From Eledone cirrhosa (Eukaryota): DNA of 64,000 nt. A program made the position numbers and the translations under genes. Shown here piece after piece: positions 1-64,000 of this stretch. Every line of letters starts with the position of its first letter. The stretch's first letter is position 1. The notes under the pieces are model-generated. The model did not search any database. It had not been told where the DNA came from and saw nothing but the letters and a program-made list of their open reading frames with translations. The DNA lies in the NCBI GenBank assembly GCA_964016885.1, contig OZ024744.1:72106001-72170000 (forward strand), in the 5' to 3' direction.

Positions 1-22
1 TTGAGACTAGTAAAATGAGGTA

Positions 23-112
23 TCCTCTTGATAAGTCGGCAGACCTCGCAGGGACTCTATATCTTTATGATATACTGTTTTTGTTTATGCCACGAAACTA
101 CGTAGTCGAGGA
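23..112 (+). ncRNA. Type I hammerhead ribozyme (U3-A8 core variant, palindromic stem III)
   Basis: Stem I TCCTC(23-27)/GAGGA(108-112); core TTGATAA(28-34); stem II GT(C)GGCA...TGCCAC; GAAA(94-97); palindromic ACTACGTAGT(97-106); GUC cleavage site after 107. Confidence 0.75.
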
Positions 113-615
113 ATTTAGGAGCAGTTTAGGTATGATACATTTTATTACTAATTATATCTAAATGTTTCTTCTCTCTTCATAATGTATTTTTAACTCTGAT
201 ACTGGTTCAGTCTAGTTCAACTGAATTGGTCTGTCCCGGTCATTCATTGAGCAACATCGGTGAAGTTGGCACCCTTAACTCACAGTTGGGTGCGGATGCA
301 TTCATGTATATATGTGTGTCCGCATGTATCTGTGTGTTTCTAAATATATTGTTAATAACTCCCTCTGGTCGAGCAATCTTTGAAGTGTGGGGACAACTGG
401 AAAGCTTCCATTACTCATACTTCTAGCCTTCTTCACCACCTCTTCTGCGGCCTCGATATGAATACCCCCTCCGCCTCCGTGGTATTTTCTTCGTGGTTAT
501 AAGAGGCTTAGCTCTGTTTCTCGACCGTTATATCGCGTGACTATCTCCCCCTCCGCCTTTTGGGATTCTTTCTCACGTCGTGTAGACGCGTTCTTGAGAC
601 TAGTAAAATGAGGTA

Positions 616-705
616 TCCTCTTGATAAGTCGGCAGACCTCGCAGGGACTCTATATCTTTATGATATACTGTTTTTGTTTATGCCACGAAACTACGTAGTC
701 GAGGA
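616..705 (+). ncRNA. Type I hammerhead ribozyme, second copy
   Basis: Same sequence as 23-112, offset by 593 bp. Confidence 0.75.
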
Positions 706-936
706 ATTTAGGAGCAGTTTAGGTATGATACATTTTATTACTAATTATATCTAAATGTTTCTTCTCTCTTCATAATGTATTTTTAACTCTGATACTGGTT
801 CAGTCTAGTTCAACTGAATTGGTCTGTCCCGGTCATTCATTGAGCAACATCGGTGAAGTTGGCACCCTTAACTCACAGTTGGGTGCGGATGCATTCATGT
901 ATATATGTGTGTCCGCATGTATCTGTGTGTTTCTAA

Positions 937-1082
<146 letters not shown>

Positions 1083-2175
1083 CAGTTGTACATCTACGTA
1101 TGCCAATATCAATACTTCTGCATCTGAAAATGAACTTATTCATCTGCATATACGAATATACACACGTTTAATTACGAAACTGTGTACAGTATACGTACAT
1201 TAGCATATCGGCATATTTATATTTAATCGATACAGAAATTAATTTGGATCTTTATTTTATCCCTTAGTTATAGTCGATGAGCAGTAGCTTTGAACATTTT
1301 ACTTCCCCCACAAACTGCTGACAAGTTAGTTTGTGTTAAATTTACACATCAGCTGGTTAGTAAGGAATCTCCGCTTTTATTTATAATGAATATGTGAAAA
1401 GAAACTAGGGGTTGACGTCCGAAGAAAATGTGTAATGATTGTGTCACTTTGGGGATTGTCTATATAGCACTAAAGTGATGCCTACGTACGACAGAATGAA
1501 GTAGATTAAGCTAGTCTATCATCACTATGGGAGTGTATATTTAGATGTGACAGCAACTATGTCGATAATTTACAGAGAATTGTGGGACAGAGAATGTATC
1601 TTCTGCGTATTCTGCAATCAAATATATTCCTACCCAATATATAAGAGAGAGTACAAGACTCAAGCCATCAGACAATGCTTACATTGGTTTCATTTATACC
1701 AAAATATTAATGAATTCATCCAACTCATTGGATAAAGTCACCTCTGGTCACCCCTGTTTAATTTCAGTTATCGTGTGAACCTCGCCTATGGTTTATACAT
1801 AATTAAAAATACAATAACTTAGTTTAAGATTAGCTAATAGCATAGAGAGAGTGTTATCTTTTCATCATTCTATTTTTTCTGTCTGCATCTTCCTTTTCAT
1901 TTCCGCCTCCAACATATTTGCCAGTGGCTCTATGGGGATCTTGAATTCATATGTTCGTGAGGGTATTTTTTTCCACATTGTGCGTGGGAGGTGGGGATAT
2001 AAGGATATGTTAAAAACCACGTAGTATCTAATGCATCCTTATGCGGTGAATCAACTACAGAGATTGAGAGAGAGAGAAAGAGGGAGAGAGAGAGAGAGAG
2101 AGAGAGAGTAGAAGAGTGTTATATCCACCAGAATTAGAAATTTACACAAAGAAAAGAAATAGATTAATAACAATT

Positions 2176-2353
2176 GTTTCTACTTTTGACACAAGGCCAG
2201 CAATTATCCCAGTGTATTACTGGTACTTTATTTTATCGACCCCGTAAGGATGAAAGGCAAAGTTAACCTCGGCGGGATTTGAACTCAGACAATAAAGGGC
2301 CGTAACTCTTTTCTGCAAAGCATGGCGACAGACTCTCTACAGATACTGCCAAT
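2176..2353 (-). mobile_element. tRNA-derived SINE (family A)
   Basis: Minus strand: A-box-like TGGCAGTATC, B-box GAGTTCAAATCC, 3' end ggccttgtgtcaaaagtagaaac plus ATT tail; about 10 copies in the window. Confidence 0.85.
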
Positions 2354-2476
2354 AATGGTATCCAGTATATTTGTTGTCTTTTGTTTAAGGTTCTAATGTT
2401 GTCTTTTCTAACTGTTCCCGAACCTTTCAAAATCGTATAATTATTTAATTAATTGCCGCTAAGATATATATATATA

Positions 2477-2505
<29 letters not shown>

Positions 2506-2511
<6 letters not shown>

Positions 2512-2958
2512 TAATAAAAATAATGAATAAAAACAAAGAAACAGTTCCTTATATTAAAAAATTTATCGTTTCTAGGATATATATGTGTGTGTTAGTATGT
2601 ATATCCTATAGATCTATGTAAAAATTTATCGTTTCTATATATATATGTGTGTGTTAGTATGCATATCCTATAGATCTATGTAAACATTTTACAAACTATC
2701 AGAGGGAATATACATACCTACACATATATATGCTGTCTTATTATTCAGATTATTATTATTATTCAGATTATGTCTGAAGACAGCATATATATGTGTAGGT
2801 ATGTATATTCCCTCCGATAGTTTGTAAAATGTTTACATAGATCTATAGGATATACATAGTAACACACACATATATATCCTAGAAACGATCGTAAACTGAT
2901 GAATTTTTAATATAAGGAACTGTTTCTTTGTTTTTATTCATTATTTTTATTAATTTAT
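2506..2958. repeat. Fold-back inverted repeat with a degenerate long-stem-II hammerhead in the right arm
   Basis: Left arm ataaattaataaaaataatgaataaaaacaaagaaacagttcc... is the reverse complement of 2905-2958; CTGAAGA at 2774, GAAA at 2882, palindromic ACGATCGT then A at 2885-2893. Confidence 0.75.
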
Positions 2959-3292
2959 CTTGACTCTGTTTTCCTGTAATTTTCATCGAAAAAATGTTTG
3001 AATACATCTTCTCTTTTCATGATATTTGGATTACATTGATACAGATTGGACACTACCGTATATTTTGGTAGATTTATCTATATATATATATATATATATA
3101 TTGTTATACTTGGGGGGGGGGGATCATATTGTTGTTATAATATTGCCATATATAATAACAGAACACACTAACTGTTTGGTTGCTTTTCGCTTCGTGTCTT
3201 TTATATTCCTATGGTTAATTTATTTGGCAACCAACGTTTATCATTGTTTGACTAACGGTTAAAAATACAGATATAAATATATATATATAGTC

Positions 3293-3336
3293 TATCAAAG
3301 TTCTTTCGTTGTACATCTGCAACATCATCAGTGGTA
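3293..3336 (-). ncRNA. Minimal type I hammerhead (family B, diverged copy)
   Basis: Minus strand: tacca CTGATGA t GTTGCA gatg TACAAC GAAA gaa CTT tgata; the flanking 3099-3290 is a diverged copy of the 25592/47224 family. Confidence 0.6.
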
Positions 3337-3375
3337 CTATTATGTTCCCCCTTATTGTATTGTATTGTAATAATT

Positions 3376-3550
3376 GTTTCTACTTTAGGCACAAGGCCAG
3401 CAATTAACCAGTACATTACTGGTACTTTATTTTATCGACCCCGTAAGGATGAAAGGCAAAGTTAACCTCGGCGGGATTTGAACTCAGACTGTAAAGGGAC
3501 GTAACTATCCTAGAAAGCATGGCGTCCAACCCTCTACCGATACTGCCAAT

Positions 3551-3554
<4 letters not shown>
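3376..3554 (-). mobile_element. tRNA-derived SINE (family A)
   Basis: Same consensus as 2176-2353; the tail abuts taataat. Confidence 0.85.
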
Positions 3555-3587
<33 letters not shown>

Positions 3588-3592
<5 letters not shown>

Positions 3593-4445
3593 ACATTCAT
3601 TTAAATTATTGATGTATTGTTTTATTGATATTTTTTATCTGTTTGTCCCGAATCTTCTATTATCGATTTTTTATCGTATGGTTGATTGTAGACTTGTTCT
3701 ATGTGTGACGGTATTTTAACGATAGTTATAGCTCTGATTCATCTGAATTATTGAGCCCTCTGCCGCTCATTTCGAATATTGTTTATCGTGAACTCGTGCG
3801 CCGATTTTTCGATACTCGATCTTTCTAATATTTTTAGCTCTGGACATAGCTATCCACCAGTTAATTTTATTGCTCATTTTTTGTCGATTCTATTGAGTGA
3901 TGAATAGCTCTTGTTTTATTTTAACATGTCTATTGAGCACTCTTATTCGATATGTGTATTTCCACATTTCCTCGAATAGTTTTCGCGGTGTAGAGGTTAT
4001 CTCCCTTGTCGAAATCCATGTGCGTATTTCGCTTGTGGTTAGCCCCTTATCCGCTAGGAAAAAGCTCGTTGATGAAGTAAACTCCATTCCTCTTGCTCTA
4101 GTAGCCTTATATATTTATATGTGAGCTTATAGAGTACAGTCTAAGGATTTACAGAAACCCAAGAAGCTAGATTTAACACCTTTCTAGTGGGTCCGGGTAT
4201 GATTTTACATTCATTTAAATTATTGATGTATTGTTTTATTGATATTTTTTATCTGTTTGTCCCGAATCTTCTATTATCGATTTTTTATCGTATGGTTGAT
4301 TGTAGACTTGTTCTATGTGTGACGGTATTTTAACGATAGTTATAGCTCTGATTCATCTGAATTATTGAGCCCTCTGCCGCTCATTTCGAATATTGTTTAT
4401 CGTGAACTCGTGCGCCGATTTTTCGATACTCGATCTTTCTAATAT
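3588..4445. repeat. About 245-bp near-perfect direct repeats (3588-3831, 4202-4445) flanking a 370-bp spacer, bounded by (TA)n
   Basis: attttacattcatttaaattattgatg...cgatctttctaatat occurs twice, period 614. Confidence 0.85.
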
Positions 4446-4694
4446 ATATATATATATATAAATATATATATATATGTAATTATGTATACGTACATACATA
4501 TATGTATACAGACGTACAGCAGTATATATATATATATACATACATACATGCACACACATATATATGTACGTATGTGTTTACCGAACATTTATTATAATGT
4601 TCCGTTTGTTTGTAAACAAACAGCCGTATAAATCTTCACTCTCTATATGACAACGCTGTCTTAGTTTCCGTATCTCCCTTCAATATATACACAC

Positions 4695-4760
<66 letters not shown>

Positions 4761-5130
4761 TCGGAAGGACAATGTGACACGGGAGGGTGTGTGGTATCTT
4801 TGCAGTGGAGTGGTGGGGCAGGTATACCTAGCCGGACGCCAGCCGGACGGGCCAGAGTTTATACCATAAACGTAGTTGTCTCTTTGCGTGTAATTGTTCT
4901 CACCGCTCCACATAATGACGTATTGTCTTCGCTTTTCTTCCGTTCATTGCCAGGGAACGTCTCCACGAATCAAAGTATCGGCTTCCTGTTTTCCTTCAGT
5001 TGCAACGTTTTTCGAAATATTTACTTCTGAGTTCACAGACTGATTTTTCTAGTTTCAGGGTGAAAGCAGCGATTCTTTGTTTAAACTTTTACCTGTTATT
5101 TTAATAAATAAATATATATATATAAACTTA

Positions 5131-5298
5131 CTGGCACTCCGTCGGCTAAGACGACAGTGTTGCAGTTGATACGTTCAACCGGGCAGCCTAACCTGCTCGT
5201 GAAATGAGTGTGCAAGTGGCTGAACATTCTATAGACAGACTCGGGAACCCTTAGCGTAGTTCTCAGGGAGATTCAGTGGGACACAGCATGTGGCAAGG
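5131..5298 (+). mobile_element. Interspersed repeat/SINE fragment (family C)
   Basis: Homologous to 43866-44040 (shared gttgatacg...ctcgtgaaat...aagtggctga...cgtagttct...ggagattcag blocks). Confidence 0.65.
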
Positions 5299-6436
5299 TT
5301 GTTTAATCGCGCACAGATCATGCCAACAGAAATATTTTATTTTCCTATTGCACGAGCCGGCAACTTTGTGTGGTCTTCTCAAATTAAATCTTGCAAAACC
5401 ATAACCGGGCTGAGAGCTGAAAATGTGTGTGTTTTTGTGATCTTGTCTCATTCATTTTCTTCCTTTACTTATTTCTTACTATCACTTCTACGGATCAGCA
5501 CACTGTTCGCCATTAATGTCTGTCCTTTAGCTAATGTTTACCCGACGCTCTCATTGATGGCATTTTGCTATGTTAATATCTATTCTTGCGTTGTGTGTTT
5601 CTCATTATTCTATGAATTCTAATACATTCGCACTCTACTTCGATCTAGGAGACAACTTCGGTTATATATATATATATATATATACAAGTGTGTTGTGTCC
5701 GAATATTTAAAGTCACTGCCGTCATATCATATAATAACCCATTCACAATTCGTATATTTTGAGACAGATAATTTTGTGCTTACGTAAAACCTTTTCATCC
5801 AATATGTTCACATTGATATATTGTGATATTTTTGTCTTTTATTTTTTTCCTAATCTAGCGAGTGGGGGCTTGCGATACCCCTACGCCTCTCATACCCACC
5901 TACTAAATTACTGTGAACGTTTACATCCACCACCATCTCCGCCCTGCACCACACACACAAACACACACACACACACACATACACATACACACATACACAC
6001 ACCTCACCATGCCACCAGCGAAAGGCCATATTTGTTTCATAACTGAATCTGTCTAGACATAATCTTTAACTAATGGTTTATTTTCTTCTCTGAGCCACAT
6101 TTAAAAGATAGCTTATCAAGTTTAATAAGTGACAACAACAACAGCAATAACAGTAACAGCCACAGCAACTGCGCTAACAATAACAACAACAAAATCAAAA
6201 TAAAAGAAAACAATAACAGCAGGATTAGCAACAACAAGTAGAGCAGCGACAACAACTACAACACAATATCAGCATTAGTAACAACTACAGCATCGTCTTC
6301 TACAACAAGAAATTTCTTGAGACATACCTTCTGCTGTATTTAGACCGATTTTCGCCATGTATTTATTTTTATCACTCATGACGTCTGTCAAATTTTGTAC
6401 CCCATATACAGGATGTGATCACTCCTACTCCCCCCT

Positions 6437-6790
<354 letters not shown>

Positions 6791-7486
6791 TGCAGACAAT
6801 TGTGTCCTTAATGTAACTATGAATTATGAGTACAATTACGCAGTTTTAACTCGCAAGGTGGGGATCGACTGAGACCGCAGTAAAAGACGCTCTCCCAAAA
6901 TAGAACACAATGAGATTGAACGTACGATATATTAACTAGGGATCCTGGATTTCCACTCAAAACGTAAAGAGACGTAACTCTTTGCCACGGAAATAAAAGA
7001 CCATGTGACCTCTGCGCCGCTGAGGCCTTGGACATACTCTACGCCACAGACCACATCTTAAACAAAATATCTGAGGCAATTTCGGCTTGTAAACATAAAT
7101 TGCACAAAGTTTTCCTGTATTACAGCCCCACATTATACCCTAACGGATAGTACGATCTATACGCGGATAATTTACGTCTTGATGTGGTAGCTAAGTATAT
7201 GTTATGTTTATACCATTACTTATTTGTATAGGTAAGTATATATTACCTGTATGTTTTGTGAAGGTACGTATACTTTCTCGTAAGTATATCTGATTGTATA
7301 TGTTATGGCGTATATTTTATATATTCTGGTACATGTGCATTTGGTTATGTGTATGCGTGAGTTTTGCGTCTATGTGAGTATGCGGGTTCGTACGTATCTA
7401 GGGTGTGTGTATATGTGTACTTCGTGTTTTGATTGACGTACGTCTCCGAACATATGTGTATACAGACGCTTTAAGAATCCAACACC

Positions 7487-7592
<106 letters not shown>

Positions 7593-8310
7593 TAGAAAAG
7601 GGAAGTAAGGTTCTTTACAAAACAGTAGATATAGAGAAACGGTGAAGTTGGAAATAGCACGGAAAATATAGTTGCGGGTCTGTTTTTCTTTGTGTTTATT
7701 CTTTCTTTGATTGTCAAAGCGACATTATCGAAAAGATGACATTATTGAAAAAATGAGAGGGACAATTCTTTTAAAAAAAAATGTTATAATGTATATAAAG
7801 TATATAAAGTATTACTGGTTTCGATGCATTATTAAAATTCATCTTATCAAATGTTGAGTATTGAAATAAAAAATTAAAAAGAATTAATAGGAGTTAAAAA
7901 CTAAAAATTAAAGATTTAAAATTAAAATCAAATGTTGGAGTAAGTTTTTTCCCATCTTTCCTGCTCAAAATTTAGCTGGAGAATGAGTTCTTGTTAATAG
8001 AGAGGTGGTAGTGAAGATAGCAGCAGCCATATTTCTTCACAGAACAAAGTTGTTGGGGGGGGGGATATCCTGTAAATACGTGTGTGTATATCTGATTGTG
8101 TTAATTGACTGGTCAAGAGTTCAAAAGAGAATTATAAGCCAGATGTAAATTCTATGGCAGCAGCAGGAGTGTAAGAGGAATTCTATTATTGGAATATGGT
8201 TTTAGGGAGTGTGTGTATCTATCTATCTCTATATATATATATATATATAGTGTGAGGGTATATATATAACAATATACACATGTGTGTGTGTGTTATATAC
8301 ATATGATCAT

Positions 8311-9450
8311 TTTGATATCACTATGGGATCAAGTGGCTCCGCACAGAACACTGACTTAGTTGATCTTTTCCCACAAAGGTAAAAAGTTTCTTCCCTTTAT
8401 TTGAAGGGGCCTTTTATCGTGATGATACTCTCTTCACTATTGGTAAGAATAATAGAAATCTAGAAACAACTAAGAAACGCCTACACATACATTTTAAAGG
8501 ATATAATTTAACTATAACCATTGATAATAATAATAATGTAGGAAATATCTCTTACGTAACATTTGATATTTATTTCGGGAAATACAAACCTTTTCATAAT
8601 CCCATTAAACAGCTTTTCTATGTCAATAATATGTCTAATCACACTAGATCCATACTTAAATCCATAGTAAACAACGTATCTAAGATGATTCCTAGACTTT
8701 CTTTCAATGTGCGCTACATTATATTAGCAAGACCAGGATATAATGAAAAAAAATCCAGTATAATATGAATTATAATAAGGGAAACAAATTCTAAAGTTAT
8801 CTTGCATAATATGACTTGACTTAAATCTAGCTCGAACATAAATTTTACACCCAACATAAATTATTCTAAATGGTGCAGTAAGGTATCAAATATCGCTTTT
8901 GGTAATAATGCAGGTAATCTTAAACCTAACGCTTATAGGAATAACAAATATAAATGAAAACATCTTGATTTGTTAACTAGAGTAACAATAATAACAAGAA
9001 TGATCACTAATTATAATGATTATAACAATAAACATATTAGTGTAAGGCCTATAAAAAATAAATCTAAATTTCTACTAATTGATCCTAACACTCTTAACCC
9101 CTTTCGGTATAAAAATAGTCAATCTTATAAAAATAGTAACGTACTGAATCTTAGTAAACCTACCCACATAATCTCCATCAATCAGTAATAGTTAATTCTC
9201 AACCCAGAGCTAAAAAATCTAATCGTAGGAGGCCTGCTACCTAGTTTAATCCACCATTTAGCAAACATGTGGCTTCTCATATACCGAAATTATTTTTTGG
9301 TATACTCGAGAAAAAACTTTCCCCAATCTCATAAATACCATATGTTACTGAATATAAATATAACAAAAAATCACTCTCAGCCACTCCTAATCGAGCTGAT
9401 TATATAATTTCTAGTAATAACAGCAAACTAAAGTCATGAAATAAGATAGA
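8311..9450 (+). pseudogene. Decayed Penelope-like element reverse transcriptase
   Basis: Translated fragments FDITMGSSGSAQNTDLV (8311 on), FYRDDTL (about 8411), VTFD..GKYKPF, YVNNMSNH and FNPPFSKHV (about 9246) match the order of PLE RT motifs; many frameshifts. Confidence 0.65.
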
Positions 9451-9454
9451 TGAC

Positions 9455-9511
<57 letters not shown>
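9455..9511. repeat. (AAT)n microsatellite / LINE tail and target
   Basis: Direct reading; abuts the 3' end of the minus-strand LINE. Confidence 0.95.
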
Positions 9512-9513
<2 letters not shown>

Positions 9514-12500
9514 TTTCATTTATTAGCCACAAGGGCCGACATGTAGGGGACAATACAAAGACAGGGACAGTGGGGGTTTACAATAAGGTCGAGTGCACAA
9601 TGGCAAGACTAATTTAACAATGGAAATATAAAAATATAAAATAAACAATGCATAAATATAACAAAATAAATTCCCCTATAGGGGGTGGACGACCCAGGGG
9701 TGACTCAGGTACCCCACCAATCCTGAACCACCCTGCGCTTCTAGGGCACCCAGGGAGAGCACCCTTCTCCTCAAGTTAGCTAGCCTATAGGCGCATAGTC
9801 AGAGTAGGCCCATTCACACGGGCCATTCTCGCCACATTCATCCACCTTTTAGCAAATGTAGTGGGGGGCAGCACTTCTCTCTCCACCCTCACCTTCCTTT
9901 CCAGGTGAAGTTTAAAGAAGTTGATGAGGGATTGGCCGAAGAGAAAAGTGTCTGTCTTCAGTCCTTTTAATCTGGTCCACCATATAACCTCTTTCGCAAC
10001 GGCCACCAGACAGAGGAAAATTGCCTGCTCTTCCTGACCTAAGGAAGGCGGCGGGTCGATCTTCACTATGGACTCGGCCGATAACCGGATCCGTTCTACA
10101 CGCGACATTAGCTGTTCGACATAACTCCACAAGTCAGTAATGCACGGACATTGGACAAGTGCGTGCAGAACGGTTTCGTCGCTCTGTGCGCATTTTGGGC
10201 AGGTCCGTCTGACAGCACTTCCGTGCCTGTATAGTTTATCCCGAACCGGCAGTGTCCCCCGGTAGCACTGCCAAGCGAGGGATTTCTGGAAATTATCCAT
10301 CGTCCCCGGCTCGAAAGTCCTCCGGTACATACTGGTCAGTTCGACTTCGTCGAGGCCCAAAGTTTCTCCGAGTGCGTCATCGCACTTGCAAACCACTAAT
10401 CCTATATAAAACGCTTGGTAGAGGGAAGTGAGTGCCTGGCAAAATTCCAGGTGCCAATCACCCAGTCTCGGTCTCTTCTTCACCCAGGACTGCAGCTCAT
10501 CAAAGAAACGAGCTACAGAAAGGCCCGTCTGATAAACGGCGACCACGCCTGTTCACCGTTTAGGCAGAATATCTGGTGATGTCGCAGCTTCAGCGCATGT
10601 CTGCGAATCATTAACCACGGCATTCCAATCCCTCCGCGTAGAGGGTGCTGGCAGCAGATGGACCGCCTCACCAACGGAACTTGTCCTTTCCACAAGAATA
10701 TGAAGAAGAGCCGTTCCAACTTGACGAGGCGCGGACGGAGTCAAGGCACGACGGTCAGGCGGTAGTAGATGAGCAACTTTATCGGTCCGTCCGTCCAGCG
10801 CCTAACGACGCTGTTGGACGGCATAAGTTTGCCTCTCCAGGTTCCAAGCTACAAGCCCACCGACTTTTCCGGGTTAAGTTTGGCTCCTGTCAACCTTTCA
10901 TATTCCTTCAATAAGGTGCCGACCACCTCGATTTCTGAGGTGTTCGACACCAGCTCGGTGATGTCATCCGCATAAGCCGACACCGCCTTTCCAGTCCCGG
11001 TTCGAGTGGGATGCCCTGCAACAGCTCCAGCTTCCGCAGTAAAAGCTCGAGAGTCAATACGTACAGAAGGGAAGAGAGAGGGCACCCTTGACGAACCTAT
11101 TGAGAGAGCCGAAATGGTTCCTAGAGGTGGCCATTAACCTTGACCACCGAGAGTGTGCCGCTGTGCATTGCAGCGATGAAGTTTCTGAAGACAGGGCCGA
11201 AGCCAGTTGCTTTGAGATCAAACTCCAGATACCGATGGTCGACCCTATCGAATGCTTTCGATTGATCTAAATTGATCAGTGCCCCATCGAAGCCAGGTTT
11301 ACACCCTACCCTCACTATGATGTATCGCATGAGGTGGAGATTGTCGTGTATGGACCTGGCTAGGATTGCACAAGTTTGCGCCTCCCCAACCAAATCCTCG
11401 ACGACAAACGCCAATCTCTTTGCTAACACCTTGGCCAAAATCTTATACTCTGTGTTGAGCAGTGTTATGGGCCTGAAGTTGTCTAATGTATCCCTCTTGT
11501 TCTCGTCTTTCCTTATCAGCGTCCCCACTCCCCAGCTCACAGAACTGGGAATACTTCCATTCTGTTGCCAGTTGCAGTAGAGTGTTTCGAGGAGATCGGA
11601 GAACAAGTCTGACATATTTACATAAAGCTCATAGGGCAGGCCATCCAAACCGGGTGACTTGCGCCTCATGCAGCCGACAAGGGGGTCCTGAATTTCGGCT
11701 GAAGTAATCGGCCTTTCGCAGCGCTCAGCGTCGACCGTCGAGATGCGCGGCAGGCCGTCAAGGTAGGGACTGAAATCCGCTACTCTCTCTGACTCGCCAC
11801 TCTCCCCGAACAACCGAGCAAAGTGCTGGCGAAAGGCCTCACACATCCGCTTGGAATCGCTTATCTCGTGTCCGTCTCGGTCCGCCAACGACTGAATTGT
11901 GGCTTTATTACCTGCTGTGCCTCCGCCACGCGGGCCCATCGAACAGCTTTGGATCCCTCGTTTTCAACGCACGCGCCTTCGTGTTTGGCATTGAAGAAAT
12001 GGTCTAATGCCATTCTCGCCGCTAGCACGTCAGTTGCAAGGCCACTACAATTAGCCTCGTCTAACTTATCTACCAGCTCCCCCTCCTTTCTATTTTTCTC
12101 TAACGCTAGTTCTTTGCTGAACCCTATCGAAGGTACTCTAATCTCTCTTTTAAGAGCCCCACCCCACCCCCACCATCTGTTGTTGATGATCCATCCTGTC
12201 AACGTTTGCTTAACTAAATTTTTGACTCGGTCCCTGTAAGCCTTACGTGCCGGAAATGACATGTTCAGCTTCCAGTAACCCGGTCCCAACCTACGCGTTT
12301 TATCTAGGTCGACTCAACAGATCACAAATTTGTGATCTGAATAGGCGACCGTTTTCAAAACTGGGCAGCCTACACTATTTCTATCTATTTTCCTAATGAA
12401 GATTCTGTCTATATACGATCTAGATGGCCCTATGCGGTTGGTCCACGTCCACACTGGTGCATTGGGGAAATCTAGTCGATACCTGTCAGACAGTTAGAAC

Positions 12501-14814
12501 AGGCTGATTAGGTGGTTGAGGCTTTTGCACACCCGCTCCTATCAGCTACTCCCACACAATCCCAGCGTGCGTTTAAGATGCCGTTCCAGTCTCCCACTAA
12601 CCCAGAAAGGTTTCCAGGCGCCTAAAGAATTCGGTCGTCCGGCCCCAGTAGGGGCGTAGACAGTCAGCAGTCTAAAGGCACCACCTTCGCTACTGCTCAC
12701 ATCCAGGACCACCAACTTACCGTCCGGGTCCCGAAGATCGACCTTACCTCGAGATCCAGACCTTTCCTAAACAGCACTGCCACCCCACCTCCCATTCCCG
12801 GCCTGCTAACAGATGCGAAGATCTGATAGTCGTCGAAAATGGGAGCTAGTGCGCGCGTGTCGGAAATCCTGGTCTCGCTGACGGCAATCACATCCATTTC
12901 CATAGACCTGAGGTCGTTGAGCAGGCGACCCTGCTTCCAAGGTGACACCAAGCCGTGAACATTTAAACTTCCTACTCTTAATATGGCCATGTTGGCAAGC
13001 TAAAAGAGAGAGGGAAGGTTTACTTACCTCCCGGGGTCTTGTGAAGGTCGGGTGGTTCGACCTCCATGGTTGGTGGGGTTTCTTTTGGGAACCCCTTTAA
13101 AAGTCTTGATGTGGGTTTCACATTCGGGGTTCCCACGTCTTGAGGAAAGCTCTCTCGAATTTCTTTGTAGGAATTGAGCGACATTCGCACCAGAAGCAAA
13201 TCTTCTGGCACGCAAATGTGTTCAGTTCAAAGATCTCCCCCTCTGTTTGGATGTCCTCGCTTCGTGTTAAGAGGACCATCAATTTATCGTTGGGCCTTCT
13301 GACAAGCACGAAGTTTTTAATGTTTTGTTCGTGTGGTTTTATTTGTTTTCGTTTTGGTGACTGCGGTGGTGATGGTTTTGGTGGTGTTGTTTCGGGTATG
13401 TCTGTGTTTGTTGTAGGTGTGGTGTCTGCAATTTCAGGTGTCTGTGTGTTTATTTGTTCTTGTGTTTCTTTAGATTGTTTGCGTTTCGGGGATTGTGGTG
13501 TTGTTGATGTTGGTGTTGATGTTATTGGGGAAGTGTTTGCGTTAGTGGTGTCTGTATTTTTTGTTGTGTATGTGTTTGTGTTTTGTTGGGGCTTTTTTTT
13601 GGGGGGGGGGGGGGGTTTTCTCTATTGTTTTTTGGCACTTTTGGCTTTTCCTTCATCTTCACTGCTGGAAGACAAAGGGTCTGTATCTGTGTGTGCATTT
13701 ATTGTTTTGCCTATGTGTATAATTGGAGTGGTAAGGGGAGTGGGAGAGTTTTCCTCGTTTTCCCCTTGGGTCGGTTTCGTTGCTGGTGGTGGTCCGACGG
13801 TTTTTTATGTTGATGGGGTTACCCGTGTCATTGTTGGTGTTGTTTTTGGTGGTGGTGGTGGTGGTACAGCTTTCCGTGCTGACACTAGTGTTGGCAACAA
13901 AGGAGGTTTGCGACTCCCTGACTTTTTGAACTGAGGGCAGAAGCTTGCAGATGCATTGCTTCCCCGCAGACGAAGCAGTGCGGCCTTATTACCTCAGCGA
14001 TTAATTGGATTGTTGTCCCGTCCTGCAGGCGGCCAACATCCAGTATGTTGTTCATGTCCTCTGGTTTCATTTGGAGAGGAATCTCCAAATTCATTCTGGA
14101 CCAGTCTTCTCTCTCTGTCGTTTTGATATCCAGGAGGGTAGTGTCTGTCCCCTCCTCGATTACGTATCCCAGGACCCACCATATGTTCATTCCTGGTGGG
14201 ATCCTGGGAATGCGGACCTTTACTGTCCTTTTGCCCATGTAGGACGGGAGTATGATAATGCGTTCCGTTCTGCAGGGGGTCACCTGCGTCAATTTCTGCG
14301 TCAGTGGTGTTCGGCGTGGAAGAGTCGATTCTGGGTGAATCCATTTCGATGTCACGAGATAATAATTTTTTTTTTGTTTCTGTTGTCGGTGTGGTGGGGG
14401 GTGGCGGCTTAACACCTGCAGTTTTTGGTAATGGCGGGAAATGATTGTTTGCATGTGACAAATTTAAATTATTGCCACTGCTTATATTTTTAGTGTTGGC
14501 AAACATAGTAATGTCTACAATGGTGGTGTTGGTGGTGGTGGTGGGAGGTGTTGGTTTGTTAGGATGGCTGTCAGCTTTGTGTGGCTGAGTGCCGTCCATG
14601 TTTTCTCAAAGAAAGTTTTTTGTTTGATAATTATAAAAGTTTTAATTTTTGGGCTCAAGGCCCCAATATTATTTACTGTCCTTTTCAGAAAGCAATATAT
14701 GTGAACTTATAACCACTTAACAACAAAAATGTTCCATAACTGGCAATTTGAAACAACTGAAAACAACAAACCTTTGCGGAGCTCACGATAATACGATTTC
14801 CTCCGTAGGTCGCC
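9512..14814 (-). mobile_element. Apparently full-length but disrupted Tx1/L1-clade LINE (ORF1 with zinc knuckle, ORF2 APE + RT + C-terminal Zn finger)
   Basis: ORF1 fragments at 14599-13885 (CFVCGEAMH); APE N-terminus MAILRVGSLNVHGL at 12990; RT motifs KSPGLDGLPYE, FRPITLLN..YKILAK, LDQSKAFDRVDH, AYADD; CPKC...H..C at 10546-9785; AATAAA near the 3' end; (AAT)n on both sides. Confidence 0.9.
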
Positions 14815-14857
14815 AATAATAATAATAATAGTAATAATAATAATAATAATAATAATA

Positions 14858-16256
14858 GAGTCATTGTGATGAGGAGGGGTAGGTTGAGCAGAAGTAACGG
14901 GATCCAGATACCAACAGGTGAGATGATAAAGGAAATTGACTCTGAGGAAGGATACAAGTATTTGGGCGTTCTGGAGGCTGATGGCATAAAGAACAAAAAA
15001 ATGAAGGAATTGTTAAGAACTGAATACATTCGGAGAGTAAGGAGCGTATTGAAGTCACATCTGAACAGCAGAAATGCCATAAGCGCAGTAAATTCCCGAG
15101 CTGTGTCTATTATTAGGTACAGTGCGGGAATTCTGAGATGGAATGTTGCTGAACAAAAAGAAATGGATAGGAAGACTAGGAAGCTATTGACTATCTACAA
15201 CATGTTCCACAAGAGGAGTGATGTCGATAGACTCTACCTAAGGAGATCTGAGGGTGGAAGAGGTCTTATCAGCATAGAGGACTGTGTTCAGATGGAGAAA
15301 AACAACCTATACAAATACGTGACCTATAGTAAGGAGCCAATGCTCAGAGCTGTACTGAAGGAGGGGACAGTAGGCCAGGGGATACCCAAGGAGGAAATAA
15401 CATCAAGGAGGAAGAGCAGCCTTAAGGGAAAATCCCTTCATAGTACCTTCTTTGAGAAAACTGAATTTAGAGATCCACAGACATGGAACTGGTTGAGAAG
15501 GGGAGACCTCAAAAAGGCTACAGAAGGAATGCTAATGGCTGCGCAGGAGCAGGCCCTCAAAACGAAGTGGTTGAAGCACCATATCTACAAGGAGGAGGCT
15601 AGCCCACTGTGCAGGATCTGTGGAGAGAGAGAGGAGACTGTGGCTCACATTGTGTCCGAGTGTAAACACCTAGCCCAGACCCACTATAAGGGCTGGAGAC
15701 ACGATGTGATAGGCAGGGTGATCCACTGGCACCTGTGCAAAGTAAACAATCTACCACATTCTGAGAAATGGTATGAGCATAGGCCAGAGGCGGTGATGGA
15801 GAACAGTCAGGTGAAGGTGCTGTGGGATTTTAGGATACAGACGGACAAAAAACTGGAACACAATAGACCTGACCTGGTGGTTGTGAACAAAGAAAAAAGA
15901 TCGTGCCTGATTGTGGATGTGGCCTGCCCGTTCGACACGAGAGTGCAAGAGAAGGAGAGGGAGAAAATTAACCGATACCAGGACCTAAAGTGGGAGGTGA
16001 AAAGGATTTGGAACTGCCATGAAGTCAAAGTGATCCCGATTGTCATAGGCGCACTGGGGACTATCTCCAAAGGTTTCCAGGGATGGTTAAAGAAAATCGG
16101 CCCCTTCACGCTTTTTGGAACGCTTCAAAAGGCATGCTTGCTTGGAACGGCAAGAACCCTCCGATACGTCCTGAATATCTGAGGCTGCAGGTAGTGGCTT
16201 GATATTCAATCCAACGGACTTTCCAGTTAACCAACATCAATGACTGAGATTCAAGG
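14858..16256 (+). mobile_element. 5'-truncated R4/Dong-clade non-LTR retrotransposon (RT C-terminus, CCHC, RLE endonuclease)
   Basis: ORF 14866-16182 with CRICGEREETVAHIVSEC, RHD, RPDLVV...IVDVACPFD; (AAT)n on both sides (14815-14857, 16257-16339). Confidence 0.92.
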
Positions 16257-16268
16257 AATAACAATAAC

Positions 16269-16339
<71 letters not shown>

Positions 16340-16505
16340 GGGAAGAAGACGCACGAGGTGACGGAGGTCATGAAATCGCTCCCGTAAGTTTTGAATTTTT
16401 AACATATTTAAATCATTTGTGAAATAACAACTCTTAGTACAAATGCTACGTAAAGCACCCGGCTTGAGCCCCAAAAAAATTCGGACCCAAAATATATTGT
16501 TATAA

Positions 16506-17150
16506 GGCTCAAATATTCAAATATTCAACTTTGTATTGTACACTGTATATCCAAAAAAAAATGGCTATAAATGGAAGAAGAAGAACCCCCCCCCCTCCTC
16601 TCCTCTGGCTACACTATATAGGACAGCTAAACTCACCAACACCAGAAACTAGATACACCACCCACCCCATCATCTGTGTACACTAAACACAACAGCATTT
16701 TCACCTTCACCGCCACCGCTCACTACGGCCATCATTACCACCACTATCCCATCACCGCCGCCACCACCCCTTGACTCCTTCACTGCTGCTGCCACCGCTA
16801 CAGCACCATCACTACAGTAATACGGCTCAAATATTCAAATATTCAACTTTGTATTGTACACTGTATATCCCAAAAAAAATAAAATGGCTATAAATGGAAG
16901 AAGAAGAACCCCCCCCCCCCTCCTCTCCTCTGGCTACACTATATAGGACAGCGAAACTCACCAACACCAGAAACTAGATACACCACCCACCCCATCATCT
17001 GTGTACACTAAACACAACAGCATTTTCACCTTCACCGCCACCGCTCACTACGGCCATCATTACCACCACTATCCCATCACCGCCGCCACCACCCCTTGAC
17101 TCCTTCACTGCTGCTGCCACCGCTACAGCACCATCACTACAGTAATACGG
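16506..17150 (+). repeat. About 318-bp tandem duplication of low-complexity (CAC-rich) sequence
   Basis: ggctcaaatattcaaatattcaac starts at 16506 and 16824. Confidence 0.9.
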
Positions 17151-17736
17151 TCGCATCACCGCCACCACTGCCTCGGTATCGACATCACCACCACCACTGT
17201 CTCAGTATCGCCAACGCCGCCAGTCTCTGCTGGCTGCCACTTCCACATTATAGAATTCCTACTACTAACAAAGAGGAAGGCATCAAAATATATAGATAGA
17301 CTCAAAAGAAAAAAGAAAAAACAAACAACAAAAGCAGCACAGCAACAACAGCAAAAAACGAGAAAAACAGAGAAAAACAAAAACAAAAAAAGAAACCCCA
17401 AAAACGTAAAGAAAATAAGAATGAAGAGAGAAGCAGGCGGACGGACAGAGAAGAGGGGGGAAAAAGTAAAACTTAAAAAACAAAAACTAAGTCAGACATT
17501 CGAATACTACATTACAATGAAACTTATGCTTATTCATTTTTGGGGCCCTTTCTGCCCGTGTGTTTGTCTGTTTATGTGTGTCCGTATACAGCGTGGTGAT
17601 AATGCCACACAAGGGCCAAGTGGGATGGCGGATCCACAGATGGCTATGTAAACATACATTCGCCAATCCTCGATAAGAGTGTTTAAATATCGAACATAAA
17701 CAGTTCGAATAACGGTGAAATGGAGACTAGAACGTC

Positions 17737-20700
17737 ATGTGACAGACTTCACCCAACAGGTGCCCCCTGGCTCAGCAGCAGGAACCTGACTGTCAACCAA
17801 ATACTGCTGATGTTGGAGGAAGAAGAAGAAGGAAAGGGGCCAGAACCAACTGGACGAAAGAATTGAATAGAACTGTTATGCAATGCTACCTGAAAAGTAA
17901 CCCCAAGGAGAGGGGCTACAGGAGACGGATGCATAACATCTGGAACGAGATTGGTCTATTTAAATTAGATGAACAAAAATTGGCCGGGCAGGCTCGGGTA
18001 ATAAGAACTAATGGGTGGATAAGCGAGCTGGAACTGGAGGAACTGAGCAGAGAGAATGGCTTGGAGATGGCGGGTGTAGTATGCCAGACAAGCGAGCCGG
18101 CGGGAAATGAAGGTGAGGAGGTCCTGAGAACGGAGGAACCACCCGAAGCAGACAATGATCTGAATACTGAGATAAATAATACCTGGAACAGAGATACGGC
18201 CACTGAGGAGATGAATGCTGACGGGCTAGGACAAGATTCGGTTGACATCCTAAATTTAGTGGTAGATGAGTTGAACAATGATAGTGGGAGACCTATGAAC
18301 CTAAGATTTGTAGACAGGAAAAAGTTAAAAGAAACAACAGCTAAGGTAAACAAAGTCATCCCATACCTTGAGGCGAGGAGTCTTCACCAGTGCAACAATA
18401 TCCTCAAAGCAACAGCAAATACGGTGAGGAAACTACTTGGTATAAAAGCGAGAGGAAACAACAGACAAGAAAGAGCAGAGCCGTGGTGGAAGAAGCGACT
18501 GAGTGGGCAAATCGGGGAAATGAGAAATGACATAGGAAAGCTTGAGTCACTACTGAATGGGACACTAAAAAACATAGGCACTAAAAATAGACTGGAAATA
18601 AAATACAAAACTAGGAGTAAAAAGCTAAATATTATCATAGAGGAATTGAAGCAACGCATTGTAGCAAAGAGTGCCAAAATCAGGCGGTACGAGAACAGAG
18701 TCAGTCAGTATAAACAGAACCGCATGTTCGACAACAACCAGAAGATGCTGTTTGGACAGCTTGAGGGGAAAGAAAGAGGCAACGACTTGATCCCTGGGGC
18801 GGAACAAGCTAAAACATTCTGGAGAGGAATATGGGAGCAGGATGTTAGACACAATGCCCAGGCAGGGTGGATTGAGACAGTACAGAGGGAGATCGGTGAG
18901 CAGGCACAACAACAGACTGATTTGAGTATCACAGTTGAAACTCTTAAGGGGCAAGCCAAAAAACTAACCAACTGGAAATCACCAGGCCCAGATGGTGTGC
19001 AGGGGTATTGGATTAAACATTTAACATCCCTCCACCCGAAGCTGACGGCCATGTTCAATGACTGCTTGGTGTCGGGTGAGGTGCCAGAGTGGTTGACAAA
19101 AGGTACCACAGTTCTGATAATGAAAGACCGAATCAAGGGTAATGATGTTACCAACTATAGACCTATCACATGTCTGCCCGTAATGTGGAAACTGTTGACG
19201 AGCATTGTGTCTGAGGAAATCTACCATCACCTCCACACAAACAACTTGTTGCCGGACGAACAGAAAGGATGCCGAAAGAAGTCACGTGGTACAAAGGACC
19301 AGTTGCTTATTGATAAGATGGTAATGGGGAATTGCAGGAGGAGACACACTGATCTTGCCATGGGATGGATAGACTACAGAAAGGCATTTGACATGGTGCC
19401 TCATTCCTGGATCACCAAAAGCCTGGAGATCTTCAGGGTGGCAGATAACATCAGACAGTTGCTGGGCAGGAGTATGGGGTCCTGGGAGACAGAGTTGACA
19501 TCAACTGGAGTATCCTTGGGAAGCGTGAAGATCAAGAGAGGTATCTTCCAGGGAGATAGCCTGTCCCCTCTGTTGTTTGTCCTTGCCCTGATGCCCTTGA
19601 CCATTATGCTGCGAAAAGTGAGAGCAGGATACAAGTTGGGAAGGGGAGAGCTTACCATCAATCACCTCCTCTTCATGGACGATCTTAAGCTCTTCGGGAA
19701 AAGTGAGAAGGAGTTGGATGTGCTTGTTGACACTGTCCGTATTTTCAGCAGTGATATATGTATGCAGTTTGGTATTGGTAAATGTGGAGTCATTGTGATG
19801 AGGAGGGGTAGGTTGAGCAGAAGTAACGGGATCCAGATACCAACAGGTGAGATGATAAAGGAAATTGACTCTGAGGAAGGATACAAGTATTTGGGCGTTC
19901 TGGAGGCTGATGGCATAAAGAACAAAAAAATGAAGGAATTGTTAAGAACTGAATACATTCGGAGAGTAAGGAGCGTATTGAAGTCACATCTGAACAGCAG
20001 AAATGCCATAAGCGCAGTAAATTCCCGAGCTGTGTCTATTATTAGGTACAGTGCGGGAATTCTGAGATGGAATGTTGCTGAACAAAAAGAAATGGATAGG
20101 AAGACTAGGAAGCTATTGACTATCTACAACATGTTCCACAAGAGGAGTGATGTCGATAGACTCTACCTGAGGAGATCTGAGGGTGGAAGAGAGGTCTTAT
20201 CAGCATAGAGGACTGTGTTCAGATGGAGAAAAACAACCTATACAAATACGTGACCTATAGTAAGGAGCCAATGCTCAGAGCTGTACTGAAGGAGGGGACA
20301 GTAGGCCAGGGGATATCCAAGGAGGAAATAACATCAAGGAGGAAGAGCAGCCTTAAGGGAAAATCCCTTCATAGTACCTTCTTTGAGAAAACTGAATTTA
20401 GAGATCCACAGACATGGAACTGGTTGAGAAGAGGAGACCTCAAAAAGGCTACAGAAGGAATGCTAATGGCTGCGCAGGAGCAGGCCCTCAAAACGAAGTG
20501 GTTGAAGCACCATATCTACAAGGAGGAGGCTAGCCCACTGTGCAGGATCTGTGGAGAGAGAGAGGAGACTGTGGCTCACATTGTGTCCGAGTGTAAACAC
20601 CTAGCCCAGACCCACTATAAGGGCTGGAGACACGATGTGATGGGCAGGGTGATCCACTGGCACCTGTGCAAAGTAAACAATCTACCACATTCTGAGAAAT

Positions 20701-21187
20701 GGTATGAGCATAGGCCAGAGGCGGTGATGGAGAACAGTCAGGTGAAGGTGCTGTGGGATTTTAGGATACAGACGGACAAAAAACTGGAACACAATAGACC
20801 TGACCTGGTGGTTGTGGACAAAGAAAAAAGATCGTGCCTGATTGTGGATGTGGCCTGCCCGTTCGACACGAGAGTGCAAGAGAAGGAGAGGGAGAAAATT
20901 AACCGATACCAGGACCTAAAGTGGGAGATGAAAAGGATTTGGAACTGCCATGAAGTCAAAGTGATCCCGATTGTCATAGGCGCACTGGGGACTATCTCCA
21001 AAGGTTTCCAGGGATGGTTAAAGAAAATCGGCCCCTTCACGCTTTTTGGAACGCTTCAAAAGGCATGCTTGCTTGGAACGGCAAGAACCCTCCGATACGT
21101 CCTGAATATCTGAGGCTGCAGGTAGTGGCTTGATATTCAATCCAACGGACTTTCCAGTTAACCAACATCAATGACTGAGATTCAAGG
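17737..21187 (+). mobile_element. Near full-length R4/Dong-clade retrotransposon, single ORF split by a 2-bp insertion
   Basis: N-terminal WTKELN..MQCY...RRMHNIW...EQKLAGQARVI, RT (KSPGPDG, YRPITCL, GIFQGDSLSPLLF, LFMDD), CCHC, RLE; ggaagaGAggtc at about 20191 versus ggaagaggtc in the other copies; (AAT)n tail 21188-21215; exact 5' end unresolved. Confidence 0.92.
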
Positions 21188-21215
21188 AATAACAATAATA
21201 ATAATAATAATAATA

Positions 21216-21607
21216 AGACCTGACCTGGTGGTTTTCGACTAGGAAAAAAGATCGTGCCTGATTGTGGATGTGGCCTGCCCATTCGACACGAGAGTGCAAG
21301 AGAAGGAGAGGGAGAAAATTAACCGATACCAGGACTTAAAGTGGGAGTTAAAAAGGATTTGGAACTGCCATGAAGTCAAAGTGGTCCCGATTGTCATAGG
21401 CGCACTAGGTACTATCTCAAAAAGTTTCCAGGGATGGTTAAAGAAAATTGGCCCCGCCACGCTTTTTGGAACGCTTCAAGAGGCATGCTTGCTGGGAACA
21501 GCAAGAACCCTCCGATACGTCCTGAATATCTGAGGCTGCAGGTAGTGGCTTGATATTCAATTCAACAAACTTTCCAGTTAAATAACATCAATGTCTGAGA
21601 CTCAAAG
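21216..21607 (+). mobile_element. Short 3' fragment of a sister R4/Dong subfamily
   Basis: ORF 21264-21533 DVACPFD...RYVLNI with diagnostic substitutions; own (AAT)n tail 21608-21636. Confidence 0.9.
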
Positions 21608-22429
21608 AACAATAATAATAATAATAATAATAATAAATCACTCACTATCTGTCAAATATATGTTCATAGAAACACGCCATCTTATCTAACTAATGTCGTG
21701 CCTGAGTATTTCTAAGAAGCTTATCAGGATTTTAATCTAGGAGAGATATAGATAGTTGGAACGAGAGAGAGAGAGGGAGCGGGGGAGAGAGAAAGAAAGA
21801 AAGAAAGATGGACAAAATGAAAGAATGAGAGAGCAATGGGGGTTGGATGAGAGACATGGGCCGGCTGGAAAAGAAAACCAGGAAGCCAGAGATTTTCCAA
21901 TAATAAGTTTATCTTTTTTCGTTACTCTACCACTAACGTGGTTCATACAATTTCGAGTGAACCTGTTCGTGAATAATCACATTATCACCATTAATGAATA
22001 TATAAATAAATGCGCTGCATCCAGATTGCTAGGCTACATCCTGATAGCTAGAAATAACTTCATATTAGAAAATTTAAGTGCAAATATTTGAAACGTGTGT
22101 CTTTCAGATACGGCGATGTCAATGGTCGAGTGTGTGGGCTAGTGTCCCGCCTATGGAACCACAGTTCATGTCTTGTGGTATAAACATTGTATCTTGTTCC
22201 TGGCGAACAGCATTAAACGTGACTCCCAACGTCTGTGTTTGCGTAGCTCTGTATTAAAGTTAGCGATATACAGGAACAGTAGGGACTTTGACGTCTTACA
22301 ATGTTCAGTTCAATTCCGTCTGCAGTAGAAGACTTCTAAAACAATAGCCAACAATTCTGGCATTTGAAAATAGAGCTAGTAGGGCAGAACATCCAGACCG
22401 ATTGATTTATGCCTCGTTGTATTCCTCAC

Positions 22430-22594
22430 TTCATCTAACAATATCAGTTCTTTGTTGTACACTGCCTCCGTGTTCGAAAGTTGTGACAGTCCGGCGAGTT
22501 GGGCATCAAAATCAACTCCATTGTCTCCAGTTCGTTGCTCCTCGCAAAAGGTTCCACAAAATGCAGTTAGAAAAAGAACAATAGTAAATAGCAT
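22430..22594 (-). CDS. Candidate first coding exon of a secreted protein (signal peptide plus 38 aa)
   Basis: ATG at 22594, MLFTIVLFLTAFCGTFC hydrophobic leader, 55 codons ending GAA|GTGAGG (phase-0 donor-like); unique, non-repetitive sequence. Confidence 0.4.
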
Positions 22595-22940
22595 TGACTT
22601 TTTCACCCACAAAATACTATAGTTTAGTACCACTCTGGATAGTTATACACAGGGAATGATTACATATCAGCTCCCATACCTTTCTCGCACATTGATACAG
22701 TGTTACGTATGAGCGAGGAAATAATTATAGTCGATTTCATCGAGTCTGTTACATGAGAGGTATTTATTTTGATACTGTCGTGTTAATAAATCTCAAAATA
22801 AACAGATGATAATTGTTCTCTAACAGTTTTTGTTAAACAACCTAAATATAAAGATCTAGTTATATAAATCACCAGAATGTAAAACCTGAATACGCTAGTA
22901 ATCCTTATAATATTATGTCTTGAGAATGATTAAAAATAAT

Positions 22941-23152
22941 GGTTTCTTATATAGCCACAAGGCCAGCAATTTTGGGGGAGGGGAAAGTCGATTAAATCGA
23001 CCCCAGTGCATGACCGTTACTGTATTTTATCGACCCCGTAAGGATGAAAGGCAAAGTTAACCTCGACGGGATTTGAACTCAGAATGGCAAGGGCCGTAAC
23101 TCAATGCGTCAAAGCATGGCGTCCGACCCTCTACCGATACTGCCAATCCACC
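22941..23152 (-). mobile_element. tRNA-derived SINE (family A, longer variant)
   Basis: A/B boxes present; 3' end ggccttgtggctatataagaaacc plus attatt. Confidence 0.85.
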
Positions 23153-23396
23153 TAAATAATGCAAACAAATGCATAACCAAAGCGCCAAGACTTATTCATA
23201 TTTAAAAAAATACAAAATATATCTACTAGGCATTGTACACTTATCCGTAGAATACATTTAATACAATAGCAAATACAAAATAAATCATATATTGAAGATA
23301 TCTTAAGCATTCAGTGGAATTTGTCCCTTCCACAAGAAACGAAAAAGTATGCTTTTGAAGCTTCGTGTTTAAGCATGCTCATACTAGCTGTTTTCC

Positions 23397-24826
<1,430 letters not shown>

Positions 24827-25065
24827 GTAGCTTGTTCCCTTCCTATCTACGGTTAGCTTTCCTCTTTGTTGTTTACTTGTCTCACTCGCTTTACGCGTTT
24901 TAATTGTCCTAATAACTTAATTTAGTTATTATTGCACCAACGTGAGGTATATGATTTTTAATGCAATGAAATATCTATGATCGTTGGCAAATCACTGATG
25001 AGGGACTCATTTTATAACATGTTATCCATGTGCAACCTGCAGTATTCTTCTCCCCATTTTTTCAC

Positions 25066-25124
<59 letters not shown>

Positions 25125-25561
25125 TGCTTGGCTGCACTTTTGAATGCATTCGTCGGCTTAGCTGCGGCTCGAGCTTCGAATATGCTGTACTTTCATTTGT
25201 ATTACTATCTCCTAGACCTAATGATTAATTGATTAATTTGATTAGACAATTCTATTGATTGGTTAATTATTTATGTTTGTTTAATAACGATCTGGTTGAG
25301 TGCTTAATTCAGTTTGTGTATGGAACTTTTTCCATTGTTCATAATTTGAATTTGACCGCCATAAAGCGGGGTTAGCTCCCTTTGGAGTAACATGTGCCAC
25401 CACAACCGGATTTGTGTCAGAACGAAAACCTGTTGAGAAAGTAAATCCACTCTTCGATCTTCCAGAAACTTAACTTGTATACACTACAAGCGGATTTTGT
25501 TGATTTCCGATTTACAGAATCCTGAGATATTGAATAATTTCTAAGCGATGGTCCAGGTTTG

Positions 25562-25591
<30 letters not shown>

Positions 25592-25599
<8 letters not shown>

Positions 25600-25940
25600 A
25601 TACTTTGGGAGGGTCATGTTGCCAATAAGAAACACACGCACCAGTTGCTTTCACTTCAATTTATTATATATTTATAAATTTATAAATTTACAATCACTGA
25701 AGAGGTCACAGAGTGTGTGACGAAAGGACTATGACTATATATAAACAACTATCTGTGAAACCAGAAATTTATAAGTTTGTAAATTTGTAAATTTATAAAT
25801 TTATAAATATATAATAAATTGAAGTGAAAGCAACTGGTGCGTGTGTTTCTTATTGGCAACATGACCCTCCCAAAGTATAACAATATCGGTTTCAACACAC
25901 GATTTCAGATAAAGAATCTTGCTAAAGAAATTCAGAAACG

Positions 25941-25943
<3 letters not shown>
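25592..25943 (+). mobile_element. Hammerhead-bearing fold-back element (family B) between (TA)n tracts
   Basis: About 100-bp inverted arms 25592-25693 / 25785-25886; same family as 47224-47790 and 60285-60510. Confidence 0.75.
25694..25735 (+). ncRNA. Minimal type I hammerhead (family B)
   Basis: tca CTGAAGA g GTCACA gagtg TGTGAC GAAA gga CTA tga. Confidence 0.65.
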
Positions 25944-26006
<63 letters not shown>

Positions 26007-26234
26007 GTGTATATGTGTATGTATTTTTTCTCGCGAGGCAGTTCTTTCGTTGCTACAGACCACGCGGCTGAATTACCGATCGCTATCTTCAATTTGCAAA
26101 AGACCTTTATTTAAACTGTATGTTATTACTCTGAGGTTTATACCTTGTCGATTGGTTGGCTACACCGTTGGCTTAGCTGCGGCTTGAGTTTCGAATATGC
26201 TGTACTTTCATTTGTATATATATATATATATATA

Positions 26235-29200
26235 TAATACAATCAATACAATAAAAATACAAAAATACCCCCAAAAAACAGGAAGATATCCTAGGCGCGC
26301 AGTGGAACTTATTCCTTCCACAAGAAATGAAAGACTGCACTTCCTCTACGCATTCTGTGGTCTCGGTGGAAGAAAAGTAAAGGACAATAATAAGTGAGTG
26401 CAGAGTGGTTTCATCGTTATCCGCATATTTCGGACAAGGCTGACTGACACCACCTGTACTTGTAAAGTGTATGTCGAATTTGCACTGCTCTCCTATAACA
26501 CTGCCAGGCCAGGGATTTCTGGAAATTGCCCTTAATCTCCGGTCCGAAACTCTTCCAAAACAGGCTAGTCAGTTCAATCTGGTCGATGCTTAAATTTTCC
26601 CCAAAACGCAGTCGGTCTTGCTCAGCACTAGTCCTCCGTAGAATGCTAACGTGGGATTTTCTCAGATCACTTTGATAGAGAAGTCTGAACGCCTGACAAC
26701 ATTCCAGCTGCCAGCTGCCTAGTCTCGGTCACAGTTCCATTCTGTGTATCATAGCCCCAGAATGCCAAGTCCTCCGCGCACATGACAAGTGAAACCTGCC
26801 CTCTGCACAAAAAGTGAAAAGCACACGATCCAATCTGGCGTGGCGAGCTGGAACAAGGCCCGGCGCATTCCAAGTAATATATAGCTAAAGTCATACATGC
26901 GTTCGCCACATTTGCCCGACATTCCAGGGATAGCTTTTTCTCGGCTTAACTCTGGGTTAGACAGATTATCCTGTCCGTTATCTAGCCACAGTTCTTATCC
27001 ACGTGGTGGTCCAGACCAAACCAGATCATGAACGCGTCAGATGCGATGCCACACCAAAGCTCATCTAGTTTAACTCCTAACCCTCTCTTTGCAATATGTT
27101 TTTTTCTATTGTTACTTCTTTGTAAAAACTATTGATCCTAATCGATCTAGCTGATCCGCTGTGACTATTCCATGTTCACACAGGTGTATTCGATACCTGC
27201 CAGCTAGTTGAAACCGTCTGATCAGGTTTTGAAGCGTTTGTTTCCCCTTCTTCTATCAGCTATACCCACACAATTCCTTTTTGCATCCAAGATGCTGCTC
27301 CAATCCTAAGCCAAGAGTAAGAAAGGCTTTCAGACGCCTGAAGAAATCTGGTCATCCTTCTGCAGGACATTGATGGCCACCGGTCTGAAAGCATCACCTT
27401 CGTTATCATTACATCCAAGACCACCAACTCATGGAAGATCGTCTTCACCTCGAGATCCAGGTTTTTATGCAGAAGTAATTTAAAATTCAGTACGAACAAC
27501 AGGGATGAGAGGGGACAATCTTGATAGACCACGCGCATAATGTAAGAAGTAACATTTCACTATGATCACTGAATAAATGTCGTTGTGCATAACAGCGATC
27601 CAGGCCCTGAAAACGGGTCCATAACCCGGCTGCCCTGAAGATTGCTGCCAGGTATGGATAGTTAACCTTATCGAAAGTTTTCGTATGTCAAATCTGATCA
27701 GGACCTCATCCGTGCCAGGTTCCTTGGCCACCCATATCGCATAAGGTGGAATTTGTCGTGGTTGGATTTTTTCAGAATGGCGAATGTCTGCGCGTCCCCT
27801 ACCAGACCACTGAAAACAAATGCTAGCCTCGGAGATAAAATCTTATGCAAAATTTTGGAATCTGCATTTAGTAGAATTATAGGCTTGAAATTAACGATAT
27901 CGTCCACCTAGTTCGGATCCTTTCTATGCACTTCCACTGCTCCACAGCTCACAGTTGCAGTAGATGTTACCCAAGAGAAAATAGAACAAGTCTAGCATAT
28001 AGATGTAGAACTCGTATGGCAGACCATCTGAACCAGGCGATTTACACTTCGTGCAGCTGGTCATCACCTGTATTTTAGCAGTCCACCAAAGTAGGCACTA
28101 TAGTCCATCCCTTGATCCATCCCACCACCACTCCTGGAGAGTTGAGCGATGAGCTGTTGAAAAGCCGCACACATCCGCTTAGGATCGAGTAACATGCGCT
28201 CGTCATGGTCCACCAATGACCGGATTGTGATTTGTTGCCACACCACGCAACCACCACTTGGACCGATTCAACGGCTATCATCGCTTCATGAGGACGCACC
28301 CTAGCACTGTCAACGTAGCCTTCGTGTTTTACATTGTAAAACGGCTCTAGTGCCAATTTCGCTGCGAGCATGCCCGTCGCGATGACTTTTCTAAATGCCT
28401 TTTCTAGTTTCCTGACTAGTTCTCCCTCTAATCTATTTCTTTTTAGAGCTAGTGCCTTGCCAAACCTTATCGAATGTACTCTAATCGCCCTTTAGATTGT
28501 GGACAACTATTTTTGGTTAGCGATTGCCCCCATCAACTCCCGCTTAACTATTTCACTTATTCGGCTCTCGCAGTTTGCACACCGAACAGAACCCCTATAG
28601 TTTTCAGTAACCGGGTACTTATCTATGATTAGGTTGATTACACAGATCGACTACTTTAATTTGTGGACCACCTATGCTAGCCTTATCTACTTCCCTACAG
28701 ATACGATCTGGATGATCCGATGCGGTTTGACCAGGTTCACGCTGGCACATTCGAGAAATCCAGTCGGTGCCGCTCAGACGTTTGGAATTGTCTGAGCAGG
28801 TCTATGAGGCTTTTGCATCTGTCCTCTAACCTCACATAATCCTAGCGTCCAACTAAGATCCTAATCCCGTCGCCCACTAACACTAATAAAAGGTTTCCAG
28901 ACGTTTAAAGAATTTTGGTCGTCTTTCACATGTCAGTGCATAGACGACAACTAACCTGAAAGCATCTAACCAGTGCCACCAAGTTACATTTCGGATCAAT
29001 GACGTTGATCCGTATCATGAGATCTAGGTCGTTCCGAAACAACACAGGGACTCTGGCTCCTGATCCCTTACGACTTGGAGATGCGAACAGCACATAGTCG
29101 CCAAAATCGGGTGCGATGTTTCGGTGATGACTACTACATCTAAATTCATTAGCGTAAAGTCGTTGAGCAAGTGACCCTGCTTCCAAGGTGCTCCAGACCG

Positions 29201-31720
29201 CGTGTATTCTGACAGCCTATCTTGAGTATGGCCATTTTAATGAGAAAAGAAGAAAAGTGAGAAAGAACACTTTGTTTTGTGTGGAAGGGTAGTTTGTCCA
29301 ACCTTCCGGTTATTTTGGCATGTTTCCACCAGTAGATGCGCTTGGAAATGTTCCTTCGGAAATCATCGATTTCTATTGGGAAATTACTTTTTAGATGTGT
29401 ATATGTGTCTTGCATTATCTAAATGATTCGTATGTGTGTGGGTATGGGGATTATGGGTGTTATAAAATTTACTTGCGTGGTGGTTGTGTGTGCTTTTATG
29501 TATTTCAGTAGTTTTGTATTCTTTGTGTTTATGACAATCTGGTTTTTAATGTTTGTTTCTTTACATGGTTTGATATTGTGCTTGTTGTTGCATGTGTATG
29601 TCTGGTTGCGTTTGTGGTGATGGTGGTTGTGGAAGTGTTAGGGGGTATCTGAGGCAGTGTTGATTCTGGAATGATAGTTGTTTATGATGTTTTTGTTTTG
29701 CGGTCTATATTATTTTCTGTGGGCGAGGTTTGTTCGTTATCTTTATAGTTTTGTTTTTCTTTTTACCCCTTTTCTACGTTTTGTCCCCATTTCCCAGTTT
29801 TCGTCTTGACCAGACTTACCACATGTAATGTCTAGCCGCTCGGAATCGGTAAGTAGCATGTCTTCCATTCGAGTTTAATGGTGACTGGGAGATTCCATTG
29901 TTGCTGTAGAGGGTACAGGTGTTGATGTGTTTGTTGATGCAGTTTTGATGTTTGTTGATGTTGCTGTTCGTCCGGGTGGTGATTTTTATTTGATTTTTAT
30001 TTTTTGCTCTCTGATCTTTGATGGCCATAACTAGTGGTTTTCCTTTGTGTTGGGAGAAGAGGGGGTTCTTTTCTCCTTCTCCTTTAGTGTTGGGTAGAGA
30101 ACTTTTAGGTGCGCTGTTGTCACATAAATATGGCTTTTTTGTTTTTACCCTCTACTCTTATAGGCAGGCTGATGCCGCCTGTGAGATCTATCTGCTGAGG
30201 GTTGGCATCAGCATTTTTTTTATTAGTTTGGTTGTGGAGTTCTCTCCCTACCTCTGACCAGTTTTCTTTTTTGGTCTGGTAGGCTTGGAGGTGTTTTATG
30301 ATCTCCTCGATGTCTCTCGTGACCGCTGCAGTTAACAAGGGAATGGCTATTTCTGGCAGCACCTGCTGGATACGTATCCTTACTAATTTCTGACCGCAGT
30401 AGTAATTGACGAGCAGGAATTCGTCGCTTTACAAGGATTTTAGGGAATGAGAACTTGCTTCTTCTGTAGCAAATCAGACCCCTTCTGGGGCGAAACCCTG
30501 CCTTTTTGCATATATGTTTTAGGTTCCAGACGGAGCGTAAAGCCTTTTTATATTTGAGTCTCTGCGGCTCTCTCCACCGTATTTTGGGCGGTCTGGCTCT
30601 TTCTACCAAGGGCCTAGCTTCTGTTACTTCTTCATTGCAGTAGTTTACTTGTTGGGGGAAGTAATTCTTGACACTTGCGAAATAGATACTTCTATTAGAA
30701 ATTGTTGTAGCCCTGATTGTTGCGCTTTTGCATTTGCATGCATATTCCTGACCAGTTCCTCTTCTCATTCTCTGTATTTGCAGTATGGTGGTCTTATCCT
30801 CGATTACAGCCAGTACAGACTTGGCCAGCCAAGGTATGGGCACGTCGGATGGGACCTTGGTCACTTTGACCCTCACAATTTTCTGCCCGCAGTAGGAGGG
30901 CACCAAGACTATCTCCTCACGTGCGCAGCTGCCGGTCTTTGAAGAAATCGGGTGGAGGTTTCAGGGAAACTCTATTTTCATTCCTTATCACCATGGCTCT
31001 TGCGACTGCCATCTCCTCCTCCGTGACTAGCACTGTCTCTATATTTCGGGCCACACCTGCGAAAGAAGTGGCTCCTTTTACAGCGGCACCATTATTGGTG
31101 CCGCTACTGCTGCTACTGGTCTTGTTGTTGGTGCTGTTGATGTTGCTACTGCTACAAACAGTGCTGTTGGTGTTGTTGCTGTTATCACTGTTGTAGTTGG
31201 TTGTGAATTTGGTGCCACCATTTTCGGTGCAATTTGTATTGTTGCTGTTGGTGTTGGTGTTTATTTTCTTGTTAGTGGTGTTAATATCGTTGTTGCATTT
31301 GTTGTCATTTTTTTCTGTTGTCTGTATTTTGGTTGACGCTGTTATTGTAGTTGGTGTGGTATTTTTTAAAAATTAGTTTTCTCTGTGTTGTCTTTGTTCA
31401 CGTTGTTTGTGGTGGTGTTTGTCGTATGAATTTCACTAATCCTCCTCTCAACTTTTACGCCGTTGTCACACGACAGCAGACATATTGCTGGGGGCGTGAC
31501 TCAGCCATGCTTTTTTTTTTTTTTTTTTTTTTCAATAGTAAAATGTTCAAATATTGTTCAATTATTTGGGCCAAAAGTGCCAAATATTATACTTTCCCCT
31601 TCACAGGGCAAAGTCCAAGGGCTTATATCTCTTACACACCAGAAAAATTAAACAACAAATAATTATAACAGTTATATAAAGCGACTTAAAAAGCGAGCAA
31701 AAGAGACGTCCGAACAGACC
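26235..31720 (-). mobile_element. Old, rearranged Tx1/L1-clade LINE
   Basis: APE start MAILKIGCQNTRGL (about 29235), RT fragments FKPIILLNADSKILHK and QDCPLSSLLFVL, ORF1 YCGQK.V..+V domains; the 5' end abuts (AAT)n at 31721-31738. Confidence 0.8.
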
Positions 31721-32173
31721 AATAATAATAATAATAATCTTAACTATAATAAAGGGAGGAGTGTGGGACAGCGTCCAGAATATATCTTTTTTTATCCCGT
31801 TTGTAAAATAAGTTGGATTACTTTGAATAAATAATGAATGAATATTACATAATTTATCTACTAAATTTCGTTATTCTTGATTTAATATAAATAATTTTGT
31901 CGCTTATTTTAAGATTCACTTCTTTAAAATGTTCAAATGTCAACACTTCCAGTTAGAGATCGCTTAAATAAACATTCATATATTTCTGTCAATGGATTAC
32001 GTTACTGATTACATAAGACAGTGTAACGCAGTCTTCGTTCAATTTCTGTGTATATTGTCAATTATGATTTTATTTGACGTATCATATCTACATGTATATA
32101 TACTGGTGTATAATATCAATATGCACACTACACAGGTTAGCAGAAAACCATCCGAAGAGTAGAATTTCGGCTA

Positions 32174-32219
<46 letters not shown>

Positions 32220-32220
<1 letters not shown>

Positions 32221-33150
32221 GCAGGTAAAAGTAACTGCAAAGAAAGAACTGCTACAGAAACTGGCTAAGAAAAGCCTCTGTATGGAAAATACCCAGAAAG
32301 AGTTAACAATCCTGATGTTGACAAAACTTTAACCCATCAGTGGTTGGCAATCATCTGGACTGAAATCGGAGACTGAAGGACTGATTATATCAGCACAAGA
32401 TCAGTGTCTGCCAAAAAATTACCAAGCCAACATAATAAGAAAATGGATGTAACCCATTATGCCGTGTATGCAAAAAACAGCCAGAGACCATTGACCATAT
32501 AATTTCAATGTGCAGTCCTATAGATCCAACCGAATACCTAAACAGGTACGACAGAGCTGCACAATACATACATTGCATAATGTGTAAGCATTTTGACCTG
32601 CCACATCAAAAGAATTGGTGGGAGCATCAAGCACCTCCCGTACTTGAAAAAAGGATCACATCCAAACAGACCGAAAAATAGATGCAAATAGACCTGATAT
32701 AATACTGACGGACTTTAAAAAGAGGGTATGTCTGCTAATTGATATGTCCGTTCCAATATACAAGAATGTATCTATAAAAACATTTGAAAAATTGGTCAAG
32801 TATAAGGACCTGGAGATAGAAATTGGAAAAATGTGGAAGTTGAGAACTAAAACAATACCATTGGTTGTAGGCGCTCTAGGAATGATACCTAAGGGGTCTA
32901 ATGATTACTTAACGCAATTCCCAGGGAATCTGCGTATAGAAGATATTCAAAAGATAGTACTAATGGGAACTGACCATATACTAAGGAACATTCTGTCAAT
33001 ATAAGTACATCACGAGTCTATACACTTAAAGATGCATGTGTGTGTATGTATGTTCTTTCTTGAACATGGCGGACCTTGTTGTCGCTTGAGGTCACTGGTT
33101 GTGACTTGGTGATAACTCGTATGAACATAAAGCAAGATAAATACAACTGT
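32220..33150 (+). mobile_element. Degenerate 3' part of a divergent R4-clade RLE retrotransposon
   Basis: KPLYGKYP, CRVCKKQPETIDHIISMC, NRPDII...LIDMSVP, IPLVVGALG; begins right after (AAT)n 32175-32219. Confidence 0.8.
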
Positions 33151-33360
33151 AAGGCGCACTAGGCACTATCTCAAAAAGTTTCCAAAGATGGTTAAAGAAA
33201 ATTGGTCCCACCCCGCTTTTTGGAACACTTCAAAAGGCATGCTTGCTGGGAACAGCAAGAACCCTCCGATACGTTCTGAATATCTGAGGCTGCAGGTAGT
33301 GGCTTGATATTCATTTCAACAAACTTTCCAGTTAAATAACATCAATGACTGAGACTCAAA

Positions 33361-33361
<1 letters not shown>
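33151..33361 (+). mobile_element. R4/Dong 3' terminal fragment (sister subfamily)
   Basis: Matches 21400-21607; (AAT)n tail 33362-33401. Confidence 0.85.
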
Positions 33362-33401
<40 letters not shown>

Positions 33402-33406
<5 letters not shown>

Positions 33407-36156
33407 GCGAGAGGAAACAACAGACAAGAAAGAGCAGAGCCGTGGTGGAAGAAGCGACTGAGTGGGCAAATCGGGGAAATGAGAAATGACATAGGAAAGC
33501 TTGAGTCACTACTGAATGGGACACTAAAAAACATAGGCACTAAAAATAGACTGGAAATAAAATACAAAACTAGGAGTAAAAAGCTAAATATTATCATAGA
33601 GGAATTGAAGCAACGCATTGTAGCAAAGAGTGCCAAAATCAGGCGATACGAGAACAGAGTCAGTCAGTATAAACAGAACCGCATGTTCGACAACAACCAG
33701 AAGATGCTGTTTGGACAGCTTGAGGGGAAAGAAAGAGGCAACGACTTGATCCCTGGGGCGGAACAAGCTAAAACATTCTGGAGAGGAATATGGGAGCAGG
33801 ATGTTAGACACAATGCCCAGGCAGGGTGGATTGAGACAGTACAGAGGGAGATCGGTGAGCAGGCACAACAACAGACTGATTTGAGTATCACAGTTGAAAC
33901 TCTTAAGGGGCAAGCCAAAAACATAACCAACTGGAAATCACCAGGCCCAGATGGTGTGCAGGGGTATTGGATTAAACATTTAACATCCCTCCACCCGAAG
34001 CTGACGGCCATGTTCAATGACTGCTTGGTGTCGGGTGAGGTGCCAGAGTGGTTGACAAAAGGTACCACAGTTCTGATAATGAAAGACCGAAGCAAGGGTA
34101 ATGATGTTACCAACTATAGACCTATCACATGTCTGCCCGTAATGTGGAAACTGTTGACGAGCATTGTGTCTGAGGAAATCTACCATCACCTCCACACAAA
34201 CAACTTGTTACCGGACGAACAGAAAGGATGCCGAAAGAAGTCACGTGGTACAAAGGACCAGTTGCTTATTGATAATATGGTAATGGGGAATTGCAGGAGG
34301 AGACACACTGATCTTGCCATGGGATGGATAGACTACAGAAAGGCATTTGACATGGTGCCTCATTCCTGGATCACCAAAAGCCTGGAGATCTTCAGGGTGG
34401 CAGATAACATCAGACAGTTGCTGGGCAGGAGTATGGGGTCCTGGGAGACAGAGTTGACATCAACTGGAGTATCCTTGGGAAGCGTGAAGATCAAGAGAGG
34501 TATCTTCCAGGGAGATAGCCTGTCCCCTCTGTTGTTTGTCCTTGCCCTGATGCCCTTGACCATTATGCTGCGAAAAGTGAGAGCAGGATACAAGTTGGGA
34601 AGGGGAGAGCTTACCATCAATCACCTCCTCTTCATGGACGATCTTAAGCTCTTCGGGAAAAGTGAGAAGGAGTTGGATGTGCTTGTTGACACTGTCCGTA
34701 TTTTCAGCAGTGATATATGTATGCAGTTTGGTATTGGTAAATGTGGAGTCATTGTGATGAGGAGGGGTAGGTTGAGCAGAAGTAACGGGATCCAGATACC
34801 AACAGGTGAGATGATAAAGGAAATTGACTCTGAGGAAGGATACAAGTATTTGGGCGTTCTGGAGGCTGATGGCATAAAGAACAAAAAAATGAAGGAATTG
34901 TTAAGAACTGAATACATTCGGAGAGTAAGGAGCGTATTGAAGTCACATCTGAACAGCAGAAATGCCATAAGCGCAGTAAATTCCCGAGCTGTGTCTATTA
35001 TTAGGTACAGTGCGGGAATTCTGAGATGGAATGTTGCTGAACAAAAAGAAATGGATAGGAAGACTAGGAAGCTATTGACTATCTACAACATGTTCCACAA
35101 GAGGAGTGATGTCGATAGACTCTACCTAAGGAGATCTGAGGGTGGAAGAGGTCTTATCAGCATAGAGGACTGTGTTCAGATGGAGAAAAACAACCTATAC
35201 AAATACGTGACCTATAGTAAGGAGCCAATGCTCAGAGCTGTACTGAAGGAGGGGACAGTAGGCCAGGGGATATCCAAGGGGATATCCAAGGAGGAAATAA
35301 CATCAAGGAGGAAGAGCAGCCTTAAGGGAAAATCCCTTCATAGTACCTTCTTTGAGAAAACTGAATTTAGAGATCCACAGACATGGAACTGGTTGAGAAG
35401 AGGAGACCTCAAAAAGGCTACAGAAGGAATGCTAATGGCTGCGCAGGAGCAGGCCCTCAAAACGAAGTGGTTGAAGCACCATATCTACAAGGAGGAGGCT
35501 AGCCCACTGTGCAGGATCTGTGGAGAGAGAGAGGAGACTGTGGCCCACATTGTGTCCGAGTGTAAACACCTAGCCCAGACCCACTATAAGGGCTGGAGAC
35601 ACGATGTGATGGGCAGGGTGATCCACTGGCACCTGTGCAAAGTAAACAATCTACCACATTCTGAGAAATGGTATGAGCATAGGCCAGAGGCGGTGATGGA
35701 GAACAGTCAGGTGAAGGTGCTGTGGGATTTTAGGATACAGACGGACAAAAAACTGGAACACAATAGACCTGACCTGGTGGTTGTGGACAAAGAAAAAAGA
35801 TCGTGCCTGATTGTGGATGTGGCCTGCCCGTTCGACACGAGAGTGCAAGAGAAGGAGAGGGAGAAAATTAACCGATACCAGGACCTAAAGTGGGAGGTGA
35901 AAAGGATTTGGAACTGCCATGAAGTCAAAGTGATCCCGATTGTCATAGGCGCACTGGGGACTATCTCCAAAGGTTTCCAGGGATGGTTAAAGAAGATCGG
36001 CCCCTTCACGCTTTTTGGAACGCTTCAAAAGGCATGCTTGCTTGGAACGGCAAGAACCCTCCGATACGTCCTGAATATCTGAGGCTGCAGGTAGTGGCTT
36101 GATATTCAATCCAACGGACTTTCCAGTTAACCAACATCAATGACTGAGATTCAAGG
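33402..36156 (+). mobile_element. 5'-truncated R4/Dong retrotransposon with an intact 867-aa RT-CCHC-RLE reading frame
   Basis: ORF 33479-36082 nearly identical to the 17.7-21.2 kb copy; 12-bp in-frame duplication (GISK GISK) at about 35268-35291; (AAT)n on both sides. Confidence 0.93.
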
Positions 36157-36210
36157 AATAACAATAACAATAATAATAATAATAATAATGATAATAATAA
36201 TAATAATAAT

Positions 36211-39010
36211 GTTTTCTTTATTAACCACAAGGGTTTACATAAAGTAGACATTAAGGACAGTACAGGACAATACAGGACGGTACAAATGGGCATTTCTGCG
36301 TGTAAAAAAAAACAGAGGATGAAATAAAATAACAAAGAAAAATTCCCCAATAGGGGGGAGAATTCCGAGGGACATTTGTGGAGAAAGCCCATTAAAAGAC
36401 CACAGTGGCCCTGACCACCAGGGCAAGTGCCCTTTCCCAGTTTTCCACCTTTAATTTACAGACACATACTCAGAGAAGGCCCATTCATTCGGGCCATACT
36501 TGCTTCTCTCACCCATCTTTCAACAAAATGCTGGGAAGAGAGCACTTCCCTCTCTACCCTGATTTTCCTTTTCAAATGAAATTTGAAAAAGTTAATCAGG
36601 GCATCACCGAAGAGGTAAGTGCTCGTCTTCAGCCCTTTCAAACGTGTCCACCATACTATCTCTTTCGCCATGGCCACCAGACAGATAAAAACTGCCTGCC
36701 CTTCCCGGCTAAAGGAAGGGGCGGGGAAATCCTCACGATGGACTCAGCTGATAGCTGGATCCGTTCTACACGTGACAGCAGGTGTTCGACATAAACCCAC
36801 AAGTCAGCAATGCTCGGACACTGGACGAGTGCGTGCAGGACGGTTTCGTCGCCCTGCGCGCATCTCGGACATGCCCGGCTGACGGCACCTCCATGCCTGT
36901 AGAGTTTATCCCGAACTGGCAAGGCTCCTCGGTAGCACTGCCAGGCCAGGGATTTCTGGAAGTTGTCCATAGGCCCCGGCCCGAAAGTCCTTCCGAAGAG
37001 ATTGGCTAGTTGATTTTCGTCGACGCCTAGAGTTTCTCCAAGTACGTCGTCGCTCTTCCCCTCCACTAATCCCCTATAGAACGCCAAGGTGGAGTTTCCA
37101 CCGATCACATTGCCCGATTGGTCGAGGGCTGTGAGCGCCTGAAGACATTCCATTCTCCAAGCGCTCCCTCTCGGTCTTCGCTTGACCCAGGACTGCAGCT
37201 CCGTCAAGGAGACGAGCTGGGGAAAAACGTGTCTAGCAAACGGCGACCACACCTGATCACCGTCGAGGAAGAGGTGGAGATGTCGTAGCCTGAGCGCGTG
37301 TCTGCGCATCATCAGCCACGGCATGCCCAGCCCTCCACGTAGCGAGTGTTGACAGCAGATGGACCGCCTGACCATCGGAGCGCGTCCCTTCCACAAGAAG
37401 CGAAAGAGCAAACGCTCCAGCGCAGTCAGGCGGGGCTTAGGACAAGGTACGACGGTCAGGCGGTAGTAGATGACGGACGCGATGTACGCGTTAGCCACCT
37501 CCGCTCGACCTTTAAGGGATAGCTTCCTCTCGGCCCATTTCTGGGTGAGAGAAGCCACCCTGCTCGTCACCTCGTCCCAGTTTTTGTCCGTCTGGAGGTC
37601 TGGACCGAACCAGACCCCTAGCAATTTAACCGGTCCGTCTGTCCAGCGCCCGACGACGCTGCTGGACGGCATGGACCTGCCACTCCAGGTGCCGAGCTGC
37701 AGGCCCACTGACTTTTCCTGGTTGATCATTGCTCCTGTCACTGCTTCGTATTCTCTTAGTGTAGTGCCGATCGCCTCGATATGTTTGGCGTTCGACACCA
37801 CTACGGTGACATCGTCCGCATATGCTGACACGGATCTTCCGCATCCTAGTTCGCGCGGGATCCCCCTCAACGTCTCCAGTTTGTGCAGTAATGGCTCGAG
37901 AGTCAATACGTACAATAGGGATGAGAGGGGACATCCTTGGCGGACCGAGCGCATGATGTTGAACGGTTCCGAAAGTGACCGTTCACTCTCACTACAGAGC
38001 AGATGTTGCTGTGCATGGCAGCGATCCAGCCTCTGAAGACGGGCCCAAAGCCAGCCGCCCTCAGGACTGCATCTAGGTAACGATGGTCGACCCTATCGAA
38101 GGCTTTCGACTGATCTAAATTGATCAAAGACCCACCCGTGCCAGGTTCCCTAGCTACCCTCTCTACGATGTATCGCATGAGGTGGAGGTTGTCGTGGATG
38201 GATCTGTCGGGAATGGCGCATGTCTGTGCCTCTCCCACCAGACCACCAACGACAAGCGCCAACCTCTTTGCTAGCACCTTGGCCAAAATCTTGAACTCTG
38301 TGTTTAGCAGAGTTATGGGCCTAAAATTATGTATGTTATCCCCCTTGTTCGGATCCTTTCTCAGCAGCGCCACCGCTCCTCGGCTCACAGAGCTGGGAAT
38401 TCTCCCGTTCTGTTGCCAGTTGCAGTAGACGTCCGCCAAGAGGCCTCCGAACAAGTTTGGCATTTGTACGTAAAGTTCATAGGGCAGACCATCCAAACCA
38501 GGCGAGTTACCCCTTGTGCATCTAGTCATTGCATCCCGTACTTCAGCGGTTGTTATCGGCTTTTCGCAACACTACGCCTCAGTGGCCGAAAGCCGCGGCA
38601 GTCCGTCGAGGTAGACACTAAAGTCCATCCCTCGATCCGGCCCGCCACTTCCCCCGAACAGTTGAGCGAAGTGTCGCTGAAAAGCTTCACACATTTGCCC
38701 GGGATCGAGTAGCATGCGCCCGTCGTGGTCCACCAAAGACCGGATCGTGGCTTTGTTGCCATGACGCGCCTCCGCCACTCGGGCCCATTGAACGGTTTTG
38801 TCCCCTCGTGTCTGAGAGCACGCACCCTAGCTCTGACAACGCAGCCTTCGTGCTTTGCATTGAAGAATTGGTCAAGAGCTAATTTCGCCGCAAGTACGTC
38901 GGTCGCGATGCCTTTGCTAAGCGCCGCATCTAATTTTCTAACTAGTTCCCCCTCTGCTTTATTTTTCTCTATTGCTAAAGTCTTACTAAACCTAATGGAC
39001 TCTATTCTAA
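36211..39010 (-). mobile_element. 5'-truncated Tx1/L1-clade LINE (RT plus C-terminus)
   Basis: ORFs 38529-37903 and 37954-36656 (SVRQGCPLS, AYADD, CPRC...H..C); (AAT)n at 36157-36210 and 39011-39033. Confidence 0.9.
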
Positions 39011-39035
39011 AATAATAATAATAATAATAATAATT

Positions 39036-39348
39036 GTTTATACTTTAGGCACAAGGCCAGCAATTACCCAGTGCATTACTGGTACTTTATTTTATAGACC
39101 TCGTAAGGATGAAAGGCAAAGTCAACAATAATAATAATAATTGTTTCCACTTTTGGCACAAGGCCAGCAATTACCCAGTGCATTACAGGTACTTTATTTT
39201 ATCGACCCTGTAAGGATGATGGGTAAAGTTTACTCAGGGGGATTTGAACTCAGAATAGCAAGGGCCGTAACTCTATGCGTCAAAGCTCTGCGTCCGACCC
39301 TCCTCCGATACTACCAATCCACCGCCAATAATAATAATAATAATAATA

Positions 39349-39404
<56 letters not shown>

Positions 39405-39790
39405 ATTACGAAACATACTAAAGAAGAAATAAAACGAAAACCATCCCACGACAAATACCCCACAAAGAAAGTTCAACCGAAATGTAAACCAAAGAGAAAT
39501 TCAACAATGGCTCAAAAGCTTCAGTCTGAAACCAGATATGAGTGGACTTATTTTCTCTGCAAAATATCAAGGGTCTGATCACAAATAATTAGAAGAACAA
39601 AATAATTGTTTCTACTTTTGGCAGAAGGCCAGCAATTAACCAATGCATTACTGGTACTTTATTTTATCGATCCCGTAAATATGAAAGGCAAAGTTAACCT
39701 CAGCGGGATTTAAACTCAGAATTTAAAGGTCCATAACCCTATGCCACTTAGCATGTTGTCCGCCGCTCAACCGCTTCTGCTAATCCACCG
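39036..39790 (-). mobile_element. Three family-A SINE copies (39036-39125, 39143-39326, 39607-39790) separated by (AAT)n/(GAT)n and a small plus-strand R4 remnant (about 39402-39600)
   Basis: SINE consensus recurs three times; the remnant reads KPSHDKYP like the 32.2-kb element. Confidence 0.8.
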
Positions 39791-39898
39791 TTCTCAATAA
39801 TGAGAACAGATCCTAACACAAGATGCAAAATTTACTACCAGCATATTGAGGTGGTTAAACACATTTCTCAATCTTTTCCAAGTATGAATATAAAGAGA

Positions 39899-41140
39899 TA
39901 TAATCTGAGTTTTTCGAATATTATTAATAACATTCAATTCGTTTGCAATTATGCAAACAAGCCTCATTTTTAAAGCCATGTCAGTAGAATGAACCCTTCA
40001 TTCTTGCTCTTGTGTTGGCATGTAAACAGAACTGCTGACACTAATGTTTCTGGGTATCACCCTTCATCAGTACAGCTCATTATTCACCTGCCAACTGTCA
40101 GAGCTAGTGAAAATATATGCTATTGTCTAAAATATACAGAGACTGATCGGCCTGATTTGCATATTAGCATACTGGCTGATAAGTCAGATCTGCATATTAG
40201 CAGATCCACTGATCAGCTACATTTGTATATTGGCCAGTCAGTTATCTGTACACGAGCGATAAATGGCCGGCTTTGCAGCATTAACAAAAAAAAGAAAAAA
40301 AGAAATGTTCTCTCTACATGGCTGAATACAATAAATGTAATCTGAGTTTTTCGAATATTAATAACATTCGAATCGTTTGCAATTATGCAAACAAGCCTCA
40401 ATTGTATAGCCATGTCAATAGACAACCCTTCGTTCTGCTCTTATGATGACATGTGAACAGAACTGCAAACACTAATGTTTCTGGGTATCACCCTTCATCA
40501 GTACAGCTCACTGTTCACCTGCCAACTGTCAGAGCTAGTGAAAATATATGCTATTATACCGTGACTGATCGGCCTGATTTGCATATTAATAGACTGGCTT
40601 TAAAATAAGGCTTGTTTGCATAATTACAAACGAATTGAATGTTATTATTAATATTCGAAAAACTCAGATTACATTTATTGTATTCAGCCAGCCATGAAGA
40701 GTGAACATTTTTTTTTAATTTTATTTTATTTGAATGTGACAAAGCCGGCCATTAATCGCTCGTATACAGGAAACTGACTGGCCAGTCTGCTGATATGCAA
40801 ATCTGGCTGATCAGTGGATCTGCTAATATGCAGATCTGACTGATCAGCCAGTCTGCTAATATACAAATCAGGCTGATCAGTCACTGCATAATAACATATA
40901 TTTTCACTAGCTCTGACAGTTGGCAGGTGAATAGTGAGCTGCACTAATGAAGGGTGATACCCAGAAACATTAGTGTCTGCAATTCTGTTTACATGCCAAC
41001 ACAAGAGCAGAACGAAGGGTTCTACTGACATGGCTTTAAAATTGTGGCATGTTTGCATAATTGCAAATGAATTGAATGTTATTATTAATATTCGAAAAAA
41101 CTCAGATTACATTTATTGTATTCAGCCATGTAGAGCGAAA
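39899..41140. repeat. About 437-bp unit repeated head-to-tail then inverted, with internal ctgat..gatttgcatattag subrepeats
   Basis: taatctgagtttttcgaata at 39901 and 40338; reverse-complement copies at 40594-41140. Confidence 0.85.
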
Positions 41141-41556
41141 ATCTTTGGGATTTTTTTTATAATATAAAAAGAGATAATCAGATTGACAGCTATATCTAGT
41201 GGGAAATATATTAACATAACTGCGTGAAAATAGAAAAAGGTGTGATAGGACATGTACAAAACATGATACATGACAATGACTTGTCCACATTCATCTGAAT
41301 CATTCCCGTCCATACTGACAATGGGATCAAAGCAAACTACTAAGACATCATAATCAATGGGTAAAATAATAATAAATAAATAAAAATGCTCATTGATAAA
41401 CATAGCTATCCCTTTTGACAAATATATTGTCTAAAATGAAGTGGACAATCTGTCAATTTAGAAGGACCTTGAAGTTGGGCATGAGGGTAAAAACATGACA
41501 AATAATTGAATTAGAAGAATTAGCTGTAACTTTTACTAAATAAGATAGTCTAATAA

Positions 41557-43551
41557 CACCGTGTAACAAAAAAAATGTTTTTCTCTGTTCCTGGCTTGTA
41601 ATCACTTTTTTGTGTTGCTTAGGTTCCAAATAAATAAAAAAAAAAGTGCTATTAAACAGTTAAAAGTTTTGGTTTGTAAAAATTCTAAGCTATTCCCTAA
41701 AATTATTTGTATGCTAGATTTTACGTTGTATGTAAGTTTAATTTGCTTATGTTAAATGATTTTTTTAATATATGTTTCAGGTTAAATTAAAATTATAAAA
41801 TAAAGAGTAATACCTAAAGAAAATTATAAAAGTGCAACAAAGTATAAAATCGTTAAAAAGTGGATTAAAGAGATTTATTGATACTGGATTTTCGTACCCT
41901 GAATAAAGGGTAAGTTGTGTTTTAAGCACAAATTTTCATTAGTATGATTAGTGTTCTTTTATATTATTTAAATATGTATTTCCCTTTCCAATATTTATTT
42001 TGTATTGCATATCAAATTTATTTTCCAAGACAAGTATTCTGATGAAGGGGAGGAGATGGATGCTGAGGACTTGGATTACCTGCCTGAGGTACCAGAAAAA
42101 GTTCCTCACTTCCCAAACCAAAAAGAAGTCAATGACTTGGTCAGGGATATGGGTCTGACCAAGTCCAATGCAGAGCTATTCGTCTCCAGGATGAAGCAGT
42201 GGAACTTGGTCAAGGAAGAAGTGCAGGTGACAAGTCAGAGAAGTCGACATGAACCTTTCTCAGGCTTTTACACCCTTAGGGATGGCCTCTGTTTCTGCCA
42301 TGACCTGCCTGGACTGTTTGACGTTATTGGGGTGCCGTTTGTGCCTAAGGAGTGGCGGCTATTTATAGACAGCTCCACCACAAGTTTGAAGGCTGTCCTC
42401 CTCCACAATGGAAACAAGTTCCCGTCACTGCCCCTAGCTCATTCAGTCTACCTGAAGGAAGATTACTACAGTGTGAAAGTCCTCTTGGAAGCTCTGCAAT
42501 ACAACCAGTACAATTGGGAAATCATTGGAGACTTCAAGATGGTGGCTTTCCTGCTTGGACTCCAAGGAGGCTTTATCAAATTCCAATGCTTTCTCTGCCT
42601 TTGGGACAGCAGAGCCACCTATGACCACTACACAAGAAATAACTGGGAGCAGCGAACAGAATTTGTAGTTGGGACCCGGAACGTCATGTGTTAGCCACAG
42701 GTTGATCCCAGGATTGTGCTTATGCTGCCACTGCACAATAAGTTGGGGTTGATGAAGCAGTTTGTGAAGGCCCTCAACCAAGAATCAGCCGCTTTTAAGT
42801 ACCTTCTTGAGTTCTTCCCCATGTTATCTGAGGCCAAAATCAAAGGTGGAATTTTTGTTGGACTCAGATAAAGAAGGTGTTTGAGTCTACCGAGTTCTCC
42901 AATAAGCTCAATAGAATTGAGAGAACAGCATGGAACTGTTCCAAAGCAGTTGTTAAGGGCTTCCTGGGCAACTGCAGAGCTGAAAACTACCAGCAACTGG
43001 TGCAGGATCTGGTAAAGGCTTTTGGCGCCATGGGATGCAGGATGTCTCTTAAATTCCATATGCTGGACGCTCACCTGGAAAAATTCAAGGAGGATATGGG
43101 TGCCTACTCAGAAGAACAAAGCGAACAATTCCACCAAGATGTGAAAGAGATAGAGCGGAGGTACCAGGGCCACTACAATGAAAAAATGATGGGGGACTAT
43201 ATCTGGAGGCTAGTGCGGAAATGCGACCTGGACTGCAACCGCAAATCCAGGAAATCCAGTCATTTCTGACGTGTATAAGTTGCTTTATAAGTGTTATTTC
43301 TTTTTACTTGTTTGCTTTTGATAAGCTTGTGTAATAAAATATATATATACTCTGTTGATTTAATTATATGAACGGATACATTTCTAAAAAATGTGTTTTT
43401 ACTTGAAAAATATGAAAATTTCAAAATATCAAACTCCTGACCACAAACCCAAACTTCTGATTAAATAATAGTGTTTTTTTAATAATAATGGGATACAACA
43501 AACCATGAAATGACACTTAGAACCGGGGAACAAAAAATATGTTACACGGTG
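41557..43551 (+). mobile_element. Chapaev3-type DNA transposon with a disrupted transposase
   Basis: Termini CACCGTGTAACA...TGTTACACGGTG, 3-bp TAA target duplication; WRLFIDSS..SLKAVLLHNGN, GDFKM, CFLCLWDSR, LPLH.KLGLMKQFVKAL, MSLKFH, SEEQSEQFHQD. Confidence 0.82.
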
Positions 43552-43559
43552 TAATAATT

Positions 43560-43700
43560 GTTTCTACTTTTGGCACATGGCCAGCAATTATCCCAGTGTA
43601 TTACTGGTACTTTATTTTATCGACCCTGTAAGGATGATGAAAGACAAAGTTAACCTCGGCAAGATTTGAAATCAGACTGTAAAGGGACACTCTACGGATG
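43560..43700 (-). mobile_element. tRNA-derived SINE (family A), partial
   Basis: 3' consensus; its ATT tail is the Chapaev3 insertion site. Confidence 0.75.
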
Positions 43701-43865
43701 CTGCCTGAGGCGTGTAAACCTAATAATCGGGAAAAGATGGGCATCAGTACATACACACGCAAACACATGCACGCACACAGACATACACATACACACACAC
43801 ACACATATACACACGCGCGCGCGTACACACATATACATACATAGATACATATACATACACAAGTC

Positions 43866-44040
43866 AATCCTTCGGTTACGACGATGAGTGTTCCAGTTGA
43901 TACGATCAACGTAACAGCATGTTCGTGAAATTAATGTGTAAGTGGCTGAGCATTCCACAAACACGCGTACCCTTAACGTAGTTCTTAGGGAGATTCAGCG
44001 TGACACGGAATGTGACAAGGCTGGCTCTTCTAATTACAGG
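43866..44040 (+). mobile_element. Interspersed repeat/SINE fragment (family C)
   Basis: Homologous to 5131-5298; followed by (CATA)n. Confidence 0.65.
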
Positions 44041-44125
44041 CACATACATACATACATACATACATACATACATACATACATACATACATACATACATACA
44101 TACATACATACATAGGGAGATAGTC

Positions 44126-44700
44126 TCGTGACTATCTCCCTATCAGACACGATGTGATAGCTAGAACCATATGGAACGCACTTAGGAAAACCAAATTAAA
44201 AACAAATAAGGGGGAATATGTTGAGATAGATGGAATTAAGCAATACTGGTGGTACCTGAAAATAAAAGCTGTCACGAAATTAAAGTACAACCGGCCTGAT
44301 ATTGTTGTTTGGGACTACACATTGAAAACGTGCTCTGTTGTTGTGATCAGCTCCCCACTTGATGTCAACGCTGTAAGAAAAATACAAGAGAAGGAGGACA
44401 TCTACGGACCATTGATGAGGAGTTTGAGGATCCAGTATCCAAGATACACCTTCAGCTTCATACCCATCATTATTGGAGTTACAGGTTATATACCAACCCG
44501 GTTGGACCAAAGTATGACTGAACTTGGATTTATAGACAAAGAGTGCTGCTCCCTAATTCATAGACTACAAATGGCTGCGATAGCTGGCACCTTCAAAATT
44601 TGCAAAACATTCTTGCGATTTAAGGGATGACAATTTTTTTTCTTTTACAACCTTGCCACCAGGAAGGTGGCCGGTCAAAAATGTACTCGAATTTAAGTGA
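44126..44700 (+). mobile_element. 3' fragment of another RLE-type non-LTR retrotransposon
   Basis: YLPIRHDVIAR, NRPDIVVWD...CSVVVISSPLD, IPIIIGVTG; stop at 44630. Confidence 0.75.
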
Positions 44701-45676
44701 AAGAAAAATACATATATACAAACATATATACACAAACAGACACACACACACACACATGTGTGTGTGTGTTTTGTGTGTGCACTAATGCTCGTCTGTTCTC
44801 GTTCAGTGGGGTATATACGCCCTATTATTTCAAAACTATTTTATTTAGCCAAAATTACGGTGAAATCATCTAATTCAATTTTCAAATTCCGTTCGCCGTT
44901 TTCTAAACATACGTTCATTGCAAATAATAATTCGTTCTATGGGTATGATAAAAACAAAGAATAAACACATAGAAGCCATGACAGGGTGCACAATGGGATA
45001 GTGTTTAACACTATCCAAACATCCATTCAAAAGCACAGCTCAAATCTCCACACAAGACACACTCTATATAAGAAGTTCATAATAAAATAAAGCTTCTTAT
45101 CAGCCACTCTCTGATAAGTTTGGTCACACCTGTGGTAGTGGAGACTTCAAGTTTTCTTGGCCCCCGAACCACATACCTATTCCCTTCTATCGGAGCAGAA
45201 TTGGCTACCTGTAAATGCGAACCCTGCAAGATGGAGTGGCTGCTCCAACGTGTCTCACTCGCCATCCTCCAGGGCACTGTCTTCTCCATCCTGTTCGCGT
45301 GGACCACGCTGCGGACTGACTCTTAACTTGCATTGATAGACTGGAAGACAGTTCAACAATGTTGTTTCACAATGAATTCTGGTCAGAATCTTGCTGGCAA
45401 GAAGTTGTCTCTCGAGTGTGGCATAACGACATTTGATCCACTACTTGAAGCCCAATCTAACATTTTTTTAAAGAATACACACATACTCTAAATGTATATC
45501 AAAGTTTTACTCTATTACTCTATTACGTGTTCCAGCCGAAAGGCCGAGGCCATGCTGGGACACCGCCATTATTTGATTCGAATTTTTAAAATCAATTGGA
45601 AAGCAATAAATTGATTATTATTAATAGTATTATTTGAAATCTATTTTGCTTATTAATACAACCGCTACATGATTAA

Positions 45677-46015
45677 TCTATATATATAAAAACAAAAATG
45701 TATGTCTGCCTGTCTGTATACACTATGAATTTCCAATTTCCATCCGATTTCGTTCAAATTTGATTGATAGGTTATTTAACACCCGGAGCATGTCAACATA
45801 TATTTTAAATTTTGCTCTCCCCTAAAATAGCAGTGCTCTAACTCACGTTGCACACACTACACAGAAAAGAAGAAGCAATAAAACAAGACAAGCTAAACCC
45901 CATAACAGTCCAGATAGATAGCGTACATTAACATGAGATTTCTATACTCCTCTCACACCCACACAAATTAGAACATACAATGATGCCGACACGTTCGGGA
46001 ACACGGAGCTCTATT
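45677..46015 (+). mobile_element. Possible non-autonomous Helitron-like repeat
   Basis: A|TCTATATATATAAAA start followed by gtctgcctgtctgt, a pattern typical of such elements; the 3' CTRR end is not clear. Confidence 0.3.
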
Positions 46016-46184
46016 ACGTGGTGCAATAGAAACATGCATGAAATTACCAAAGAAATAATAGAAATAATAAATGTAAATATGATAATAACAAGAAGAATAA
46101 CAATAGTAATAGCGACTTCTTTATATTTATTAATCATTTTTGAAAGATAAAGGAATCATTTTGAATAAATAAATAAATAAATTC

Positions 46185-46185
<1 letters not shown>

Positions 46186-46249
<64 letters not shown>

Positions 46250-46278
46250 TGATGATGATGATGATGATGATGATAATA
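46186..46278. repeat. (AAT)n(GAT)n microsatellite
   Basis: Direct reading. Confidence 0.95.
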
Positions 46279-46636
46279 AGGATCTCTTACATATGCATGA
46301 TGTTATAGAGAAAGTTGAGAAGTTGTGGTGTTCATATTTTCACTAGTGATTAATAAGAGAGATGCTGTTTTACAAGGCAATCTTGTTGAAAAGTCTGTTT
46401 TACCAGGACACTATTTGCCATTCCTATAACTTATGAAGTCTTTAAAATCAATAGTAAGAAACTTAAACGAGGCATTAACAATCTAGTTATTAATATCATC
46501 TTTTTTATGATTCATATTTCATCAAATTTGAATAAACTAATTCTGTAATAAATATGAAAAGGTGATTTTCTTTTTAAATGTTGACCTTGAATTGACTTCA
46601 GTTTTTTCTGCACATGTATATACTATACATATCCCT

Positions 46637-46678
<42 letters not shown>

Positions 46679-46713
46679 GCATATATATGTATATATGTGT
46701 ATATACACACACA

Positions 46714-46768
<55 letters not shown>

Positions 46769-46834
46769 GTTATTCCGAGTTGAATCGGAGGTAACCACAG
46801 TAAGTAAGGTACTCAATACATAGCAGAGTATAAA

Positions 46835-47215
46835 AGTTTTAATATAGATGAGATTCTACAGGACTAGAACTGTGTCATTCTTTAGAAATCATCAGGAATC
46901 TGGGTATCAAAAAATAAATATGGTATTTATAGGTCTCTTCAGGTGGTATGAGAGGGTAGGGAGTGGGATGGGTAGAGGTCATTGGTTGATAGAAAAGGGA
47001 ATTCATTAAAAGCTAATTCTTTAAAATTAAGAATTAGCTTTTAATGAATTCCCTTTGCTATCAACCAATGACCTCTACCCATCCCACTCCCTACCCTCTC
47101 CTACCACCTGAAGAGACCTATAAATACCATATTTATTTTTTGATACCCAGGTTCCTGATGATTTCTAAAGAATGAAACAGTTCTAGTCCTGTAGAATCTC
47201 ATCTATATTAAAACT
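46835..47215. repeat. About 187-bp-arm palindrome (family D), loop about 47022-47028
   Basis: agttttaatatagatgagattctacagg... / ...cctgtagaatctcatctatattaaaact; few arm mismatches. Confidence 0.92.
47149..47199 (+). ncRNA. Type I hammerhead ribozyme (family D)
   Basis: Stem I AGGTTC/GAATCT; CTGATGA(47155-61); short stem II TTCT/AGAA; GAAA; stem III ACAG/CTGT; GUA site 47191-47193. Confidence 0.7.
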
Positions 47216-47377
47216 ATATATATATATTGTTATACTTTGGGAGGGTTATGTTGCCAATAAGAAAGACACGCACCAGTTGCTTTCACTTCAATTTATTATA
47301 ATAAATTTATAAATTTAGGAATTTATAAATTTCCGGTTGGCTGGTCGGTTCCACAACCAGATGGTTGTTTATATATT

Positions 47378-47420
47378 GTCAAAGTTCTTTCGTCACACAT
47401 TCTGTGACCTCTTCAGTGAC
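47378..47420 (-). ncRNA. Minimal type I hammerhead (family B), antisense arm copy
   Basis: Reverse complement of 47537-47579. Confidence 0.65.
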
Positions 47421-47536
47421 TGGGGATACTTTTCTTTGTTTTTGTGCCTCTCCTTTGTTCTGTCCTACGCCATCAGAAACAAGATGGCGTAGGACAGAAC
47501 AAAGGAGAGGCACAAAAACAAAGAAAAGAATCCCCA

Positions 47537-47579
47537 GTCACTGAAGAGGTCACAGAATGTGTGACGAAAGAACTTTGAC
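47537..47579 (+). ncRNA. Minimal type I hammerhead (family B)
   Basis: GTCA CTGAAGA g GTCACA gaatg TGTGAC GAAA gaa CTT TGAC; stem I GTCA/TGAC. Confidence 0.68.
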
Positions 47580-48671
47580 AATATATAAACAACCATCTGG
47601 TTGTGGAACCAACCAGCCAACCGGAAATTTATAAATTCCTAAATTTATAAATTTATTATAATAAATTGAAGTGAAAGCAACTGGTGCGTGTGTTTCTTAT
47701 TGGCAACATGACCCTCCCAAAGTATAACAATATCAGTTTCAACACACGTTTTCAGATAAAGAATCTTGCTAAACAAATTCAGAAATGAAATATATATATA
47801 TATATATATGTACGTATGTTCTTTGGAATTTGTGAGTTTCTTCAAATGAGATTAGCTTTCTATATATTTTTTCCATTGATGACGTACAAAAGACAGTGAT
47901 TTTATTGAAGGTTTTGTTATAGAATATTCATGTTTTCTTCATAAAGGCATTATTTTTAGTGATGTGCTTTGGCACCAGTGCCTAGAAATTGAAGCTGAAC
48001 CATTAACTTTGCTCACCATATATTCATGTCCTATTTTTTGCACCGCTTCGTATATACACTTAATACCATTTTTTTAAAAATTAGGCACACAGTTTCTATA
48101 TGTGGAATATGTGATAGCATGAAATTCATGCTTTTCTCAAAAGTATGATTAGATTAAGTGTATACATTTTAAATCAGGGTGTAAATCTAATTTCATTGTT
48201 TGGCACATGATAATCACATTTTGTTATATATATTGACTTCATAATATCTATGTGATAAATTGACAGGGAAATCTTATAAGGCATTATTTCTTTATTCGAA
48301 CAATATTAAATGTCCTTTTCAATAATAGATATATTTTTGGTTATTATGTGTTTTTGTTTTGTTTTACACCTATAGAAATATGATAGCATTCATATTCTTT
48401 CGTTTTATTTTCTTTGTTTATTAGAACAATTATTTTTAAAACTGGATATTCTTGCTCAATTTAATTTTCACAAGTCTATGCAACAACTGCTTGTCGTTCT
48501 CTCATACGTAAGCACAAAGAATTATATTGTACAGCCGCCAGAGACACAAAACAATTTATTATTTAGTATTATGATTTGAATATGATTTCATGTAGTCAGA
48601 AATCAGGCTACAATCCCGTGACATTCACATGAACATATGTAAAAGTACATACATATGCATATAAACATATA

Positions 48672-49214
<543 letters not shown>

Positions 49215-49754
49215 AGAACAAAAAAAATCTCAAATAATTAAAAAAATATAGTTACACTTCCCTGAAATTTATTTTTTATTCCGCCTGAAAATTGTAATGT
49301 AAAGTTCTCCTCGGTGAAATGTGAACAAAATATAGCATGATATAAATAAATAACAAGGTATTTTGTCTAATCAACCGATTCTATCAGTCCACTGCTTTAG
49401 ACAACAGGGATGTAATTCTAGTTCAACGCTTTTCGTTTTGCCTATGTACTCTCAAATCATATCTGTTGCTTGTATGCCAAAATGGTTCAGATATTTTGTG
49501 ACAAGGAGATAAAGTTTTGAGCAAGATTCCAGATGAACTAATAATATCAAAGATTTCTAAAATTAGCACCACGACATCACCTCACCAACTCTCATCAAAC
49601 GAGTAATACATGTACAGTCAAATGCTTTAGTCAAATGTTTTAGCTGCTGTGTCTCAAGGATGGCAGATTTAATGCCAAACAGATCAAAGTAATACAAATA
49701 GGTGAAAAAAGTACTCAATACATGTTGAAGAATTTATTCATTTATTCAAATAAA

Positions 49755-49828
<74 letters not shown>

Positions 49829-50721
49829 TATGTAAATATAAATATATTTGAGATATATATACATATACATATACACATTTCTATATGTATATGTCTGTAT
49901 ATATATATATATATCTGTATATATTTATATATATATATATACATATATATATATTTATATATGCATATATATATAATTGTATGTATAAATATACATGTGT
50001 GTATATAATCTTATATTAAGGAAAGAAGTATATATATGTATATTCTTTCCTTTGGTTTTCATATATATATATATATATATATGGAAATGGAAATAATTCT
50101 GGAGCAAAAAAAAAGGAAATATTTCTTTCTTAAGACTGACCATTTTTAGATAAAACAAGACTTCTGACCGAAATCAATAATTGAAAAAAGCAACACGAAC
50201 AGTTTTAGATACCTTAGCATATAAATATCGGGAGATCAGTGAAGAAATAAAAAATAAAATAAACATAATAAAGGTAATGAAAGAAAAAGAAAAAGAAAAA
50301 AAAGCAATGATATTCATTACTTGTGGAATATCAACGGAATCTAACAGATTTGTGATAAAATGACAAATAATTAATCACTAAATAATTATTAATCGATATA
50401 AGCTGATTAATCATGGCGTCTGTTATGTTTTTGTTGTTGCTTGTTTTTGTATGTTGTTCTTTATTTTATTTTATTCAAAAATTTAGGTGATTGAATGTTC
50501 TGTAGTGTTTTGTTGGTGGATAGTTCCTTGATTCTAACTTGCTTGTCAATAAATCGATGATACACAAACACACACACATACACACATATTATGATATACA
50601 TACATATATATATATATATACGCATACATTCATATATATATATAAAACAAAGAAGGTGTGGTAAGATACCAGGTGGACCATAAGCCACCCGAGTACTCGA
50701 TGTTTCGGGTAGTAGAGTGGG

Positions 50722-50811
<90 letters not shown>

Positions 50812-51259
50812 GGGGGACAGAGAAAAAAAAAGAAAGAGTCTCTAGAGGAAGTAGTCTCCGGGTATTATCGAAGTAAACTGTACGGAAACGTTGTCGGTAT
50901 TATGTATTTAAACAACAATATGATCGATGCAGAAATATATACATGTTACATGAAGGAAATTCCTTACTATTTCTACATTAATAATTATCTTACTTGTTGC
51001 TTATGATATAACGGAAAATAAATGACTTATCACGAAACCTATACTGTGTATGCGTATGCTCGTGTGTAAATGATAATGTGTCTATACACATACATTTACG
51101 AAGGATGGTTTATAATCCAGTATTTCCGATTAGCAGACCGTGATGCATTAGATGCTTTTCTATAATAAACCTTTATACTCTGCACTGTATTGAGTACCTT
51201 ACTTACTGTGGTTACCCCCGATTGAACCCGGGATAACTTATATATATATATAGAGAGAG

Positions 51260-51292
<33 letters not shown>

Positions 51293-51346
51293 TACATATA
51301 CATATAGATACACACATATATGTTACCAGTCGCACTCAAGAGTGAC

Positions 51347-51442
<96 letters not shown>

Positions 51443-51443
<1 letters not shown>

Positions 51444-51965
51444 CAGGTCACTCTTGAGTGCGACTGGTAATATGTAACCCAGTAAAACCGGTCGGGTCGT
51501 CGGCGACTAAACCGGCAACCCCACCAAGTTTAGTTTACTTGGGAGGAGGGTGATTTTGGACACCCTACAGGACAAAAAACAAACCCTGACAAAGTGCGCA
51601 AGAACTCATAAGAGTCAACGGCCATCCAAAAGTGTGTAAATATGTATATACACATGTACCGCGCGGTTAAACCACTGGGAGTGAAGGACCCCTAGCCTTT
51701 GTCAGGGCATTCTTCTAAGAGAAAGCAACTCACGAAACTAGGATAACTCCGATATAAAACTTGCGGCTCAGTAGTTACCTATGATGTTGATCTTTTCTTC
51801 TGTTCGGGTTATAGCTACTGTCGCCCAGAGAGTGGGATTGGCTCAGTGCACAGTCTTTCCTCACTTTAAAAAATATCTTCACGCACAGGCATTGCATTAA
51901 TTAATAATTATTAATAATGGTATATCGTGCCATGGCCATACTCGATAATGAGGGGGCAGCCATCA
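51443..51965 (+). mobile_element. GC-richer interspersed repeat, possibly derived from an RTE-type 5' UTR
   Basis: GC-rich island between (TA)n tracts; agggcattcttctaagagaaagcaactc resembles RTE-type 5' UTR motifs; its first 28 bp are also present inverted at 51323-51350. Confidence 0.35.
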
Positions 51966-52009
51966 TATGTATGTATAGTGAACTAACTGTTGTGTAACCA
52001 TTTCTATGC

Positions 52010-52069
<60 letters not shown>

Positions 52070-52350
52070 TTATGGAATAGTGTTAGCTTCTCGCTACAAT
52101 CATTTCTATACTTTTCATTTATATATATATATATATATATTTATTTATTTATTTATTAAAATAACAGATTAAAGTTTAAGTAAAGAATCGCTGCTTTAAC
52201 CCATAACGGGATCTTCTGAAACTTTAATCTGTTATTTTATTAAATATTTGCTCTGGGTTCTTATATATTTGATATATATTTATCCTTATCGAGCGCTCTT
52301 CGGATTTTAGTCTACAAATTTTTTATTATTACTATATATATATATATAGG

Positions 52351-52460
52351 TACGTTATTCCGGGTTGAATCGGAGGTAACCACAGTAAGTAAGGTACTCT
52401 GATGATTTCTAAAGAATGAAACAGTTCTAGTCCTGTAGAATCTCATCTATATTAAAACTT
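52351..52460 (+). mobile_element. Internally deleted family-D element retaining the hammerhead core
   Basis: gttattccgggttgaatcggaggtaaccacagtaagtaaggtact (matches 46769-46813) fused to ctgatgatttctaaagaatgaaacag...aaaact (matches 47155-47215). Confidence 0.75.
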
Positions 52461-53089
52461 ATATATATATATATATATATATATATAGGTGTACATATAT
52501 ATATATATATGTATGCATGTACACCTACAGACACAAAAAGTACATATACATATATATGCCCATATTAAGAAAATAATGTATGAATTTGATCATATATGTA
52601 TTCACATTGGTTAAAATAACTACCTCCCGTCCTTCAGGAGTAATTCCAAAATACTGGAATGAGACGGTAATCATTGTCGCAATTACATAATCAGACACTG
52701 AGTATGCTTCTTACTGTCAATCGAGAAATTGAAAGTGTCCGCATCATATATAAAGATTTTACTGATTTTGTAAATATCGAATATATACACATACATATAC
52801 GTACACATAAATACACATATATATATATGCATACATATATATATGCGCACACACTGGTTATCGCAAAATTCAGTTTGTCTGGTTCGTTATATCTATATAG
52901 ATATATTTCTCTATGTTTATGTATGTATGTTTGTATGTATGTTTGTGTGTGTATGTATGTGTGTGTATGTATGCAAGTACGTATGTATAATGCTATCAAA
53001 GTTGATACTTTTGCCCAAATCCAGCCCGTATTAAGCAATAACTCTCTCTCTCTCCACACAGACACACACATAAACACAAACACACTCAC

Positions 53090-53690
<601 letters not shown>

Positions 53691-54086
53691 ATTTAGTTAT
53701 ATATTATGTTTTCTTTTTATATACCAAATTTGTTGTTTCATAGTTAAAATCAATAATCAGCATTTCACATTTTACCACCAAACTCTTTTTCTTGTCTCTC
53801 CAATTACTATCTATAAAATGCGTGTTTATCGGTTTTGCCTCATCCGTTTATATACTTAGGCTATTCTGTTTGCCGCCAGGTTTTCCTCTGTGTATCACAC
53901 TCTGAGGTTTTAATTTGCTTAATTTTTCAATGTGTCACACACACAAACACACCGTTCTAACCTACTCTTCTTTAACATCCCTGTCTTTTATTTTCATGTA
54001 TATATATAAATTATATATGTATATATATAAATTATATATGTATATATATATTATATATGTATATATATATTATATATGTATATATA

Positions 54087-54633
54087 TGTAAAAGTTCTAT
54101 TTAAATTGTTGGGATACAACAAGCTAATATTTTTATAACTGATATAAAGCACTCAACAAATATTTGGAGTAAAAATACGATATTAACAAATGGAAACTAT
54201 ATTTATAAAACCATATTTATTTCATTATACATATTTCAAGGACACCAAGTTAAATTATGGTGTGCTTTCATCAGATAAAATATAATATAGAGCAGTTTTA
54301 TAAATAAATATTGACATACCCTTAAAGAATGCAACCATTGCTGTTGGAAGGTCCCGGATAGTCCCGGGAGCTTCCAACAGCAATGGTTGCATTCTTTAAG
54401 GGTATGTCAATATTTATTTATAAAACTGATCTATATTATATTTTATCTGATGAAAGCACACCATAATTTAACTTGGTGTCCTTGAAATATATATAATGAA
54501 ATAAGTATGGTTTCATAAATATAGTTTCCAATTGTTAATATATCGTATTTTTCCTCCAATAATTTGTTGAGTGCTTTATATCAGTTATAAAAATATTTGC
54601 TTGTTGTATCCCAACAATTTAAATAGAACTTTT

Positions 54634-54636
<3 letters not shown>
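54087..54636. repeat. About 270-bp-arm palindrome (family E) between (TA)n tracts, hammerhead-like core in each arm
   Basis: Centre tcccgg atagtc ccggga (54352-54369); CTGATGA(54447) AAGcACACCA...TGGTGTcCTT GAAA(54484). Confidence 0.9.
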
Positions 54637-54710
<74 letters not shown>

Positions 54711-54965
54711 TAATATATATATACATATGTAGCTGACGACTGCGAGACAAGAGTACTCAATAGCAAAGTAGAGTTTTAATATTCATATTTTCAAGATTAA
54801 ATACTGAGTCTTGTTCCACTGGAGCTTCGCCTGTTTATCACAGGGTCATGAGAGAAGTTGTTCTACATTGATGTCCCTGTGATATACAGGTGTAACTCCA
54901 GAGTAATAAACTCACTATTTAGTCTTAATAAATTGAATAGACACTACACACACATACACACACAC

Positions 54966-55002
<37 letters not shown>

Positions 55003-56281
55003 TATAGAGAGAGATGTCCGTGGAAATATTTATATACAGTTATATTAAAGTATTTGTTTAGGGAATCTACTAAATGCATAACCATTGTATTTAATTGTAC
55101 ATATCCTGAATCAAACGAATAATAATAGGCATACATATGTTTTACAAAATGTATATTTCACAAAACTATATTGATATAAGTGTGTGTTTATGTGTGTGTG
55201 TGTGTGTACGTATTTTGTATTATATATATATATGTATATATGTGTGTGTATGTATGTGTGCGTGTGTGTTGTGTGTGTGTTTGTGTGTGTATAAATGTAT
55301 ATACGCAAGACTGACATGCACACAGACACACTCACTTATATATGTATCTGAATAAAATGTACACACACACACATGCACATACGTACACACATCACACACA
55401 AACACACACACAAACACACAAACACACACACTCACATATACACATATAGACATGTATGTATATATATATATATATATATATATAATACACCTAGTTCATG
55501 ACTACTCCAACTTAGATATTATAAATTAAAGTACACTCACGCATGCATATTATATGTACTTGTATATTTTGTGTACATATTTTCTACTATATATGTGTAT
55601 GATATGTGTATGGACATCTGTATGCAATTACAGACATATATGAGTGAGTGTGCGCAAGTGCGCCACCTTTACTTCTGACTAGCAACAAGTCATTTTAACG
55701 TCGTGGGGATGATTTCGTCCATGTTTTCAGCTAATACTTAATTTATCGAATATGGAAGGATGAAAGGCAAAGTTAGGCACCGTACTTTTTTTCGCCAAAT
55801 TATTTTCTTAATTAACTGTAATATTAATTTAAATATATTACCTATTTCTAATAACAATTTACAATATATATATAATTTCCGTGGAACAAATATTCTATTA
55901 ATATTATTTTGCCCCTTTCTCAAAGTCATTTTTTTTTTCAGCGGCTTATATAACATGTAATTTTTCTGTCTACCGCCTATTGTTCATTTTAAAATTTTCC
56001 TGCAGAAAACTTTTTTTTCTTTTTATATAAAAAAAAAAAGCTTCAGAACAAATCAAACTCAACAGTATATAAAAACATCCTTTCCTGGTATTCTTGTTAT
56101 TGAAAAGATATTGACAAAAAAAAAAAAAAAAAAAAAAAAAAATGATAAAAGAAAGTTTGTTTAAGAAAAAAAAGTTGTATCTTTTTTATATAAGTGTTAA
56201 ATAAAATGTTTCATTTGTCTTTTATGTTGTTTTGTAATTTTATTAGTTTTAAAAAAAATGTGTTGTTAATAGTGTTCTAGT

Positions 56282-56566
56282 ATGCATACATACACATATA
56301 TACACACACACATATATATATACTCACAACACACATATGTATTTGTGTTTGTATATACACATACATACATATATACATACATACACACACAGACCCAAGC
56401 ACACGTACACACATACACACACATATACACATATGCACAGACACACACACACACACATATATATGTATATATATAAATATATATATATATGTATGTATTA
56501 TGTACATATACACGCATGCACACACACGCGAACGTATACGCACATATACGCATGTAATATATATCT

Positions 56567-56627
<61 letters not shown>

Positions 56628-56748
56628 AATATATATATATGCATATATGTGCATGTGTATATTTATATATGTCTGTGTATTTACACATATATACATATTT
56701 ATTTGCGTGATTGCTTCGATTTATATGTATATATATTATATATGAATA

Positions 56749-56803
<55 letters not shown>

Positions 56804-56825
56804 GTATGTATGTATGTATGTATAA
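56282..56825. repeat. (CA)n/(TA)n compound microsatellite
   Basis: Direct reading. Confidence 0.93.
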
Positions 56826-57126
56826 TACACGTATGAATGTATATTGTGAGACAAGATATCATTAATAATCTCTTCAACACATTCTTTTAGTTATTTTTTT
56901 AGTTATGTCTTCTTTAGAAGTTCATTTTACCATCTCCCCACCCATCCCTCCCCGTTTTTATATTTCCCGTAGTCTGTTTTTCTTTTATTTTTCTGTGTTT
57001 ATGTCTTTATTAAATTTCGTAATTCGAAATTCTTTCTTTCACTCACTCCAAATCTTTTCATCATACATTTACAAGCTCTCTCTCTCTCTCGCTCGCTCTC
57101 TCTCTCTCTGACTTCATTATTTTGTG

Positions 57127-57729
57127 TCATTTCACATCAGTATCTTTTATTGAAAGTTTTCTTTTTTTCTTTCGACAGCGTTTGTTTTTTAGACGTGCTT
57201 CTTTACAACGTCTTCGCCGTCGTCTCCTTCTTTTACAAGCTTTCCGTTGCTGACGGTTTTTCATTTTACAACGGTGCTTTCGCTTTCTAGGCGTTTTTCT
57301 GTAAGTGGTCGTCGACGGCGTTGTCAACATGTGAGTTGTCAACGCCGTCGATGTTCTGGCAGTTGTCGTCGTTGTTGTTGCCAATTTCGGTGAACTCATT
57401 ACTACTGAAGCAGTGCTTAAGCCCCCCGTGACGGGGGGTTGTGCTGTCCGTACTGCATCAATAGCTGTTGTGGCTGAAGTATTAGAACCGGTTTTAGTTC
57501 GTTGTTCACTTTCAATTTTTTTAATCAATGCTTCGTCCGCGTCTAACGGCAGAAACATGACTCGTATTTGATGATTGTTACTACGGTTTCCTCGCCGAGG
57601 ACGTCCTCTTTTGTCAATACTTATGTACCATGTTTTGTTTAATTTTTTCTTGTATTTATTACTGTAGAATGTGGTGTAGTATTGCTGCAGTAACGTTTCA
57701 TAAAATGCGCAGTCATCAGAGAATTCTTT
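57127..57729 (-). CDS. FGF: Terminal coding exon of a fibroblast growth factor (FGF) family gene
   Basis: Acceptor ttttcttttgtttttgattgcag|AAA; KEFSDDCAFYE...YYTTFYSNKY...WYISIDKRGRPRRG...MFLP matches the FGF beta-trefoil C-terminal half at the conserved phase-0 intron position; upstream exons not found in the window; subfamily undetermined. Confidence 0.88.
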   Translation of the reverse strand, partial: KEFSDDCAFYETLLQQYYTTFYSNKYKKKLNKTWYISIDKRGRPRRGNRSNNHQIRVMFLPLDADEALIKKIESEQRTKTGSNTSATTAIDAVRTAQPPVTGGLSTASVVMSSPKLATTTTTTARTSTALTTHMLTTPSTTTYRKTPRKRKHRCKMKNRQQRKACKRRRRRRRRCKEARLKNKRCRKKKRKLSIKDTDVK

Positions 57730-58034
57730 CTGCAATCAAAAACAAAAGAAAAATATTTTAGAATAATAAATAAGTAAAATGGTTTGGTTTACTAATTAAT
57801 AAATTTAATTGTGACCAAATGAAATATATATTTTCAATTTTACTGTGAACAAATGAAATAGATCTTTTGAATTGTAGCCATAGATGCTGAGCCGAGTGTA
57901 ATAGTAGTATTGTTACTAATACTAATGTTATTTCTAATACTGTGTTTTTACTAAAAAATACAGCTGCTACTAAAAGTACTGTTATTGCCATAGATGTCTA
58001 AGATCGTGTTAGTTCGAAGAATATATTGCATAAA

Positions 58035-58064
58035 TGTTGTTGTTGTTTTTGTTGTTGTTGTTGT

Positions 58065-58104
<40 letters not shown>

Positions 58105-58180
58105 AATGATGATGATAATGATGATAATGATGATGATGATGATGGTGGTGGTGATGGTGGTGATGATGATGATGATGATA

Positions 58181-58216
<36 letters not shown>

Positions 58217-58220
58217 TTGA

Positions 58221-58252
<32 letters not shown>

Positions 58253-58285
58253 ATGGTGGTGATGATGATGATGATGATAATGATG

Positions 58286-58330
<45 letters not shown>

Positions 58331-58385
58331 CTGATGGTGATGATGATGATGATGACCATGATGGTGATGATGATGATGATGATGT
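58035..58385. repeat. (GTT)n/(GAT)n compound trinucleotide repeat in the FGF intron
   Basis: Direct reading. Confidence 0.95.
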
Positions 58386-58451
58386 TACCAGTGCAGTAGA
58401 TGGTATAGAAGTTGTTTAACGGAATCAGAAGAGCACCAGACTGAATAACCT

Positions 58452-59298
58452 GGTGGATTGACAGTATCGGTAGAGGGTCAGACATGCCTTCCAGCATAGT
58501 TACGTCCCTTTACGATCTGAGTTCAAATCCTGCCGAGGTTGACTTTGCCTTTTATCCTTACAGGGTCGATAAAATAAAGTACCAGTAATGCACTGGGTAA
58601 TTGCTGGCCTTGTGCCAAAAGTAGAAACAATTATCTTATACACCATGCTTTGACGCATAGAGTTACGGCCCTTGCCATTCTGAGTTCAAATCCCGCCGAG
58701 GTTAACTTTGCCTTTCATCCTTACGGGGTCGATAAATTAAAGTACCAGTAATGTACTGGGTAATTGCTGGCCTTGTGCCAAAAGTAGAAATAATTTTCAT
58801 ATACTACAGTACGTAATTAGTACTCTCGATGATTTTGACGACTCAGTCGTATCTTAGAATGTATGGCCTTGTGTCATCGTAACAAATCATTTTTATCATC
58901 ATCAACATCATCATCACCGTGGTAGTTGTTGTTGTCGTCGTCGTCGTCATCGCCATCATCATTACTATTATTATTAGCAGTATCTTTAAAACCGAAGCAC
59001 ATATGCTATATTTTGTTCCTGTTCAAATCACACCGAAGTTAACTTTGCCTTTCATTTTCCAGAGTTGAAAAAATGAAGTACCATCAACTACTGAGGTAAC
59101 TTTAATTGACATTACCCCTCCTAGAAACTGCTGGCATTGTGCCTGAATTAGGGTGGATTGGCAGTATCAGTGGGGACACCATGTTTTGATCTGAGTTCAA
59201 ATCCCGCCGAGGTTAACTTTGCCTTACGGGGTCGATAAAATAAAGTACCAGTAATGCACTGGGATAATATCTGGCCTTGTACCAAAAGTAGACACAAT
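58452..59298 (+). mobile_element. Cluster of family-A SINEs (58452-58628, 58643-58792, degenerate about 59020-59150, 59150-59298)
   Basis: ggtggattg.cagtatc head, gagttcaaatcc B box, ggccttgtgccaaaagtagaaac plus attatt end. Confidence 0.82.
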
Positions 59299-60284
59299 TA
59301 TTATTGATAATAGCATTTGCTAGTCTTATTTTTGTTGGTTGATTTCACTGCACAAATAAAGGTAGCTCTGTTTCTCTTGTATATAAGGAAGCATTATGCA
59401 TTGTTTTGGGATTTTTATATTGTGTCTATAATAAATAAGATATATAAGCAAATAAACGAAAATAGAAGAGGGAATAAATGGTCCAAAAGCAAGGCTGTAT
59501 TTTCCCACCTCAATGTAAACGAGGAGATAGGGTTCACTTGTTCCAAAGCCGAATAATTCAAATTTTTCATCAAGTAAAACGTAGTAATATTCCAATTCCA
59601 AACAGCTACAACCACAGCAACAGTGGCAACAGCAATAACAACAGCGCCAGTGAGAGAAGCCGCAACAATAAGAACTAAAACAACAATTTCTGTTCTAAGA
59701 ACTACATTATAAGAAGAAATTACAAAAATGATGGAGCTTTACATAGAATTAAATATGCGAAAACAAGCATGAAAAGTAATAGAATATAAGGAAATGAAAG
59801 GTCTTGATAGATATACAGACACTTGAGGCCAATCAAGGGACTTTATAGATCTCAGATTATCCTTACTACAAAGGATACTTCCTCCGACTACCTAGCTATG
59901 TCATCCAATATTCAGGCGCATGCTGAGACTCAGTCCATTTAAGCATTAACGCCATTTCTGTTACTATCACGCATCTTTCGGTGGATTAAACAGCAGGGCA
60001 ACAGTTCCGTTTCACTCACTTATTCTTTCCCTAGTGACACATGAAAACGTTGTTGAGGAAAATATCTGTTTTCGGCACTTGCAGTCAGGCCTGTCGTATG
60101 ACCATTTTCACTACAGCTACTCTAGAGAGACGATATCCGCAGAGATGCATGCCACCAGAAATTAGTGCAGAGGAGCAGTCACAATCATGTTCTGACCGAG
60201 TCCAGCTTACCAACCTCCAGTATGGTCACTACCAGAAGCTAAGAATCGCACAAGAATAGACTAGACAATAGAATGCTTGCATCA

Positions 60285-60510
60285 CACCCTGAGGAGGTCA
60301 CAGAATGGGGGACGAAAGAGCTTTGACAATATATAAACAACCTTCCGGTTATAGAACGAACCAACCAACCGGAAATTTATAATAAACTGAAATGAAAACC
60401 AACAGGTGCGTGTGTTTTCATTGGCAACATGACCCTCCCAAGGTATGACAGTATCTGTTTCAACACATGTTTTCAGATAAGAAATCTCGCAAAACAAATT
60501 CAAAACAAAT
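60285..60510 (+). mobile_element. Family-B monomer with a degenerate hammerhead at its 5' end
   Basis: CTGAGGA ggtcacagaatggggGAC GAAA gagCTT tgac then the family body, ending at (TATC)n. Confidence 0.7.
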
Positions 60511-60512
60511 TA

Positions 60513-60589
<77 letters not shown>

Positions 60590-60591
60590 CT

Positions 60592-63500
60592 CTACCAGAC
60601 GTGTGTAACTTTGCGGAGAAGTTTCCGTTATTTTATGTAAGAAAAAAACGTGAGTTTTCAGTTAAATTTTATATTATTGTGTAACTTGACCCCCCGTCTG
60701 AACCTTCAGGTGATGGGTCAACTCATTTTCGCCCCTACAGGGGCGAAATATTCGTTTGGAAAAATTTTTTCTCCATCGAATTTTGGAAAAAAATAAAATA
60801 TCGTAAGAAGTTTGATTACGTTATGAACGCTGCGTTCAACGATGATGGTGGTGGAGAGTCGGTAAGACTACATAGCTCGCAGTCAACATCGTCTTCTTCC
60901 ATAGATACTATGGAGATGGAAAGACGAAATGAAAATGTAAAAACAAATTCATATCCAAACAACACAAATGACACCAAACAGTTCAATGACAACACAAATA
61001 ACAACAACACCAATAATGATGATAAAAACAACAATGACAAAAACAACAAAGAAAAAAATAAAGACAACACCAATAACACCAGCATCAAAGACAACAACAC
61101 CAACACCAACACCAAGTAAAATACGAATAATATCAACATCTGTGACAACAAGAATAACAACAAGAATAACAACAATAATGACAACACCACCAACACGGAT
61201 AATTCCACAAAGAAACCAAAATCTCCTTTGCACAGACAGTTAAAAAAAAGGAGGAACTGACATATCTCGACATAACAAATGCCGAACAACTTTTAAAGGA
61301 CGCTAGGAGATATGTAACTTTCGAAAAAATGATGCTTTCAGCATCAATTCTCCGGTAGAAATTCGCAAGGAAGCTGCTCTCAAAACGACAGTTTCCAATT
61401 CTACCCGAAAACCAGCCAATTGTCACAGAAAGAAATCGAACTGGTTTTCAAAAATTCAATGAATGATATTGCATTCATTCAAAGAAGCAAACTTTTTGGG
61501 AGTATTTCGGTACTCATGAAAGATCAATTGACGGCCCAAAATTACTCTGTGTCGCCAATTGTATCCAACCTGTATACCTTTTTCCCTACATACATGGGAA
61601 AAAGGACACAAAAGACATCACAAAAGCAAAAAACCAGCAAACACTACCACAAACATACAACCACCAACACAAACAACAAAAACATCACAAACAAAACCCC
61701 TACCTCCTGAAAACAAAATACCTACAACAAAACGAAAGCACACACAAGAACTACAGACAAAAACAAACACAACACAAGAAAATTACACTTACATAAACAC
61801 TGAAAACAAAACACTAATGGAGACCATCACAAACGACCCTTCGGTGAAGACCGAGGGGAAAACTTTCGCCCACTCTATTAAAAATAACAAAAAACTGAAC
61901 TTAAAACTGATTAGGGTCCCTATACAAACTTATAGGTCCCTAAAAGAAACATTTGAAAAGGATGTGGGGAATTCCTGAGTGAAACCACCTAACCGCGTCC
62001 TTCTCAAGTGTCTCCCCACCCCAGACACCTCCATCCCACCAGACGCCAGCCCACCAAACATCTCCGTCCGCACCCCGCCGGAAACCACCACCAACCCAGA
62101 CAACCCCTCCAACAAGGCCAATATAAGAGTTGGATGTGTGAAAGTACGCGTCCTGGGGATGACCTGGAAACGGCAAACTCTTAAACGACCTCAGGTCGCA
62201 CAGTATGGATGTGGTAGCCATTTGCGAATCCAGGATCCATAGCGAGCGACAGCTGGCCCCCATCTTCGATGCCTTTGAGATCTACGCATCTCTCTGTCAA
62301 CCGGGGGGTGGGGGCGGAGTTGCCGTTTTGCTGCGGAAACACCTGGGCCTCGTAACACAGACGGTACATCTGGACCCGGAGGGTCGACAGTTGGTCCTAG
62401 ACGTTGACGGTAGTGAAGGTGGAGCCTTCAGGCTGGTGGCTGCATATGCCCCATCCGGCACACCACGGCCAGACTTCTTCAAACGTCTAGAGACTTTTCT
62501 GGGAACGTCCCGCTCCTTGCTTTTAGTAGGGGACTGGAATGGAATCCTAGATGCACGTTGGGAATATGTGGGAGCATGTCCCGATAAAGGGGCGTGTAAC
62601 AGCCTCAAACAGTTAATCGACCGATTCGACCTGGCCGATAGATATCGACTAGATTTTCCGACTGTGCCACTGTGGACCTGGAGTAATCGCAGCGGAACAT
62701 CTAGATCGTACCTAGATAGGGCTCTAGTTAGAAATAAGGATAGGGACATGTTAAGCTGTCCACAAATGTTCATGGTTACCTATTCAGATCACAAACTAGT
62801 GACCTGCATGGCCAACCTTGATAGAACCCATAGACGAGGACCCGGCTACTGGAAGCTGAACTTGTCGTTACCGACAAGCAAAGCCTACAGTAGACGGATT
62901 AGCACTTTAGTTAGACAGCACTTGACAGAGGCCATTGTCAACAACAGATGGTGGTACTCTCTCAAGAGGGCAGTTAGATTAGACTCGTTAGTTTTTAGTA
63001 AAGAATTAGCGTTAGATAGAAATAGAACCGAGAAGGAACTTGTAGATAAAGTAGAAGAGGCAATTAGAAGTGGCAACGTAACCAGCGTGCTAGCAACGAG
63101 AACGGCCTTGGACCAGTTCTTCGACGCAAAGAACGAGGGCTGCGTTGTCAGAAGCAAAATACGTGCTCTGGGAAACGAGGGAGCCAAAGCTATTAGCTCG
63201 GCCCGAGTGACGGAGGAAAAAAGTGGCACAAGTCCACGATTCGGTCTTTGAAGGACCAAAACGGACGCGTGATACGTGAGCCGAAGCAGATGTGTGCGTC
63301 CTTTCAGCGGCACTTTGCTCAGCTGTTCGGACGGGGCTATGGATTTCGGTCTATACCTCGACGGCCTACCGCGACTCTCGGACAGCGAGGCAAATTTCTG
63401 CGAAAAGCTGATTTCAGCCGCTGAGATAGGGGACGCGCTGAGCCAATGCGGCAAACACAAATCTCCAAGTCTCGACGGTCTACCCTACGAATTTTACGTA

Positions 63501-64000
63501 GCAATGCCGGACTTATTCTCCGGTCTCCTGTAAGCGGTTTACTGCAACTGGCAACAGAACGGAAGAATTCCCAGTTCTGTAACCGGGGCGTAGTAACACT
63601 AGTCAGGAAGGACGAGAATAAGGGGGATGACATAGGCAACTTCCGGCCCATAACTGCTAAACACAGAGTTACAGATTTTGGCCAAGGTGTTGGCATATAG
63701 GCTGGCGTTTGTCGTCGGGAACCTGGTGGGAGAAGCGCAGACATGCGCAATCCCGACCAGGTCCATACACGACAACCTCCACTTCATGTGATACATCATA
63801 GAGAGGGTAGGCTTCGGTTGTGCCCTGATCAACTTGGATCAGTCTAAGGCTTTCGATAGGGTTGACCATCGTTACCTGGATGCGGTGCTCGAGGTGGCAG
63901 GCTTCGGACCCGTGTTCAGGGGCTGGATTGCTGCAATGCACAACAGCAACTTCTGCTCAAGGGTCAAGGTGAACGGCTACCTCTCGGAGCCGTTCCATAT
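60592..64000 (+). mobile_element. Tx1/L1-clade LINE, 5' portion (ORF1, APE, RT), runs off the window
   Basis: Asn/Thr-rich ORF1 from 60823 with FPTYMGKRT; APE ORF 62205-63251 (ICESR, YAP, GDWN, SDH, GPGYWKLN); RT KSPSLDGLPYE, LDQSKAFDRVDH; 5' boundary after (TATC)n is approximate. Confidence 0.88.

Follow-up and report, generated by a model that had tools for sequence, protein, structure and literature searches.

Introduction

The borrowing of a LINE 3' tail by a partner SINE is an established principle, and 58 SINE-LINE pairs have been tabulated, among which three, from plants and algae only, carry L1 tails (Ohshima 2013, PMC3747384; PMC3472496). These comprise LINE1-1_ZM with ZmSINE2/3 in maize and L1-1_CR with SINEX-3_CR in Chlamydomonas (Ohshima 2012, PMC3472496; PMC3747384), and with 3/58 pairs the L1 group is the standing exception to tail sharing (PMC3747384). 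In crocodilians, SINEU elements were tied to Tx1-Mar by target preference and overlapping ages (Kojima 2015, PMC4494074). SINEU combine an snRNA head with a poly(A) tail, no LINE with the 3' terminus of SINEU-1 was found, and the Tx1-type elements Kibi and Koshi and the crocodilian Tx1 families target (TC)n, (TTC)n, (TTCC)n or (TTTC)n (PMC4494074). For UnaL2/UnaSINE and for ZfL2-1/ZfL2-2 it has been shown that ORF2 recognises a 3' stem-loop, in a manner specific for the loop and general for the stem (PMC4176376). Bivalve SINEs pair with CR1, CR1-Zenon, L2 or Nimb (PMC11481361), and the octopus SINEs OR1 and OR2 are CORE SINEs, for which the accessible portions of the reports mention no Tx1 partner (PMC4758252, PMC4824008); the accessible portion of PMC5786205 mentions neither Tx1 nor octopus. 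In Octopus vulgaris, L1-Tx1, Dong-R4, CR1, RTE and Penelope elements are reported to be recently active (PMC13282606). A tail-sharing pair of a SINE and an animal L1/Tx1 element was not found in the literature searched, and repeat-database entries may hold one.

Here, we describe a SINE of Eledone cirrhosa (GCA_964016885.1) and its relation to L1/Tx1-like LINEs. The window, i.e., the whole stretch of 64,000 nucleotides analysed (contig OZ024744.1, positions 72,106,001 to 72,170,000), consists of AT-rich repeat DNA in a genome of 3.0 Gb. With a probability of roughly 0.89, we consider the SINE to be partnered with the ATT-targeting Tx1-like group and likely to be copied in trans by its members, because tail and LINE terminus match co-terminally, target and duplication footprint are the same, ages overlap and no clade examined fits better. 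A probable driver is thereby named for a SINE covering ~2.6% of the sampled genome. If an animal L1/Tx1 lineage with stringent 3' hairpin recognition does drive this SINE of several hundred thousand copies, it would be the first animal element of the L1 group with a SINE partner that shares its tail, and stringent recognition as the ancestral L1 state would gain support. Young, near-intact LINE copies and two sister groups with distinct targets would allow a test of stringency as ancestral in the L1 group, and the two sister lineages would separate RNA capture from target choice.

The Focal SINE and Its Family

The focal element is a long-form SINE that differs by 6.7% from the long-form majority (Table 1). 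ARAGORN found no tRNA gene in the window, only box-like motifs are visible in the SINE head, and Rfam gave no match at E up to 1. The 7-nt repeat at its two sides (within 22932..22940 and at 23154-23160) is a short target duplication, and the (ATT)n of this copy amounts to two units only, followed by T's. Its tail is a minority variant, carried by 7/32 full-length long-form copies, that is by letters more LINE-like than the common tail.

Table 1. Coordinates of the SINE and Tx1-like LINE features in the window.
Feature	Positions	Strand	Remarks
Focal tRNA-type SINE, long form	22941..23152	-	~212 bp; 5' end a few bases short
Pol III A-box-like motif	23134..23145	-	Sequence motif, present in family majority too
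Pol III B-box-like motif	23069..23078	-	Sequence motif, present in family majority too
SINE 3' terminal motif common to Tx1-like LINEs	22941..22964	-	CTTGT loop at 22957-22961
SINE 3' flank, begins ATTATT	22932..22940	-	First 7 nt again at 23154-23160
Short-form SINE	2174..2353	-	Ends approximate
Short-form SINE	3374..3554	-	Ends approximate
LINE T1, L1/Tx1-like, near-full-length, decayed	9512..14814	-	ORF1 and ORF2 remnants
T1 terminal motif	9512..9537	-	CTTGT-loop hairpin (loop 9529-9533), poly(A) signal, GAAA
LINE T2, L1/Tx1-like, young, 5'-truncated	36211..39010	-	RT and zf-RVT; (ATT)n on both sides
T2 terminal motif	36211..36235	-	Loop 36227-36231; outer stem pair A-U vs G-C in T1
Short-form SINE pair chained via ATT runs	39026..39325	-	Directly upstream of T2
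Short-form SINE	39605..39790	-	Ends approximate
5'-truncated short-form SINE	43557..43688	-	Ends approximate
Two tandem short-form SINEs	58452..58792	+	Ends approximate
Older SINE fragment, then short-form SINE	59021..59300	+	Ends approximate

Short-form copies differ by 1.7-10.6% from their own majority (median 5.6%, n=20). In an evenly spaced sample of 790 kb, 153 merged SINE matches, 80 of them tailed, make up 2.6% of the bases, which extrapolates to roughly 300,000 tailed copies genome-wide. The SINE may be Deu/Nin-like. By eye, ~23 nt resemble rows of bivalve MetaSINEs (PMC4824008, supplement). The start GGCG is common to full-length Tx1-ATT elements (14811-14814 in the window) and most SINE copies. 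Five further loci (L369, L374, L355, L350, and L356) have SINE-like tails, several of them preceding ATT, and no detectable body of the focal family; this suggests older SINE families with the same tail.

Tx1-Like LINEs

The three 3' ends quoted in the first-pass annotation were found in place on the minus strand, at 22941 for the SINE, 9512 for T1 and 36211 for T2, each directly followed by ATT. T1 lies between two (ATT)n stretches, 9455-9511 and 14815-14857. Among genome copies, 30/30 T1 loci and 30/30 T2 loci end at the same base, so that these ends are family ends rather than accidents of single copies, and chimeric tails were ruled out for both on this ground. The Tx1-like ORF2 contains the Pfam domains Exo_endo_phos (APE-type endonuclease), RVT_1 and zf-RVT (C-terminal zinc knuckle), and the L1-group hallmark of an ORF1 upstream of ORF2 is present, with long open frames for both in locus L158. 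A PDB search with ORF2 returned L1 ORF2p at E 3e-52 vs R2 proteins at E 1e-21, and ORF2 is nearest to L1 among characterised elements and solved structures; the best named homologue is a protein auto-labelled 'Transposon TX1' with 32% identity. A short stretch of P0011, annotated as neprilysin-1 of an octopus species, is 69% identical to Tx1 ORF2, which is either a gene-model artefact or an exonised fragment.

Clustering of 101 3' ends yielded about a dozen Tx1 families, all of which carry some form of the terminal motif and which split into one set followed by (ATT)n and another followed by (TATC)n. Target preference, a trait common in the Tx1 clade, is visible here, with (ATT)n or (TATC)n bordering the elements on either side; (ATT)n stands directly before the conserved head motif in 10/13 long T2 loci, and none of 89 T1, T2 and T3 ends has poly(A). 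A tree was computed from 15 C-terminal proteins with no named references, 4/15 own rows of <100 residues being left out. The five TATC rows form one clade (99/100), and the six ATT rows fall into two groups with no joint support, which counts against the explanation preferred here. In an even sample of 1.19 Mb, which may lack rare LINE families, Tx1 and RTE rank as the two commonest LINE types with ~42 kb of coding matches each. The Tx1-ATT ends in this sample share 88-99% identity with their nearest neighbours (4/9 measurable), and the age ranges of the SINE and Tx1-ATT overlap on these small numbers.

Distant L1/Tx1 relatives were collected from metagenome contigs (80 loci, 21-53% identity), and in the 26 loci inspected no such motif was seen beside the poly(A)-signal hexamers; this is not taken as absence, since many of the contigs stop before or near the 3' end. 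Further decayed or cut-off Tx1-like copies lie in the window at 26392-31372 (-), which has no recognisable 3' end, 62109-64000 (+) and 22322-22522 (-). A single diverged Tx1 tail with an altered loop (L253, minus strand) precedes ACC repeats, which may be a third type of Tx1 target.

A Shared 3' Terminus

The sharing of the SINE 3' terminus with Tx1-like LINEs, the central claim of the first-pass annotation, is borne out. The last 30 nt of the focal SINE score 28 against both the T1 and the T2 tail (p about 2e-4 each, vs 20,000 random SINE-masked 53-nt windows), and the alignments finish 0-3 nt from both 3' ends. The focal tail matches 11/12 Tx1 tails co-terminally at p<0.01, and the ~25-nt motif is present in some form in each of the 12 Tx1-like tails compared, while none of the five CR1, RTE or R4-like tails compared matches the terminus (p 0.27-0.88). 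For a common short-form copy (58608), the values are p=0.036 with T1, p=0.09 with T2 and 1e-4 to 7e-4 with other Tx1 tails. It counts against the partnership that these matches with T1 and T2 are weak and that the shared stretch is short, ~25 nt, of which 11-18/25 are identical in this copy.

The motif was also said to be conserved between LINEs whose 3' UTRs otherwise diverge, which holds in part. Between T1 and T2, identity is 70% in the last 27 columns of the alignment, compared with 30% in the remaining 3' UTR, and 11 Tx1 tails have a mean identity of 0.70 in these columns vs 0.37 elsewhere. However, part of this LINE-LINE conservation is a poly(A) signal that is absent from the SINE, and T1 and T2 have a second conserved 3' UTR block upstream in common that is likewise absent from the SINE. 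This block lies ~100 nt past the stop codon (near 9675-9695 and 36340-36360 in the window), occurs in most Tx1 families and is self-complementary, with a C-run, a four-base loop and a G-run.

Short AT-rich ends might also resemble each other by chance or convergence, the true partner being unknown or extinct. For this speak the shortness of the motif, the status of the focal copy as the most LINE-like SINE variant, and internal stretches of unrelated LINEs that reach 15-18 bits on a profile of SINE tails. This profile, built from 146/168 SINE tails, was run over 1.5 million SINE-masked windows of the 790-kb even sample; in this unbiased scan Tx1 3' ends, all of the TATC group, take ranks 1, 2, and 4. 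In a held-out 400 kb, 77 matches were obtained, 47 of them with a SINE body, and the remaining 30 comprise 6 Tx1 3' ends, ~5 matches resembling older SINE tails and otherwise internal or unassigned matches, with no recognised 3' end of another LINE among them. Given the co-terminal match in many Tx1 families, the lead of Tx1 ends in the scan, and target and duplication data that independently indicate the same Tx1 group (see below), coincidence is most unlikely. The scan is not entirely favourable to an ATT partner either: the TATC group scores 17-24 bits vs 12-15 bits for the T1 terminus, which counts against it, and in two T2 elements the top match is internal rather than at the 3' end. A recurrent profile match before CT repeats was rejected as a candidate; it lies inside the 3' region of an unrelated LINE with a restriction-like endonuclease.

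A second competing explanation is that the SINE is driven by another LINE clade, CR1/L2, RTE or R4/Dong. SINEs of molluscs usually pair with CR1 and L2 (PMC11481361, PMC4824008), and our sampling covers part of the LINE families of the genome. The tail of a TA-targeting CR1 family resembles the short-form SINE tail (p=0.01), but the CR1 element ends 9-11 nt past the match and is followed by (TA)n in 25/25 cases vs 0/190 SINE ends. A second CR1-like family does end in (ATT)n; its tail, however, is unlike that of the SINE (scores of 8-10), and a duplication starts at its end in 0/13 junctions. R4-like elements occupy the same AAT arrays, yet their tails end in (AAT)n on the other strand and those of RTE in (TGA)n, and neither matches. 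Thus, another clade as the driver is very unlikely, and among the clades examined none is a better candidate than the Tx1-like LINEs.

Insertion Footprint

The first-pass annotation regarded (ATT)n as part of the tail. This has to be revised: the ATT run after the SINE is mostly target site DNA, since the duplications begin at the first ATT. Among 119 SINE ends, 36 exact non-simple duplications were detected, 3 of them long tandem repeats; 34/36 begin at the first ATT, the median length is 16 nt, and C precedes the insertion site in 20/36. Of the full-length copies in the even sample, 17/27 have duplications. Among 298 body-anchored SINEs, 108 tails are unclassifiable, 168 are followed by ATT and 22 by other sequences, mostly ATT variants, and none of the 190 classified ends is in TATC, TA or TGA.

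Tx1-ATT elements leave a similar footprint, with duplications of 15-21 nt that start at or inside the ATT run, at partly unique sites, in 5/74 ends; most of the other ends lie within pure arrays. The ATT motif is found at the 5' junction of 14/22 T1 and 8/10 T2 copies, compared with 0/11 for T3, 2/13 for the ATT-ending CR1 family and a background of 6.7%. A comparison of ages and targets, as proposed with the initial claim, hence finds overlapping ages in small samples and both elements at ATT sites. The footprints differ in degree, with a median of 7 ATT units after LINE ends vs 2 after SINE ends; cleavage of the LINE RNA inside the downstream array is a possible source of the longer arrays.

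In one of these five cases, at locus L167 (minus strand), a 30-nt insertion consists of the Tx1 terminal motif alone and is accompanied by a 15-nt target duplication. A preference of the long form for a T-run after ATTATT (11/23 vs 8/85) was considered as a sign of RNA-target pairing and discarded as a selection artefact because the query extended over 11 flank bases that include the T-run. A T bias among mismatches of the 3' duplicate was rejected likewise, and the held-out sample contained no copy of the T-run long-form subfamily.

Two Sister Groups, One Predicted Hairpin

By exact patterns genome-wide, 12,826 Tx1 tails are followed by ATT and 9,181 by TATC. The SINE tail is followed by ATTATTAT at least tens of thousands of times (50,000 counted, probably a ceiling of the count, some double counts included) and by TATCTATC 82 times, 8 of these without ATT or GTT first; the latter pattern allowed a variable gap and was run with a positive control. 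The TATC group thus has the same hairpin and is nearer to the SINE by letters, yet it almost never places the SINE. It follows that the choice of partner does not depend on the tail alone. The earlier proposal that the tail identifies the driver is therefore retained for the partnership, which is well supported, and not for the motif by itself, which a sister group carries that hardly places the SINE. A second filter must exist, either the loop sequence or base pairing between the end of the RNA and its target.

The motif is predicted to form a stem of 3-4 bp with a five-base loop, the element ending 16-17 nt past the loop, and, in the LINE tails alone, a poly(A) signal lies between hairpin and GAAA end. 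Predicted stem pair probabilities are >=0.8 in 8/11 Tx1 tails. The covariation score of 0.455 for 8 hand-picked tails, which rests on two or three independent events, is reached by 0/500 shuffles and exceeds all slid controls. Both sides of the stem have changed in T2, from G-C to A-U, and in the SINE, from C-G to G-C. A CTTGT loop is found in the SINE and in most tails of the ATT group, whereas the loop varies in the TATC group. In the SINE, the hairpin is predicted to be weak (about -3 kcal/mol); in many short-form copies an alternative fold of -8 to -10 kcal/mol beats it, and in the focal variant the middle pair is broken and a four-base loop is predicted instead. Low substitution rates within SINE tails were set aside, as the copies had been chosen by tail pattern.

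These data allow two readings of how an ATT-targeting Tx1 partner would recognise the SINE RNA. We somewhat favour stringent 3' recognition, as the first-pass annotation had also proposed, and see its probable basis in the hairpin, which would be a reasonable conclusion from the covarying LINE hairpin; the SINE side, with a weak, outcompeted and in the focal copy broken hairpin, lends it less support. Alternatively, recognition may not depend on the hairpin: the short AUU end would pair with the nicked target, while the motif common to both elements would be a relic of a Tx1-derived tail or a 3'-end processing element. The weakness of the SINE hairpin and the spread of a subfamily in which it is broken fit this alternative, as do the failure of the TATC group to place the SINE with the same hairpin and the share of the poly(A) signal in LINE conservation. 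On the other hand, it is at odds with the double-sided stem changes, with the CTTGT loop common to the SINE and most ATT-group tails at a fixed distance from the end, and with the coexisting ATT-ending CR1 family, which keeps its own footprint with no duplications. We regard recognition independent of the hairpin as unlikely, albeit as a reading to be reckoned with.

With hairpin-based recognition as the preferred reading, a mechanism can be proposed as follows. The SINE tail would have come from a Tx1 3' end, with loss of the poly(A) signal, which would be needless for a Pol III transcript. ORF2 would bind the hairpin with the CUUGU loop, and reverse transcription would begin 16-17 nt downstream of the loop. 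At ATTAT sites, the endonuclease would nick the strand reading AAT; as such sites often lie immediately behind the end of another element, chains of elements would arise. The second filter barring the TATC group may be the invariant CUUGU loop or base pairing between a short AUU end of the RNA and the nicked target. Tentatively, and at a little less than even odds, this would amount to a lock of two steps, in which the RNA is first captured through its hairpin, and the ATT lineage is then selected over the TATC lineage by the loop or the AUU-target pairing.

Other Retroelements and Repeats

Several young LINEs with a restriction-like endonuclease, presumably of the R4/Dong clade, are present in the window (14858-16256, ~17743-21187, 21216-21610, 33152-33361, and 33400-36156 (+)). 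Their long copies are ~99% identical among themselves. The elements occupy AAT arrays that they share with Tx1 elements, which they face tail-to-tail or head-to-head. The LINE families seem to partition the microsatellites, with examples at L097, L114, L143, L164, L182, L228, L353, and L371: one CR1 family precedes (TA)n and another CR1-like family (ATT)n, RTE precedes (TGA)n, R4-like elements (AAT)n, another family with a restriction-like endonuclease (ACAT)n, and Tx1 (ATT)n or (TATC)n. (AT)n follows an RTE-like family whose 3' UTR is almost absent. L091 is a tandem array, the short unit of which corresponds to a portion of the 3' region of the ATT-ending CR1-like family.

Nested long inverted repeats, 85-90% alike, occupy 39885-41146 and 41972-42694; a 240-aa ORF beside them has no Pfam match, and they are possibly the remnant of a DNA transposon. 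Local duplications of 100% identity (1-350 = 594-943 and 3588-3831 = 4202-4445) are either recent or assembly-related. A dispersed, unclassified repeat with internal inverted parts occurs at 25568-26014, 47201-47812, and 60289-60579.

Comparison With Known Systems

The LINE spectrum found here resembles the list given for Octopus vulgaris (PMC13282606). As in SINEU/Tx1-Mar, a SINE is tied to a Tx1 group by a shared target and overlapping ages; unlike SINEU, the present SINE has a tRNA-like head, no poly(A), a terminus shared with the LINE and a microsatellite motif as target. Kibi, Koshi and the microsatellite-targeting Tx1 families of crocodilians are likewise Tx1-type elements that insert into specific microsatellites, whereas the present targets are (ATT)n and (TATC)n, and in the available part of the source no partner SINE is named for these elements. 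Compared with UnaL2 and ZfL2, which belong to the L2 clade and were tested experimentally, the present pair is known from sequence alone. Close parallels are the L1 pairs of plants and algae, in which the 3' hairpin of an L1-group LINE, with compensatory changes, is shared with a tRNA SINE, as is probable here. In those pairs 50-80 nt are shared and the hairpins amount to -11 to -18 kcal/mol, whereas the pair described here has an animal host, ~25 nt of shared sequence, a weak predicted hairpin and a target-specific element.
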